DNA of 63,757 nucleotides, filler included. It is 5 parts of 5 records of this genome, joined end to end, with 100 filler letters (N's around TTAATTAATTAA, not from the genome) between each part and the next. Parts side by side here need not be neighbours in the genome. Positions count along the whole stretch, not along the records: positions 1 to 25,096 come from DRR723986_2434; 4 more parts are not named here. The stretch is one strand, 5' to 3'. Of the stretch, positions 1-63,757 are shown one piece after another (the first letter of the stretch is position 1; each line of letters opens with the position of its first letter). Position numbers and translations under genes: made by a program. Below the pieces are notes generated by a model. That model ran no database searches. It was not told where the DNA came from and saw nothing but the letters and a program-made list of their open reading frames with translations.

Positions 1-669
1 GTCAACGTGCCGCGCATCAAGGGCAGCCACAACGCCATCCTGACCGGCATGATGGGCGCCGAAGCGGCCTTCGCCGCCATCAAGGATGGCCGTCAGGGCG
101 ATACGCTCGACAGCTATGAAGAGGCCTACACGCAGTCGTCGGTCTACAAGGAGCTGAAGGTCGTCCGGAACGTGAAGCCGCTCTGGTCGAAACTCGGCAC
201 CGCGATCGGCATCCCGATGGGCGGCATCGAAATGTGGATCTCCAGCCTGCTGGGCGGGTTCTCCTTCTTTGGTACGCTGAAGCATGGCAAGTCCGATGCG
301 AAATCGCTGAAGCCGGCCAAGAACTTCAAGCCGATCGAGTATCCGAAGCCCGATGGCGTGATCAGCTTCGACAAGCTGACCAACGTCTCCTTCACCAATA
401 CCTATCACGAGGAAGACCAGCCGGTGCACCTGAAGGTCGCCGACATGGCCCTGCAGAAATCGTCCGAGCACGATGTCTTTGCAGGCCCGTCCGCACGTTA
501 CTGCCCGGCCGGCGTGTATGAGTGGATCGAGGAAGGCGGCGAGCTGAAGTTCCAGATCAACTCGCAGAACTGCATCCACTGCAAGACCTGCGATATCAAG
601 GACCCGAACCAGAACATCAACTGGACGGTTCCGGAAGGCGGCGGCGGCCCCGCATACCCGAACATGTGA
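1..669 (+). CDS. Electron transfer flavoprotein-ubiquinone oxidoreductase, 5'-truncated at window edge
   Basis: Frame open from base 1 (VNVPRIKGSHNA). C-terminal 4Fe-4S motifs RYCPAGVYE and NCIHCKTCDIKDP, ending in the ETF-QO terminus EGGGGPAYPNM. Confidence 0.95.
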   Translation, partial: VNVPRIKGSHNAILTGMMGAEAAFAAIKDGRQGDTLDSYEEAYTQSSVYKELKVVRNVKPLWSKLGTAIGIPMGGIEMWISSLLGGFSFFGTLKHGKSDAKSLKPAKNFKPIEYPKPDGVISFDKLTNVSFTNTYHEEDQPVHLKVADMALQKSSEHDVFAGPSARYCPAGVYEWIEEGGELKFQINSQNCIHCKTCDIKDPNQNINWTVPEGGGGPAYPNM

Positions 670-762
670 TTGGACCGTTACCGGCGATCGTGTTGCAGCC
701 CGTTCCTGACCAGGAGCGGGCTGTTCCGCTTCTGCACTCCGCATTGAGGATGGCAGGGGGCG

Positions 763-1446
763 ATGATGGATGTGACCAGACGATTGCTGGCAGAGTTTCT
801 GGGGGCGGCCTTGCTGGCAGGCGTGGTCATTGGTTCCGGTATTCTCGCCCTTGGGGTCAGCGCCGGGAATGATGGCGTCGCCCTGCTTGGCAATACGGCG
901 GCAACGGCCGCGATCCTTTGGGTGCTTGTCGCCACGCTCGGCCCGGTTTCCGGCGCGCATTTCAATCCTGCCGTGACGCTGGCCTTTGCTGCCCGCCGGG
1001 AGATTTCTGCGACGATGGCGCTGGTTTATGTCCCGGTCCAGGTGGCGGGCTGCGTCGCTGGCGGCCTGCTGGCACACGCCATGTTCGAGCTGCCGCTGAT
1101 CCAGGTTGCGATGACCGACCGGTCCGGACCTGCCAAGATGTTGTCGGAAGGCGTGGCGACATTCGCGCTTGTCTTCGCCATCTTCGGTGCGATCCGATAT
1201 GCGCCCAAAGCGGTTCCGGCGGCGGTCGCGCTGGTGATCGCGGCCGGGTATTGGTGGACGGCGTCCACGAGTTTCGCCAATCCGGCGATCACGATCGCGC
1301 GATCCCTGTCCGACACGTTTGCCGGTGTCCGCCCAACTGACGTGCCGGGCTTCCTGATTGCGCAGCTTGCCGGGGCGCTATTGGCCACCAGTGCCTGCGC
1401 TGTTCTGTTCGTGCCGGGCACCGATGCCGCAAGCCTGGCAGATTAA
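763..1446 (+). CDS. MIP/aquaporin family channel (AqpS-like subgroup)
   Basis: AEFLG in TM1, two NPA boxes (GAHFNPAVT; TSFANPAITIARSLSDTFAG), about six hydrophobic helices. Confidence 0.9.
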   Translation: MMDVTRRLLAEFLGAALLAGVVIGSGILALGVSAGNDGVALLGNTAATAAILWVLVATLGPVSGAHFNPAVTLAFAARREISATMALVYVPVQVAGCVAGGLLAHAMFELPLIQVAMTDRSGPAKMLSEGVATFALVFAIFGAIRYAPKAVPAAVALVIAAGYWWTASTSFANPAITIARSLSDTFAGVRPTDVPGFLIAQLAGALLATSACAVLFVPGTDAASLAD

Positions 1447-1562
1447 GCCCCTGTTTATGAACAAGGCAGCAAACCTGCCTTGTTCAACATGTGGCTGCCT
1501 TGCTCTTGCCGTACGGGGCTGCTTCAGTTGATGTATCAGCTAGGCTGGAGACCGGAGAGCCC

Positions 1563-3500
1563 ATGCGCCTCAAGAATTCTGTCGCGGCAAGTGCGCTTGT
1601 CCTGTCGCTTTCCCTGTCCGTATCGCTGGGGGCGTGTGCCGCTGCTCCGGCACCGGCATTGGTCGAGACCCTGCCGGAAGATACCGTCATTGCCGAGACC
1701 TATGCCGTCCTGTCCGACGCTGCGCGCGCAACGTCGGTTCTGGATGAACGTGGCAAGCCGGTCGGGCCGGATGCCTATGCCGTTCCGTCAGATGCGGTGA
1801 AGGCCGGCGACATGGCCGCCTTCCTCACGCTGACCCGCGAACTGGACATGGAAGACCGCGATGCCAGCCCGCTGTTTGATGCCTTCATCGCGCTGGACGA
1901 GGCGGCGGCTGGCCGGATGGAAGAAGCCCGCCAGACACTGGCAGACGCGAGCGCCCGGTCCGGCGAGACCGGCGAAACCAGTTTCTACATTTATCTCGAT
2001 GCCTGGCTGCTCGCCATGGAAGGCAAGGCGGACGAGGCGATCAACCGTCACCGCGGCGCCGCCAGCGGCATGCCGGGCCTGACCGGAGACCTGTCGCTGG
2101 CCGCGATGCTGGATGCGCTCGGCCGGCCGGAACAGGCGCTTGCGGTCTATGAGTCGATGACGCCGTCGAAGATCGAGGCGCCCGAGCATGAGTTTGACCC
2201 CAAGGGGCTCCTCTATAGCCACATCCGCACCGTGGTTTCCCGTCATGCCCTGCTGCTGCAGCGGCTGGGCCGGATCGAAGAAGCGAAGGCCGTGTATCAG
2301 AAGCTGGCCGACGCCGAACCGGAGGAGGCGATCAGCTACGCCGCCGCCATGGATAGCCTGGAGACCGGCAAGAATCTGCGGAACCAGCCTCAGTCCGTGG
2401 CCGAAGCCTTCAGCCAGTCGCTGTCCGATGTTTCCCGCTCGCTTCAGGAACAGCGTATCATTCGCCGCATCATGATGGGCGGCCGGGTTGACGGCTTTGA
2501 TGACCAGCGGTCTGCCTTCGATCAGGTGGCGCTGCTGATTTCTCCGAAAAATGAAGACTTGCGCTCCGGCATCATCGACGAGATGTATGCCAGCGCCCTT
2601 TATGATGGCGTGGCCCATGTCGCGAACACAGCGCCCGAGGCGACCGCATCCCTTCAGATCGCGGCGGCGCAGGCGAAGCTCATGTCGGGGCAGGAGGATG
2701 CCGCCCGCGCAGCAATCGACCGGGCGCTCAGCCTCACCGACGATGATGACAAGCTCTCGACGCTCTATGGCGCGCTCCAGCTGCACTCGCGCATGAATGA
2801 CGAACAAGCGTCGCGGAAACTGATCGAGCAAGTGATCGCCATGTCGGACAATCCGGCAGAGAAGGCGGCAGCGCACGGTCTGGCGACCGACATATTCAAT
2901 CAGTTCGGCGACTCCCAGCAGGCCGTCGAGCATGCCGAACAGGCCCGTGATCTCGACGATACGCACGACCGCCGTGTCGTGCTGGCCGATGCACTTGGTC
3001 GGAACGGCCAGATCAATGAGGCCCTCGCTATCCTCCGGACCGAGCGGCTGTCCCGCCCGAACGATCCATACATGCTGAACACGCTCGGCTACTTCCTGAT
3101 CGAGCGGACGGACAAGCTGGAAGAAGGCTTCAAAGTGCTCAGCCGTGCCCGCGCCATGGCAGAGCGCGACCCTTATATCGCGGATTCGCTCGGTTGGGCC
3201 TATTTCAAGCTGGGCCATCTCAGCGAGGCCAAGCGCCTGATCGAACTTGCCCGCAAGGAGCTCGAGCCGCACCAGCATTGGGAGATCGAATCCCATCTGG
3301 GGGACATCTACTGGTACATGGATAACAAGGACGCGGCGGCAGAGGCCTGGCAGACAGCGCTGGACAACCGCCCGCCTGCCGCTGAGAAGGCCGCCTTGAT
3401 AGACCGGCTGGAGAATGGGCTCAGTGAGCCGGAGCCGGAACGCAAGGCGCTTCCGGATGTGTCGCTGACAGACGGCGAAGTCGACCGACAGGACATCTGA
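1563..3500 (+). CDS. TPR-repeat lipoprotein
   Basis: ATG 1563 gives a signal peptide with lipobox LGA-C. Helical TPR repeats include LNTLGYFL and YIADSLGWAYFKLG...HLGDIYW. Confidence 0.85.
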   Translation: MRLKNSVAASALVLSLSLSVSLGACAAAPAPALVETLPEDTVIAETYAVLSDAARATSVLDERGKPVGPDAYAVPSDAVKAGDMAAFLTLTRELDMEDRDASPLFDAFIALDEAAAGRMEEARQTLADASARSGETGETSFYIYLDAWLLAMEGKADEAINRHRGAASGMPGLTGDLSLAAMLDALGRPEQALAVYESMTPSKIEAPEHEFDPKGLLYSHIRTVVSRHALLLQRLGRIEEAKAVYQKLADAEPEEAISYAAAMDSLETGKNLRNQPQSVAEAFSQSLSDVSRSLQEQRIIRRIMMGGRVDGFDDQRSAFDQVALLISPKNEDLRSGIIDEMYASALYDGVAHVANTAPEATASLQIAAAQAKLMSGQEDAARAAIDRALSLTDDDDKLSTLYGALQLHSRMNDEQASRKLIEQVIAMSDNPAEKAAAHGLATDIFNQFGDSQQAVEHAEQARDLDDTHDRRVVLADALGRNGQINEALAILRTERLSRPNDPYMLNTLGYFLIERTDKLEEGFKVLSRARAMAERDPYIADSLGWAYFKLGHLSEAKRLIELARKELEPHQHWEIESHLGDIYWYMDNKDAAAEAWQTALDNRPPAAEKAALIDRLENGLSEPEPERKALPDVSLTDGEVDRQDI

Positions 3501-3587
3501 GACCCGCCTCTTTAACGCGCCTGCGGCGCGCCTTACTATCGCCTGAAAAGGCTGCGATTCCGTCTGCAGACGGCAGGGAAAGTATTC

Positions 3588-6248
3588 ATGACTGACGGCA
3601 GATACGAAAGCGTCGAAAATCGCTTCGGAATCAATGGGTTTTACCTGCCTGGACCACGCTGGATGTGGATCTGGATGCGGCGGCTGTTCGTGCTCGGCTT
3701 CGTTCTGGCCATTATCGGCATCATCGCGCTCTGGCTGTACTTCGCTGCGCTCGGCCGCACTGTGCCGTCGATTGCCAAATTGAAACAGTATGAGCCGCCG
3801 ATCACCTCCCGGGTCCATGCCGGGGACGGGACGCTGATTGCGGAATTTGCCGATCAGCACCGCGTTTTCGTGCCCTACGAGTCGATCCCCACCCACGTTG
3901 TCGAAGCGTTCGTGGCGGCCGAAGACAAGAACTATTTCCACCACAATGGCCTGGATTATGTCGGCATCCTTCGGGCCGGCATCAATTCGGTGAAGAACAA
4001 GATCACCGGCAAGGGCGGCCTGCAGGGCGGATCGACGATCACCCAGCAGGTGGCCAAGAACATGCTGCTGACCCGGGACCAGAACCTGAAGCGCAAGGCA
4101 AAGGAAGCCATCGTCGCCCAGCGCATGGAAAAGGAATTCACCAAGGGACAGATCCTCGAACTGTACCTCAACGAAATCTATCTCGGCGGGCGGTCCTATG
4201 GCGTCGGTTCGGCGGCGCTGAACTATTTCAACAAATCCCTGCCGGAGCTGGACCTGTCCGAAGCGGCTGTGCTCGCATCGCTGGCCAAGGCGCCATCGGC
4301 AGTCAATCCGTACACAAACCCGAAACGCCTTCTGGCCCGCAGGAACTATGTGCTCGGACGCATGATCGAAGATGGGTACATCACCCAGGAAGAAGCCGAT
4401 GAGGCGAAAGCGAAGCCGCTCACCACGACGCGCCGCCTGAAAGGGCCGGAATATGTGGCCGCGACGTATTTCGTCCAGGAACTCCGCCGCGACCTGATCA
4501 AATCCTACGGTGAGGAAACGCTGGAGCAGGGCGGGCTTTCGATCCGTTCCACGATCGATACCCATCTGCAGCTCGCCGCCCAGCAGGCGCTGCGCAATGG
4601 CCTGATCGCCTATGACCGCCGCCATGGTTGGCGCGGCCCGGTGACCACAATTGATCCCGGCGACGGCGCGCAGGAGGCGCTGAAGGAAGTGAAGCTGCCA
4701 GGCGGCTATGGCACTTGGGAAGCGGCCATGGTGCAGAAGGTCTCCCGGTCTGGCGCAACACTTCTCCTCACCGATGGCGCGACCATCAAGCTGCCGACCG
4801 AAGAAGTTGAATGGGCCAACACCTACAAGCCGCAGGACGGCAAGGCCGGGCTTCAGGTCGGGCAGGTCGTTCTGGCCGAGCTGAAGCGGCAGGTGCTGAA
4901 TGCTGACGAGACATTGGCGCCGCGGTCCGAGGAAACGGAATACGATCCGGAAGGCAATGAGATCGACGAGGGCGAGATTGAGCCGATGCTGGTGCCGGTG
5001 GGCAATGCCACGCTGCGCCAGGTGCCGGAAGTCGATGGCGCGCTGATCGCACTTGACCCGCACACCGGCCGGATCCTTGCCATGCAGGGCGGCTATTCCT
5101 TCTTCAAATCCAGCTACAACCGCGTCACCCAGTCCAAACGCCAGCCGGGTTCGAGCTTCAAGGCGTTCGTCTACGCCGCCGCTCTGGAAAAAGGCTACAC
5201 GCCGGCAACGCGGATGCTGGATGCGCCCTTTGTGTCCTTTGATGTATCGACGGGCGATTACTGGCGCCCATCCAACTATACCGAAGGCCGGTCCTACGGG
5301 ATGGTCACGCTGCGCATCGCGCTCGAGAAATCGCTGAACCAGGTGACCGCGCGTGTGGCGCAGGATATTGGCATGGAAGCCGTCAGCGATCTGGCCGTCC
5401 GGATGGGCATCTATGATGAGTTGCCGCCATATGCGGCCATGTCTCTCGGCGCGGGCGATGCTTATCTCATCGACATGGCGCGCGGTTATGCCGGGTTCGT
5501 CAATGGCGGCAAGAAGATCACGCCGACCCTGCTGGACCGGGTTCAGGACCGTCATGGCCGTACGCTGTTCCGTCATGACGAGCGGGCTTGCGAAGGCTGC
5601 CAGTCCGAGGAGTGGGACGGCCAGGAGCCGCCGCAACTGGCCGAGGTCGGCGAGCAGGTACTCGACCCGATTGTTGCTTACCAGATCACCCACATGCTGG
5701 AAGGCGTCGTCGAGCGCGGCACCGGCCGCCGGGCCCTTCGGGTTGGCAAGCCGCTGGCCGGCAAGACCGGGACAACCGATGACTATCGAGATGCCATCTT
5801 CATGGGCTTCTCGCCTGACCTTGTTGTCGGTGTGCGGGTCGGCTTCGATGACAACCGCACGCTTGGGGAAGGCGAAGCAGGCGGCTCTGTCGCTGCGCCG
5901 ATCTTCACCGAGTTCATGGAGAAGGCGCTGGCTGACCAGGCCGCTATTCCGTTCCGCATTCCGCCCGGCGTGCGCCTGGTGAAGATCGATGCCCGTACTG
6001 GTGAGCTGCCGGGGCCGGACACAAGCGTCATCATTGATGAAGCCTTCCGTCCGGGTACGGAACCGGGGCTTTCGGCCTTCAATGGAAGTGACGATTGCCT
6101 GTCGATTTCCGGTAGCTGCGGCACCGGCAGCAGCTCGGGAAGCGTGTCCGGTTTTGACCCCGAACGCGATGCCGGTGTTGTTCCGGAAGATGACCCGATG
6201 CAGCCGCAGGAGCAGGTTGTCACCGGGGACCTCGACGGCACTTACTGA
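3588..6248 (+). CDS. mrcA: Penicillin-binding protein 1A (transglycosylase/transpeptidase)
   Basis: N-terminal TM anchor. GT51 motifs EDKNYFHH, GGSTITQQVAKN, RKAKE and YLNEIY. Transpeptidase motifs SxxK (SSFK), SxN (SLN) and KTG. Confidence 0.93.
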   Translation: MTDGRYESVENRFGINGFYLPGPRWMWIWMRRLFVLGFVLAIIGIIALWLYFAALGRTVPSIAKLKQYEPPITSRVHAGDGTLIAEFADQHRVFVPYESIPTHVVEAFVAAEDKNYFHHNGLDYVGILRAGINSVKNKITGKGGLQGGSTITQQVAKNMLLTRDQNLKRKAKEAIVAQRMEKEFTKGQILELYLNEIYLGGRSYGVGSAALNYFNKSLPELDLSEAAVLASLAKAPSAVNPYTNPKRLLARRNYVLGRMIEDGYITQEEADEAKAKPLTTTRRLKGPEYVAATYFVQELRRDLIKSYGEETLEQGGLSIRSTIDTHLQLAAQQALRNGLIAYDRRHGWRGPVTTIDPGDGAQEALKEVKLPGGYGTWEAAMVQKVSRSGATLLLTDGATIKLPTEEVEWANTYKPQDGKAGLQVGQVVLAELKRQVLNADETLAPRSEETEYDPEGNEIDEGEIEPMLVPVGNATLRQVPEVDGALIALDPHTGRILAMQGGYSFFKSSYNRVTQSKRQPGSSFKAFVYAAALEKGYTPATRMLDAPFVSFDVSTGDYWRPSNYTEGRSYGMVTLRIALEKSLNQVTARVAQDIGMEAVSDLAVRMGIYDELPPYAAMSLGAGDAYLIDMARGYAGFVNGGKKITPTLLDRVQDRHGRTLFRHDERACEGCQSEEWDGQEPPQLAEVGEQVLDPIVAYQITHMLEGVVERGTGRRALRVGKPLAGKTGTTDDYRDAIFMGFSPDLVVGVRVGFDDNRTLGEGEAGGSVAAPIFTEFMEKALADQAAIPFRIPPGVRLVKIDARTGELPGPDTSVIIDEAFRPGTEPGLSAFNGSDDCLSISGSCGTGSSSGSVSGFDPERDAGVVPEDDPMQPQEQVVTGDLDGTY

Positions 6249-6328
6249 CCCTGACGCATTTTGACCCTGCGGGGCAGCTGCGCTATAGGCCCGCCTCGCA
6301 GATTTCATTCTTTCGAAAGGCCGAACAC

Positions 6329-7439
6329 ATGTCCGCAGAAATCAAGTCCCTGATTGACCAGATCCGCTCCTCGGCCGCTCTGCTACGGAGGCGTCTTTGA
6401 CTGGGATACAGCCACAAAACGCCTCGATGAACTGACCGCGCTCTCTGAGAAGCCGGACTTCTGGGACGATCCGCAGGCCGCGCAGGCCATGATGCGAGAG
6501 CGTCAGAAGCTGGCCGAAGGGATTGAAACCGTTCAGGCGCTCGAAAAAGAAGCCGAAGACGCCGGTGAGCTGCTGGAGCTTGCCGAAGGCGACGACGATA
6601 TGGTTGCCGACCTTGAAGCTTCCCTGAAACGCGCCGCTGACCGTGCCGAAAAAGCCGAACTCGCTGCGCTCCTCTCGGGCGAGGCCGACGGCAATGATGC
6701 TTATATCCAGATCAATGCCGGCGAAGGCGGAACCGAAAGCCAGGACTGGGCCTCGATCCTGCGGCGCATGTATGTGCGCTGGGCCGAGAAACACGGCATG
6801 AAGGTCGAGGAGATGGACGAGCGCGAGGGCGAAGAGGCGGGCATCAAATCTGCCACGCTCCAGATCAAGGGCGACAGCGCCTATGGCTGGCTGAAGTCGG
6901 AGCAGGGTGTTCACCGCCTCGTCCGCATTTCGCCGTTCGACAGTTCAGCGCGCCGTCACACCAGTTTTGCCTCGGTCACGGTGACGCCGGTGATCGACGA
7001 CAATATCGAGATCGAGATCGACCCGTCCGATGTGCGCACTGACACTTACCGGGCCTCCGGCGCGGGCGGCCAGCACGTCAACCGGACCGACTCTGCCGTC
7101 CGCCTGACGCACGAGCCGACCGGCATCGTGGTCCAGTGCCAGAATGACCGGTCGCAGCACCGCAACCGCGATCAGGCCTGGCAGATGCTGCGCTCCCGCC
7201 TCTATGAGCTGGAGCTGCAGAAGCGCCGCGAAGTCGCCGATGCGAGCTATGCCGGCAAGACCGATATCGGCTTTGGCCACCAGATTCGCTCCTATGTCCT
7301 GCAGCCATACCAGATGGTGAAGGACCTCCGGACCGAGGTGGAAACCTCTGATACGCAGGGCGTGCTCGACGGCGACATCGACCGCTTCCTGTCTGCCTCA
7401 CTCGCCGCTTCCGTGGCGAAGGATGAGGACGAGGCTTAG
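6329..7439 (+). CDS. prfB: Peptide chain release factor 2, expressed by programmed +1 frameshift
   Basis: ATG 6329 opens 23 codons ending CTT TGA C (6395-6401), with internal SD-like GGAGG just upstream. The +1 frame continues DWDTA... and contains the SPF and GGQ motifs. Confidence 0.96.
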
Positions 7440-7540
7440 AGGGATCGATTTCCCCGAGAAGGGCCGGGCTTGGGTTCCGGGCAGCACGCTTGCCCGGAAA
7501 CGCCCTCGCGCTCCAGCAGATTTCCTGACTGTGGGTCGTT

Positions 7541-8123
7541 TCAGCTCGTGCCGGCAGGCGGCCAGTCGCGCAGGGCTTCAATCAGCTGGACGGTGAGGCC
7601 ACCGGATACGATGCCCAGCGCGGCCCGCATGGCGTGCGTCCGGGAGATCGGCACAATGTAAGGCCTGGCTTCGCCGCCGGCCTTCCAGCTCTGGATCGTG
7701 CGCGCGAGACACTTCGCCCGGCGCCTGCAGAATTTCAGCGTCTCCAGCATCGCCTCCCAGCGGGCGATGAGGGATGCGGCAGGCACAGGTCCGCGCGTCG
7801 GCACAGTGATCGGCCCATGGAGGAAATCCGAAGGGCAGGACGGAGAAGAACGCCTTGCGCGCTTCCGCTTCGTCTTCGGTCTTTTCGAAATAGTTGCTAC
7901 CCGGCCGCGGCTTCACCGGCGCCAGCTCCACCTGCAGCGCCATCAGGAAAATCAGACGACGGAGCAGGACGGCCAGCCGCTTCAGCTCTGCTGACACCCG
8001 GCGTTTCAGAGTCTTCTGGATGAGCTCCGGCGCCTTGAACAGATCCGCATTCACGCCGGCTTCGGCCGCGGCGCGGGCAATCGTCTTAAAAGCGTTCGTG
8101 ATGAAATCGGTGAGGTCTGTCAT
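7541..8123 (-). pseudogene. Hypothetical protein split by an apparent frameshift near 7832
   Basis: MTDLTDFIT... from ATG 8123 has GC3-rich codons up to ...FSVLP (7833). GC3-rich codons then continue in the +1 frame (SDFLHGPITVPTRGPVP...DWPPAGTS*) to 7541. Confidence 0.6.
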
Positions 8124-8368
8124 GCCGGAAAGACTGGCACGAGTGCCTGTGCGGGGGATTGAGGGCCACCTCTGCCGCAAGAAAAGCACCTCTTTGCAAG
8201 AAGAGGTTACCGATCGGGCGTGGCCCGGGTGCAGGGGGCCAGGTGCGGATTTATCCTCCTGTCGGAGGAGCGATAACATCGGCGTGATCGGTTCATCCGG
8301 TGGTGGGGGCGGTTCGTAACAAGCGCACCGATCAAGCCGATCGGCCAGCAAGAAAAAGGGACAATGTA

Positions 8369-9145
8369 ATGCGACTTCATATGATTGCCGCCGCAACTGT
8401 GGCCGGCGCGCTTCTGGCTGCCCCTGGGCATGCCCAAGGCTTCTATGTGTCAGGAACTGTGGGAGCCGCAATGCAATCCGACAGTGACAATTCCGGCGCA
8501 ACCAGTGCCGACTTCCTGACGGGCAATGGCGGTGCGCTGCCTGCCGGTACCCCCATCGCTTCCGGCACGTCTGTCGGTTGGAAAACGGAATTTGACAACG
8601 GCATGTCCTACTCGGCTGCCGTCGGCTATCAGTACTCCCCGGCATTCCGGGCAGAAGTACAACTCGCCATGTCAAAGGCCGATGTTGATACGCACAAGAG
8701 CGTGACGCTCGGCGGCGGTTCCATCGATGCGCTCGATGCTGGCGCCCTCACAGGCTCTGCCGATACGCTGGGCGTGACAGTTTCTGACGTCGTGGCCGAC
8801 GGGCGCGGAGACATCAAGACCACCGCCCTGTTCCTCAACGGCTACTACGATTTCGCCAATGACTCCGGCTTTACGCCTTATGTCGGCGCAGGCATCGGTT
8901 ATGCGAAGACGGATGTGACCTTCAACCCGTCGGGCGTGGGCATCGTGGACGATGACGATAACGGATTTGCCTACCAGGTCATGGCCGGTGCGACCTACAG
9001 CTTCAATGAGCGCTGGGATGTATTCGGTCAGTACACCTATCGTTCGGTTGAGGACGGGAAGTACAAGGTTGATCTGTTCCCGGCGAACCTCGAAGTTGAG
9101 AACAAGGCGAACCTGATCGAAGTGGGCGTCCGCTACAAGTTCTGA
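8369..9145 (+). CDS. Outer-membrane beta-barrel protein (OmpA-like transmembrane/Opa-type)
   Basis: Signal peptide ending AHA-Q; strands NGYYDF, PYVGAGIGY, AYQVMAGATY; C-terminal beta-signal GVRYKF. Confidence 0.88.
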   Translation: MRLHMIAAATVAGALLAAPGHAQGFYVSGTVGAAMQSDSDNSGATSADFLTGNGGALPAGTPIASGTSVGWKTEFDNGMSYSAAVGYQYSPAFRAEVQLAMSKADVDTHKSVTLGGGSIDALDAGALTGSADTLGVTVSDVVADGRGDIKTTALFLNGYYDFANDSGFTPYVGAGIGYAKTDVTFNPSGVGIVDDDDNGFAYQVMAGATYSFNERWDVFGQYTYRSVEDGKYKVDLFPANLEVENKANLIEVGVRYKF

Positions 9146-9162
9146 TCAGTACTTTAAGAGAC

Positions 9163-9193
9163 GCCGCAGGCCCCTGATCGGCGGGCCTGCGGC
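9163..9193. terminator. GC-rich hairpin between convergent genes, likely shared terminator
   Basis: GCCGCAGGCCC...GGGCCTGCGGC inverted repeat between the stops at 9145 and 9208. Confidence 0.6.
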
Positions 9194-9207
9194 ATCGTCT
9201 TGTGATG

Positions 9208-10221
9208 TCATAGCCGGTAGCTGATACGTTCCCCAGCACGGCAGAAGGTATCGAGCTCCTGCAGGCAGAGCAGTTCCATATCACGCACGAGATCGAGCAG
9301 ATTGGTTTCGTCCGCATGGCTCGCAATCTGTTCGATATCGCGGACATATTGCTCAAAGCGGGTCTGTGACTGTTCCTCAATCGACGCATTGTCGAGAATG
9401 GATACGGTTGCACCCGCAATGAACAGGGTGACAGCCAGGAAATCGAGCCAACCGGATGTGGCGGAGCCGTCCAGTCCGGTGAACAATTTGGTCGACAGCG
9501 CAAAGAACGCAAACGCTGCGGCGCTGAGATAGATCATGTCCTGGGAAGAGTAGAAGATGCGCCGCCGGTTGGCGAAATGGGTCAGCTCGCTCTGGGCGAA
9601 CCGTTTCTGATACTGGATACGCAACTCGCCGTAGGCTTCCCTGGTGATCCGGGCGAGGTCCGCATTTGCAGGCTTTTTCGGTGTTCGGGGCAGGGACACG
9701 GCTGCGGCGGGCTGGAAGGCACGAAACACCGAATCCCCGCCGTTAAGCTCGTTTTCGATACTGGCAACCTGCCGCGCGGCAAACTGGTCCGACAGGATTT
9801 CGAGTTCTTTCGCGTCCTGCGCGATGTGACCAAGATGGTAGGCTTGGAATTTCGAACTTCGGAGCCGCTCGACGGCGTAGCGGTTGAGGAGCCACTTTTC
9901 CTTCTGGTGCGTCGTGATCAGGTAGATTTGCAGAACGATGCCAAGGCCAGCCAGCAGGGCGGCCAGGGCACTGGCCAATGGCTGTGCCGGATACGGAGGA
10001 ATGATGATCGCGTCGGCCACCGTATATATCGAGCTGAATGCGATCAGGACGATCGCCAGGCGCCCAAAGCGATGGTAGCGCCGCTTGGCGCGGACGGCCG
10101 CCGCTTCATGCTTGTTGAACGCCTCGTCTATTGCGGGGATCTGGAACAGGGTCTGGACCGGAGCGAACACTTCGGCTGTTGCACTGGTGGGGAAGACATC
10201 GCGATTGGCTATCTGCATCAT
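9208..10221 (-). CDS. Membrane protein with two tandem SLATT/DUF4231-like 2TM modules
   Basis: Module 1: AKRRYHRF-TM-TM-KWLLNRYAVERLRS..FQAY. Module 2: YGELRIQYQ-TM-TM-...RFEQY...LVRDMELLCLQELDTF. Both resemble SLATT patterns; recognised by eye. Confidence 0.65.
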   Translation of the reverse strand: MMQIANRDVFPTSATAEVFAPVQTLFQIPAIDEAFNKHEAAAVRAKRRYHRFGRLAIVLIAFSSIYTVADAIIIPPYPAQPLASALAALLAGLGIVLQIYLITTHQKEKWLLNRYAVERLRSSKFQAYHLGHIAQDAKELEILSDQFAARQVASIENELNGGDSVFRAFQPAAAVSLPRTPKKPANADLARITREAYGELRIQYQKRFAQSELTHFANRRRIFYSSQDMIYLSAAAFAFFALSTKLFTGLDGSATSGWLDFLAVTLFIAGATVSILDNASIEEQSQTRFEQYVRDIEQIASHADETNLLDLVRDMELLCLQELDTFCRAGERISYRL

Positions 10222-10286
10222 ACAATAAATTGTCCCAGAATATCACATGCACGCCCGGTGAGGCGTCGTCTGGCGAAATGTGGATG

Positions 10287-11804
10287 TCATTCGGCGGACA
10301 GGTCGCTGGTCACTATGCGGAAGCCGAAGACCTTGTCGCGCACGTTGCGGTCGATGCGGGCCCTGTTTGCGGCCCGGTGATCGTCCGGGTCGCGTCCCCA
10401 TGCGCCGCCCCGCAATACCCGACGTGCACAATCGCCGTCCCGTTGGGCCGAGCCATCTGTCGGCGCCGTCACATAGTTGTTGATGTAGCAGTCTTCGACC
10501 CACTCACGTGCATTTCCGAGCATGCCTTTCAGGCCGAACGGGTTTTCGGCCAGCGTATCGACCGGGACCGGAGCGCGGGAGGGGGCGATGGCGGCGTCGA
10601 AATAATCGCCCCACCAATAGGCCGTCGTGGTTCCGCCCCGGGCGGCGTATTCCCATTCCGCTTCGGTCGGCAGCCGGTAGGTCCGGCCTGTCTTGCTGCT
10701 GAGCCAGCGGGCATAGGCATTGGCATCGGACCAGGACACGCCAATGACTGGTTGCCGGCCTTTGCCATAGCCCCGGTCTGAGGGCTCGAAGCCATTGCAT
10801 CCGCCGCCGGCGACACACGCATCCCACTCGTCGAACGTGATCTCGGTCTGCCCGATCGCGAAACTGGGCAGCGTTACCTCATGCAGCGGGTCTTCATTGC
10901 CGGTCCGCCCCGCTTCCGTCGCGGGCGAGCCCATCTGGAAGCTGCCGGCCGGAATGGGGATCATTGCGGGGCACGTGTCGCAATCGGCAAAGGCTGCCAA
11001 CGGATCTTCGACCGGTTCTTCGACAGCGGGCGGCGGCTCCAGCTTCGGGCCCGACATCACCATCGCGGCAACGCCGCCTCCCAGCGCCAGGACGGCCAAG
11101 CCGATGCCGGCAGGGATAAGCCGGTTTGGCTTTGACGCAGGCGTCGGAGCAGGTTGAGGCGGTGAAGCGGGCGGCTGTGTGGCCGGCGCGGGGGCTTGTC
11201 CCGCTGAAGGGCTTGCGACCTTTGCCAGTCCGGCGAGCCGGTTGCGGGCGAGGTCCACAAAATGACCATCGGGATACCGGCTGAGATAGGCCTCGTAGTC
11301 GGCGGGATCTTCACTGTCAGCGATAGAGGTCCAAAAGGTGTTCTCTATGGTTGCATCCTGCGGCGCCACCGAAGGTTCGACTGCGGCAGGCGCGGCGTCT
11401 GTTTTCGCTTCCGAGCGCTCCAGCGCCAAGCGAATATCCGCCACGAAGCCCTTCCAGTGACTGTCTTCGCGGTCGCCATCCCAACCGATGAGGTCAGCGC
11501 TCTGGGTCAGTTCGAACATGATCGGACGTTCGGCATCCTGGATCATTGCGGGAATGACGGTCGAGGTACGTTCGCCCAATGTGGCTTCTGCCCGCACCCA
11601 TTTTGATTTCACGGAAACTTCCGACCAGAGCACAATGACCACGCGGGCATCCCGTAGCATGCCCTCTGTGACTTCGTCATAGGTCTGCCCCGCGCGGAGG
11701 ATCTTGTCCCACCAGACCGTAAAGCCTTCCTGCTCCAGAGCTTTGGCGATCTGTTGTGCCTTCGGCCTGTCCGCCCGGCTGTATGATAGGAAAATGTCTG
11801 CCAC
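10287..11804 (-). CDS. TIR_2 domain - helical motif - Pro linker - TM helix - FGE/sulfatase-modifying (C-type-lectin fold) domain protein
   Basis: TIR: DIFLSYSRADR...VWWD...VIVLWS..SVKSKWVRAE. TM: LIPAGIGLAVLALGGGVAAMVM. FGE: FQMGS, QPVIGVSWSDA, YRLPTEAEWEYAARGG, NPFGLKGMLGNAREW, RVLRGGAW, FGFRIV. Confidence 0.92.
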   Translation of the reverse strand: MADIFLSYSRADRPKAQQIAKALEQEGFTVWWDKILRAGQTYDEVTEGMLRDARVVIVLWSEVSVKSKWVRAEATLGERTSTVIPAMIQDAERPIMFELTQSADLIGWDGDREDSHWKGFVADIRLALERSEAKTDAAPAAVEPSVAPQDATIENTFWTSIADSEDPADYEAYLSRYPDGHFVDLARNRLAGLAKVASPSAGQAPAPATQPPASPPQPAPTPASKPNRLIPAGIGLAVLALGGGVAAMVMSGPKLEPPPAVEEPVEDPLAAFADCDTCPAMIPIPAGSFQMGSPATEAGRTGNEDPLHEVTLPSFAIGQTEITFDEWDACVAGGGCNGFEPSDRGYGKGRQPVIGVSWSDANAYARWLSSKTGRTYRLPTEAEWEYAARGGTTTAYWWGDYFDAAIAPSRAPVPVDTLAENPFGLKGMLGNAREWVEDCYINNYVTAPTDGSAQRDGDCARRVLRGGAWGRDPDDHRAANRARIDRNVRDKVFGFRIVTSDLSAE

Positions 11805-11996
11805 ACTCGTCCCCAGGGTGCTCTCTGACCGGCACCTCTCTTACGGGAACAATTAAGCCGTATTTTTAGTAACCAAGCAATGCACTTGTAAATACGGGGT
11901 TTTTCAATTGAAGGCGGAACAAGTTTTCTTGCGGCAGCGCTTGACGGGTAACTTGACGACGACGGACGATGCGGCGGCAATGACGGGGAGCCTCAC

Positions 11997-12986
11997 ATGC
12001 GTGCGATGGTGTTCGAGAAAGCCGGTGCGCCGCTGGTCCTGAAGGACGTGCCGGATCCTGTGCCGGGCGAAGGCGAGATCCGGATAAAAGTGACGGCCTG
12101 CGCCGTGTGCCGGACCGATCTGCATGTGGTCGATGGAGACCTGAAGAAGCCGAAGCTGCCGCTGATTCCGGGACATGAAATCATCGGTGTCGTCGATGCG
12201 TTGGGGCCGGGCGCGGCGGGCTTTGCCGTGGGTGACCGGGTCGGCGTGCCTTGGCTCGGGCACACCTGCGGGCGTTGCGTCTATTGCCAGCGCCAGCAGG
12301 AGAATCTGTGCGAGGCGGCGGAGTTTACCGGCTACACGCGCGATGGCGGTTTTGCCGAGTATGCGGTGGCCGACGCGCATTACTGCTTTCCGATCCCGGC
12401 TGCCTATTCGGACGAGGCCGCCGCGCCGCTGATGTGCGCGGGGCTGATCGGCTACCGTTCATACCGCATGGCGGGGGGCGGCAAGCGGCTCGGCCTCTAT
12501 GGTTTCGGCGCGGCGGCCCACATCATTGCGCAGGTGGCTGTGCATCAGGGGCGGGAGGTCTATGCCTTTACGAAGGCGGGCGACGAGAAAGGGCAGGATT
12601 TTGCCCGTTCGCTGGGCGCGGTCTGGGCCGGCAATAGTGAGGAGACGCCGCCGCACGTGCTGGATGCCGCGATCATCTTTGCTCCGGTCGGTGCGCTGGT
12701 CCCGGCCGCGTTGAAAGCCGTGGACAAGGGCGGCGCGGTGATTTGCGCCGGTATCCATATGAACGACATTCCCTCCTTTCCGTATACGGACCTATGGGAG
12801 GAGCGGCGCATCCAGTCCGTCGCGAACCTCACGCGGCAGGACGGGGTGGCGTTCCTGAAGATCGCGCCGGAAGCCATGGTGAAAACTTCAACGCACGCCT
12901 ATCCGCTGGAGCGCGCGAACGAGGCGCTGGACGATCTGCGCGCCGGGCGTTTCGAGGGCGCGGCGGTGCTCAGGATGGATCTTTGA
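11997..12986 (+). CDS. Zinc-dependent alcohol dehydrogenase (AdhP-like MDR family)
   Basis: VCRTDLH, GHE, structural Zn CGRCVYC...NLC, Rossmann GLYGFGAAA. Confidence 0.93.
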   Translation: MRAMVFEKAGAPLVLKDVPDPVPGEGEIRIKVTACAVCRTDLHVVDGDLKKPKLPLIPGHEIIGVVDALGPGAAGFAVGDRVGVPWLGHTCGRCVYCQRQQENLCEAAEFTGYTRDGGFAEYAVADAHYCFPIPAAYSDEAAAPLMCAGLIGYRSYRMAGGGKRLGLYGFGAAAHIIAQVAVHQGREVYAFTKAGDEKGQDFARSLGAVWAGNSEETPPHVLDAAIIFAPVGALVPAALKAVDKGGAVICAGIHMNDIPSFPYTDLWEERRIQSVANLTRQDGVAFLKIAPEAMVKTSTHAYPLERANEALDDLRAGRFEGAAVLRMDL

Positions 12987-12990
12987 AGAA

Positions 12991-13021
12991 AAAAGCCCGC
13001 CGGAGGGCATTCCGGCGGGCT
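12991..13021. terminator. Intrinsic terminator (U-tract on minus strand, for phoH)
   Basis: AAAAGCCCGCCGGA...TCCGGCGGGCT hairpin with an A-run on its left. Confidence 0.7.
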
Positions 13022-13047
13022 GAACAATGGGTGCGTTGGGCTTCGTC

Positions 13048-13863
13048 TCAGAGCACGCCGAGCATGTCGGCGACGAGCGGGTGGCGGACGACGTCCTGGC
13101 CTTCGAGCGTCACGACCGCAGCGCCTTCCAGCTTCTCCAGTCGCTCGGCTGCGTTGGCGAGGCCGGAGAATTCCGGCAGCAGGTCCGACTGGGCCGGGTC
13201 GCCGGTGATCACCATGGTGGAGTGCCAGCCAAGGCGTGTCAGCAGCATTTTCAGCTGCGTGTAGGTGCAGTTTTGTGCTTCGTCGATCACGATGAAGGCG
13301 TTGTTGAGCGTGCGTCCCCGCATGAAACCGATCGGCGCGATCTCGATCACACCTTCGGCCAGCATGTGTTTCAGCTGTCCGGGCGAGAGCCGGTCGGACA
13401 GGGCGTCGTAGAGCGGGCGCAGGTAAGGCGCGAGCTTGTCTTCCATGGCGCCGGGCAGGAAGCCGATCTGCTCGCCGGCCTCGACCGCCGGGCGCGAGAG
13501 GATAATGCGCGAGACCTTGCCCTTCTGAAGCGCCTCGACCGCCTTGCAGATGGCGAGATAGGTCTTGCCCGTGCCCGCCGGGCCCAGGGCGGCGACGAGG
13601 GCGTATTCGTCCATCGCCTCCATCAGGCGAGCCTGATTCTCGGAGCGGGGTTTGACATTCTTCTGGTAGCGCTGGGCCCGGTCGCCCTCAGGGGCTGTCG
13701 CGGCGCGTTTGTATTTCTGATCAGCATCGTCGGGATGCCAGGAACGACCTCCATCAATAGCCTGCAGCCGCGGACCCCTCACACGGCCGGTTTCTTCAAA
13801 CCAGGCAGAGGTGTTCACTTCCGAAGCGGTTTTCATGCGCTTGGCTGCGTTGCGTTTTCCCAT
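13048..13863 (-). CDS. phoH: PhoH family ATPase
   Basis: GPAGTGKT, RPAVEAGE..GFLPG, MRGRTL, DEAQN, GDPAQSD, VVRHP. ATG 13863 with AAGGAG upstream. Confidence 0.92.
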   Translation of the reverse strand: MGKRNAAKRMKTASEVNTSAWFEETGRVRGPRLQAIDGGRSWHPDDADQKYKRAATAPEGDRAQRYQKNVKPRSENQARLMEAMDEYALVAALGPAGTGKTYLAICKAVEALQKGKVSRIILSRPAVEAGEQIGFLPGAMEDKLAPYLRPLYDALSDRLSPGQLKHMLAEGVIEIAPIGFMRGRTLNNAFIVIDEAQNCTYTQLKMLLTRLGWHSTMVITGDPAQSDLLPEFSGLANAAERLEKLEGAAVVTLEGQDVVRHPLVADMLGVL

Positions 13864-13888
13864 GGGAGGTCTCCTTGCTGCAGGGACT

Positions 13889-13920
13889 AAAAAAGCCGCT
13901 GGCAGGAATGCACAGCGGCT
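13889..13920 (-). terminator. Intrinsic terminator inside the phoH 5' leader
   Basis: Minus strand AGCCGCTG-loop-CAGCGGCT-TTTTT, about 25 nt before the phoH start. Confidence 0.7.
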
Positions 13921-14116
13921 GGCTGGAAACTTGGGGGGAAGGGGAGGCAACACGCCCGATGGGCGGCAGGACCTCAACCCGGTATCTTCCGGGCGGCGGG
14001 GTATGACACAGTCTCAGGATGACCGTACTCCACGTCCGAATCTGTTGATGAATAGACACTACCAGAGTTATCAGGTGGTAAACATTAAATCCGCAAGCGA
14101 AATGAAGGGATGAGGC

Positions 14117-14647
14117 ATGGCAATTTTCGAGATGGATGGAAATCGACCAGACCTGCCTGAAAGCGGCAACTACTGGGTCGCCGAAACGGCCCAGGTGATG
14201 GGCAATGTCATCCTGAAGGAAAATGCGTCTGTCTGGTATGGCTCGGTGCTGCGCGGAGACAATGACCCGATCACGATCGGCGAGAATTCCAACATTCAGG
14301 ACAGCTGCGTTCTGCACACGGATGTCGGCAAACCGCTGACCATCGGGCGGGATGTGACCGTTGGCCATATGGTCATGCTACACGGCTGCACGATCGGCGA
14401 CGAGACGCTGATCGGCATTGGCTCGATCATCCTGAACGGCGCGAAGATCGGCAGGAACTGCATCATCGGGGCGAATTCCCTTATCCCCGAGGGTAAGGAA
14501 ATTCCCGATAATTCATTGGTGATGGGCGCGCCGGGCAAGGTGGTGAAGCCGGTCTCCGAGCATCAGATCCAGGTGATCAGGATGTCGGCGGTGCACTATG
14601 TCGAAAACTGGAAGCGCCACAAGACGGGCCTGAAACGGATCGACTGA
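14117..14647 (+). CDS. Gamma carbonic anhydrase family protein (YrdA/CaiE-like)
   Basis: Hexapeptide repeats, LRGD, NIQD..LH, TVGH..MLHGC. Confidence 0.92.
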
Positions 14648-14677
14648 TCCAGGCATCAATAGCCCGGACCGGCCGGA

Positions 14678-15289
14678 TCAGAGTAAATCGCGTTCGTCTT
14701 TCTGGAGGTAACGCACGGCAAAGCCGTCACGGCCCGTGCGGACAACTTCCGCCGGGATCGTGCCTGCACTGACAATCTCGCCAAGCTTCGGCATGGCGGC
14801 GCCCTTGCACTCGAAATTGGCACCGGTCAGCGAAATGTCGAGCACGCGGCAATTCAGGATCTGGCCGCTGCGGCGCAGGACCTGTGCGGGTACGTCGGCG
14901 GCATAACGTGGGGCTTCACGCTCTTCGGACAGGTTCAGCATGTCCTTGTTGAGCAGCCAGATCAGGCGGTCCGCAATCTTCTCGCGCTTGTGCGCGGCGA
15001 CATTGAACGACAGGGCAAACCCTTCACCAGTATGGCGCACAACGGTGGCGACCACGCGGCCAAGGTCATCGAAATAGCAGACGAGTTCGGCCCCGGGATC
15101 GGGCAGGGTCGAAGACTGGACCAGTGCGCCTGAACAGGAGAGATTGATCGTCGAAAGCGAAGCATCATCCCCGATATGGGTGAGGAATCGGCCCGGAAGC
15201 TGAATGTCCACGCGCTTATGGCGGCGGCGATCGAAATATTCTTCTGGCGTTTCTGACGTCATCAGAGCCTGAGAAGTAGAGAAGGTCAT
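14678..15289 (-). CDS. Tandem PilZ domain protein (c-di-GMP effector)
   Basis: RRRHKR...NLSCSG and EREAPR...DISLTG motifs; AGGAG SD. Confidence 0.88.
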   Translation of the reverse strand: MTFSTSQALMTSETPEEYFDRRRHKRVDIQLPGRFLTHIGDDASLSTINLSCSGALVQSSTLPDPGAELVCYFDDLGRVVATVVRHTGEGFALSFNVAAHKREKIADRLIWLLNKDMLNLSEEREAPRYAADVPAQVLRRSGQILNCRVLDISLTGANFECKGAAMPKLGEIVSAGTIPAEVVRTGRDGFAVRYLQKDERDLL

Positions 15290-15419
15290 CAATCACTCCT
15301 TGAGCTGACCCGTCCTTTCGGACTACTTCTCCCCACGCTCTTTACTTAGCACGCTTTCGTTCACAAAGTGTTGCATCAATCGTCGGAATTCTACCGGCGG
15401 ACGAGGAAAACAGGATCCC

Positions 15420-17060
15420 ATGGAACGCTATGATTACGTAATCGTTGGTGCAGGAAGCGCCGGATGTACCCTTGCCAATCGGCTGTCGGCTGACCCGGCG
15501 GTAAAGGTATGTCTGATTGAAGCGGGCAAGAAAGACAACTCGCTGATGGTGCGTATGCCGGCGGGGGTCGGGAGCCTGATCAAGGAAGAAAACGATTTCA
15601 ACTGGGGGTTTTGGACCGAGCCGCAAAAACACATGAACGGACGCAAGCTCTACTGGCCGCGCGGCCGGGGCTGGGGCGGCTCGTCCTCCATCAACGGCAT
15701 GATCTACATCCGTGGCCACGCTGGCGATTATGACCAATGGGGCCAGATGGGCCTGAAGGGCTGGGACTATGCGAGCGTCCTGCCGTACTTCAAGAAATCG
15801 GAAACCCTGGACAAGGGCGAGGACGCTTTCCACGGCGGCAGCGGCCCGCTGAACGTGTCGTCATCGCCGATGTCCAGCCCGATCTATCGCGCCTTTATCA
15901 AGGCCGGGGAACAGGCGGGCTATGCCAGGACTGATGACTTCAATGGCGCCCAACAGGAAGGGTTCGGCCCTTACCAGCGCACCATCCACAAAGGCGAACG
16001 CTGGAGCGCCTCCTACGCTTACCTGCGCCCGATCGTGGGCGTGCGGGACAATCTGACCGTCATCTCCACTGGCCGGGTGACCCGTGTCCTGTTCGAAGGC
16101 ACGCGTGCCACGGGTGTGGAAGTGGTGGAAGGCAAGGGTGGCTTGCCGCAGTCGATCTTTGCCGACGGCGAGGTGATCGTCTGTGCCGGCGCTGTCCAGT
16201 CCCCGCAGATCCTGCAGCTGTCGGGCATCGGCAATGCAGAGCATCTTGGCCGGTTCGACATCAAGACTGTCGTGGACTCCAAGGGCGTTGGCCAGAACCT
16301 GCAGGACCACCTTGATGTGACGGTCATCCATGAGATGACCCAGCCGATCTCTGCCTATTCGATGCAGAAGGGCCTCAAGAAGCTGGGCGTGGGACTGCGG
16401 TATCTGATGAACCAGACGGGGCCAGGCGCAGACAATTTCCTGCAGGCAGGGGCGTTCCTGAAATCCCGTCCCGGCCTCGAAATGCCGGACCTGCAGCTGC
16501 ACCTCGTCAACGCCATCATGATGGATCATGGCAAGCACGACCCGCAAAAGGATGGCTACACGGTTCACGCCTGCCAGCTGCGCCCGGAAAGCCGGGGCAC
16601 GGTCTGCCTCGCCTCGAACGACCCGTTCGCCAATCCGTCGATCGACCCGAACCATCTGGCGACGGAAGAAGACCGCCGCGCCATGCGGGAAGCAGTGAAG
16701 ATGGTGCGCGAAGTCTGTCAGCAGGAAGCGCTGAAGCCGTTCACCGGCTCAGAGATCATGCCTGGTCCAAACGCCACGTCCGATGAAGACATCGATTCCT
16801 TCATCCGCCGCACCGGCGAGACGATCTATCACCCGGTCGGAACGGTCGCGATGGGCGTCAGCGATACCCAGCCGCTGGATGGCGAGCTGAAAGTGAAAGG
16901 CGTGGAAGGCCTGCGCGTCGTCGACGCTTCGGTCATGCCGACGCTGATCGGCGGTAACACCAATGCGCCGACGATCATGATCGCGGAAAAAGCAGCCGAC
17001 CTGATCCTGAAAAAGCCGCTTCTGAAGCGTGCGGAACTGGCTGATATGGCGAGCGCGTAA
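15420..17060 (+). CDS. GMC family oxidoreductase (choline dehydrogenase-like)
   Basis: GAGSAG, GGSSSINGMIYIRG, SPQILQLSGIG, NLQDH, YHPVGT, GNTNAPTIMIAEK. Confidence 0.92.
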   Translation: MERYDYVIVGAGSAGCTLANRLSADPAVKVCLIEAGKKDNSLMVRMPAGVGSLIKEENDFNWGFWTEPQKHMNGRKLYWPRGRGWGGSSSINGMIYIRGHAGDYDQWGQMGLKGWDYASVLPYFKKSETLDKGEDAFHGGSGPLNVSSSPMSSPIYRAFIKAGEQAGYARTDDFNGAQQEGFGPYQRTIHKGERWSASYAYLRPIVGVRDNLTVISTGRVTRVLFEGTRATGVEVVEGKGGLPQSIFADGEVIVCAGAVQSPQILQLSGIGNAEHLGRFDIKTVVDSKGVGQNLQDHLDVTVIHEMTQPISAYSMQKGLKKLGVGLRYLMNQTGPGADNFLQAGAFLKSRPGLEMPDLQLHLVNAIMMDHGKHDPQKDGYTVHACQLRPESRGTVCLASNDPFANPSIDPNHLATEEDRRAMREAVKMVREVCQQEALKPFTGSEIMPGPNATSDEDIDSFIRRTGETIYHPVGTVAMGVSDTQPLDGELKVKGVEGLRVVDASVMPTLIGGNTNAPTIMIAEKAADLILKKPLLKRAELADMASA

Positions 17061-17264
17061 GCGCCGGCCCGTTTGACTGGCGTGTTCCTGTTGGCGTCTC
17101 TCTAATCCGGGGCGCCAACGGAACCGTGTCGCGAATGGTGTTTAAATAAATTCACAAAAAATCTCTCTGTCGATGAATTAAATTCATTCTGTTGTCATGT
17201 GCCCCGACTAGATCACCCGGCAAACCAGGGATGGCCATAGCAGCTGACAGGAGAATGCAGGATC

Positions 17265-19373
17265 ATGACGACGGACCGCCGCGAGTTTTTGCGTATGATG
17301 GGGGCGGGCGCCGCCGCCGGCGTTGCCACCAATGCCTTTCCTGAAGCGATTGCCCAGGCACTCTCCACACCTGCGGCCAGCGAGACCGGAACCATCCGGG
17401 ACGTGAAACACATCGTCATCCTGATGCAGGAAAACCGCTCGTTCGATCATTATTTCGGGACGTTGCGCGGCGTGCGCGGATTTGGAGATCGCCACACGGT
17501 TCCCATGGAAAGCGGCAAGCCGGTTTGGTTCCAGTCCGACGGTCAGAAAGAGATCCCGCCTTTCCATCTTGATACGAAGACAACCAATGCCATCGCCCAC
17601 CCGGGCACGCCGCATTCGTTCGGAGATTCGCAGGCGGCCTGGAACCAGGGCAAGTTCGGATACTGGCCGAAATACAAAAATCCTTTCTCGATGGGATATT
17701 TCAAGCGTGAGGACGTACCGTTCCAGTTCGCACTGGCCGAAGCGTTCACTATCTGCGACGCCTATCACTGCTCGATCACAACCGGCACGGACCCGAACCG
17801 AATCGTTTTCTGGTCAGGCTCCAACCATGATCCGGAGCTGCGCGCGCGGGGGATCAACGGCACAGAAGCGGACAGCGAGCCGAACAATCTGCGCTGCTGG
17901 ATCAAGGGCACCTTGCCGGAACCGGGCTATACCTATCAGGGCTCGGCCCTGCCGTGGCAGACCCTTCCGGATGTCCTGGAAGAGGCTGGCGTCTCCTGGC
18001 GTATTTATCAGGACACGAACGATAACTGGACCGGCGCCATGCATGGCGGCCTGGCCTTCAAAAGCTTCCGTGAGGCGAAGCCCGGCTCGCCGCTTTACGA
18101 GAAGGGGATGCGGGACTTCTCGCTTGAGCGATTTGCGGCCGATGTGGAGGCTGGCACGCTCCCGGAAGTTTCCTGGATCCTGCCGCCGAAAGACTGGTCG
18201 GAGCATCCGAGCGCGTCGACACCGCTGCAAGGCGCTGAATACACGTCCCGTATCCTGAAAGCCCTGACGGCCAATGCGGAGGTCTGGAGCCGCACCGTCT
18301 TCTTCCAGACATTCGATGAGAATGATGGCCTGTTCGATCACCTGCCGCCGGCAGCCCCGCCATCCTACACAGTAGATGGCGAACTGGCGGGCAAGTCGAC
18401 CGTGGATGTGAAGGGCTTCTATTTCTCCGACCCGGAGAAGCGGTTGCTGGAAGAAGACGACACGATCAGCGGTTCCGTCCGTCCCTGGGGTCTTGGCCCG
18501 CGTGTGCCGTTTTATGTCGTTTCGCCATGGAGCCGCGGCGGCTGGGTGAACAGCCAGGTCGCCGATCACACGTCGGTGGGCATGTTCCTCGAGAAACGGT
18601 TCGGCGTGACGGTGCCCGCGATCAGCCCCTGGCACCGCGCGGTCTGCAGCGACCTGACTTCATGCTTTGATTTCCAGACACCTAACGAGCCGGTCTTCCC
18701 GGACCTGCCGCCTGCCGAAGGATCGCAGAAAGCCGTACTGGCTCAGATCCACCGCCGGCGCATCGAGCCGCCGGCCGAGCCGCAGCTCCTGTCGCAAGAG
18801 CAGGGCACGCGGCTGTCGCGGGCGCTGCCTTATGCTCTGGACGTCATGGCAGAGGCCAATCCGGAAACGATCTCGCTGAAATTTTCCAATACGGGAAAGG
18901 CGGGCGCGGTCTTCCATGTTTATGACAAACGCCACCTCGACCGCATTCCGCGCCGTTACACGGTTGAAGCCGGCAAGGCGATTTCGGATGCTTGGGAGCT
19001 CGGCCAGGACGCCGGTCAGTATGACCTTTGGGTGCTGGGGCCGAACGGCTTCCTGCGCACGTTCCAAGGCGAAGCTTCGACGGCAATCGAAACCTCTGAA
19101 AAAATGAATTTGCGTACACGGATCGCTACCCTGATGATCAAGAACAAGGGCCTGACGAAGCGGGAACTGTCTCTGTCTGCAGGAGTCTATGACGGCTCTG
19201 AACCGGTCTCGGTGACCGTAGGCGCAGGCAAGACTGTGAAACGGGAATTTGAAACCAGCGGCAGCGGTGCCTGGTACGACATCACGGTGTCCGCGGAAGG
19301 GTTCGAACGTCGCCTCGCTGGCCGGATCGAAACGGGCCGCGACAGTATCAGCGACCCGGCGATGGGCGTTTAG
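17265..19373 (+). CDS. Phospholipase C, phosphocholine-specific type (phosphoesterase + DUF756), Tat-exported
   Basis: Twin-arginine DRREFL; MQENRSFDHYFG, FTICDAYHCS, T..NR, SEHP, DENDG, GLGPRVP, SPWSRGG. Confidence 0.92.
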   Translation: MTTDRREFLRMMGAGAAAGVATNAFPEAIAQALSTPAASETGTIRDVKHIVILMQENRSFDHYFGTLRGVRGFGDRHTVPMESGKPVWFQSDGQKEIPPFHLDTKTTNAIAHPGTPHSFGDSQAAWNQGKFGYWPKYKNPFSMGYFKREDVPFQFALAEAFTICDAYHCSITTGTDPNRIVFWSGSNHDPELRARGINGTEADSEPNNLRCWIKGTLPEPGYTYQGSALPWQTLPDVLEEAGVSWRIYQDTNDNWTGAMHGGLAFKSFREAKPGSPLYEKGMRDFSLERFAADVEAGTLPEVSWILPPKDWSEHPSASTPLQGAEYTSRILKALTANAEVWSRTVFFQTFDENDGLFDHLPPAAPPSYTVDGELAGKSTVDVKGFYFSDPEKRLLEEDDTISGSVRPWGLGPRVPFYVVSPWSRGGWVNSQVADHTSVGMFLEKRFGVTVPAISPWHRAVCSDLTSCFDFQTPNEPVFPDLPPAEGSQKAVLAQIHRRRIEPPAEPQLLSQEQGTRLSRALPYALDVMAEANPETISLKFSNTGKAGAVFHVYDKRHLDRIPRRYTVEAGKAISDAWELGQDAGQYDLWVLGPNGFLRTFQGEASTAIETSEKMNLRTRIATLMIKNKGLTKRELSLSAGVYDGSEPVSVTVGAGKTVKREFETSGSGAWYDITVSAEGFERRLAGRIETGRDSISDPAMGV

Positions 19374-19921
19374 CCGTTGGAGGCCACCAGTTTCACGCGC
19401 GGCTCACTCATTCGGGTATCAGGCGGGACCAGCATCGAGACCCGGTGACGCCAGACGGGGCGGCCTTTCAGCATGGGCTCACCGCCGAGCGTCTGGTAGA
19501 GGCCCAGCAGGCGGTTGCTGTCCGGGCGTTCGGTCTGTTTGGCCAGCGGCATGACGGTGAGTTCCAGCTCGACGCGCTGGCCTGTCATTGTCTCGCCGCG
19601 GCCGCGGATGACGCCCGGGGCGCCGTCCAGCTGCACGGCATCGAGGAAGGCCGACATCATCGATTTGTCCGGCCCGGACCAGAGGTGCAGAAAATCATGG
19701 TCCACCAGCGGCCGGCCCAGCAGGCCGGTCAGTGATCCGCCAGCCGTGCGGAACAGCCAGGCGCCGTCGCGTTTGTTCTCGAGAACGAAGAGGCGATCGA
19801 TCAGGCCGGGATGGTCTTCGACCCGTGGCGACTCAATCGCGCCGGAAGCGTTGTTTGCGTTCATGCGACGCCAGGCGTCCAGCAGGACTCTGGTGTTGGG
19901 ATGAATGGACTGGTCATTCAT
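19370..19921 (-). CDS. PAS-fold (PAS_5-like) protein
   Basis: HPNTRVLLDAWRR...LFVLE...FRTAG...ELELTVMPL...RLLGLYQ pattern typical of alphaproteobacterial stand-alone PAS proteins. Confidence 0.75.
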   Translation of the reverse strand: MNDQSIHPNTRVLLDAWRRMNANNASGAIESPRVEDHPGLIDRLFVLENKRDGAWLFRTAGGSLTGLLGRPLVDHDFLHLWSGPDKSMMSAFLDAVQLDGAPGVIRGRGETMTGQRVELELTVMPLAKQTERPDSNRLLGLYQTLGGEPMLKGRPVWRHRVSMLVPPDTRMSEPRVKLVASNG

Positions 19922-20457
19922 GACTGGGTGGAACTCCGAATTTTTACCCTAGCCCCTGCGGGCCGGTTCGGGGCTCTCTTCCGCAATAACTGTTCCAGAC
20001 GCGGCTTTTCCCTCCCATGGCGAATTCTGGAGCGGGATGGTGTGGGGTTTTCCCCTTAGAGGGCATGAAACTTCCATCTCAGGCGAGTGACGCCATAGCA
20101 TGTTCGCGTGCCGGTTCTGCTTGGTTTCCCAAACGTGTCTCTCGACGGGACGACTGTGTGATTCGTGTTGACCGTTTTGCGCGGGGGGGGAGCCGGATCG
20201 CCAGATAAAATGTTCGGCGTGCCACCCGAAAAGGGGGCGAATCCACCTGACAAACGCTCAAAAGTACGGCGCGTCTTTTGCCTTTCGTGGCTTTCCGGCA
20301 ACGGATTTCCGGTTTGGACACAATTTACGGGTGAAACCCTTGCCGTCGGTAACCTTAAGGATACGAAAGGCATGCGAGAACACTCGCAAAGACTGGCGTT
20401 TCCTCCACTCACTTCAGCAGTCTTTCAAAAATCAACGTCCAAAGGGAGAGCGACCTC

Positions 20458-22995
20458 GTGTCTACATCCAATGCCTATTCGCGTGCGGGCTTCAAAGCCT
20501 TTCTCAGTTTCAGTGTCGGCCTGACGGCTCTGGCAGCCAGCCAGATTCCGGCCCACGCACAGGAAACGACCGACGAAGATGCGTCGCGCACGCTGCAAAC
20601 CGTCACCATCACCGCGACCAAGCGCGAACAGACGCTGCAGGACGTGCCGGTGGCCGTTTCCGTTGTCGACAGTTCCGTCATCGAGCAGGCGGAAATCGTC
20701 GACCTGAACGACCTTCAGTCGATCGTGCCGTCGCTGCGCATCGGACAGTTCCAGTCTTCGGCCAACACCAACTTCATTATTCGCGGCTTCGGCAATGGCG
20801 ATAACAATGCCGGCATCGAACCGTCGGTTGGTGTCTTTATCGATGGTGTGTACCGGTCTCGCTCGGCAGCCCAGATTTCCGACCTGCCGAACATCGAGCG
20901 CGTTGAGGTCCTGCGCGGTCCGCAGTCGACCCTGTTCGGCAAAAACGCCTCGGCGGGGGTGATCTCGATTGTCACTGAGAAGCCGCAATATGAATGGGGT
21001 GGATCGGCCGAAGCGACGGTTGGCAATTACAACATGTTCCGCGTGGCCGGAGATGTCACAGGCCCACTCGCCGAGAACATCGCCTTCAGCCTCGGCGCCA
21101 ACTACAATACGCGTGACGGTTACGCGGATGACCTGAATACGGGCGCCGACATCAACGACCGCAACCGCTGGGGCGTTCGCGGCCAGTTGCTGATCGAGCC
21201 GACCGAGGACCTCAGCTTCCGTATCATCGGTGACTTCGACAAGATCGATGAAACCTGCTGTGTGGCTGGCAATATCGTCAACGGCATGACCGGTGCGGCG
21301 ATCTTCGCGCTGGGCGGCCAGATCGATCCGGAGAACCCGTTCTCGTACGAAGTCTACAATAACCTCGACTCTTCCAACGACGTCGAAAACTCCGGCTTGT
21401 CGGTTCAGGCTGACTACGCGCTCGGGTTTGCGGATGTTACCTCCATCACGGCATACCGGTCGTCCAAGCTGAAGACCGACCAGGATTCGGACTTCACCAG
21501 CGCTGACCTGCTGGCCCGCAACGCCAACGATACGGACATCGATACCTTCACCCAGGAGATCCGCCTGACATCGACCGGCGACGGGGCCATCGACTGGATG
21601 GTCGGGGGTTTCTACTTCGATGAATCCGTCGATATCGAGAACCAGATTCTCTATGGTCAGGACATCCGGGGCTATATCGACTTCCTGTCCCAGGGCCTTC
21701 TGACCGGGCTTGAGCCGCTGGTTTTCGGCGTGCCGGAGGGCTTCTTCTTCCAGCCGGGGCAGGGGATGATCGAGGCGTACGGCCAGGACAACACGGCGTT
21801 CTCTCTGTTCGGCACGGTGGACTATCACGTGACCGACCGCCTGACCGCGACGCTTGGCCTGAACTATACGCAGGACAACAAGGACGCGTATGGCACGGTT
21901 GTGTCGACGGATACCTTCTCCGCGATCGATCTTGACCCGCTGTCGCCATTCATCTCTCAGGTGGCCACCGGCGCATTGCTCCTGCAGGCGGGTGTAGACC
22001 CGACCAGCCCGGCTCAGGTTGGTGCGTTTGCGGCGGCCTATCCGGACGTCTTTGCGACGATCCAGTCGACGGCAGCCGGGGCAACGTCCCAGCTGCAATT
22101 GCTGCAATTCTTCCCGCAATTCGTGAACTTCCCGAATGCAGTGGAAAGCGGCTCGACCAATGATGACGACACGACTTATACGCTGCGCCTCGCTTATGAC
22201 GCCACGGACAATATGAACGTGTACGCATCATATGCCACGGGCTTCAAGGCGTCGTCCTGGAACCTGTCGCGTGACAGCCGCCCGACCATGACGGGATATT
22301 CGAACCTTGTTGCGGCAGGCCTCAACCCGCCGAACCTGACAACAGGCACCCGGTTTGCCGGTCCCGAAGAGTCTGAAGTGTTCGAAATCGGTATGAAAGG
22401 CGCGTGGGACACATTCGCCATGAACGTGGCTGTGTTCGACCAGAAGATCAAAGGCTTCCAGTCCAACGTCTTTACGGGTACGGGCTTCGCGCTTGCGAAC
22501 GCCGGTGAGCAATCAACGCAGGGCCTGGAGCTCGACGCGACTTGGAATGCGACGGAGAACCTGACGCTCGGCTTCGCCGGCACATTCCTTGACCCGGTCT
22601 ATGACAGCTTCGAGAACTCCTCGGCGGGAGACATTTCCGGGGCTAAACCGGCGGCGATCTCCGAAGTGTCCACATCTGTCTCTGCGCTCTACACCTTCAA
22701 CTTTGAAGGCCTGGATGCATTCGTCCGCGGTGACTGGCAGCATGAAGGCCCGGCGACGTATCGCGATGACCCGGCTGAGCAGGCGATCATCGGCCAGGAA
22801 CGCAAGTATGATCTCTTCAACGCGTCTCTTGGCTTCACCTCCGAAAGCGGAATCAGCCTGACATTCTGGGGACGGAATATTTTCGACGAAGAGTACATCA
22901 TGGCGGCGTTCCCGGCTGTGGCGCAGCTCGGTTCGTTCTCCGGCTACCCGAACCAGCCGGCGACCTATGGTGTGACGGTTCGAAAGTCCTTCTAA
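20458..22995 (+). CDS. TonB-dependent receptor
   Basis: Signal peptide, TonB box TVTITATKRE, plug motif IERVEVLRGPQSTLFGKN, C-terminal YGVTVRKSF. Confidence 0.95.
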   Translation: MSTSNAYSRAGFKAFLSFSVGLTALAASQIPAHAQETTDEDASRTLQTVTITATKREQTLQDVPVAVSVVDSSVIEQAEIVDLNDLQSIVPSLRIGQFQSSANTNFIIRGFGNGDNNAGIEPSVGVFIDGVYRSRSAAQISDLPNIERVEVLRGPQSTLFGKNASAGVISIVTEKPQYEWGGSAEATVGNYNMFRVAGDVTGPLAENIAFSLGANYNTRDGYADDLNTGADINDRNRWGVRGQLLIEPTEDLSFRIIGDFDKIDETCCVAGNIVNGMTGAAIFALGGQIDPENPFSYEVYNNLDSSNDVENSGLSVQADYALGFADVTSITAYRSSKLKTDQDSDFTSADLLARNANDTDIDTFTQEIRLTSTGDGAIDWMVGGFYFDESVDIENQILYGQDIRGYIDFLSQGLLTGLEPLVFGVPEGFFFQPGQGMIEAYGQDNTAFSLFGTVDYHVTDRLTATLGLNYTQDNKDAYGTVVSTDTFSAIDLDPLSPFISQVATGALLLQAGVDPTSPAQVGAFAAAYPDVFATIQSTAAGATSQLQLLQFFPQFVNFPNAVESGSTNDDDTTYTLRLAYDATDNMNVYASYATGFKASSWNLSRDSRPTMTGYSNLVAAGLNPPNLTTGTRFAGPEESEVFEIGMKGAWDTFAMNVAVFDQKIKGFQSNVFTGTGFALANAGEQSTQGLELDATWNATENLTLGFAGTFLDPVYDSFENSSAGDISGAKPAAISEVSTSVSALYTFNFEGLDAFVRGDWQHEGPATYRDDPAEQAIIGQERKYDLFNASLGFTSESGISLTFWGRNIFDEEYIMAAFPAVAQLGSFSGYPNQPATYGVTVRKSF

Positions 22996-23018
22996 GCGTC
23001 ACCGCAGTCTTCTTATGG

Positions 23019-23047
23019 AAAGCCCCGCCGATCGGCGGGGCTTTTTT
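23019..23047 (+). terminator. Intrinsic terminator after TonB receptor
   Basis: AAAGCCCCGCCGATCGGCGGGGCTTTTTT. Confidence 0.85.
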
Positions 23048-23143
23048 ATTGGTCTGCCCGCCGCCGTGACCGCTGGTCATCAAGGCTGTGGCCGTCTAGC
23101 CTGACCGGGTTGTTGTTCCACAGACAAGGTCCGATTCCTTCCC

Positions 23144-23833
23144 GTGACGCGCGCATCCAGGACGCCTCCTGTTATAGAAGCCCCGCCCGCGGTGACCGGC
23201 CTCGCCGGCCTCATCATCCTGGCGCACGCCGTTCGCGTTTTCTCTCCGTCCAGCTGGCAGGGCTTTGTATTGCCTCTGGGCGTGCTCCAACCGGACAGGT
23301 TCTGGGCGTCCATGGGTGCGGGGGCGCAAGGCGCATTGCCCTACAACGCTCCTGTAGAGGCTTTGGTGCCGCTTCTGGCGAGTGCCTTGCTTCATGATGG
23401 CTGGGCGGGCGCCATCCTGAATGCGGCATTGATCGTGATATTCGGGCGGTTGGTGCACGCGTCTCTCTCTATAGGCCGGAAAAGCGGGGCGATTCCTTTC
23501 CTTGTCGTGTTCATTGTGTCCGTGGTGGGCGGTTCGCTTTTCCACCTGATGACCCAATATCCGGCCGGAACCGGCCTGATCGGGGCGTCTGGCGGCGCCA
23601 GCGGCCTGTTTGCGGCCTGGGTACTGATACAGGAAGGGCGGGGCGGGCAGATCCTGTCGAAGCGATTCCTGATGGTCTTCCTGTTCTTCGCCGCCGTGAA
23701 TCTGGCGTTGTGGCTGATGGGGCCGTCGCTGTTAGGGGCCAGAATCAGCTGGCAGGCGCATCTGGGCGGCTTCCTTGCGGGGGCGGTGATGTTCCAGGTT
23801 TACCGGGCGCAAAGGCCCCGTTCGCAATTCTGA
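23144..23833 (+). CDS. Rhomboid family intramembrane serine protease
   Basis: GASG catalytic Ser, AHLGG catalytic His, multiple TM helices. Confidence 0.85.
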   Translation: MTRASRTPPVIEAPPAVTGLAGLIILAHAVRVFSPSSWQGFVLPLGVLQPDRFWASMGAGAQGALPYNAPVEALVPLLASALLHDGWAGAILNAALIVIFGRLVHASLSIGRKSGAIPFLVVFIVSVVGGSLFHLMTQYPAGTGLIGASGGASGLFAAWVLIQEGRGGQILSKRFLMVFLFFAAVNLALWLMGPSLLGARISWQAHLGGFLAGAVMFQVYRAQRPRSQF

Positions 23834-23911
23834 TCGCCGGAATGCCGCCTTTATGGTAGGTTTCCGTAACGGCGAGGCCGGCCAGCGGTCCGCACATAAT
23901 GGAGGACGCGC

Positions 23912-24346
23912 ATGACAATAGACCAGATACTGAATGACAAAGGGCGCGAAATTATCTCGGTGAAGGCTGATTCGACCCTCTCCGAAGCTGCCCGGATCCT
24001 GGATGAAAAAAGAATAGGCGCAGTGGTGGCACTGGGCGACGGTGGAGAGATCGTGGGGGTTCTTTCCGAACGCGACATTGTTCGCCACGTCGCACGCAAC
24101 GGTGCGGCGGCCCTTAATATCCATGTCGGCGACGCCATGACCCGCGATGTCATCACCATTGTATCGACCACGAAAGTGGATGATGCGATGCAATTGATGA
24201 CAGATCGGCGAGTCAGACACTTGCCGGTTTTGCGCAACGACCGTCTGATTGGCGTCGTTTCCATTGGTGATCTGGTGAAATGGAAGATCGCCGAGACAGA
24301 AGCCGAAGCCGAAGCGATGAAATCCTACATCGCGACACAATACTGA
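23912..24346 (+). CDS. CBS domain pair protein
   Basis: IGAVVAL, GVLSERDIV, MTDRRVRHLPV, GVVSIGDLVK. Confidence 0.92.
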   Translation: MTIDQILNDKGREIISVKADSTLSEAARILDEKRIGAVVALGDGGEIVGVLSERDIVRHVARNGAAALNIHVGDAMTRDVITIVSTTKVDDAMQLMTDRRVRHLPVLRNDRLIGVVSIGDLVKWKIAETEAEAEAMKSYIATQY

Positions 24347-24553
24347 TTTTACAAGGCTCTAGCTTTTTAGGGCTCGAATTTCGGCGCTAATGCATGGCCG
24401 CTCTGCAGTGAAATCGCATTATTTCTTGCGATTTGCTGCAGAAGGGGGTTGCGGGCACCCCGTGCCTTGAGTATCTCCCGGCCTCCGCTGAAGACGCCCT
24501 CGGGTTTCGGAAGCGGGCCCGCCAAAAAGGCTTCTGGGAAGTGCAAAAAGAGC

Positions 24554-24733
24554 TTGCAGCTCGGACCGAACAGAAGCTATATAGGCGGTTCCTCAAAACG
24601 CTCGGAAATAACGGGCCGGTCACCGGTCAGGGATTTCTTTTGCGCTAAAAATCTGGCGGTTCCACGGTTAAAACCGGAAACTGCAGAAGGCGCAAAAAAG
24701 GGTGTTGACGGGGAAAACGGCGGCCCATATAAG
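24554..24733 (+). promoter_or_regulatory. Tandem sigma70 rRNA operon promoters
   Basis: TTGACG(24705)-N17-TATAAG(24728) preceded by an A-tract. Upstream TTGCAG(24554)...TATATA(24578). BoxA-like GCTGTTTGACA near 24790. Confidence 0.7.
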
Positions 24734-25049
24734 CCGCCACTTCCGGACGGGGCCGCGGGCTTCTGAAGGGTTTCGGAACTCCGGTTCCAGCTGTTTGACA
24801 TCGTAAGAGATTAAGGAAGAGAAACGCAGGCGGCGTGATGGCTTGCGAACCTCGCCAGAGAGCAATCGACGGCAGGTTCATACGATCACGACGGATGCGT
24901 TTCTTGAGAGAAAATTCTTTTATCCATCGAATGGGTTTCGGCCCGTTCTTTGTGACAAAGGGTTTCTCGTCAAAAGAACGCAATACTTATGCTTAACAGC
25001 TTGAGTGACCGTCCATATTCCAATGGATGGTTTCGTCAGATCAACACTC

Positions 25050-25096
25050 AACTTGAGAGTTTGATTCTGGCTCAGAACGAACGCTGGCGGCAGGCC
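25050..25096 (+). rRNA. rrs: 16S rRNA 5' end (truncated by contig end)
   Basis: AACTTGAGAGTTTGATTCTGGCTCAGAACGAACGCTGGCGGCAGGCC, the alphaproteobacterial 16S start. Confidence 0.95.
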
Positions 25097-25196
25097 NNNN
25101 NNNNNNNNNNNNNNNNNNNNNNNNNNNNNNNNNNNNNNNNTTAATTAATTAANNNNNNNNNNNNNNNNNNNNNNNNNNNNNNNNNNNNNNNNNNNN
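25097..25196. other. Artificial contig linker
   Basis: 44 N + TTAATTAATTAA + 44 N; abrupt change from high-GC to low-GC sequence. Confidence 0.97.
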
Positions 25197-25220
25197 TATA
25201 GAAAGGATATAGGTTTTGAC

Positions 25221-25448
25221 TTATAGGTAAGAGTGTGCCGTAACACTTTTATCTTCCTCATTGTTAGAGTTGTACTTGGCTAATTGCATCATCCAATAAA
25301 CAAAGGCAACAAAACCGATAAGCATAAATATCCACGAAAGTGCGTTAGCAGCAAACCAATTATCTAGCTCTAATGATCTTAAGGCATCAAAGGGAGCAAA
25401 TAACACACCTACAAATAAATCCTCTATTCCGTAAAAGAAATCCTTCAT
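25221..25448 (-). CDS. Small membrane protein (Flavobacteriaceae DUF6341-like)
   Basis: 75 aa, one TM helix; TATTTTTG Bacteroidota -7 element upstream on the minus strand. Confidence 0.75.
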   Translation of the reverse strand: MKDFFYGIEDLFVGVLFAPFDALRSLELDNWFAANALSWIFMLIGFVAFVYWMMQLAKYNSNNEEDKSVTAHSYL

Positions 25449-25488
25449 AACTTTATAAATTTACAAAGCAAAAATACAAAAAGAGTTA

Positions 25489-26406
25489 ATGATTACAAGC
25501 ATTTTTAGTAAATCTAAACCTATAAACTTCATTCTGGTTGCTGTTTTTATAATTCTACTATTTGTAATATCCAGTTACTCAACCTTATTTATTGAGTTTA
25601 ATACTACAGTTGAGTCTTTTCTAAAGCTTTTTGTGACGCTATTTCTAGTGTTTGTTCTGGATTTTATAATTTCTAAAAACAATCTTACACAAAAAAATAG
25701 TTATGCAATTATGACATTTGGCTTGTTGTTTGGTATGTTCCCTGAAGCCTTAAAATATTCGGATTTGTTGTTTTCTAACTTGTTTGTTGTTTTTGCGATC
25801 AGACGATTAATTAGCATGCATTCAAAACTACATATCAAAAAGAAGTTATTTGATGCTGGTTTTTGGATTGCATTTGCAACCTTATTTTATTTCTGGTCTA
25901 TTCTGTTTTTTTCTTTGGTAATTGTAGCGCTCATTTATTACGCACAAAACGATATTAAAAACGCAATCATCCCAATAGTTGGGTTAGTTACAGTATTAGT
26001 ATTGTTGATTATTTATAATATTATTTTTTTTGATGCCTATATAAGGCCATCAAACTTTAGTAGAGAGGCAAGTGTAGTTTTTACCGCCTATAATACCAAT
26101 GAAAGTATTCTGAAGTTTACGGTTTTATTTACTTCTTTCGTTTGGACTTTAATTTATTATTTCAGGATTTTACCAGATAAGAGTAAAAAGTTAAGGCCTT
26201 CTTATTTTATTATTGCTTGGGCAGCCGTTATTGCTATACTAGTCGCAATTATTTCGCCAAGCAAAAATGGGAGTGAGTTTGTGTTCCTATTTGTTCCATT
26301 TTCAATAATAATGGCAAATTATATTGAAATTATATCAGAACGTTGGTTCAAAGAAGTTTTTGTGGCCTTATTTATTATTATTCCTATAGTAAGTCTAGTT
26401 CTGTAA
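25489..26406 (+). CDS. Polytopic membrane protein (DUF6427-like)
   Basis: 305 aa, highly hydrophobic; KKKLFDAGFW motif. Confidence 0.75.
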   Translation: MITSIFSKSKPINFILVAVFIILLFVISSYSTLFIEFNTTVESFLKLFVTLFLVFVLDFIISKNNLTQKNSYAIMTFGLLFGMFPEALKYSDLLFSNLFVVFAIRRLISMHSKLHIKKKLFDAGFWIAFATLFYFWSILFFSLVIVALIYYAQNDIKNAIIPIVGLVTVLVLLIIYNIIFFDAYIRPSNFSREASVVFTAYNTNESILKFTVLFTSFVWTLIYYFRILPDKSKKLRPSYFIIAWAAVIAILVAIISPSKNGSEFVFLFVPFSIIMANYIEIISERWFKEVFVALFIIIPIVSLVL

Positions 26407-27054
26407 TTTATTTCCAAATGCTAAATCGCCAGCATCACCCAAACCAGGAATAATATACCCTTTTTCATTTAAGGTTTTGTCCACAGTAGCAATCCATAAA
26501 TGAGTATCTGAATCAAAATTATTACAAACAAAATCAACACCAGTTTGAGCACCAATAACGCTCACTAAATGTATTTCTTTAGGCTTACCAAAAGGCTTTA
26601 AGGCTTCAAATGTAGCTACCATGGATTGTCCTGTTGCAAGCATAGGATCTGCAAGTATAAGCGTTTTGCCTTCTAAACTAGGACATGCCAAATATTCAAC
26701 AATTATTTCAAAACTTTCAGGATCATGTTTATGTTGTCTATACGCAGAAATAAAAGCATTCTCTGCTGCATCAAAATAATTTAAAAGACCATTATGTAAA
26801 GGAACACCTGCCCTTAAAATAGAACAAAGTACAATGTTATTATTGATTAAGTCAGTGTCAGAAAACCCTAAAGGTGTTTCGGTTTTATGAGCCTTAAAAT
26901 CTAATAATTTGCTCATTTCATATCCTAATATTTCACCAATGCGTTCAATATTGCGTCTAAAACGCATACTATCTTTTTGAATGGTTTTATCTCTAATTTC
27001 TGAAATAAATGTATTTAATATTGAAGGCGTATTTGAGAGATTATGAATATGCAT
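26395..27054 (-). CDS. upp: Uracil phosphoribosyltransferase
   Basis: SILRAG, DPMLATGQS PRPP loop, YIIPGLGDAGD. Confidence 0.95.
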   Translation of the reverse strand: MHIHNLSNTPSILNTFISEIRDKTIQKDSMRFRRNIERIGEILGYEMSKLLDFKAHKTETPLGFSDTDLINNNIVLCSILRAGVPLHNGLLNYFDAAENAFISAYRQHKHDPESFEIIVEYLACPSLEGKTLILADPMLATGQSMVATFEALKPFGKPKEIHLVSVIGAQTGVDFVCNNFDSDTHLWIATVDKTLNEKGYIIPGLGDAGDLAFGNKLQN

Positions 27055-27124
27055 ATATGCGTCTTTAGATGAATGGCTAAGTTAATAATTCAAACTATAT
27101 TTGCATATTCTAAATTTGTTCAAA

Positions 27125-27733
27125 ATGTTTTCAGACAAAGCCAACACCATATTTCAAGACGTAATTAAGACTTACAAGGTTTTAAATACAGTAGATCAAC
27201 CGTTTAATAATAAGCATGACAAGAATGATGACCTAATCGCACATTTACTATATAGAAAATGTTGGATTGACACAGTGCAATGGGCCTATGAAGACATTAT
27301 TAGAGACCCAAACATAGATCCTGTTGCTGCTTTAAAACTTAAACGCAAGATTGATGCATCTAACCAAGACAGAACAGATACTGTTGAATATATCGATAGT
27401 TACTTTCTTGAAAAACACAAGGATGTTGAGGTAAAGTCAGATGCAAAAATTAATTCTGAAAGTCCGGCTTGGGCAATTGACAGATTATCAATTTTGGCAC
27501 TAAAGATTTATCATATGCACCTAGAAACAGTCAGGGAAGACGCTTCAGATTCGCATAAAGATGCCTGCCAGAAAAAGCTTGATGTTCTTTTAGAGCAGCG
27601 AGGAGACCTAAGTGCTGCCATAGACGATTTGCTAAATGATATTGCAAATGGAGACAAGTATATGAAAGTTTATAAGCAAATGAAGATGTACAATGATGAT
27701 GAGTTAAACCCAGTATTGAGAGGGCAAAAATAA
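27125..27733 (+). CDS. DUF4254 family protein
   Basis: IDTVQW..EDIIRDP, KRKIDASNQDRTD, ESPAWAIDRLSILALK, YKQMKMYND. TATATTTG promoter element at 27096. Confidence 0.85.
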   Translation: MFSDKANTIFQDVIKTYKVLNTVDQPFNNKHDKNDDLIAHLLYRKCWIDTVQWAYEDIIRDPNIDPVAALKLKRKIDASNQDRTDTVEYIDSYFLEKHKDVEVKSDAKINSESPAWAIDRLSILALKIYHMHLETVREDASDSHKDACQKKLDVLLEQRGDLSAAIDDLLNDIANGDKYMKVYKQMKMYNDDELNPVLRGQK

Positions 27734-27777
27734 TTTATCATCCTGAACATGTTTCAGGATCTCACATTCTGAAATAA

Positions 27778-28800
27778 ATGTCAAACCCAAAACACATACT
27801 CGTAATTCGGTTTTCTGCAATGGGAGATGTCGCTATGACCGTTCCTGTATTGCGAGCATTAATAGAACAAAATTCTGATTTAAAAGTTACTGTAGTTACA
27901 CGCGCATTTTTTAAGCCATTTTTTCAAGATTTGGAAAATGTTGAGGTTTATGAAGCAGATTTAAAAGGAAAACACAAAGGGGTTTTAGGGCTTTATAAAC
28001 TTTCAAAAGAGTTAAAACAATTACAGTTTGATGCTATTGCAGATTTACATAATGTTTTACGCAGTAAAATTTTGAAGTTGTTCTTATTTGGCAAAAGAGT
28101 CGCGCAATTAGATAAAGGCAGAAATGAGAAGAAAGCTTTAATCTCTGGTAAAATTTTTCAGCAACTTAAGACCACACATCAACGTTACGCAGATGTATTT
28201 AAAAAACTCGGCTATCTTGTTGATTTATATCAACCTAAATTTCCTGTAAAGAAAAATTTATCTTCAGAATTAGAACAGTTCGTTACAAATTCCAATTATA
28301 AAACTATTGGTATTGCACCTTTTGCTGCGCATAAGAGTAAAATGTATCCCTTAGATAAAATGGAACGTATTATTGAAGCGCTTTCAGAAAGTAGCAATAT
28401 TGTTCTATTTGGAGGCGGTAAGAAAGAGATAGAAATACTAAATACTTTTGACAACAATTTCAACAATGTAGTTTCTGTTGCTGGTAAATTAAAATTAGAA
28501 GAAGAACTATCCCTGATATCTAATTTAGACCTTATGTTATCAATGGATTCTGGTAATGCACATTTAGCGGCAATGCTAGGTATAAAGGTAATTACAATTT
28601 GGGGAGTTACTCATCCATATACTGGTTTTGCTCCATTTAATCAACCTTTTGATAATGCATTAGTGGCAGACAGAGAAACTTACCCTTTAATTCCTACTTC
28701 TGTTTATGGGAATAATTTCCCAGAGGGTTATGAAAATGCAGCAGGAAGCATTGCTGTAAGTGAAATTGTTTCAAAAGTTAAGTCAGTCATTAAAGTTTAG
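27778..28800 (+). CDS. Glycosyltransferase family 9 (heptosyltransferase-like)
   Basis: RFSAMGDVA, DLH, SMDSGNAHLAA, TIWGVTHP. Confidence 0.92.
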   Translation: MSNPKHILVIRFSAMGDVAMTVPVLRALIEQNSDLKVTVVTRAFFKPFFQDLENVEVYEADLKGKHKGVLGLYKLSKELKQLQFDAIADLHNVLRSKILKLFLFGKRVAQLDKGRNEKKALISGKIFQQLKTTHQRYADVFKKLGYLVDLYQPKFPVKKNLSSELEQFVTNSNYKTIGIAPFAAHKSKMYPLDKMERIIEALSESSNIVLFGGGKKEIEILNTFDNNFNNVVSVAGKLKLEEELSLISNLDLMLSMDSGNAHLAAMLGIKVITIWGVTHPYTGFAPFNQPFDNALVADRETYPLIPTSVYGNNFPEGYENAAGSIAVSEIVSKVKSVIKV

Positions 28801-28845
28801 ACTGTCTTAGTAATTCTCACTACTTAAAAATAAAACCAATATAGA

Positions 28846-29901
28846 TTACACGTCATCATAGTCAACTACAATGGTTGATGATGTTGGGTGTGCTTGACAA
28901 GTCAATACTAATCCTTCTGCTACTTCATTATCAGTAAGTATGTTGTTTTGACGCATAGATACTTCACCTTCTGTAATTCTTGCAATACAGCTACTACATA
29001 TTCCGCCTTGGCAAGAATAAGGAGCGTCTATATCTTGTTTTAATGTAGCTTCGAGTATAGATTGCTCTTTAGACATTTCAAATTCAAAATCTTCATCATC
29101 TACGAGTACTTTAATTTTAGTATGACCACTTGGGACTTCTAAATTAGAAGCTTCAACCGCAACAGGTGCCATAAATAATTCAAATAGAATATTTTTTTCT
29201 TTTATATTATTTTCAACTAAGACATCCTTTACTGTATGAATCATTTGTTCTGGTCCACAGAGATAATATTTTTCAATAGTAACTTCTTTATATTTATTCT
29301 TTACTATGAGATTTACCGTACTTTTTTCAATACGACCAAATAAAGCATCTTCTTCTCTAGATTGACTGTAAATAAAATGTATGTGTAAACGATTACCATA
29401 GGTGTTTTTTAACGCCATTAGGTCATTAAAGAACATGGTATCATCAACAGTCTTATTCCCATAAACCAAAATAAAATTACTAAACGGTTCCTCTTCCAAA
29501 AGGGTTTTTGCAATACTTAAAATGGGTGTAATACCACTACCAGCGGCAAATGCAGCTATAGTTCTGGTTTTAGCCTCATTAGCCTCAAATACAAAGCGAC
29601 CATTAGGTTCAGCGACCTCGATAGTGTCTCCGGCATTTAGTTCTTTATTGGCATAAACAGAAAAAGTCCCACCTTCTACAGCCTTTACTCCAACGGTTAA
29701 CTCTCCGCTGCCTTTAGAAGAGCAAATAGAGTAATCTCGTCGTACTTCCTCACCATTAATATTAGTTTTTAAAGTTATATACTGGCCTGCATTAAAAGCA
29801 AAAGCACTTTTTAAATGATCAGGAATGTCAAAAGTAAGAGCAACAGATTGCTTAGTTATCTGTTCTATTGATTTTATATTTAGAGTGTGGAATTGTGCCA
29901 T
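28846..29901 (-). CDS. FAD/NAD oxidoreductase with C-terminal 2Fe-2S ferredoxin (PaaE-like)
   Basis: RDYSICS, AAGSGITP, YLCGP, CQGGICSSC...LTC. Confidence 0.9.
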   Translation of the reverse strand: MAQFHTLNIKSIEQITKQSVALTFDIPDHLKSAFAFNAGQYITLKTNINGEEVRRDYSICSSKGSGELTVGVKAVEGGTFSVYANKELNAGDTIEVAEPNGRFVFEANEAKTRTIAAFAAGSGITPILSIAKTLLEEEPFSNFILVYGNKTVDDTMFFNDLMALKNTYGNRLHIHFIYSQSREEDALFGRIEKSTVNLIVKNKYKEVTIEKYYLCGPEQMIHTVKDVLVENNIKEKNILFELFMAPVAVEASNLEVPSGHTKIKVLVDDEDFEFEMSKEQSILEATLKQDIDAPYSCQGGICSSCIARITEGEVSMRQNNILTDNEVAEGLVLTCQAHPTSSTIVVDYDDV

Positions 29902-30007
29902 TACAATAATTTTTATGCAAAAATAAGGAAGCGTAGATATAAACTTATCTTTGTTTGTAACAAATTAACAATTAAGTTTACTGATAGAAAAAACTAACCA
30001 AAACGCT

Positions 30008-31486
30008 ATGATAAAGCATTTTATTAATTTAGAATGGAAGCAATATTTTCGTTCATCTTATTGGCAGAAAAACTTAGCATTAAACATTCTCATGGTGTTT
30101 TTTGCACTGTATTTTATAGTTGTATTTTTAGCCTTAGGGTTTGGACTATTGCCAATACTTAAAAAGGTTTTTCCAGATCAAGACCCATTTGTTGTAGCCA
30201 ACGGCTTTTTATTTTTCTGGATAATGGTAGATTTAATGATGCGATTCTTTTTGCAAAAACTACCAGTAATGAGTGTAAAGCCTTTATTAGTGTTACCTAT
30301 TAAGCGTTCTACAGTTGTCCATTATGTTCTTGGGAAATCTGCACTGTCATTTTTTAATTTTTTACCCTTATTTGCAATTGTACCTTTTAGCATAATGCTA
30401 ATTGCAAATGACTATGAAACACCAATGGTAATGACATGGATGTTTACCATGATTATTCTAGTTTTAATCATCAACTTCCTAAATTTTATTGTCGAAGCTT
30501 TATCCGCTGAAACAGAGATGTCTTTTCTACCCTTAATAATTATGGTTGGTACCTTATATGGACTAGACTATTTTAATATATTACCAATTAAATCAGCTTT
30601 AGGAGACGCTTTAATAGCTGTGGCTAACAATCCTATTTTAATACTTGTTCCAATTGCTATTTTATTTTTGTGTTATTGGTATAATTACAAAATTCTTAGA
30701 GAAAAACTCTTTTTGGACAGTTCTTTAAAGTCCAAAGTAACCGAAGTGAGGGCGGCGGATTTATCCTGGACTAAGCGTTTTGGTGATATTGCACCTTTTA
30801 TGCAATTGGATCTTAAACTTATTTGGAGAAATAAGCGCACAAAATCCTCGGTTTTTATTATGGTGATTGGCTTATTGTATGGGTTGTTTTTCTATCCGCA
30901 ACCAATGTATAGGGATATGGTATGGTTATTTCCGTTTATAGGAATTTTTGTAACAGGTATTTTCCTAATAAATTTTGGCCAATTTATTCCGGCTTGGGAC
31001 AGTGGTTATTACAAAATGCTTATGAGTCAGAATATTAAATACGAACAGTATCTGCGTTCTAAATTTATTTTAATGGTTCTTAGTGTAGGTATTATGTTTG
31101 TTCTTAGTATTCCATATGTATATTTTGGCTGGAAAATATTAGTAGCACATTTTGCTGCAGCCATTTATAATATTGGAGTTAACTCCCATGTAATGCTTTA
31201 TGGAGGCTCGTTCAACAGAAAAAAAATTGATCTAAATCAGCGCGCCGCATTTAATTATCAAGGAACAGGAGCTGTACAGTGGATTATCGGGTTACCGTTA
31301 ATGCTATTGCCTATGCTAATATTTGCAATTTTGAACTGGTTGGTTGGTTTTGAAGTTGGTATAGCGGTGCTCATATTAATGGGTATAGCAGGTATTGCAC
31401 TTCATAAAAAACTAATGAAGATGATCACAAAACGATACTTAAATTCAAAATATAAAATGATTGACGCCTTTAGTCAAGATAATTAA
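30008..31486 (+). CDS. ABC transporter permease (DUF5687 family)
   Basis: About 12 TM helices, DLKLIWRNKR motif, directly upstream of an ABC ATPase. TATCTTTG at 29946. Confidence 0.8.
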   Translation: MIKHFINLEWKQYFRSSYWQKNLALNILMVFFALYFIVVFLALGFGLLPILKKVFPDQDPFVVANGFLFFWIMVDLMMRFFLQKLPVMSVKPLLVLPIKRSTVVHYVLGKSALSFFNFLPLFAIVPFSIMLIANDYETPMVMTWMFTMIILVLIINFLNFIVEALSAETEMSFLPLIIMVGTLYGLDYFNILPIKSALGDALIAVANNPILILVPIAILFLCYWYNYKILREKLFLDSSLKSKVTEVRAADLSWTKRFGDIAPFMQLDLKLIWRNKRTKSSVFIMVIGLLYGLFFYPQPMYRDMVWLFPFIGIFVTGIFLINFGQFIPAWDSGYYKMLMSQNIKYEQYLRSKFILMVLSVGIMFVLSIPYVYFGWKILVAHFAAAIYNIGVNSHVMLYGGSFNRKKIDLNQRAAFNYQGTGAVQWIIGLPLMLLPMLIFAILNWLVGFEVGIAVLILMGIAGIALHKKLMKMITKRYLNSKYKMIDAFSQDN

Positions 31487-31500
31487 TAATAGAACACATC

Positions 31501-32223
31501 ATGATATATACAAAAGACATTTCAAAAGCATATAACGGAACAACTGTTCTAAAAGTAGACGAATTAAGTATTCCTAAAGGTCAAAGTTTTGGATTAGTTG
31601 GAAATAATGGTGCTGGTAAAACCACTTACTTTAGTTTGCTACTAGATCTTATAAAACCAACAACAGGTAATATTACAAACAATAGTGTTGTTGTTGATGA
31701 GAGCGAAGATTGGAAACCATTTACATCATCATTTATTGACGAAAGCTTTTTAATTGGGTATTTAACTCCTGAAGAGTATTTTTATTTTATTGGTGACTTA
31801 AGAGGTCAAAATAAAGCAGATGTCGATGCACTAACATCTAAATTTGAAGATTTCTTCAATGGGGAAATTGTTGGTAAAAAGAAATACTTAAGAGACTTAA
31901 GTAAGGGTAACCAAAAGAAAGCAGGTATTGTGGCAGCACTTATTGGTAATCCAGATGTAATTATATTAGATGAACCATTTGCAAACCTAGATCCAACCAC
32001 ACAAATTCGCCTAAAACAGATACTAAAAGATTTAGCAGAAAAACAAGGTGTAACCATTTTAATTTCTAGTCATGATTTAATGCATGTTACTGACGTTTGT
32101 GAACGCATTGTTGTTTTAGAAAAAGGGGAAGTTGTTAAAGATTTAGAGACAAATCCGGCTACGCTAAAAGAATTAGAAGCGTATTTTTCTAGTAACATGG
32201 TAGCGTCTCAAGAAGAGGAATAA
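31501..32223 (+). CDS. ABC transporter ATP-binding protein
   Basis: GNNGAGKT, LSKGNQKK, ILDEPFANLD, SSHDL. Confidence 0.93.
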   Translation: MIYTKDISKAYNGTTVLKVDELSIPKGQSFGLVGNNGAGKTTYFSLLLDLIKPTTGNITNNSVVVDESEDWKPFTSSFIDESFLIGYLTPEEYFYFIGDLRGQNKADVDALTSKFEDFFNGEIVGKKKYLRDLSKGNQKKAGIVAALIGNPDVIILDEPFANLDPTTQIRLKQILKDLAEKQGVTILISSHDLMHVTDVCERIVVLEKGEVVKDLETNPATLKELEAYFSSNMVASQEEE

Positions 32224-32249
32224 ACACTTAATTTCGATAAATTTAGTCT

Positions 32250-32279
32250 AACCCACAATAAATTTTTATTGTGGGTTTT
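32250..32279 (+). terminator. Intrinsic terminator
   Basis: AACCCACAATAAA-TT-TTTATTGTGGGTT-TT. Confidence 0.7.
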
Positions 32280-32412
32280 CCATTTTACGAGAGTTCTATG
32301 TTCCCGAAAAACCTTCAAATTAAGCCTAAAATTCAAAAAGATGTTTATTTTTACCACTTAACACACTAAATACGTTAGAATTTAGTTATCTATTAATCAA
32401 ATAGAACCAACG

Positions 32413-35022
32413 TTGAAGACCCATTTCAAGATTATATTATCTCTTTTTTGTGTCGTGCTATTTACCCAAAGCTGCTCGCGTAAAAAAAACACGTTTATTA
32501 ACCGCAACTTTCATGCTTTAGGCACCAAATACAACATATTATACAACGGCAACATAGCATTAGAAAGAGGTAAAGAATCGGTTAATAATCAATATACCGA
32601 GAACTTTTGGGAGTTGCTACCTATAGAACGAATGGATGTTAAGGATGATGTATTTCTTCCTGGACAAACTAAGAATGAAGATTTTGAGCGTGCTGAAGAA
32701 AAAGCCATTAAAGCTATTCAACTTCATGGGATGAATATTGATGGTAAAGAAAAAAATCCGCAAATAGACGAAGCTTACTTGTTGCTAGGGAAAGCAAGAT
32801 ATTTTGATCAACGTTTTGTGCCAGCATTGGCAGCATTCAATAATATTCTAAACAAATATCCAACCAGTGATAAAATTAATCAGGTTAAGATTTGGAGAGA
32901 AAAAGCGGATATGCGTTTAGAAAATAATGAGATTGCTATTAAAAAGCTTAAGCGTCTAATGCGCGAAGAGCTTTTAGAAGACCAAGATCTTGCAGACGCC
33001 AAAGCAACTTTAGCGCAGGCTTATATAAATATTGAAGCTAAAGATAGCGCTATGGCAGAATTAGCCACCGCAGCAGAGCATACTAAAATAAAAAGTGAAA
33101 AAGCGCGATATCATTTTATAAGAGGACAATTGTTTAATGAGTTTGGCAAAAAGGATAGTGCTAATTTAGAATTTGATGCAATTATAGATATGCATCGTCA
33201 AATACCACGTGCGTTTTATATCAATGCACATCTTCAAAAATCATATAATTTTGATGCCGAAAATGGTAATTTAGAAGAGTTTACAGAATACCTAACAGAC
33301 CTAGAAGAAAACAGAGAAAACCGTCCTTATTTAGATAAAATATATTATCGTATAGCAGAGTTTCATCGTGAAAGTGCTTCAGATAGCCTATCTGAAGTGT
33401 ATTACAATAAGTCACTCACTAAGAGTAAAGGAGACAATTACCTCACAGCTTTAAATTATGAGACACTAGGTAATATGTACTTTGATCGCAACATTTACAG
33501 AACTGCTGGGCAATATTATGATAGTACCATGACTGCAATGGTTGAGAATTCTAAGCCTTATCGTATCATAAAAAAGAAGAGAGAAAATTTAGATGATGTC
33601 ATATATTACGAAGGGATAGCTCAAGCCAATGACAGCATTCTTAGAATAGTTAGTTTGCCTAAAGAAGAACAGTTGGTGATTTATACTGAGTTCGCAGAGC
33701 AACTTAAGGCTAAAGCATTAGAGGAGGAGGAGAAGAGAAAAGAGATTTTAGAGAAAAGAAAGAATAAGTCCACTTCAGATAAAGCAAATAGTAAATTTGA
33801 TAAGGGTAATGCAAAAATTGGAAGAAATCCAAACCCTCTTTCAATAGGAAATTCTAATAAACGAAGCAGTAGTAGTTTTTACTTTTATAATCCATCGACT
33901 GTTGCATACGGAAAGAATGAATTCATTAAGATTTGGGGAGAAAGAAAACTTCAAGACAATTGGAGGTTATATAAACAATTGGTGACAGCACAAAACACAA
34001 CAAAAAAGGAAGTTGTTAAATCTAAAAAGAAAGAAGAACGTTTCAATCCAGAATTTTATTTAGCACAATTACCAACAGAGCAAAAAGAAATTGATAGTAT
34101 TTTTAGAGAGCGCAACTATGCATATTACCAATTAGGAATAATCTATAAAGAAAAATTTAAAGAGTTTGTACTAGCTAAAAATAAATTAGAAACATTATTA
34201 GATAACAACCCAGAAGACCGTTTAGTGCTGCCTTCTAAATATAATTTATTACGTATTTATGAAGAGCTAGGATTAAACCGAAAGGCTGAGTTGGTAAAGG
34301 CAGATATAATTAAGAATTATCCAGATTCAAGATATGCTGAAATTTTATTAAATCCTCAATCTGAATTGGCTAAGGACGAGAATAGTCCAGAATCAATTTA
34401 CACTAAACTGTATGAACAATTTAATAATCAAGAATACGCGGCAGTTATAGAAGGTGCTGAAGCTCAAATAAAAAGATTAGAAGGCGATCCAATTGTTCCG
34501 AAGTTTGAGATTTTAAAAGCGTCAGCGCGAGGTAGGCTCTATGGATTTGAAGCTTACAAAGAAGGTATAAATTATATAGCGCTAACTTATGCGAATACTG
34601 AAGAAGGTAAAAAAGCGCAGCAGTTAATGAAAGATGCTATACCAGCATTGGCTAAAAATGAGTTTCTACCAGATGACAAAGCCCAATATTTTAATGTTAT
34701 TTATAAATTTGAAAATAATTCAGGTGAAGACATTGAAGCATTTATGAAGATTCTAGATGAAGAGGTTGCGAAGGTAAAATACTTTGAATTAACCACATCT
34801 AGAGATGTCTATGATGAAAACACTACCTTTGTAGTAGTGCATGGATTAAAAAGTATTGTTGGAGCAAGTGGTTTTGCACAGCTCTTACGAACTGATGAAA
34901 AAGATAAGAGAGGTAGGCCTGTAAAACCAAAAATAACAAAGCCTTACTTTGCTATTTCGTCTCCAAATTATGCTATTATCCAACGACATAAAAATTTAAG
35001 CGCGTACTTAAAGTTACAATAA
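32413..35022 (+). CDS. sprE: Type IX secretion/gliding TPR lipoprotein SprE/PorW
   Basis: Lipobox TQS-C followed by SRKKNTFINRNFH...YNILYNG; TPRs; FYFYN...WGERKLQDNWR. Sits upstream of bactofilin and the atp operon. Confidence 0.85.
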   Translation: MKTHFKIILSLFCVVLFTQSCSRKKNTFINRNFHALGTKYNILYNGNIALERGKESVNNQYTENFWELLPIERMDVKDDVFLPGQTKNEDFERAEEKAIKAIQLHGMNIDGKEKNPQIDEAYLLLGKARYFDQRFVPALAAFNNILNKYPTSDKINQVKIWREKADMRLENNEIAIKKLKRLMREELLEDQDLADAKATLAQAYINIEAKDSAMAELATAAEHTKIKSEKARYHFIRGQLFNEFGKKDSANLEFDAIIDMHRQIPRAFYINAHLQKSYNFDAENGNLEEFTEYLTDLEENRENRPYLDKIYYRIAEFHRESASDSLSEVYYNKSLTKSKGDNYLTALNYETLGNMYFDRNIYRTAGQYYDSTMTAMVENSKPYRIIKKKRENLDDVIYYEGIAQANDSILRIVSLPKEEQLVIYTEFAEQLKAKALEEEEKRKEILEKRKNKSTSDKANSKFDKGNAKIGRNPNPLSIGNSNKRSSSSFYFYNPSTVAYGKNEFIKIWGERKLQDNWRLYKQLVTAQNTTKKEVVKSKKKEERFNPEFYLAQLPTEQKEIDSIFRERNYAYYQLGIIYKEKFKEFVLAKNKLETLLDNNPEDRLVLPSKYNLLRIYEELGLNRKAELVKADIIKNYPDSRYAEILLNPQSELAKDENSPESIYTKLYEQFNNQEYAAVIEGAEAQIKRLEGDPIVPKFEILKASARGRLYGFEAYKEGINYIALTYANTEEGKKAQQLMKDAIPALAKNEFLPDDKAQYFNVIYKFENNSGEDIEAFMKILDEEVAKVKYFELTTSRDVYDENTTFVVVHGLKSIVGASGFAQLLRTDEKDKRGRPVKPKITKPYFAISSPNYAIIQRHKNLSAYLKLQ

Positions 35023-35034
35023 AAAACAGTAATC

Positions 35035-35472
35035 ATGTTTTCCTCAGACAATAAAAAAACCAAGTTAAATATGGAAACTTCGACATCGCAGAATATTATA
35101 GCTCAAGGAACAAAAATAGTTGGAGATATTGTAAGCCAAGGCCCTTTTAGAATAGATGGAACCATAGACGGCAACCTTAAAACCACTGGTAAAGTTGTAG
35201 TTGGTAAATCGGGCATTATTAAAGGAACACTTCAAGGGGAAAATGCTGATTTTGAAGGTAAGTTCTCAGGTAAATTAATTCTTTCAGGCACATTGTCATT
35301 AAAAGCAACTGCACATATAGAAGGTGAAGTTCAGGTAAGTAAATTAGCAGTAGAGCCTGGCGCTACTTTTAATGCGACTTGTAGTATGAAGGGAGCGGTA
35401 AAAGCATTATCTAATGAGCCAATCAAATCACAACAAACTTCCCAAACCCAAAGATCAGAAAGACAGGCTTAA
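35035..35472 (+). CDS. Bactofilin (polymer-forming cytoskeletal protein)
   Basis: IIAQGTKIVGD...FRIDG...VVVGKSG.IKG...LAVEPGATFNA beta-helix. Confidence 0.9.
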   Translation: MFSSDNKKTKLNMETSTSQNIIAQGTKIVGDIVSQGPFRIDGTIDGNLKTTGKVVVGKSGIIKGTLQGENADFEGKFSGKLILSGTLSLKATAHIEGEVQVSKLAVEPGATFNATCSMKGAVKALSNEPIKSQQTSQTQRSERQA

Positions 35473-35671
35473 TTCATATGCTCGTTTTTCAGGTATTGCT
35501 ATTCAAATGTTTGCAATTATTGGCATTGGCACCTATGCAGGTGTTAAATTAGATGCGCATTATCCAAATAAGTATAACTTATATACATTAATATTGTCAT
35601 TATCGTCTGTTATTTTATCAATTGTTTTTGTGATAAGGCGTATTATTGCAGCATCAAAAGACAATTCTTAA
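35414..35671 (+). CDS. AtpZ/AtpI family protein
   Basis: YARFSGIAIQM...GVKLD, two TM helices, upstream of atpB. Confidence 0.8.
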   Translation: MSQSNHNKLPKPKDQKDRLNSYARFSGIAIQMFAIIGIGTYAGVKLDAHYPNKYNLYTLILSLSSVILSIVFVIRRIIAASKDNS

Positions 35672-35678
35672 AACAAAA

Positions 35679-36074
35679 ATGGAAGAGTTTAAAAAGAGAC
35701 AGGTTGTTTTTCTGCTTCAATTAATTGGTGTTAGTGCGGTTTTATTTGCTATTCACAGCTATTTATTATATCATTTTGCTAGTGAAAGGGTTTTCTTTTT
35801 CCCTATCTGGCAGATCTATACTTTCCATTTGATAATCACCTTGTTGCTTTTTACTATTATTAATTACAGATATTCTTCAGGAAAAAAAGACATCTTTAAT
35901 TTGTTTATGGCTATGACCATTATAAAGATGGTCCTGGCTATTTTATTCTTATTACCTTTAATACTGTCTGATTTTAAGAATAAGCAACCAGATGTATTCA
36001 ATTTTTTTATTCCTTATTTCTTGTATTTATTTTTTGAGGTTTTTGCACTTACAAAATTTCTTCAAAAGCCCTGA
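35679..36074 (+). CDS. 4-TM membrane protein upstream of atpB (DUF6168/AtpI-like)
   Basis: Hydrophobic; FMAMTIIKM and FFIPYFLYLFFEV motifs. Confidence 0.75.
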   Translation: MEEFKKRQVVFLLQLIGVSAVLFAIHSYLLYHFASERVFFFPIWQIYTFHLIITLLLFTIINYRYSSGKKDIFNLFMAMTIIKMVLAILFLLPLILSDFKNKQPDVFNFFIPYFLYLFFEVFALTKFLQKP

Positions 36075-36152
36075 GCAATAAATTTTAAAACTCTCTATAA
36101 ATCAAAGGTTTTTATCGATAAAAGACCATAAAAAATTATAGCAAAATTATTG

Positions 36153-36183
36153 TTTGTCAATTCATATAATGTACGTACATTTG
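36153..36183 (+). promoter_or_regulatory. Bacteroidota housekeeping promoter for atpB
   Basis: TTTG(36153)-N19-TACATTTG(36176) matches -33 TTTG / -7 TAnnTTTG. Confidence 0.7.
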
Positions 36184-36221
36184 CACGGAATTTAAAGCAT
36201 GGTATTTTAAAGCCGTAAATA

Positions 36222-37307
36222 ATGACATTAAGCACCTTTAAACGTATAGTATTTACCGTTCTGTTTTTATCAGTATTTAGCGTTGGTTTCGCCAAAGACG
36301 CTAAAGAGGAAGGAGATGATGAAAAGTTTGACCCAAAAGAAATGATTATGCATCACGTAAAAGATGCTCATGAGTTTCATATTATTGATTGGAATGAAAA
36401 ACCAATATCATTACCTTTACCAATTATCCTTTGGACGGATAATGGCCTAACTACATTTATGTCATATGCCTTTCATCATGACGACTCAGGTCATGAGATT
36501 GTGGAAAGAAATGGAGCTAAGTTTGTTAAATTTCATGAAAAGATTTATCAATTAAATGATGGTACTACTGAGGCTGAATTTGATGAGAAGCACAACCTTA
36601 TCAACGGAACAAAACCTTTAGATTTTTCAATTACAAGAAACGTGTTTATGATGTGGGTTTCTGTAGCAGTATTGTTATTTATTTTTTTCTCTGCGGCTCG
36701 CAGTTACAGAAAAAGCGAAGACAATGTGCCTTCAGGGATTGGGAGTTTTGTAGAGCCATTGGTTGTATTTGTTAGAGATGAGATTGCAAAGCCAATGATT
36801 GGTGAGCATAAATACAAAAGATACATGCCGTATCTATTAACCATATTTTTCTTTATATGGATTAATAACATATTTGGTTTAATACCAATTTTAAATGGAG
36901 CCAATCTAAGTGGTAACATTGCATTTACAATGGTATTAGCCATTTTCACATTTATTATCACAACGTTTAGTGGAAACAAAAACTATTGGCAACATATTTT
37001 TTGGATGCCTGGAGTACCTGTTCCGATGAAGATATTTTTAATGCCTATAGAAATCATAGGTATGTTTACAAAGCCAATTTCGTTAATGATACGTTTGTTT
37101 GCTAATATTACAGCGGGTCACATTATCATATTAGCGTTAATGTCTTTAATATTTATTTTTAAATCTGTTGCTATTGCACCAGTTTCTGTAGCGTTTTCAT
37201 TATTTATTACGGTTATAGAAATTGTTGTAACGGCAATACAAGCATATATATTTACAATATTGTCAGCCTTATATTTTGGTATGGCAACTGAAGAAGCGCA
37301 TCATTAA
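36222..37307 (+). CDS. atpB: F0F1 ATP synthase subunit a
   Basis: SLMIRLFANITAGH, IQAYIF; Bacteroidota-type N-terminal extension. Confidence 0.95.
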   Translation: MTLSTFKRIVFTVLFLSVFSVGFAKDAKEEGDDEKFDPKEMIMHHVKDAHEFHIIDWNEKPISLPLPIILWTDNGLTTFMSYAFHHDDSGHEIVERNGAKFVKFHEKIYQLNDGTTEAEFDEKHNLINGTKPLDFSITRNVFMMWVSVAVLLFIFFSAARSYRKSEDNVPSGIGSFVEPLVVFVRDEIAKPMIGEHKYKRYMPYLLTIFFFIWINNIFGLIPILNGANLSGNIAFTMVLAIFTFIITTFSGNKNYWQHIFWMPGVPVPMKIFLMPIEIIGMFTKPISLMIRLFANITAGHIIILALMSLIFIFKSVAIAPVSVAFSLFITVIEIVVTAIQAYIFTILSALYFGMATEEAHH

Positions 37308-37311
37308 TTAA

Positions 37312-37548
<237 letters not shown>

Positions 37549-37626
37549 GTATTGCACTAAATTATACACAGAAGTAACGGTTGGTTGCTTCTGTGTATAA
37601 AATTTAAATTATTTAACACAAAAGAA

Positions 37627-38121
37627 ATGGATTTAGTACAACCAGGTTTTGGATTAGTTTTTTGGACAGCAATAACATTCTTAATCTTACTTTTTATATT
37701 AAGAAAGTTTGCTTGGAAACCTATTTTAGGTGCAGTTAGTGATAGAGAAGAAGGTATTAAAGATGCTTTAGCTTCTGCTGAAAAAGCACGTAAAGAAATG
37801 GAAAATCTTCAGGCAGATAATGAGCGCATTTTACAAGAAGCACGTGCAGAGCGTGAGGCGATGTTAAAGGATGCTCGTGAAATGAAGAATAAATTAATAG
37901 CCGATGCAAAAGACGAAGCTCAGGCTCAGGCAAGTAAAATGATTGAGCAAGCTCAAGAAGCGATAGAAAGTGAAAAGAAAGCAGCAATGGCTGAATTAAA
38001 AAGTCATGTTGCAGGTTTATCATTAAATATTGCTGAAAAAGTAGTACGTGATGAATTATCTAACAAAGACAAGCAATTAAAATTGGTAGAAGATATGTTA
38101 GGTGAAGCAACTTTAAACTAA
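37627..38121 (+). CDS. atpF: F0F1 ATP synthase subunit b
   Basis: TM-KFAWKPIL..V..RE followed by coiled coil. Confidence 0.95.
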   Translation: MDLVQPGFGLVFWTAITFLILLFILRKFAWKPILGAVSDREEGIKDALASAEKARKEMENLQADNERILQEARAEREAMLKDAREMKNKLIADAKDEAQAQASKMIEQAQEAIESEKKAAMAELKSHVAGLSLNIAEKVVRDELSNKDKQLKLVEDMLGEATLN

Positions 38122-38127
38122 AAATAA

Positions 38128-38664
38128 ATGTCAGGATCAAGAGCAGCAGTTAGATATGCTAAAGCGGTTTTGAGCTTAGCAACAGATCAGAAAGCAGCAG
38201 ATGTAGTAAACAGTGATATGAAGATTATTGCTGAAACTATCTCTAGTAGCGATGAATTAAATCAAATGCTTCAAAGTCCTGTAGTTAGATCATCAGATAA
38301 GAAAGCTGTATTAGCTTCTGTGTTTTCTAAAGTTAACCAAAACACAAGTAATTTAGTAGACACTTTAATCGCTAATAAAAGATTAGCATTATTAAATGAT
38401 GTGGCTACAAGTTATGTTCATTTATATGATCAATTAAGAGGTAGTCAGGTTGCTACAGTAACTACAGCGGTGCCTTTGACAGCAGATTTAAAGACAAAAG
38501 TTTTAGCAAAAGTTAAGGAACTTACAGGTAAAGAAGCTGAAGTAGAAAATATTATAGATGAAAGCATTTTAGGTGGTTTCATATTACGAGTTGGTGATAT
38601 TCAGTATAATGCTAGCATTTCAAATAAACTCGAAAAATTAAAAAGAGAATTTACATTAAATTAA
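38128..38664 (+). CDS. atpH: F0F1 ATP synthase subunit delta
   Basis: RYAKA, VTTAVPL, ILGGFILRVGD. Confidence 0.95.
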   Translation: MSGSRAAVRYAKAVLSLATDQKAADVVNSDMKIIAETISSSDELNQMLQSPVVRSSDKKAVLASVFSKVNQNTSNLVDTLIANKRLALLNDVATSYVHLYDQLRGSQVATVTTAVPLTADLKTKVLAKVKELTGKEAEVENIIDESILGGFILRVGDIQYNASISNKLEKLKREFTLN

Positions 38665-38691
38665 GATAATATCTATCTAATATAAATAAAG

Positions 38692-39240
38692 ATGGCAGAA
38701 GTAAAACCAGCTGAGATATCAGCAATCTTAAAACAACAACTTTCAGGATTTGAAGCAGGTGCTTCATTAGACGAAGTAGGAACAGTATTAACTGTAGGTG
38801 ATGGTATTGTACGTGCTTACGGATTAGCTAACGCACAATATGGTGAGTTAGTAGAATTTGAAGGTGGTGCAGAAGGAATTGTACTTAACCTTGAAGAAGA
38901 CAACGTAGGTATCGTATTATTAGGTACATCAGTAGGAGTAAAAGAAGGATCTACAGTAAAACGTACTGAGCGTATCGCATCTGTGAAAGTAGGTGAAGGT
39001 ATTGTTGGACGTGTTGTAGATACTTTAGGTAATCCAATTGATGGTAAAGGACCAATTGCTGGTGAAACTTATGAAATGCCACTTGAGCGTAAAGCTCCAG
39101 GTGTTATCTACAGAGAGCCAGTAACTGAGCCATTACAAACAGGTATTAAGGCAATTGACGCTATGATTCCTGTGGGTAGAGGTCAGCGTGAGCTTGTTAT
39201 TGGTGACCGTCAAACTGGTAAAACAACAGTTTGTATTGAT
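38692..39240 (+). CDS. atpA: F0F1 ATP synthase subunit alpha, 3'-truncated
   Basis: [32 protein letters not shown]. Confidence 0.97.
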
Positions 39241-39340
39241 NNNNNNNNNNNNNNNNNNNNNNNNNNNNNNNNNNNNNNNNNNNNTTAATTAATTAANNNN
39301 NNNNNNNNNNNNNNNNNNNNNNNNNNNNNNNNNNNNNNNN
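39241..39340. other. Artificial contig linker
   Basis: N-run + TTAATTAATTAA + N-run. Confidence 0.97.
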
Positions 39341-39476
39341 GCGACAAACAAGATGCTCAAAAAGCAAGCCGATGTGCCAACAAGCGGCGCTGCAATCATC
39401 ATTTTCTCTCATTTTTCTCTCATTTTTTCCGAATACCCCCAGCGAAAACTATGTTAACAGATAGTACAAGCTGCTT

Positions 39477-41198
39477 ATGCCTCACAAATCCGATTCGCCG
39501 GCCTCAGAAGTTAAAAACAAGCTTGTAGAGCTACTGCAAAATTTGAGCGATAGTGCTGCGGGAGAGCCGCAGGCAACACTGGCACGGCTGGCAGAACATC
39601 TTGAGGAGCAGAAGACATTTGACGCGCATCCGGAAACACACTGCCGCGCGCTGATTCTGCAGGCAAAACTGTTGAGCCAGACAAGCTCCGAGGCAATTGG
39701 CGAGGATTATCTGTTGCGGGCCCTGGCACTGAGTGAAGACCATAACCTGCCACTACTGCGCAGCCAGATTCTGATAGCCCTGGGGATGATGGCCAGCGCA
39801 TTTAACGATTTTATTCTGGCTGAAAAACAATTGAGCATGGCGCTTGAATCTGCGCGGACGAATCAACAAGACCACATAATTGCAGAAGCACACAGTTGCC
39901 TGGCTACAGTGCAAAACAAACTGGGCGACTATCACAAGGCGATCCAATTTGGGCTTGATGCCCTGCAAAACTACCGCGAGTTAAACAACATCGGCGGCCA
40001 GGCAGCGGCACTTAACACAATTGCGCTGATTTACCACGACCTACGCGAATTTGACAGTGCGATTGAATATGCCGAGCAGGCCCTGAACCTCTGTAAAAAA
40101 GTCAAAGAACTGGCGGGAGCGTTTTTAAGCAATTTTATCCTGGGCAAATGCAGACTACACAACCGCAACCTGGACAAAGCGATTGGACACTTCAGTGCCG
40201 CAGCCGGATACTCGGGAACAGGAGCGGAAACAAAACGCGCGTTAATACAAGCTTACCTGGCATACGCACATGCCAAAAATTCCTCGGCTACACCTGCACT
40301 TAAATATCTGGAGATTGCCCAAACCGCCGCCGGCGTATTGACAAATTCGAGCGACAAACACGAATGGAACTACTACTGTGCGCGGACATACTTTCAATTA
40401 AAACAGTTTGACGCGGCGCTTGAAATTTTACAGAGGCTGGTTTCCCCCGCCGCGGCAGAAGTCTCACCGCTGGCGACTCATGAGACGCAGCAGTTAATGG
40501 CGGATACCTTGAAGAGTCTCGGCAAGGTCAACGAAGCCCAATATTATCAGCGTCTGGCGGCACGCCTGCGTGAAGAGCAGCGCAGTTTGCAGGTAGTGCG
40601 CGAAATATACAGCGTCACGACCAGACGCGAGTTACTGGAAAAAGAGTTTAGGGCAAAGACGCACCGTCAGCATGTCGGCTCCGGGAGCAGTTCGGTCGCC
40701 AGTTCTGGTGGTGGAGCCGGCGCGGGACATCTGCGGCGCAGGCTGGAAGAAACGCTGCGCTCACATGTGCGCAGTAGTGAGGTTCTGAATGCCTCCAGGA
40801 GTGAACTACTTAAACTATTGCCGGAGCTGGATGCAGGCGCGGTGCGGATAGCTAAAACAACGCTGGGTAAAATCGATAATGGACTGGAGACGCTGCAACA
40901 TTCGCCGCTGCCGGACGGTTTCCTGGAAGAGCAGCATCACGACCTGGTTAACAGCTTGCGCAAGAACTGCCCACAGATTACGCCGGCTGAACTACGCATT
41001 TGTGTTTTGCTTCAGCTGCGCTTCCGCAGCAAAGAAATTGCACAGATGCTGGCCTGTTCGGCTGAGACAGTGAGCACACACCGGCGCAACATCCGCAAAA
41101 AGTTAAACCTTCCCGGCGGGGCGAACCTGACGAAATATCTGGAAACGCTGCCGCAACTACAAATCGAAACTCACTCTGAGCCTACAGGATCACCGTGA
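39477..41198 (+). CDS. TPR-repeat protein with C-terminal LuxR-type HTH (paralogue 1)
   Basis: TPR helices (LGDYHKAIQFGLDALQNY; ALNTIALIY...FDSAIEY). HTH ITPAELRICVLL...SKEIAQML..SAETVSTHRRNIRKKL. Confidence 0.85.
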   Translation: MPHKSDSPASEVKNKLVELLQNLSDSAAGEPQATLARLAEHLEEQKTFDAHPETHCRALILQAKLLSQTSSEAIGEDYLLRALALSEDHNLPLLRSQILIALGMMASAFNDFILAEKQLSMALESARTNQQDHIIAEAHSCLATVQNKLGDYHKAIQFGLDALQNYRELNNIGGQAAALNTIALIYHDLREFDSAIEYAEQALNLCKKVKELAGAFLSNFILGKCRLHNRNLDKAIGHFSAAAGYSGTGAETKRALIQAYLAYAHAKNSSATPALKYLEIAQTAAGVLTNSSDKHEWNYYCARTYFQLKQFDAALEILQRLVSPAAAEVSPLATHETQQLMADTLKSLGKVNEAQYYQRLAARLREEQRSLQVVREIYSVTTRRELLEKEFRAKTHRQHVGSGSSSVASSGGGAGAGHLRRRLEETLRSHVRSSEVLNASRSELLKLLPELDAGAVRIAKTTLGKIDNGLETLQHSPLPDGFLEEQHHDLVNSLRKNCPQITPAELRICVLLQLRFRSKEIAQMLACSAETVSTHRRNIRKKLNLPGGANLTKYLETLPQLQIETHSEPTGSP

Positions 41199-41452
41199 CA
41201 TGCACGGCACAAAAGCGCTAATTCGGCAGCTGCGGTCAGGCGGGTAAATGTTAAAAGTGCGCGGGATGATTACGCATAAGACATGCTCTTACGAGCCTGG
41301 AATTTATCAAGCAAAGTTACTGTGCTTGGGCATTTTTATGTAAATTCCTTTCCCCCTTCAAAAAGTCATGGGCCCCAAGTCACAGGCTCCAACCAGGAAC
41401 ACGAGCAAGACGACCAGAGCAACAATCACATCAGACGTGTGGAAAGCCAACT

Positions 41453-43126
41453 ATGCAGCAAGATCCAGAAGCTAAAGATGCCAGGCAAAATTCAAAACCG
41501 TACGACAACATCCGCACAGATCAACCGGAGTTGGTAGCTGAGTCTCTTAAACAAATCATACTGCATTCACGCTCAGCACCGGCTGCGGCGAATGAACTGC
41601 TTGACGAGCTACTCGCGCAGCCCTGGCTGGAACAGAACCCGGATGCACATGTACGCGCGCTCCTCTCCAAGGCCGAAGTAATGCGCCTGCTCAAGTCTGA
41701 CACCACTCGTGAGAAATACTTACTGAAAGGTCTGGCACTTACCGAGGAACATGGGCTGACGCGTTTGCGCGGCGACGCCTTAAATGCCATTGGATTACTT
41801 AACTACTACTACAACAAACTGGCGCCGGCACATACCCAGCTGAAAATGGCACTTGAAATTGCGCTGGAAGTAGACTACCCGCCTTTGATAGCGAATGTAT
41901 ACAACAGTTTAACGATCGTTTCCAATAAACTTTGTGATTATGGCGCCGCCCTGCGTTATGGACTGGACTCCTATGAGCTCTATCGCAAGTTGGGCAATGA
42001 TCGCGGGCAGGGTACAGCGCTGAGCAACATTAGCTCAATTTACATTGACCTGCGCGAACACGACACCAGTATCAAATATTCTGAGCGCGCTTTGCAGCAC
42101 CGGCTGAAAGCCAATGACCTGGTTGGTGCACATGCCACCTGCATGAACCTGAGCGTCTGTTGGTTCAAAAAGCGTGAACATGACAAGGCGATCAGGTGGC
42201 TGGATGAAGCGGAAGAGCTGGTGTATAAGGCCCGGCCGGACGACATTCCGATTGTACTTTCATACCAGTCCTATGTGCGCGCCCGCGCCGGACGTGCACG
42301 CCAGGCGGAGCGCTATTTGCGACGCGCACTGGAAGTAGAAGAAGGCATCGCCGAGTTTGGTGTGCGCCATGACTACAATTTGTATCTGGCCAACACATAT
42401 CATCTCTTGGGCAATCACGTGGAAGCTGAGCGGCGGCTGAAAATTCTATTGGCGTTGGACTCTACCAACTTTCCTTCTGAGGACGCACAGGGCGTACATC
42501 GACTGATGTATGACGTACTTATGAGTCTGGGCCGTAATGCAGAGGCGCAACATCACTTACGCTTGTACAGTCGCATCCGAGAAGACGACCGCAGCCGCAA
42601 GGTTATCGCCGAAGTATTTGCTGTTAACGCACGCCGTGATGTGTTAAACAGTTCGCTTAAAGATCAGAATTCTAGCCGTATACCCGATACTTCACAGCAG
42701 GATATGCGCAATCGCCTGCAGGACACTCTGCATTCACATGTTCGCAGCGCAGAAGTTCTGCAGTCAATTCGCAAAGAAATTACGAAAATCATGCCGGAAC
42801 TAGACAGCGATGCAGCCAGCATTGCACAAACCACACTGGGAACTATTGAGGATGGCCTGGAGCGCCTGAAGCACTCCCCACTTCCCGAGGGTTTCCTGGA
42901 GCAGCAGCACCACGAATTCATAAAAAAGCTGCACAACACCGCGCCCAACCTTACGCCAACAGAACTACGCGTCTGTGTGTTACTGCACTTGAAGTTCAAA
43001 AGCAAGGATATGGCACAGATGCTTTCCAGCTCCACCGCCACGATTGGAGCACATCGTAAAAATATCCGCAAGAAACTATCACTTGAGCCTGGCGTTAATC
43101 TTACAAGTTTCCTTCTTACACTATAA
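41453..43126 (+). CDS. TPR-repeat protein with C-terminal LuxR-type HTH (paralogue 2)
   Basis: Same architecture; HSPLPEGFLEQQHH and LTPTELRVCVLL...SKDMAQML..TIGAHRKNIRKKL align with paralogue 1. Confidence 0.85.
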   Translation: MQQDPEAKDARQNSKPYDNIRTDQPELVAESLKQIILHSRSAPAAANELLDELLAQPWLEQNPDAHVRALLSKAEVMRLLKSDTTREKYLLKGLALTEEHGLTRLRGDALNAIGLLNYYYNKLAPAHTQLKMALEIALEVDYPPLIANVYNSLTIVSNKLCDYGAALRYGLDSYELYRKLGNDRGQGTALSNISSIYIDLREHDTSIKYSERALQHRLKANDLVGAHATCMNLSVCWFKKREHDKAIRWLDEAEELVYKARPDDIPIVLSYQSYVRARAGRARQAERYLRRALEVEEGIAEFGVRHDYNLYLANTYHLLGNHVEAERRLKILLALDSTNFPSEDAQGVHRLMYDVLMSLGRNAEAQHHLRLYSRIREDDRSRKVIAEVFAVNARRDVLNSSLKDQNSSRIPDTSQQDMRNRLQDTLHSHVRSAEVLQSIRKEITKIMPELDSDAASIAQTTLGTIEDGLERLKHSPLPEGFLEQQHHEFIKKLHNTAPNLTPTELRVCVLLHLKFKSKDMAQMLSSSTATIGAHRKNIRKKLSLEPGVNLTSFLLTL

Positions 43127-43710
43127 CTGCCTGTTGGCTTACCCATTTTATACCCGATTTTTCAGCTATCTCCAGCGCTTCCCAATCTGCATATTGCATT
43201 CAAGAAAACGCGCCGCAGCAGGACAAACACATTCAAGCAAAGCTGCCCCGGTAGCTTAGCGTGGCGCAAGAGCTTGACATGTCAGCATGTTAACCAAAGG
43301 TAAACCTGTTTAACACAGTTTTTGGCGGCAAACGGACATGAGTAATTGTAGTGGATATTCACGTTCGGGTGCCGTGCATTCGGCTTGTTAAAGGGACTTA
43401 CCATGCTACTGATAGTTGGCTCAGCTGCTGACCGCCCCGTTGCGGGACGGACTTCTCAGCGGCACGCACACACTTCGGCTCAACACGTTTGGGTTGTAGT
43501 AATCATTATAGCAGAGTTTATGTAATAGAAGCTCTCAACGAAGGAGGGACGATACTGTTAACTCAAGTACTTTTTGGTGAATCCTGGTTGCTGTGGAGGC
43601 AGTTGTCTTGACATCTGTTACCAACGCTCGGGGGGGCGTTCCGCATCAACGTGACTTCAGGTTTTACTTAAATATCACTTGACATTAACACTTGTCACTC
43701 AATTCAGGCG

Positions 43711-43754
43711 CGGCTGCCGGTTGAATTTTCAACCAGGCGGCCGGGCCATTTTTT
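43711..43754 (+). terminator. Intrinsic terminator ending a region with no long ORF
   Basis: CGGCTGCC-GGTTGAA/TTCAACC-A-GGCGGCCG stem followed by TTTTTT. Confidence 0.65.
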
Positions 43755-43806
43755 GTTTAAAGGCCACCGTCCAGGCCCCGTCCACACTGGAGTGGTGCGC
43801 GCCTGT

Positions 43807-44793
43807 TTAATCGTGCTGCAACTCCATAAACCGTCCACTGGTAAGGACATAGACCAGCGGTGATTCAGCCAGACGCCGAGCAATAACATTCATTTCAGTT
43901 CCAAGATGGCTCGGCAAAGTAATGTAAAACTCTTCGGGCCGGTATTCGCGCGTGGCGGAAATGATTTTAGTGCAATCCAGACTCTCCAGCAACTCCAGGG
44001 CCTGTTCGGCTTTGACACCTTCACGAAATGTCACGTGCATATGATTTGTTAAAAATGAGATATCTTCGCCGCCACTCAACAGCGGAACCTGATAGATGAT
44101 TGGCCCTGCAGATTGAATCGCCGGATTGGCACGGGCGGCGCGCAGAATCGCCCGCTCGCGAATGTAGAGCGGATCAATTGGCCGCCCCAGCATTTCTTCG
44201 TCATGAAGTAAGCCCAGGTACATTGTTGTGTCGGACAGCAAACGCTTGTACAGATGCACACTTAGGCCGGGCAAGTTAAAGTCTGCGCCAAAAATATCAG
44301 CACTGTTAAGTTTGTCGATAGGCTCAGCTGTGGTAAGTACAAAAGCAAAACGTCCGGGCTGGGGTCTGTAAGGCATCGGGCTCTCGCTGCCGGCATAGTA
44401 CCAGAAGTCGCGCGCCTGCCCCATTACAAGCGTTGAGACCGTCATGAAATTATGTGTATCGATTGTTGCATACGCGTCGGCCAGGCCTACAGCCTGCGCC
44501 ACAACGCGCACGTAGCGTTGCTGGGCGGTGACAATGAAAGCCTTGTGCCAGGGATCGTATTGCAGTTGGTTTTGTTGATTGCCTGCAGAATCGAGCGTGA
44601 AGGCTTTAACGTTTGCGCCGGTGAGAGTCATGCCGACAGGTCCCAGCAGCCTGAGCATTTTCGGCTGATTTGCGTGCAGGCTAAGGCAGGTGTTGGCGGC
44701 GACGGCCCCTACCAGCAGCAGAATAATTTTGGCCATGACGAGTTTCCGGGCTGTTGTAATTATGGATTGGCAAATGCTGGTTTTGGGGTTCAT
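43807..44793 (-). CDS. Exported hypothetical protein; C-terminus resembles a subtilase prodomain-like fold
   Basis: Hydrophobic signal-like AKIILLLVGAVAA; start uncertain (44793 or 44736). C-terminal LTNHMHVTFREGV...ARRLAESPLV. Confidence 0.65.
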   Translation of the reverse strand: MNPKTSICQSIITTARKLVMAKIILLLVGAVAANTCLSLHANQPKMLRLLGPVGMTLTGANVKAFTLDSAGNQQNQLQYDPWHKAFIVTAQQRYVRVVAQAVGLADAYATIDTHNFMTVSTLVMGQARDFWYYAGSESPMPYRPQPGRFAFVLTTAEPIDKLNSADIFGADFNLPGLSVHLYKRLLSDTTMYLGLLHDEEMLGRPIDPLYIRERAILRAARANPAIQSAGPIIYQVPLLSGGEDISFLTNHMHVTFREGVKAEQALELLESLDCTKIISATREYRPEEFYITLPSHLGTEMNVIARRLAESPLVYVLTSGRFMELQHD

Positions 44794-44833
44794 TGTAGAT
44801 TTGGGAGGAGATATTGAATTTTGATGGACGCTT

Positions 44834-44949
44834 TGCGATGCAGACGCAAAGTTTTTGAGTGGTGAGTTGCGATGTAGACTCAAAGTTTTTGAGCGGTGAT
44901 GTGCCAATGCAGACGCAAAGTTTTTGAGCGGTGAGTTGCGATGTAGACC
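44834..44949. repeat. 34/35-bp tandem repeat (about 3.4 units)
   Basis: TGCGATGYAGACKCAAAGTTTTTGAGYGGTGA units start at 44834, 44868, 44902 and 44937 (partial). Confidence 0.9.
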
Positions 44950-44997
44950 CGTAGCATTTCAGCTGTGAGCACTTAGGGCTGTGAGCTCATTTTCTAC

Positions 44998-45097
44998 NNN
45001 NNNNNNNNNNNNNNNNNNNNNNNNNNNNNNNNNNNNNNNNNTTAATTAATTAANNNNNNNNNNNNNNNNNNNNNNNNNNNNNNNNNNNNNNNNNNNN
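44998..45097. other. Artificial contig linker
   Basis: N-run + TTAATTAATTAA + N-run. Confidence 0.97.
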
Positions 45098-45098
45098 G

Positions 45099-46421
45099 AT
45101 CCCGCAGAATTTTCAGGAAAGCATGGTCTATCTGCGCACCGCGGTGAGCGTTGATCCCAAAGGCTGGGCGAAGTTCGACTATGTGAAGATGCCGGAGTAT
45201 CGCTGGGGCGTGTTGCTGGCACCGGCGGTTGAGGACCGCAAGATCCCGATGGGCGAGCATTACGGCGAACCTGCATGGCAGGAGGTGCCGGGCGAGTATC
45301 GCAATATGCTCAAGCGTCTGATTGTCATTCAGGGCGATACAGAGCCGGGTTCGGTGGAACAACAGCGGTTTCTTGGTCTGACGGCGCCCTCCCTTTATGA
45401 CATGCGCAATCTGTTTCAGGTCAATGTCGAAGAGGGGCGTCACCTTTGGGCGATGGTTTATCTTCTGCAAAAATACTTTGGCCGCGATGGCCGCGAAGAG
45501 GCGAATGATCTGTTGGTGCGCTCCTCCGGGTCTGAGGATGCGCCGCGCATGTTGGGTGCGTTCAACGAGGAAACGCCTGATTGGCTGTCTTTCTTTATGT
45601 TCACCTATTTCACCGACCGTGACGGCAAGATGCAGTTGGAAAGCCTTGCGCAGTCTGGGTTTGACCCACTGTCTCGCACCTGCCGGTTCATGCTGACCGA
45701 AGAGGCGCATCACATGTTTGTTGGCGAGACAGGCGTGGGCCGGACCATTCAGGCAACTGTCGAGGCGATGAATGCCAATGGCATCACCGATCCTTACGAT
45801 ATCAATAAAATCCGCGATCTGGGGGTGATTGACCTGCCGACGATCCAGAAAAAGCTGAATTTGCACTATACGCTCTCGCTGGATCTGTTTGGTCAGGAGG
45901 TTTCGACCAACGCCGCCAATGCCTTCAACGCGGGGATCAAAGGCCGCTATATGGAGCAGCGGATTGATGATGATCACAAGCTGAACGATGCGACCTATCC
46001 GGTGACCTCGATCAAGGATGGCAAGATCCTGACCGAAGATGTGCCGGCGCTGACCGCGATCAACATGCGCCTGCGCGATGACTACGTGCGCGATGCGGCG
46101 GGCGGCGTTGGCCGCTGGAACAAGCTGATTGCCAAGTCTGGAGTGGAGTTTGAACTGAAGCTGCCGCACGAAGGGTTCCACCGCCAGATCGGTGTATTCA
46201 GCACCGTGGCGATTGACCCCGATGGCAATATCCTGTCGGCGGAAGACTGGCAAAAACGGCAGGGAGAGTGGCTGCCGACCAAGGCGGATGGTGATTTCAT
46301 CCAATCCTTGATGGTGCCGTGTTTCGAGCCGGGCAAATATGCCTCATGGATTGCTGCGCCCAAGGTCGGGATCGACAACAAGCCGGGCGATTATGAGTAT
46401 GTTAAGCTGCACATGGCCTGA
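45099..46421 (+). CDS. boxB: Benzoyl-CoA 2,3-epoxidase subunit B, 5'-truncated
   Basis: VYLRTAVSV, YVKMPEYRWG, QGDTEP, di-iron ExxH motifs EEGRH and EEAHH. Frame is open from the contig start. Confidence 0.95.
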   Translation: MPQNFQESMVYLRTAVSVDPKGWAKFDYVKMPEYRWGVLLAPAVEDRKIPMGEHYGEPAWQEVPGEYRNMLKRLIVIQGDTEPGSVEQQRFLGLTAPSLYDMRNLFQVNVEEGRHLWAMVYLLQKYFGRDGREEANDLLVRSSGSEDAPRMLGAFNEETPDWLSFFMFTYFTDRDGKMQLESLAQSGFDPLSRTCRFMLTEEAHHMFVGETGVGRTIQATVEAMNANGITDPYDINKIRDLGVIDLPTIQKKLNLHYTLSLDLFGQEVSTNAANAFNAGIKGRYMEQRIDDDHKLNDATYPVTSIKDGKILTEDVPALTAINMRLRDDYVRDAAGGVGRWNKLIAKSGVEFELKLPHEGFHRQIGVFSTVAIDPDGNILSAEDWQKRQGEWLPTKADGDFIQSLMVPCFEPGKYASWIAAPKVGIDNKPGDYEYVKLHMA

Positions 46422-46503
46422 CAGTTTGGCGGGATGAGTCCCGCCCGGCGGCACACCAAGGGTGGGGGTCTCTCCGCCCTTCTTTTGATGAATGGGAGAG
46501 CCT

Positions 46504-47682
46504 ATGACCACCCCCGTCAAACAGCACCTGATTGATCCCGAGATCTGTATCCGTTGCTATACCTGTGAGATGACCTGCCCAATTGGGGCAATCGAACATG
46601 ACGACAACAATGTCGTTGTGAATGCGGATGTCTGTAATTTCTGCATGGATTGTATCCCGGTCTGTCCTACGGGGTCCATTGACGAATGGCGGGTGGTGGA
46701 AACGCCTTACACCCTTGAAGAGCAGTACGGATTTGATGAACTGCCCGAACAGGCCGAGATCGAGGCGGCGCCAGCGGGTGGTGACGAGGGCGACGCAGAT
46801 CCGGTTGCGGCCCTGTTGGCCGAGGCGCACAAGGGCGCGGGCGGCAAGGCGCGTGCGCCACTGACAGCGGCGAAACCGGCGGTCAATATGTACACGCTTG
46901 GCAAACCGGCCAAGATGAAGGTGCAGGGCAACTACCGGCTGACCGACGATCCAAGCCATGATGTGCGCCATATCATTCTGGACCCCGGCGCATTGCCCTT
47001 TCCGGTGCTGGAGGGGCAATCGGTCGGCATCATTCCACCGGGGCAAGATGCGGAAGGCAAGGCGCATCTGCCGCGGCTCTATTCCGTGTCCAGCCCCCGC
47101 GACGGAGAGCGCCCCGGCTATCACAACATCTCGTTGACGGTAAAACGCGAAGATGGGGGGCTGGCGTCCAACTATCTGTGCGATCTTGAGCAAGGCTCAG
47201 AGGTGGAGGTCACAGGCCCGTTTGGGTCTACTTTCCTGATGCCGAATGATCCCAACGCACGGCTTTTGTTGATCTGTACCGGCACCGGGTCCGCGCCGAT
47301 GCGGGCATTCACCATGCAGCGGCAACGTGGCGGTGCCACGGGCGGCATGACCATGTTCTTTGGTGCGCGCACACCTGAAAGCCTGCCCTATTTTGGCCCG
47401 CTCAAGAAGATCCCGGAAAAGATCCTGCGGCAACATCTGGTGTTCAGCCGCCTGCCGGATGCGGACAAGGAATATGTGCAAGACCGGATCGTGGCCGAAC
47501 AGGATGAGGTTGCCGAGATGCTGGGCGATGACCGCACCCATATCTACATCTGCGGGTTGCGGGGGATGGAAGAGGGGGTTGAGCTTGCCATGACCTCCAT
47601 CGCCGAAAGCATCGGCCAGCAATGGACCGCCCTGCGCGATGTCATGCGCGACGAGGGCCGTTATCATGTGGAGACCTATTAA
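46504..47682 (+). CDS. boxA: Benzoyl-CoA 2,3-epoxidase reductase subunit A
   Basis: KQHLIDPEICIRC..C...CP plus a second CxxCxxCxxxCP; FNR motifs RLYS, TGTGSAP, ICGL, YHVETY. Confidence 0.95.
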   Translation: MTTPVKQHLIDPEICIRCYTCEMTCPIGAIEHDDNNVVVNADVCNFCMDCIPVCPTGSIDEWRVVETPYTLEEQYGFDELPEQAEIEAAPAGGDEGDADPVAALLAEAHKGAGGKARAPLTAAKPAVNMYTLGKPAKMKVQGNYRLTDDPSHDVRHIILDPGALPFPVLEGQSVGIIPPGQDAEGKAHLPRLYSVSSPRDGERPGYHNISLTVKREDGGLASNYLCDLEQGSEVEVTGPFGSTFLMPNDPNARLLLICTGTGSAPMRAFTMQRQRGGATGGMTMFFGARTPESLPYFGPLKKIPEKILRQHLVFSRLPDADKEYVQDRIVAEQDEVAEMLGDDRTHIYICGLRGMEEGVELAMTSIAESIGQQWTALRDVMRDEGRYHVETY

Positions 47683-48108
47683 GTGAGCGGCGACAATTTT
47701 GTGCATCCGGTCAATGTCACCTGGGCCGATTGTGACCCGGCCCGCATCGCCTATACCGCGCGGCTGCCGTATTTTGCGCTGGATGCGATCAATGCCTGGT
47801 GGGAGGCGCATCTGGACGGTGACGGTTGGTTCCAGATGGAGATTGATCGCAATGTCGGCACGCCATTCGTCAACATGTCGATGGATTTTCGCAGCCCCGT
47901 GACGCCTCGCCATAAGCTGTTGTGCGAAACATATCCGACACGGCTGGGCGACAAGTCGATCACCTTTGCGGTGAAGGGGCGGCAAGATGATGTGCTGTGT
48001 TTTGAAGGCCGCTTTACCTGCGTGTTTATCATTGCTGATCAGTTCAAAAGCCAATCGGCGCCGGCAGAGTTCAGGGCGGTGATTGAGCCGCGTTTGCGTG
48101 CGGAATAG
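47683..48108 (+). CDS. Acyl-CoA thioesterase (4HBT hot-dog fold)
   Basis: VTWADCDPARIAY motif; abuts the boxA stop. Confidence 0.85.
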   Translation: MSGDNFVHPVNVTWADCDPARIAYTARLPYFALDAINAWWEAHLDGDGWFQMEIDRNVGTPFVNMSMDFRSPVTPRHKLLCETYPTRLGDKSITFAVKGRQDDVLCFEGRFTCVFIIADQFKSQSAPAEFRAVIEPRLRAE

Positions 48109-48192
48109 TGCAAAAAATCGTTCCGTAAGGATTGTTTTTCGCCAAATGACAGGCAACGATGCAGTATTATTCCTAATCATCTCTCTGGTTTT

Positions 48193-49080
48193 ATGACTGA
48201 CCTTTCCCCCTCAGAAGACCTCGGCGCCGCTTTGATTGCGCGCCTGGCAGCCCGCGTGGCGGAGGCCCGCAAGCTGCGCGGGCTGTCGCGGAGGGTCTTA
48301 TCGGAGATGTCCGGTGTCTCGCCGCGCTATCTGGCGCAGCTGGAGGCCGGAGAGGGCAATATCTCGGTGCTGCTGTTGCAGCGGGTGGCCAGTGCCCTTG
48401 ATCTGCGGATTGAGGCGCTGTTGGCTGAAGGCATCCCGATGGACCACGAGGCAGAGCGGATCACGGCCTTGTTCCGGCAAGCGCCGCCGCAGGTGCAGCA
48501 ACAGGTCTGCGGGTTGCTAGCACCGCAAAACCCCAAAGTGATGCGGGCAGGCCGGATCTGTTTGATCGGGCTGCGCGGGGCGGGCAAATCGACCCTTGGC
48601 CGTATGGCCGGAGAGGCGCTTGGCATTCCGTTTGTTGAGCTGAATCACGACATCGAAGCAGACACCGATATGCCACTGGCCGAGGTGATGGCGTTCTATG
48701 GCGAAGACGGCTATCGCAAGCTGGAGGCCGAGGCGCTGGAGCGGGCATCGGCCAAACATGACAAGATGATCCTTGCCGTTGCGGGCGGGATCGTGGCCCA
48801 GCCGGACACTTATGCCCGCCTGCTTGAGCGGTTTCACACCGTCTGGATCAAGACCAGCCCGGCAGAGCATATGCAGCGCGTGCGCGGGCAGGGTGATCTG
48901 CGTCCGATGGAGGGCAACCCGGCGGCGATGGCGCATCTCAAGACACTGTTGGAAAGCCGGATACCGCTTTACCAACGGGCCGAGGCGCAGGTGAATACAA
49001 CCAACCGTGCGGTGCGGTCATCGGCCAATGATCTGCTGGCGGTGATAGCCAAACACCGTTTCCTTGACGGGGCCAAATGA
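48193..49080 (+). CDS. boxR: BoxR/BzdR-type regulator (XRE HTH + shikimate-kinase-like domain)
   Basis: SGVSPRYLAQLEAGEGNIS; GLRGAGKST; AEHMQRVRGQGDLRPM; located in the box cluster. Confidence 0.9.
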   Translation: MTDLSPSEDLGAALIARLAARVAEARKLRGLSRRVLSEMSGVSPRYLAQLEAGEGNISVLLLQRVASALDLRIEALLAEGIPMDHEAERITALFRQAPPQVQQQVCGLLAPQNPKVMRAGRICLIGLRGAGKSTLGRMAGEALGIPFVELNHDIEADTDMPLAEVMAFYGEDGYRKLEAEALERASAKHDKMILAVAGGIVAQPDTYARLLERFHTVWIKTSPAEHMQRVRGQGDLRPMEGNPAAMAHLKTLLESRIPLYQRAEAQVNTTNRAVRSSANDLLAVIAKHRFLDGAK

Positions 49081-49583
49081 CCGGAGCTGATGCGGCGGCT
49101 GTGTTGCAGGATGCGTTCTGGCAGGCCGGCGAGGCGCTGATGTATCGCCATACTACGCCATGGGAGGTGGACGAGGCGCTGACCAACTGGGGCTATACTA
49201 TGGGCCCATGTGAAGCGCAGGATTTGATCGGGCTTGAAAAGGTGCTTGCCCGTGATCCGAACCGCCCAGTGCCGATTTTGCCGCGCATGGTGGCGGAAGG
49301 GCGCATCGGTAAATCGGGCGGCGTTGGCTACTATCGCTACCCCGGTGGCGGCGGGGCGGTTATTGATCCTTTGATCGAGGATATGTTTCGCGAAGAGGTA
49401 TGGTTTGCCAGCGATGCCCGGAGCGAGATCAGCGATGCGCAGATTGTCCGGGCGATGAATGCCGCGTTGGTCCAAGCGTTGGATCGGCTGTCCCTGCCGG
49501 ATGCGGAGGCGTTGTCTGTCTTGGTGCGGGCCGTGCATTTCCCCAAAGACAAAACCTTGGGGGAGCTCACCCAGCGGGCATAA
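49077..49583 (+). CDS. Stand-alone 3-hydroxyacyl-CoA dehydrogenase C-terminal-domain protein
   Basis: TPWEVDEAL..WG..MGPCEAQDLIGL, MVAEGRIGKSGGVGYYRY; no Rossmann domain; ATGA overlap with boxR. Confidence 0.75.
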   Translation: MTGADAAAVLQDAFWQAGEALMYRHTTPWEVDEALTNWGYTMGPCEAQDLIGLEKVLARDPNRPVPILPRMVAEGRIGKSGGVGYYRYPGGGGAVIDPLIEDMFREEVWFASDARSEISDAQIVRAMNAALVQALDRLSLPDAEALSVLVRAVHFPKDKTLGELTQRA

Positions 49584-49611
49584 AAAAGGCCGCGACATGC
49601 GCGGCCTTTTT
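49582..49611. terminator. Bidirectional intrinsic terminator
   Basis: AAAAAAGGCCGCG-ACATG-CGCGGCCTTTTT between convergent genes. Confidence 0.85.
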
Positions 49612-49633
49612 CAATGTCTGTGATTGGCGAGTT

Positions 49634-51310
49634 TTATGCAGACCAGCCCATACGTGCGGGATGCAGTTCAAAGCCAATGTGGTGCGCCGCACCAACCAGA
49701 CCTTCTTTGGTGTGGTTGTAGAGAGAGCGCCAGTACGGCTGAATGGTCACGCCTTCGTCCTGGATCATCGCCTGGCCTTTGGCCATCAGGCCACGGCGCT
49801 TTTCAACGTCCGCAGTTGCGAGGGCTTCGGCCAGCAGTGCGTCAAACTCTGCATTGCTCCAGCCAAACTCGTTCCATGCTTCGCCGCTGCGATAGGCCAG
49901 GGCCCAGATCTGAACACCCAATGGACGGGCGTTCCAGTTGGTAGAGCTGAACGGATACTTGGACCAGTCATTCCAGAACGTCGAACCGGGCAGGATTGTC
50001 CGCTTGACCTTGATGCCCGCATCACGCAACTGCGCGGCAACCGCATCTGTGGTGTCTTTGCGCCAAGCATCGTCAATCGACATCAGCTCGTGCTCAAAGT
50101 CGGCCATGCCGGCTTCGTCCATCAGCGCCTTGGCGGCGGCAGGATCGACCTTGCGGGCTGGCATTTCGGCATATTCCGGGTGCATCGGACCAACGTGGTG
50201 GTTTTCCGCAACGATACCGCGGCCGCCATACCCCAGTTCCAGCAGAACTTCGTTGTCTACGGCCATGCCAATCGCCTGACGCACACGTTTGTCTGCGTAA
50301 GGCTGCTTGCCGTCAACTTCGGCCAGCTGGTTGGGACGGATAACGATTGTGGCAGCGGTCGCGATGGAGTTTTCGACCCAGCCATCCAGCGTCGACATGA
50401 TGTCGATGTATTCGCCTTCCATGGAGTAGAAGCCATCAACCTCTTCGGCTTCGGCTGCGGCGATCCATGCGGATGGGTCGGTGCCGTAGTCGATGTATTC
50501 CAGACGGTCGATGAAGGGTCCGCCGGTGATTTCTGTGCCCCACCATGTGTGGTCAGGGTTCTTGACCAGCACACCTTTCACGCCCACTTCGAGGGATTCT
50601 GGAAGATAAGGACCGGTGCCGATTGGGTTGTCCAGCATGGTGTCCGCGTTAAACGAGCTGTGGACAATCGCGGCGGGATAGTCGGCCATGCCAGGGATCA
50701 AGGTGATGTCCGACGCAGGCAGCATCAGTTTCACGGTGTGACTGTCGACGGCCTGAATGGCACCTTCGATGGCTTTGCCTGTGGCTTCGTCGATGAGAGT
50801 CGCAAAGCGGCCTGCCATGGAGTTGCCTTCAACGGATTTGTCACACCAGGCGGTGATGTTGCGGGCAACGTCTTCGGCGGTGAAGTCGTCACCGTTGTTC
50901 CACTTGACGCCCTTGCGGACGTTCAACGTGTATTCGGTTGCGTCTTCGTTGATTTCCCAGCTTTCAAGCAGTCCAGGTGTGAATGTACCGTCGTTTTCCC
51001 AGATCGCCAGATATTCCAGCCAACCACGCGAGAAGTTCGCGATTTGTGACCAGTCATAAGTGCGTGGATCTTTCAACGCGCGGACTTCCATCTGGATGCG
51101 GACAGTGCCGCCCGGTTTGATGTTGGCGTGTGCGGCGGCGTTTGCCGGAGCTGCCATGCCGATCATGGAATAGGCGGTGGCGGCGGTTGCGCCGAATGCG
51201 CTGGCCAATGCCAGGAACTCGCGGCGGTTGACCGGATCTTTCTTGGCGGCTTCTGCGGAATCGAGGATCGATTGCGGCAGTGGCTTTCCGGTGCGTGTCA
51301 AATAACTCAT
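49634..51310 (-). CDS. Peptide/nickel-family ABC substrate-binding protein (SBP_bac_5), Tat-type signal
   Basis: NRREFLA, PGLLESWE...LNVRKGVKWNNG.DFTAEDV, PIGTGPY, DKRVRQAI. ATG 51310 with GAGG SD. Confidence 0.9.
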   Translation of the reverse strand: MSYLTRTGKPLPQSILDSAEAAKKDPVNRREFLALASAFGATAATAYSMIGMAAPANAAAHANIKPGGTVRIQMEVRALKDPRTYDWSQIANFSRGWLEYLAIWENDGTFTPGLLESWEINEDATEYTLNVRKGVKWNNGDDFTAEDVARNITAWCDKSVEGNSMAGRFATLIDEATGKAIEGAIQAVDSHTVKLMLPASDITLIPGMADYPAAIVHSSFNADTMLDNPIGTGPYLPESLEVGVKGVLVKNPDHTWWGTEITGGPFIDRLEYIDYGTDPSAWIAAAEAEEVDGFYSMEGEYIDIMSTLDGWVENSIATAATIVIRPNQLAEVDGKQPYADKRVRQAIGMAVDNEVLLELGYGGRGIVAENHHVGPMHPEYAEMPARKVDPAAAKALMDEAGMADFEHELMSIDDAWRKDTTDAVAAQLRDAGIKVKRTILPGSTFWNDWSKYPFSSTNWNARPLGVQIWALAYRSGEAWNEFGWSNAEFDALLAEALATADVEKRRGLMAKGQAMIQDEGVTIQPYWRSLYNHTKEGLVGAAHHIGFELHPARMGWSA

Positions 51311-51833
51311 GTTCTTCCTCTCTGTTGTCGGTGGCGATCTCTGTGAGTCGCCCTTTGTGACGCCAATTTGATGGCGCCAGATGATACAGTTTTCCTGCTT
51401 TTCTGGCCCGCTGTCGCGGTTGCACGCCAATAGTCAAACACACAGACCCGTGGCGTCAAGCCCATCACGGTATCTTGTGCGATCAACAACGGGGTCAATT
51501 GGACCTGCAAATTGCGGTTGAGTGGCGCCGATGTGCCTCTTCGGATTTTGGTGCATTTTGTGAGCGGAGTTGCTCAAGACTGCGCCAATCCCGGTTTCAT
51601 TCCCTGAGCGCCAATTCTGACCACTGATGTGTCGTTTTCGGGCAAGCCGCCTGATGGCAAGCAGATAACCCCCGCCGGTATCCGGCGCTGTCTCAGGCGC
51701 TTTTGGGTGGCCCGTTTGAGTTCGTTTGTTTCCGTTTTGCGGCAGGTTTTGAAATAAAAAAAGTTTCGATTGGCTCGCCCGTGTTCGTGTTTCGCGCCGT
51801 AGAGAGCGGCAAAACGAATCTCTTTAGCGCGGT

Positions 51834-52022
51834 TTATCCGGCATCTGCGGCGGCTTGCATTAACAGCTTCAGTTTTTCCAAATCGCCGATTTCATTACTT
51901 AAAATTAAGACAAGCCGCGCATTTAACGCATGGCTCTGCGCCTCGCTCAACCCTTCGTGCAGGTCCATCAGCGCGTTATAAAAGGCATCGGTGTCTTGCC
52001 CTAGTTTGTCATCAAGGATCAT
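51834..52022 (-). CDS. DUF2783 family protein
   Basis: DAFYNALMDLHEGLSEAQSHALNARLVLILSNEIGD; ATGA-coupled to the monooxygenase. Confidence 0.85.
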   Translation of the reverse strand: MILDDKLGQDTDAFYNALMDLHEGLSEAQSHALNARLVLILSNEIGDLEKLKLLMQAAADAG

Positions 52023-53623
52023 AGCGCCGCTCCCATGGCGTTTTTCATTGCAGCGGTGATGGCGGCAGCGTCTGGCGTTGTGAACACAGCGCAAACATGG
52101 CCATCGGGGCGAAAGAGATAAATGTGGGCATTGCCGTAGCGGCGGATGGCGTGACCGTCCGTCGCGTCAAAGCAGGGGTAATCGCCACGGCTGTTGATGC
52201 CGATGCGGGCGATGCCGTCGATTTGCGGTAATGCCACGTCGCCAAAGCCGACCAGCGTAAACTGCCCCTGCACCTCGCGGATCAGCCAAGTGTCACCATC
52301 AGGGCCGGTCAATGGGGCATCGGTGATCACCGCGCCGGGGGGCACGGGGGCATCACCAGCGGTTTGCAGGGCCATTCCTTCCAGTGAGCACGGCAAGGAC
52401 AGCCGCCCCGAATTGATCAATCGGCGGGCAAAGGGGTGGCGGCTCGCGAGGGTTAGAACCTCATCGCGGAAAAGCGCTTCAATCGGGGATTTTGGCGTCA
52501 TAAAGTTTGTGGCGCGGGACGAGTTCAGGATGTTCTCAGCCGATCCATGGGTGCGCTCTTCGCTGTAGGTGTCGATCAGGGCAGGCGGGGCGTCGCCGCG
52601 CAACACGGCGGCCAGCTTCCAACCGAGGTTATCCAGATCCTGCACCCCGCCATTGCCGCCACGCGCGCCAAAGGGGCTGACCACATGGGCGCTGTCCCCG
52701 ACAAACAAAACCCGGTTATGCACAAAACGGTCCAGCTTGGCACAGCGGAATTTATAGACGCTCATCCAATCAAGGCGAAATGGTGCATCTCCGACGATCT
52801 GTTTGATCCGGGGGATCACCTTTTCTTCGGTGGCTTCTTCCTTGGGGTCTGTGTCCGGCCCAAGTTGCAGATCAATCCGGTAGATGTTGTCGGGCTGTTT
52901 GTGCAGCAGCGCCGATTGACCCGGATGGAAGGGCGGTGCGAACCAGAACCAGCGTTCGGGCGTGTCGTGGTCACCAAAGGGCGAGGTTTCCATTTCCACG
53001 TCCACAATCAGGAAATGCTCTTCGAAGGTCTGACCATCAAAGGCGAGGTTCATGCGCTGCCGCGTGGCACTGCCGGCCCCGTCACAGGCGATGTACCACT
53101 CCGCCTCAAGCGTATAGGTGCCATCGGGGGTTTCAACGGTCAGTTCGACATGATCGCCCTTGTCCGTATGATCGACGACTTTGTTGAGGAACCGCAGGTC
53201 GATCAGGTCTGGAAAGTCCTGCGCCCGTTCGACCAGATATTGTTCGACGTAGTATTGTTGCAGGTTGATGAAGGCAGGGTATTTGTGCCCCGGCTCTGGC
53301 AAAAGATCAAAGCTGTAGATCTCATCCTTGCCATGGAACTGACGCCCGACTTTCCATGTCACGCCTTTTTCCAGCATCCGTTCGCCCACGCCGAGCCGGT
53401 CAAAGATTTCCAGCGTGCGCTTGGACCAACAGATCGCCCGCGATCCGACTGACACCACATTATTGTCATCCAGAACCAGCGATTTGACGCCCTGCTGCGC
53501 AAGGTCCACTGCCATGGCCAAACCGATTGGACCTGCGCCCACAATCACAACCGGATGGCGCGGCTCGGGTCCGCTTAAACCGGGCGGTGCGATATAGGGG
53601 TATGGGGCGTAATCATAGGCCAT
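52019..53623 (-). CDS. FAD-dependent aromatic monooxygenase (MhpA/PheA-like)
   Basis: GAGPIG, ACDGAGS, GDSAH..SPFGARGGNGG..D..NLGWKL, FRPDGHV. Confidence 0.9.
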   Translation of the reverse strand: MAYDYAPYPYIAPPGLSGPEPRHPVVIVGAGPIGLAMAVDLAQQGVKSLVLDDNNVVSVGSRAICWSKRTLEIFDRLGVGERMLEKGVTWKVGRQFHGKDEIYSFDLLPEPGHKYPAFINLQQYYVEQYLVERAQDFPDLIDLRFLNKVVDHTDKGDHVELTVETPDGTYTLEAEWYIACDGAGSATRQRMNLAFDGQTFEEHFLIVDVEMETSPFGDHDTPERWFWFAPPFHPGQSALLHKQPDNIYRIDLQLGPDTDPKEEATEEKVIPRIKQIVGDAPFRLDWMSVYKFRCAKLDRFVHNRVLFVGDSAHVVSPFGARGGNGGVQDLDNLGWKLAAVLRGDAPPALIDTYSEERTHGSAENILNSSRATNFMTPKSPIEALFRDEVLTLASRHPFARRLINSGRLSLPCSLEGMALQTAGDAPVPPGAVITDAPLTGPDGDTWLIREVQGQFTLVGFGDVALPQIDGIARIGINSRGDYPCFDATDGHAIRRYGNAHIYLFRPDGHVCAVFTTPDAAAITAAMKNAMGAAL

Positions 53624-53708
53624 GGGGCGCTCCTGTTTTGGGTGTTTTTCGGGTCAGCCTTGCAGGGCCTCCCACATTTCCAGATCGCGCTGTGCGGTCC
53701 AGATGCGG

Positions 53709-53808
53709 NNNNNNNNNNNNNNNNNNNNNNNNNNNNNNNNNNNNNNNNNNNNTTAATTAATTAANNNNNNNNNNNNNNNNNNNNNNNNNNNNNNNNNNNN
53801 NNNNNNNN
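53709..53808. other. Artificial contig linker
   Basis: N-run + TTAATTAATTAA + N-run. Confidence 0.97.
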
Positions 53809-53903
53809 GCACGCTATACGTCCGTGCGACTCGCACTAAGCGGAGCACACCGCAATCCAACTTCCGCCCATGCAGAACATGGGCGCAGGTGGATGACCAG
53901 CGG

Positions 53904-55544
53904 CTAGCTATTGATGCGTGATTCGACTTCGGCAACGATATCGTCAATTTTCACGCGAGTTTGCTCCAAGGAGTCTCGATCGCGAAGCGTGACGGTCTTG
54001 TCGGTGAGTGAATCACCATCGACGGTGATGCAGTAAGGTGTTCCCGCTTCATCCTGACGACGATAACGCCGCCCAACGGCTCCCTTTTCATCGTAGAAGA
54101 CGTTGAACTTCTGCTTCAGAGCTCGGTAGATATCCTTGGCTACCTCAGGCATGCCGTCTTTCTTCACCAGTGGGAAAACGGCCGCCTTGATAGGTGCCAA
54201 ACGTGGGTGAAGGGACAGCAGCGTTCGCGTCTGCATCTTCCCCTTGTCGTCGGGCGCTGAATCTTCCTTGTACGCTTCACAAAGGAACGCCAACGTCGCT
54301 CGATCAGCACCAGCCGATGGCTCAATAACGTGTGGTGTGAAGCGTTCGTTGGTCACCTCGTCACGGTACGTCAGATCTTTACCACTGCCACGGTACTTGG
54401 GTTTACCATGCTCGTTGAGCTGCACCTGGAGTGGATTCGACTTTTCGTCCAGCTTGCCTTCCATATGGCTGCGAAGATCAAAATCGCCTCTGTGTGCAAT
54501 CCCTTCAAGCTCGCCGTATTCGCCTTCGGGAAGAAATGGGAACGCATACTCAACGTCCGCTGTCCCAGTCGAGTAGTGACTCAATTCATCTTCAGCATGC
54601 TCGCGTAGGATAAGCCGATCACCAGAAAGCCCCAGCTCTTTGTACCAGGCCATCCGGCGATCGCGCCAGTACTTGTACCATTGCGCCGAAGTATCCGGGT
54701 GGCAGAAGAACTCGATCTCCATTTGCTCGAACTCACGTGATCGAAACGTGAAGTTCCGCGGCGTGATTTCATTTCGGAAGCTCTTACCAACTTGAGCGAC
54801 GCCAAAGGGAATCTTGACTCGCGTGCTGTCGACGACATTGCGAAAATTCACAAAGATGCCTTGAGCGGTTTCAGGTCGCAGAAAAGCTCGATCGTCTTCA
54901 CCACCAAGTGCACCGATGGTGGTTGGGAACATCAAATTGAAGTCGCGTGGTTCGGTGAGCGTCCCTTTCGATTTGGCGTCAGGACCAACCACTTCATCAA
55001 AGCTGTCCATGTCGGACAGAATGACGATGTCCGATTCGATTTCAATCTTGGAAGCATCTTTGTTGCGCAGCCCAAAGTACTTCAACGCTTGGGCCTGGAT
55101 ATCAGGCATCGGATCGTCGCTGCCCATCGTCGTGACAAGCACCCGCTCTGGCTCGGGCGCTGGTCCATCACCATGATGCTTCTTCGCCCCCTTAACCCAT
55201 GCCCCGACGACATGATCCCAGCGATAACGCTTCTTGGATTCGCGGCAATCGACCATCTTATCCACGAACAAATCGAAGTGCCCTGAACACTTCCAGACCT
55301 GCGGGTGCATGATAATCGTACAGTCGAGTCCGGCCATTTCGTAGGTCGACGGAGCGCCGTTGAGTACGGACATGTCGTCGTGCCCGCTGACCATATCACG
55401 CCACCAAGCCTCCTTTACATTCCGCTTCAACTCGACACCTAGCGGACCGTAATCCCAGAATCCGTTCAGCCCGCCGTAAATCTCACTGGATTGAAACAGG
55501 AAGCCGCGGCGTTTGCACAGCGAGACAAGTTTTTCCATTTCCAT
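53904..55544 (-). CDS. glyQS: Glycine--tRNA ligase, alpha2 (eukaryote/archaea-like) type
   Basis: LCKRRGF, DYGPLG, FLRPETAQG, FRNEITP..F.FRSREFEQME, VIEPSAG, GRRYRRQDEAGTPYC. Confidence 0.95.
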   Translation of the reverse strand: MEMEKLVSLCKRRGFLFQSSEIYGGLNGFWDYGPLGVELKRNVKEAWWRDMVSGHDDMSVLNGAPSTYEMAGLDCTIIMHPQVWKCSGHFDLFVDKMVDCRESKKRYRWDHVVGAWVKGAKKHHGDGPAPEPERVLVTTMGSDDPMPDIQAQALKYFGLRNKDASKIEIESDIVILSDMDSFDEVVGPDAKSKGTLTEPRDFNLMFPTTIGALGGEDDRAFLRPETAQGIFVNFRNVVDSTRVKIPFGVAQVGKSFRNEITPRNFTFRSREFEQMEIEFFCHPDTSAQWYKYWRDRRMAWYKELGLSGDRLILREHAEDELSHYSTGTADVEYAFPFLPEGEYGELEGIAHRGDFDLRSHMEGKLDEKSNPLQVQLNEHGKPKYRGSGKDLTYRDEVTNERFTPHVIEPSAGADRATLAFLCEAYKEDSAPDDKGKMQTRTLLSLHPRLAPIKAAVFPLVKKDGMPEVAKDIYRALKQKFNVFYDEKGAVGRRYRRQDEAGTPYCITVDGDSLTDKTVTLRDRDSLEQTRVKIDDIVAEVESRINS

Positions 55545-55622
55545 AGTTGTGCTCTTGGATCGTATGACGTTTTCTTTGATGACTCTGTGGGTCAAGGACG
55601 GACACTCGGCACCGCATGACCA

Positions 55623-56495
55623 TTATTTTCTTAGCTCAAGCACCCTAGCTTTGCCGGACAGATCTTTGATCACTTCAACACGAAAGTGCTCGGGGATAAA
55701 CTCCCGACGGCGATCTACCAACATGGGCGACATCTCAATAAGGACGGCCCCTCCAGGTGCAAGCATCGGTTCAGCCTGGTTAATCAGCTCGCGAATTAGT
55801 TCAAAGCCTTCGACGCCGCCAACTAGTGCACCTTGCGGCTCATAATCACGGACATCGACGGCCAATTCTCGATACTCGCTTTCGCTGACATAGGGCGGAT
55901 TGCTAAGTATCAGATCAAACGGTTCGTGCCCAGAGAGACCGGCAAGCAAATCTGATTGGATAAATTCGATGCGGTCGCTTACTTCATGCTTTTCTGCATT
56001 ACTGGACGCAATTTCAATCGCCTCGGGTGAGACATCCACGGCCACGACGGTCGAGTCGGCAAAATGCTTTGCAAATGAAACAGCAACACACCCACTACCT
56101 GTCCCTACATCGAGAACTCGCAGTGGTCGCTCGGCGTTTTTTTGCAATTCGGCGGCGATATCCAAGCCACGAACAACCAAATGCTCCGTCTCGGGACGCG
56201 GAATTAAAGTCGCTTTGGTAACGGCAAAATCTAACGAGTAGAATTCTTTGTGACCGACCAAGTAAGCGACAGGAGCTCCCTCGGCACGCTGGCGAACCAA
56301 CTCGCGAAACGCGGCTTTTACTTCGTCCTGCGGCTCTTCGTCAAACGCGGTGTACAACTCGATGCGCTGGCAGCCGCGAGACTGAGCCAAAAGCACTTCG
56401 GCGTCTAACCGCGGCGACTGAGAACCATGCTGCTTGAGGAAGTCCGTCGTCCAGGTGAGTAACTTGCCTACAGTCCAGATTTCCGGCGGGTTCAC
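55623..56495 (-). CDS. prmC: Release factor glutamine methyltransferase
   Basis: [28 protein letters not shown]; coupled to prfA. Confidence 0.95.
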
Positions 56496-57571
56496 TGGCT
56501 ACTCTCCGTGTCGCCGCGCAGTTGATCGCGCTCGTATTCCAAGAGAGCTTCCGTTACCGGACTAAGGTCTCCGGCGATAACGTGATCAAGCTTGTAGAGG
56601 GTAAAGTTGATGCGGTGATCGGTGATTCGATTCTGCGGAAAGTTATACGTCCGAATCCGTTGACTGCGATCGCCGGAGCCAATCAAGCTCTTTCGCGCAT
56701 CGGCCCGTTTCTGTGCTTCAAGCTGTTGTCGGTGGTCGTACAAGCGGCTCTTCAGGACTCGCAGCGCCTTGGCCAAGTTCTTGATCTGGCTTTTCTCGTC
56801 CTGACACTGCACGACGATCCCGGTCTCAAAGTGAGTTAATCGGATGGCGGATTCTGTCTTGTTGACGTGCTGTCCACCGGGCCCGCTAGCACCGAATTTG
56901 TCGACTCGATACTCGTCCTTGGACAGCTCGATCTCGACATCCTCTGGCTCGGCCATAACGGCTACCGTCGCGGCTGACGTGTGAACCCGGCCCTGGGTCT
57001 CTGTTTCCGGCACCCGTTGGACTCGATGCCCGCCACTTTCGAATTGCAGCTCTCGGAAGACGCCCTCGCCCTCGAGGCCGAGCACGATTTCTTTGAACCC
57101 ACCACGTTCGGTGGCGCTCATGTCCATGATCTCCGTCTTCCAGCCCTTCGCTTCGGCATTTCGCTTGTACATCTCGTACAAGTCTCGGGCGAACAGGGCC
57201 GCTTCGTCGCCACCGGTCCCAGCTCGTATTTCCATCACGCATCGCGTCCGGTTGGCGTCTTCACCGCCGATGGTCATCTCCAGCAGCTCGTCCCAAAGCT
57301 TTTCGCGACCACTCCGCAGCGAACCGAGCTCCTCCTCGGCCATTTCCCGCTCTTCAGGATCATCGCTGGCCGCCATTTCGGCCAAACCATCGATATCCTC
57401 GCTCATTTTGTTAAACGACCGAAACTTGTTGGCCACTTTGGCAAGCGAACCGTGCTCGCGAGCGTAAGCGGCCATCTTGCTCGAGTCGGACATCACTTCT
57501 TGATCGCTCATCAACCGCTCCAACTCTTCGAAGCGGTCCAGTTTGGTTTGCAGATCTTCGCGAATGTTCAT
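56492..57571 (-). CDS. prfA: Peptide chain release factor 1
   Basis: [20 protein letters not shown] (PxT), [14 protein letters not shown]. Confidence 0.97.
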
Positions 57572-57687
57572 TTGATCGATTTCGATGGATGTGAAGTTTG
57601 ATACGGCCGCCTGTTATGTTTGCGACCAGCGCTGGACTCAGCCTGCGCCCCGACGTTGAACGCTTTCGGCACGCTGCTGCAGCTATG

Positions 57688-57727
57688 AAAAAGAAAAGCC
57701 CGACGCATCCATCGGGTGCGTCGGGCT
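57688..57727 (-). terminator. Intrinsic terminator between rpmE and prfA
   Basis: Minus strand AGCCCGACGCACCC-GAT-GGATGCGTCGGGCT-TTTCTTTTT. Confidence 0.8.
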
Positions 57728-57896
57728 CATTCTGCTGTCTCGATTGTCAGCTTCCACGGCTGGGACACCGGCGGAAATATTGAGCTGCCCGCGTGGATGC
57801 ACATCCAGGCGACCGGCGTGAGTCGCCATATGAACGGCACTTGGCACCGTGGTACCAGGTCGCCCAAAACAAGGCCACTCACCACGCGGAGCGTAG

Positions 57897-58136
57897 CTAC
57901 TTCTTCTTTTTCTTTGGCTTTTGAAGACTTGCGTAAGTACCAGCGGCAAACTTGGTCTGGAACTTCTCAATCCGTCCCGCTGTATCAACAAACTTCAGCT
58001 TGCCGGTGTAGAAGGGGTGGCAAGCGTTGCAAATATCAATCTTCAGCTCGGAGCGAATGCTGCGAGTCTGAAATGAGTTGCCGCAACCACAAGTGACTGT
58101 GGTTTCTTGGTAGTTGGGGTGGATATCTGCCTTCAT
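57897..58136 (-). CDS. rpmE: 50S ribosomal protein L31 (Zn-binding C+ type)
   Basis: [22 protein letters not shown]. Confidence 0.97.
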
Positions 58137-58291
58137 CGCTTTTGCCTTTGCGGCTCATAATCAGTTTGAATCGTTGAATTCCATCGCTCACGGTGTGGGC
58201 GCACTGCCCTCCCAGCGAACGAGAACCTCAGATCTTATCGGTGCAAATCCGTTTATTCAATGGCAAACTTGGCTGTTTTGGCCCAAATGCC

Positions 58292-59362
58292 TTAGCGGCC
58301 ATTTACTGGCGTGAAGGTGCCCAGGTTCTCTTCAGCGATCGCCTCAAGCGTCGCCCGACCACGAGCACTGAATAGGTGAACCGTGTGAATCGGGGTTCGA
58401 CGATACTCTTGACCAGGACCATTAGTCCTCCGCAGCATGGTTCGAGAGTTATCCTTCAGTTCACCGTCGGACAGCAAGAAAATCGCATCTGGACCAAGCC
58501 CCAACGCGAATCGCAGCGCCTCGGCAGGCCGCGTCGAAGGCCCTAACCGACTATTTTTCGACCTCAGCCACCGCCGCACACGGATGGCCGAATCGTCTTC
58601 AGCTTCGAGAAAGACCGCTCTCTCCGGAGGGACATTGAACAGATACGACGTCTTCTGATCGAAACAAAGGATGAAAAACTCCTGGCCAGGAGCCAACCCT
58701 CGAATACTGTCAACCAACTTGTTGCACGCATACGTCCAGCGATCACCCCGCATACTACTGGAGCTATCAAGCACGTAAACGAACCGATTCCCGGCAGCAT
58801 AAGCACCAAAGAAGCTAGCGCCCTTGCCACGCGTCTCCAACCCCTCCGAAATTGACTTACCGGATAGGCTCGCCAAAGTGGCTTCAACTGCCCCGTCTCC
58901 AGATGAATCCAGCCGGGACAGCAGATCAGATATCTCGACGTCGACCGTGACATCAGGCTCATCAATCTCAGGAACCAGATCCGCGGCCGCTTCCTCTGGA
59001 GCTCCCGAAAAGTCACTCGACAATTCAAAATCCGTCGCCAGCGATTCACCGACAGCCGCCGTAAACATCACCCCTTCACTTGGACGCCCTACGGTGTAGA
59101 CGCAGAGCGCCAGCACCAGCAGCAATGTGAGGTGGAAAATAAAGCTGACCAGAAACGCAGCCCCGCTACCCGTTCGATTGTAGGCAACCTGAGTGAGCTT
59201 GAGTTCATCGGCGGACACCGACTCAGCGGATGTTGAAGCAGCAACCTCGCTACCCAATTGAGCCGCCGCAGCGACTTGTGGCAGCCCTTCCGTGGAGTCT
59301 GCAACCAAATCCAAACCATCTTGCGACGAAGCTTGGGGAGTGTTGTTCAACACTGCTGTCAT
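58292..59362 (-). CDS. Membrane-anchored von Willebrand factor A domain protein
   Basis: TM LVSFIFHLTLLLVLA, acidic linker, ASFFG, MIDAS YVLDSSSSM, PDAIFLLSDG. Confidence 0.85.
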   Translation of the reverse strand: MTAVLNNTPQASSQDGLDLVADSTEGLPQVAAAAQLGSEVAASTSAESVSADELKLTQVAYNRTGSGAAFLVSFIFHLTLLLVLALCVYTVGRPSEGVMFTAAVGESLATDFELSSDFSGAPEEAAADLVPEIDEPDVTVDVEISDLLSRLDSSGDGAVEATLASLSGKSISEGLETRGKGASFFGAYAAGNRFVYVLDSSSSMRGDRWTYACNKLVDSIRGLAPGQEFFILCFDQKTSYLFNVPPERAVFLEAEDDSAIRVRRWLRSKNSRLGPSTRPAEALRFALGLGPDAIFLLSDGELKDNSRTMLRRTNGPGQEYRRTPIHTVHLFSARGRATLEAIAEENLGTFTPVNGR

Positions 59363-59630
59363 AGCTGTCGCCTTAGGTTAAATCGCCTACAGTCCACATC
59401 GCACGCACCTGCCGACGCCTTCCCACCAAATCCAAGCAGGCGAAACACAGCTACCACCCGATCAGGGCGTATTCCACCGCTCGCGCAACGCAACTGGACA
59501 AGATTTTTTGCGAGCAAGTTTCGCAGCAGCCCGCAGCACTTCCGACGCATCGATACTCTCAATATACGAATTCCGCCTCTCACCAGCAAACTAATTCTTG
59601 GAAGCCCCCAACCAGCTCGATTGCAGCGCC

Positions 59631-60460
59631 CCATCACGCCGGGGCCCGGCCGCTAACGCGTCGCGGCTCACAGAACCGACTGCATTTCGTCTGACCGATG
59701 AGCAAACGCAGCAGAAAAAGTCTCTCACAGAGGCACGGGGGCACAGAGAAATCCGCGTGCGCTCAATCGAAACACGGCGGTTCACATAGCGCCCCCAGGT
59801 TCTTTAACCTGTTGCGTTCATTTGATCTGCGAAACCGCACAGAACCAACAAGACGCCTGCACACTATTCCACTTCTTCTCTGTGGCTCTGTGCCTCCGTG
59901 AGAGACATTCTTATCCGCCGCCGTTTGCACACACCATCACGCCGGAGCCCGGCCGCTAACGCGTCGCGGCTCACAAACTCGATTGCATTTCGTCTGACCG
60001 ATGAGCAAACCCAGCAGAAAAAGTCTCTCACAAAGGCACGGGGGCACAGAGAAATCCGTTCGCTCGATATTCGCACGGCGGTCCACAAAGTGAACCAACG
60101 CACCCCCAGGCTCTTCAAATTGTTACGTTCATTTGATCTGCGAAACCGTACAGAACCAACGAGATGCCTGCACACCGCTCCGCTCTTCTCTGTGGCTCAG
60201 CGCCTCCGTGAGAGACACTCTTATCCGCCCCGCCTGTGCACACCATCACGCCGGGGCCTATGACGCGTCGCGGCTCACAGACCTCGACTGCATTTCGCCT
60301 GGCCGATGAGCAAACGCAGGAGAACCAATCGGATGCCTGCACACTGTTCCGCTCTTCTCTGCGGCTCTGTGCCTCCGTGAGAAACATTCTTATCCGCCCG
60401 CTTTCACACACCATCACGCCGGGGCCCGGCCGCTGACGCGTCACGGCTCACAGAACCGAT
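59631..60460. repeat. Composite tandem repeat array (REP-like palindrome + 31-bp inverted-repeat module)
   Basis: Units start at CCATCACGCC: 59631 (303 bp), 59934 (309 bp), 60243 (168 bp) and 60411 (partial). Confidence 0.92.
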
Positions 60461-60484
60461 TCCCGCTTTCGTGTCACTGTGAGC

Positions 60485-62227
60485 TTAGCCGCGGGGATCG
60501 GGGACGTAAATGAACTGCCCTTTGTTCTGGCTGGCAACCTGCTTCATCAGCGTCAAGCCTTCGTCGGAGTAGTACGCAATTGCATGAATGGGCACCTGCA
60601 CCTGCTCGTCACCAAATAGGTCAGTGTAACGATTCACTTCCCGAAGGAATGCCGCGACATCAACACTAGTCACTCCGTCTGTGAGCAAATAAATTGCGTC
60701 AGGCTCCTTTTCAATTGCCAGCTCCAGTGATTTCCGAGGAGGACCTCCAGCCGAATTGATCTGCAAGCGTTCAATCCACCGTCGGGTATGCTCCAAGTTT
60801 TGCGGTGTAGCGTATGGCGCAGTCGTCGCCACTTCGTCAGTTTCAGGATCGGGCATGACGTCCAAAGAGCGACTGTAGCAAATGATAAAGTATCGCTGAG
60901 AAGGCTGCAGACTTGCGAGCGAACGCAACAACTCAGCCTTGGCTGCTTCCCAAGGGCCTCCCCTCATACTCCCGGATACATCCAGGACGTAGCAAAAATT
61001 ATTGCCACCGGCGGCAGCACCGAAGAAGGTCGCCGCAGACTTCATCGAGGCGCTTGCCGGGGAGGCGCTCGCTGCGGAGACGGCCGCCGTGCTCGCCGAA
61101 AGAGCACTAACTTGCTCACTGACCGACTGGAGTGAATCAGAAAGCGACGCCGACATATCAGAAAGAGACTCCGATGCATCGAAGGTCTGCTGGACCGATT
61201 CTGTCACCTCCGATGGTGCTTCAATGTCAGTCGGCTCAGCCAGCTCAACAATGGATTCACTTCCTGTGACATCAGAGGCCTCAAACCCGAGACTGGCCGC
61301 CGGGCTAGGCAGCTTGAGCGTCACGACAGCCAGAACAACCAAAAGCAACACGTGAGCGAGGGCACTAACGACAGCTCCAGCCATTCGCCGCCTGCTGGAA
61401 GACTGCCTCGTCTCCTCAGCGCCCTCCATCGCCACCTTCACTTCAGCGAGCAACTTCTTGCTTGGCCGCCTCTTTCCGCTTGGCTGGTTCTTACTGGATG
61501 CCCGGTTCTTGTTAGATGCCTGATCCTTGGGCGACTGGCTCTTTCCGGAAAGTTGTTTACTTGGCGAATGCTCGCTCGAAAGCTGCTTGCTTGGCTTCAC
61601 CTTACCGGGTTGGTTAAGCGGTGTTTCGCTGGGCTGCTCCAAACTCTTTGCATCAACCAGGGCTGATGATCGCAAGGGCTTAGCTGACCCAGATTCAGAT
61701 TCAGATGCATCGATCCGTTTCGCATTCCGCTCCCGTGCCGCCCGGAGCAGCCCGTCACCGAACTCGCCACCCCACGAGCTCGCCCCTCCAGCGACAATGT
61801 TCTGCGGTACTAGTCGCGAGTCTTCAGAAGCAGCCCGCTCACTCTGATGCACCATTTCAATCGGAGCTGCGAGCGCCGAACCGGTATTTGAACCGCCCGC
61901 CGGATCATCACTTTTTTGGGCCAACCAGGTTTCCAGCTCTGAACAGTCGCCGGTTGCTTGAGCCTGCTCCACCAACTCGGCCAATTCAGCGTGCTGCAGC
62001 TCGTAGCGAGCGGCTTCCATCTTTCGCTGAAGTCGCTTCAATTCGCTATCAGCTCGACGAAGCACTTCGTTCTGACCGGTTGGTGTTGGGCCTGAGCGAT
62101 CCGGACCGCGACCGCCAGAATCGCCAAGGCCGCTCGACGCATCGAGGTGCTCACGCTGCTTTCGGATCCTACCACCCACTTCGCCAGTCTTCCCCTCTTT
62201 GGAGCAAAACGCAGCCACGCTTAACAC
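60485..62227 (-). CDS. Membrane-anchored vWA domain protein with long low-complexity N-terminus (start uncertain)
   Basis: TM VVSALAHVLLLVVLA, Ser/Ala linker, ATFFG, MIDAS YVLDVSGSM, PDAIYLLTDG. Confidence 0.82.
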   Translation of the reverse strand: MLSVAAFCSKEGKTGEVGGRIRKQREHLDASSGLGDSGGRGPDRSGPTPTGQNEVLRRADSELKRLQRKMEAARYELQHAELAELVEQAQATGDCSELETWLAQKSDDPAGGSNTGSALAAPIEMVHQSERAASEDSRLVPQNIVAGGASSWGGEFGDGLLRAARERNAKRIDASESESGSAKPLRSSALVDAKSLEQPSETPLNQPGKVKPSKQLSSEHSPSKQLSGKSQSPKDQASNKNRASSKNQPSGKRRPSKKLLAEVKVAMEGAEETRQSSSRRRMAGAVVSALAHVLLLVVLAVVTLKLPSPAASLGFEASDVTGSESIVELAEPTDIEAPSEVTESVQQTFDASESLSDMSASLSDSLQSVSEQVSALSASTAAVSAASASPASASMKSAATFFGAAAGGNNFCYVLDVSGSMRGGPWEAAKAELLRSLASLQPSQRYFIICYSRSLDVMPDPETDEVATTAPYATPQNLEHTRRWIERLQINSAGGPPRKSLELAIEKEPDAIYLLTDGVTSVDVAAFLREVNRYTDLFGDEQVQVPIHAIAYYSDEGLTLMKQVASQNKGQFIYVPDPRG

Positions 62228-62513
62228 TGACTGCAGGCAATTGTTCGCGTGAAATTTTCAAGCACCTGAACTCAGAACACGAACACACCGCTAGATGTAC
62301 AGTTTTGGCAGACGGGTGACTTGCGTCAAGGATCTTTGCAAGCAATTCACACTTTGGCCTTGGCCCCCTCTTTCGGAGTTTCCTATAAGCGGTAGGTATC
62401 GACGTTTCCCCGCCGGAGCTTTCCGACCAACCCGCATGGGTCGAAGCACCGAAACCGAAGCCTCTTGTGTCTCACCGAATTGTGAAGACCAAAGCAATCG
62501 AGCAAGAAAAACG

Positions 62514-63710
62514 ATGGCCCAACGACATTCCGAGCCCCCGATGCCCTGGACAACTCAACGCCGCATGGCTTCCTGGGCGGGAGCCCTCCTTTTGGCGGTT
62601 TCACAAGTTGCAGTGGTTGCCGCACAAACGGACGCGCCCAGCCTGAACACTTCTCCAGGCAGTTCGCTAGCGCGTTCGGGCAATGCACCTACCGGACTAC
62701 CGTCTGGGGCCGGTCAGATCTGGCGCGAGTACGACCTCCGCCCGTACACGAAGGAACTCAACTCAGTCGACCGACCACATCAAGCTATCGTGGATTGGGT
62801 ACTCCGCGAGACAGGAACAGACGCTTGGTTTACCGACCCTTTCGGCTTCATCAACGCTGACCGCGACACCCTTCGTGTTTACCACAACAAACAGATGCAA
62901 GACGTAGTTGCTCGGGTGCACGAACGTTTTGTAAACGGAACCATGCAACCGCAGCTTTACGGCCTGCGGATCATGGCAGTCGGCAATCCGAACTGGCGAA
63001 CCCGTGCCCACGGCCTAATGAAATCCGTCCAAGCGCAATCGCCGGGTGTTCAGGCTTACCTGCTCAGCAAGGAGAATGCAGCACTTCTGATGTCATTGCT
63101 GCGAGGTCGTGGCGACTTCCGAGAAATCAGCGCGGTCGACATGGTCGTCCACAACGGGCAATCACAAGTCCTCCAGCAGGTTCGTGGCCGGAACTTTGTC
63201 CAAGACTTTGAGCCAGCCGCTGGCGCTTGGCCGCCGTTTATGCCCAAAACGGGGGAGATCCAAGAAGGCTACCAAATGCAGCTAAGCCCACTGCTGAGCT
63301 TGGATCGGTCTACTGTAGACCTGGTCATTAAATGCAACATTGACCAAGTCGAGCGACTAGCAAAGGTGAATCTGGAGCTGCCCGTCGGCGGGGGCCAGCT
63401 TTTCAATGGCCAAATCAATGTCCCCCAAGTGGCGAGCTGGCGTTTGCACGAGCGATTCCGCTGGCCAAGCGATCAAGTCCTGCTTCTGAGCTGCGGTGTT
63501 GTCGCGGCCCCGCAAGGCACAACCAACGCCTCTTTGCTGGGACAAGGCGCATCAATCCTTGGCATCGATCGCCTCATTTCGAAGACCGGCGATCGAGCGG
63601 ACGCGCTGCTGATGGTTGAATACCGAGGCGATGCAACTAGCCGGGCAGCGCCTGCCCCGACGTCAACCGCCTCCCGCCCGCTCAACCCACTCAGTCGCGG
63701 CAGATACTAA
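62514..63710 (+). CDS. Exported hypothetical protein, possibly secretin-like
   Basis: Signal peptide ending VAA-Q. C-terminal half has VVHNGQ...EGYQMQLSPLLSLD..TVDL...NVPQV...QVLLLSCG. Confidence 0.7.
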   Translation: MAQRHSEPPMPWTTQRRMASWAGALLLAVSQVAVVAAQTDAPSLNTSPGSSLARSGNAPTGLPSGAGQIWREYDLRPYTKELNSVDRPHQAIVDWVLRETGTDAWFTDPFGFINADRDTLRVYHNKQMQDVVARVHERFVNGTMQPQLYGLRIMAVGNPNWRTRAHGLMKSVQAQSPGVQAYLLSKENAALLMSLLRGRGDFREISAVDMVVHNGQSQVLQQVRGRNFVQDFEPAAGAWPPFMPKTGEIQEGYQMQLSPLLSLDRSTVDLVIKCNIDQVERLAKVNLELPVGGGQLFNGQINVPQVASWRLHERFRWPSDQVLLLSCGVVAAPQGTTNASLLGQGASILGIDRLISKTGDRADALLMVEYRGDATSRAAPAPTSTASRPLNPLSRGRY

Positions 63711-63757
63711 TTTGCCCGCTCCAAAGTGGCGACCGAAGCGATCGAGAGCGGCGACCG

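What the first reader, a model, noticed from the sequence alone, without database searches (positions are those of the whole stretch)
9208..11804. Receptor-like TIR-TM-CLec(FGE) gene followed by a tandem-SLATT membrane effector: candidate two-gene signalling or defence system
Seen: two co-oriented genes 65 bp apart, an AT-rich region upstream and a hairpin downstream. Gene 1 has an N-terminal TIR with the catalytic Glu (WVRAE), one TM helix and a C-terminal FGE-fold domain. That domain lacks the Cys pair of true formylglycine-generating enzymes (GGAWGRDPDDHRAANR). Gene 2 has two 2-TM modules with SLATT/DUF4231-like signatures. Established: bacterial TIRs cleave NAD+ and make ADPR-derived signals (Thoeris); SLATT domains are predicted membrane effectors of nucleotide-signalling conflict systems; FGE-type CLec folds act as ligand binders. 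Inference: a Toll-like topology in which a periplasmic sensor clusters a cytoplasmic TIR, which then activates a pore-like SLATT effector. I do not recognise this as a named system.
Basis: partly seen in the sequence, partly recalled or inferred. Interest (0 to 1): 0.75.

Follow-up and report, generated by a model that had tools for sequence, protein, structure and literature searches.

The report
Toll-like TIR receptor with SLATT effector
Two neighbouring genes in a Hyphomonas-like bacterium encode a membrane receptor (lectin-like sensor probably outside, NAD-cleaving TIR domain inside) and a four-helix membrane protein of a pore-effector family; they look like an untested, receptor-type variant of a recently described bacterial immune alarm system.

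Summary
Gene 1 (505 aa) is TIR_2, linker, one hydrophobic helix and an FGE/C-type-lectin-fold domain. It keeps the catalytic Glu73 and the Trp69 linked to ADPR cyclisation, and lacks the FGE catalytic cysteines. Gene 2 (337 aa) has four hydrophobic helices; its N-half is DUF4231/SLATT-like, while the second SLATT module is inferred only. The link is more than chance. Two close relatives lack both genes at this site. In 251 Hyphomonadaceae genomes, at least 52 of 96 gene-2 homologues sit beside a TIR gene, in every orientation. The partners carry at least four different outer domains (FGE, TolB-like/TPR, WD40, unknown). Two gene-2 lineages only about 18% identical both pair with TIR-TM-FGE. This mix-and-match pattern fits a diffusible NAD-derived signal. 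The new part is the Toll-like receptor with a probably periplasmic sensor. Against a simple cassette: 20 homologues checked have no TIR neighbour, the site is not a defence island, and activity, signal, trigger and phage role are untested.

The parts
10287..11804 (-). Gene 1: TIR-linker-TM-FGE/CLec receptor-like protein, 505 aa
   Evidence: 1007 homologues at E<=1e-60, the 120 listed nearly all carrying TIR_2 plus FGE
11475..11795 (-). TIR_2 domain (residues 4-110) with W69 (11598-11600) and catalytic E73 (11586-11588)
   Evidence: Pfam E 1e-20; both residues invariant in 72 of 72 aligned homologues; align to AbTIR W204/E208
11214..11360 (-). Three-helix cytoplasmic linker module (residues 149-197), no Pfam hit, absent from one homologue (L055)
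11055..11120 (-). Putative single transmembrane helix (L229-M250), with basic residues on the TIR side
   Evidence: Read from the sequence; a hydrophobic segment at the same place in 6 of 6 rows and in 10 of 11 partner TIR proteins; not modelled as a helix
10311..10973 (-). FGE-sulfatase / C-type-lectin-fold domain (278-498) without the FGE catalytic cysteines; six other Cys (275, 278, 330, 336, 439, 459) invariant, probably disulfides
   Evidence: nearest solved structure PvdO 5hha by sequence (E 1e-37) and by fold (E 5e-24)
9208..10221 (-). Gene 2: four-helix membrane protein of the DUF4231/SLATT superfamily, 337 aa (homologues start at the second Met)
9844..10101 (-). Module 1: DUF4231/SLATT-like two-helix hairpin (41-126)
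   Evidence: Above the Pfam cut-off; K46, G53, W110, R114, E118, R121 conserved across 124 homologues
9232..9663 (-). Module 2: second two-helix hairpin (187-330), SLATT_1-like by inference
   Evidence: R201, Q205, R288, E316, E322, F326 conserved; nearest Atlas clusters carry DUF4231 plus SLATT_1; no direct hit
10222..10286 (.). 65-bp intergenic gap; 9 bp and 12 bp in relatives L001 and L011
   Evidence: one weak promoter-like match at 10246-10217, at chance level
9156..9201 (.). Strong GC-rich hairpin between the convergent outer-membrane-protein gene and gene 2; probable terminator
11845..11930 (.). AT-rich upstream region, probable promoter region (inferred)
   Evidence: no consensus promoter found
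9146..11940 (.). Approximate extent of the accessory cassette; relatives G010 and G153 have only about 70-90 bp between the flanking genes
   Evidence: no terminal repeats or target-site duplication found

Best explanation
A receptor-type TIR-SLATT signalling module that works like type VII Thoeris but senses from outside the cytoplasm. Shown: the domains, the conserved catalytic residues and the repeated genomic pairing. Inferred, step by step: (1) gene 1 is an inner-membrane protein with the TIR inside and the lectin-fold domain in the periplasm; (2) a periplasmic ligand (a phage ejection or tail protein, a predator or secretion-system protein, or an envelope fragment) clusters the receptors; (3) the clustered TIR domains cleave NAD+ into a cyclic ADP-ribose isomer; (4) the signal binds conserved Arg/Trp/Glu residues on the cytoplasmic helices of the four-helix SLATT protein; (5) that protein oligomerises and depolarises or permeabilises the membrane, giving growth arrest or death. 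The SLATT protein is a shared effector that different TIR receptors can address, in cis or in trans. An immune-type purpose is the most likely; phage specifically is perhaps half of that.
For: W69 and E73 are invariant in 72 of 72 homologues, and E73 in 11 of 11 aligned TIR partners of several architectures. They match AbTir W204 (cyclisation) and E208 (catalysis). Both genes are missing together at the empty site in G010 and G153. In G001 and G204 the neighbour is the only TIR_2 match in the genome. At least 52 of 96 SLATT rows have an adjacent TIR gene: 43 TIR-FGE and 9 other TIR genes (cross-tabulated by hand). About 1% is expected by chance from 225 TIR matches in 84 Mb (hand estimate). 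All relative orientations occur. Outer domains vary: FGE, TolB-like/TPR, WD40, unknown. SLATT lineages 17-21% identical pair with TIR-FGE proteins 51-58% identical to gene 1. 77 of 94 SLATT-positive genomes have a match to the TIR-TM-FGE profile, against 21 of 157 SLATT-negative ones. Among distant metagenomic relatives, 5 of 14 annotated loci have a TIR neighbour and 3 more a STAND NTPase. Precedent: type VII Thoeris TIR plus SLATT, where cADPR added to the medium stops growth.
Against: 20 SLATT rows that were checked have no TIR neighbour: 14 of 25 in the close lineage and 6 in the longer lineage. 23 rows were not checked for non-FGE TIR genes. SLATT-negative genomes can hold many TIR genes (17 and 28 in 2 of 28; median 2, against median 9 in 25 positive genomes), so the receptors do not need this effector. 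The genomes are related, so the 36 divergent pairs may be one inherited arrangement; no tree could be built. The site lies among housekeeping genes, with no defence genes or mobile-element genes nearby. No PADLOC system model fits gene 2 beyond E 0.0075. 5 of 14 distant loci show no immune-type neighbour. The membrane topology was not tested with a predictor.
Confidence: 0.55

Rival explanations
1. The same receptor-signal-channel logic, but for non-lethal physiology: surface, glycan or envelope-stress sensing in stalked bacteria, with the SLATT protein as a signal-gated ion channel or signal exporter.
For: Housekeeping neighbourhoods, and a single stable copy in 92 of 94 positive genomes. An ion-channel gene follows SLATT in L083 and L094. 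Large TIR repertoires, up to 34 per genome. Not found in 400 other Alphaproteobacteria, unlike widely traded defence cassettes.
Against: Gain and loss as a cassette among close relatives. Distant relatives lie beside STAND NTPases, SIR2-TIR and a type I restriction subunit. The tested SLATT proteins belong to defence systems.
Confidence: 0.2
2. The TIR receptor is itself the effector, draining NAD+ when clustered. The SLATT protein is a membrane co-factor or regulator that acts by direct contact and not through a small molecule.
For: The nearest solved TIRs are the NADases AbTIR and BtTIR. Many TIR receptors and TIR-FGE genes occur without SLATT (21 genomes).
Against: Interchange of very different SLATT lineages and receptor types argues against one fixed interface. 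The Trp linked to cyclisation is invariant.
Confidence: 0.15
3. No functional link: the genes co-occur because related genomes inherit the arrangement and TIR genes are numerous in this family.
For: 20 checked SLATT rows lack a TIR neighbour. The genomes are not independent samples.
Against: The pairing recurs in all orientations, with four outer-domain types and two deep SLATT lineages, overlaps by 4 bp in G200, and is lost jointly in G010 and G153.
Confidence: 0.1

Closest known systems
Type VII Thoeris (ThsB TIR plus ThsH SLATT, canonical cADPR); bioRxiv 10.64898/2025.12.03.692087 (two results sections and search passages read; supplements closed)
   Same: A TIR gene next to a SLATT-domain membrane gene, with a proposed signal-gated membrane-breaching effector.
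   Different: Here the TIR is fused to a transmembrane helix and a lectin-fold domain; it is TIR_2 and scores below the ThsB_TIR cut-off. The effector has four helices. Orientation is free, and the site is not a defence island. The words 'periplasm', 'lectin' and 'DUF4231' do not occur in that paper's main text. Signal and phage protection are untested here.
SLATT pore-effector conflict systems (Kaur et al. 2020, PMC7159879, passages read; Burroughs et al. 2015 not held, recalled; DRT10, 10.64898/2026.04.29.721553, passages read)
   Same: SLATT is predicted to be a nucleotide-responsive pore effector and is found with TIR-type nucleotide domains. From recall, Pfam describes SLATT_3 as fused to SLATT_1 and linked to TIR or SLOG genes, which matches this layout.
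   Different: This family scores below the SLATT_1 and SLATT_3 cut-offs. Its TIR partner looks catalytically intact and receptor-like, where the recalled description speaks of inactive TIRs.
FGE/CLec-fold proteins: PvdO (5hha), TvpA (2y3c), formylglycine-generating enzyme
   Same: Same fold. FGS domains are described as variable C-type-lectin-fold domains placed C-terminally in conflict proteins.
   Different: No FGE catalytic cysteines. No reverse transcriptase was found among the window ORFs scanned, so it is not a diversity-generating target at this locus. The database name 'SUMF1/EgtB/PvdO nonheme iron enzyme' is probably a misannotation.
Animal Toll-like receptors (recalled)
   Same: Outer sensor, one membrane helix, cytoplasmic TIR.
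   Different: Reverse order (TIR at the N-terminus), a lectin-fold sensor and not leucine-rich repeats, and a probably enzymatic output. This is an analogy, not shown homology beyond the TIR domain.

Membership tests
Type VII Thoeris | TIR-domain gene adjacent to a SLATT-domain gene | tested here: met
   DUF4231 above its cut-off, SLATT models below theirs
Type VII Thoeris | Catalytically competent TIR (conserved Glu) | tested here: met
   E73 invariant and aligned to AbTir E208; sequence evidence only
Type VII Thoeris | TIR of a ThsB-type cluster | tested here: inconclusive
   ThsB_TIR 15.5 bits, cut-off 21.2; PADLOC ThsB models E 3e-4 or weaker; the paper also accepted PF13676 clusters; its tables could not be read
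Type VII Thoeris | Enrichment in defence islands | tested here: not met
   Housekeeping neighbours in the window and in Hyphomonadaceae loci; some distant relatives do lie by defence genes
Type VII Thoeris | Phage-triggered production of canonical cADPR and cADPR-dependent toxicity | not testable with these tools
   Needs LC-MS and growth assays
Type VII Thoeris | Protection against phage | not testable with these tools
   Needs plaque assays
SLATT/DUF4231 superfamily (gene 2, N-half) | Two-helix hairpin matching a family model | tested here: met
   DUF4231 32.8 bits against cut-off 24.7; 101 of 124 homologues hit SLATT_1 at E<=0.01
SLATT/DUF4231 superfamily (gene 2, C-half) | Second SLATT module | tested here: inconclusive
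   No hit alone; weak match between the halves; Atlas neighbours at 0.96 carry DUF4231 plus SLATT_1 on 30-83% of members
Formylglycine-generating enzyme | Copper-binding cysteine pair after the RGGS motif | tested here: not met
   R471 at the first Cys position, no Cys after residue 459
PvdO | NCBIfam equivalog score | tested here: not met
   171.5 bits against cut-off 500

The most novel reading that the evidence does not exclude
Hyphomonadaceae run a Toll-like immune network. A repertoire of single-pass TIR receptors with interchangeable periplasmic sensors (lectin-fold, TPR, WD40) detects attackers in the envelope, before foreign DNA is expressed. All make one NAD-derived signal, which a single-copy SLATT membrane effector reads wherever its gene lies. 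This window holds the minimal one-receptor, one-effector version.
Probability: 0.3. Interest if true: 0.85.

Novelty: new variant of a known kind. Interest (0 to 1): 0.6.

Why it matters
The tested Thoeris systems I read about pair a TIR protein with an effector; I found no description of one whose TIR is a transmembrane receptor with a periplasmic sensor. If this pair works as inferred, it gives bacteria a Toll-like, outside-in immune receptor. It also offers a two-gene system in which the trigger can be bypassed (add cADPR isomers, or cluster the TIR artificially). That would test directly how SLATT proteins are gated, and what the many TIR-TM-sensor genes of these bacteria do.

Tried and rejected
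Gene 2 model (pLDDT 86.5): no Foldseek match at E<=0.001, and only generic helical hairpins at Z<=8.7; this does not show a new fold. Homotrimer prediction for gene 2: no answer, neither for nor against. RNA evidence: 13 runs held small shares; contigs from 4 runs, from related strains, cover parts of both genes, and one crosses the gap, but contigs cannot show transcription or an operon and DNA may be present. Viral contigs: no relative of the distant SLATT group (only alignment A5 was searched). Class-wide search: 0 of 400 other Alphaproteobacteria (a sample). 'Every TIR-rich genome has this SLATT' rejected. 'Mobile element' not supported: no terminal repeats, integrase or GC anomaly. 'FGE enzyme' rejected. 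No whole genome is held for the window. The script machine was lost, so there is no tree, independent-pair test or hydropathy calculation, and the adjacency counts were made by hand. Literature searches that found no description of this receptor-effector pair: (listings only, apart from the papers named as read). Burroughs 2015 is not held, and bioRxiv supplements are closed, so this clade could be listed in the type VII Thoeris tables unseen. Earlier-findings search by sequence gave nothing, nor did the first word search.

Full report
Observation. Gene 1 (505 aa) has TIR_2 at 4-110 and FGE-sulfatase at 278-498. Between them lie a three-helix module (149-197), a Pro/Ala-rich spacer and a hydrophobic stretch (229-250). 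Gene 2 (337 aa) is all-helical with two hydrophobic hairpins (model pLDDT 86.5). Its N-half passes the DUF4231 cut-off and hits SLATT models below theirs. The C-half has no hit alone and matches the N-half only weakly, but the nearest Atlas clusters are DUF4231 plus SLATT_1 proteins of the same size. I therefore treat the second SLATT module as likely, not shown. A strong hairpin follows gene 2 (z -6.2).

Source and site. This part of the window is close to Hyphomonas sp. CY54-11-8 (gene 2 98%, gene 1 94% identical, same gene order). The neighbours are PBP1A, release factor 2, an outer-membrane beta-barrel, an alcohol dehydrogenase and PhoH, so this is not a defence island. In G010 and G153 the barrel and dehydrogenase genes are only about 70-90 bp apart, where the window has 2.8 kb; neither genome has a match to either gene. 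The two genes are thus gained or lost together at this site. No terminal repeats were found.

Gene 1. W69 and E73 are invariant in 72 of 72 aligned homologues (72 chosen from the 120 listed of 1007). They align with the W and E of AbTIR, whose E208 is essential for catalysis and whose W204 is needed for ADPR cyclisation (bioRxiv 10.1101/2022.05.07.491051, passages). That paper also says the position does not tell which cyclic product is made, so the signal cannot be predicted. The outer domain is closest to PvdO by sequence and fold and lacks the FGE cysteine pair. Six other cysteines are invariant, which fits disulfides in the periplasm (inference). The TIR is much more conserved than the outer domain, as expected of a fixed output and a varying sensor. 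Topology was not tested with a predictor, and the model leaves the hydrophobic stretch unstructured.

Gene 2 family. The profile finds 612 representatives at E<=0.001. Charged and aromatic residues outside the hydrophobic helices are conserved down to about 20% identity (R121, R201, E316, F326 invariant in 124), which suggests a ligand site (inference). It was found in 94 of 251 Hyphomonadaceae genomes, in 96 rows: 25 in a close lineage and 71 in a longer one. It was found in 0 of 400 other Alphaproteobacteria sampled.

Association. I cross-tabulated coordinates by hand. 43 of 96 rows have a TIR-FGE gene next door: 5 with the window's order, 2 in the reverse order (one cut by a contig end), and 36 divergent. 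Nine more have another TIR gene next door: TIR-TM-TolB-like-TPR, TIR-TM-WD40 (overlapping by 4 bp in G200) or TIR-TM with an unknown domain ('TolB-like' is my recalled label for the domain after the helix). That makes at least 52 of 96. One further row (G007) has a weak TIR match and was not counted. 20 rows were checked and have no TIR neighbour, and 23 were not checked for non-FGE TIR genes. Chance is about 1% per gene (225 TIR matches in 84 Mb), but the genomes are related and the divergent pairs may be a single inherited arrangement. Of 15 loci from the species-genome scan, 12 have a TIR gene within 8 kb (five of these overlap the set above). Of 80 distant metagenomic loci I annotated 14 of the longer ones: 5 have a TIR neighbour, 3 a STAND NTPase without a detected TIR, 1 a large FGE protein, and 5 nothing immune-like. 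At genome level, 77 of 94 SLATT-positive and 21 of 157 SLATT-negative genomes match the TIR-TM-FGE profile; incompleteness and kinship inflate this contrast.

What the pattern says. SLATT proteins 17-21% identical to gene 2 pair with TIR-FGE proteins 51-58% identical to gene 1. Close relatives of gene 2 mostly pair with a different receptor or with none. G154 carries both combinations. The catalytic Glu is kept in 11 of 11 aligned partners. Swappable partners and free orientation fit a diffusible signal better than a fixed protein interface. The 14 close-lineage genomes without a TIR neighbour all have TIR genes elsewhere (5-18), so activation in trans is possible. Against over-reading this: TIR-rich genomes without this SLATT exist (17 and 28 matches in 2 of 28).

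Mechanism. Best reading (0.55): periplasmic ligand, receptor clustering, TIR production of a cyclic ADPR isomer, and gating of the SLATT protein, which breaches the membrane. Only the parts and their pairing are shown. Rivals: non-lethal sensing with the same parts (0.2), TIR as a direct NAD+ drain with SLATT as a co-factor (0.15), and no link (0.1).

Comparison with what is known. Type VII Thoeris is TIR plus SLATT, makes cADPR upon infection, and is toxic when cADPR is supplied (bioRxiv 10.64898/2025.12.03.692087; two sections and passages read; supplements closed). The pair works like it in outline, but membership is not established: the defence-island criterion fails, and signal and protection are untestable here. 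SLATT as a predicted nucleotide-gated pore, and FGS as a lectin-fold conflict domain, are in PMC7159879 (passages). SLATT in DRT10 is in 10.64898/2026.04.29.721553 (passages). Searches showed no paper on a transmembrane TIR-lectin receptor with a SLATT effector; most subscription papers are not in that library. Earlier notes of this scan report similar receptors in other genomes; they are unchecked AI notes and are not counted as support.

Verdict. A real feature, and a new variant of a known kind. Interest 0.6, rising to 0.85 if the many-receptors, one-effector reading (probability 0.3) is true.

Noticed in passing
window 24500-40000: The window looks composite. GC is about 0.60 up to 24 kb, about 0.33 from 26 to 38 kb, then 0.51-0.60. 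The low-GC part has DUF6427, DUF4254 and DUF5687 genes (Bacteroidota-type, from recall) and an ATP synthase operon cut inside the alpha subunit (198 aa). Probably joined contigs of different organisms.
   Followed up: partly
L003, L004, L005, L015, L054, about residues 150-175 of the TIR-TPR proteins: All 5 aligned TIR-TM-TPR partners carry an internal (S/T)RR motif just before the membrane helix, resembling a twin-arginine export signal (the resemblance is from recall). Gene 1 lacks it.
   Followed up: no
L003, L004, L005, L006, L007, L008, L009, L013, L054: A trypsin gene, mostly trypsin-WD40-trypsin, accompanies the SLATT and TIR-TPR genes in varied order.
   Followed up: partly
L083:8131-8919, L094:8145-8939: A potassium-channel-type gene (Ion_trans) follows the SLATT gene, co-oriented, in two loci with divergent TIR-FGE.
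   Followed up: no
window 7541-8100 (-): A hypothetical gene that appears split between two frames (ORFs 7578-8675 and 7541-7804): a possible frameshift or sequence error; no Pfam hit.
   Followed up: no
G009, G088, G024, G106, G164: Very large TIR_2 repertoires for bacteria: 34, 28, 23, 20 and 20 matches per genome.
   Followed up: no
L071:6974-8095: A distant SLATT homologue whose ORF stops after 251 aa, apparently broken, downstream of nSTAND1 and TPR genes.
   Followed up: no
L149 (G092): At the same site both the cassette and the alcohol dehydrogenase gene are missing, so this is a variable spot.
   Followed up: partly
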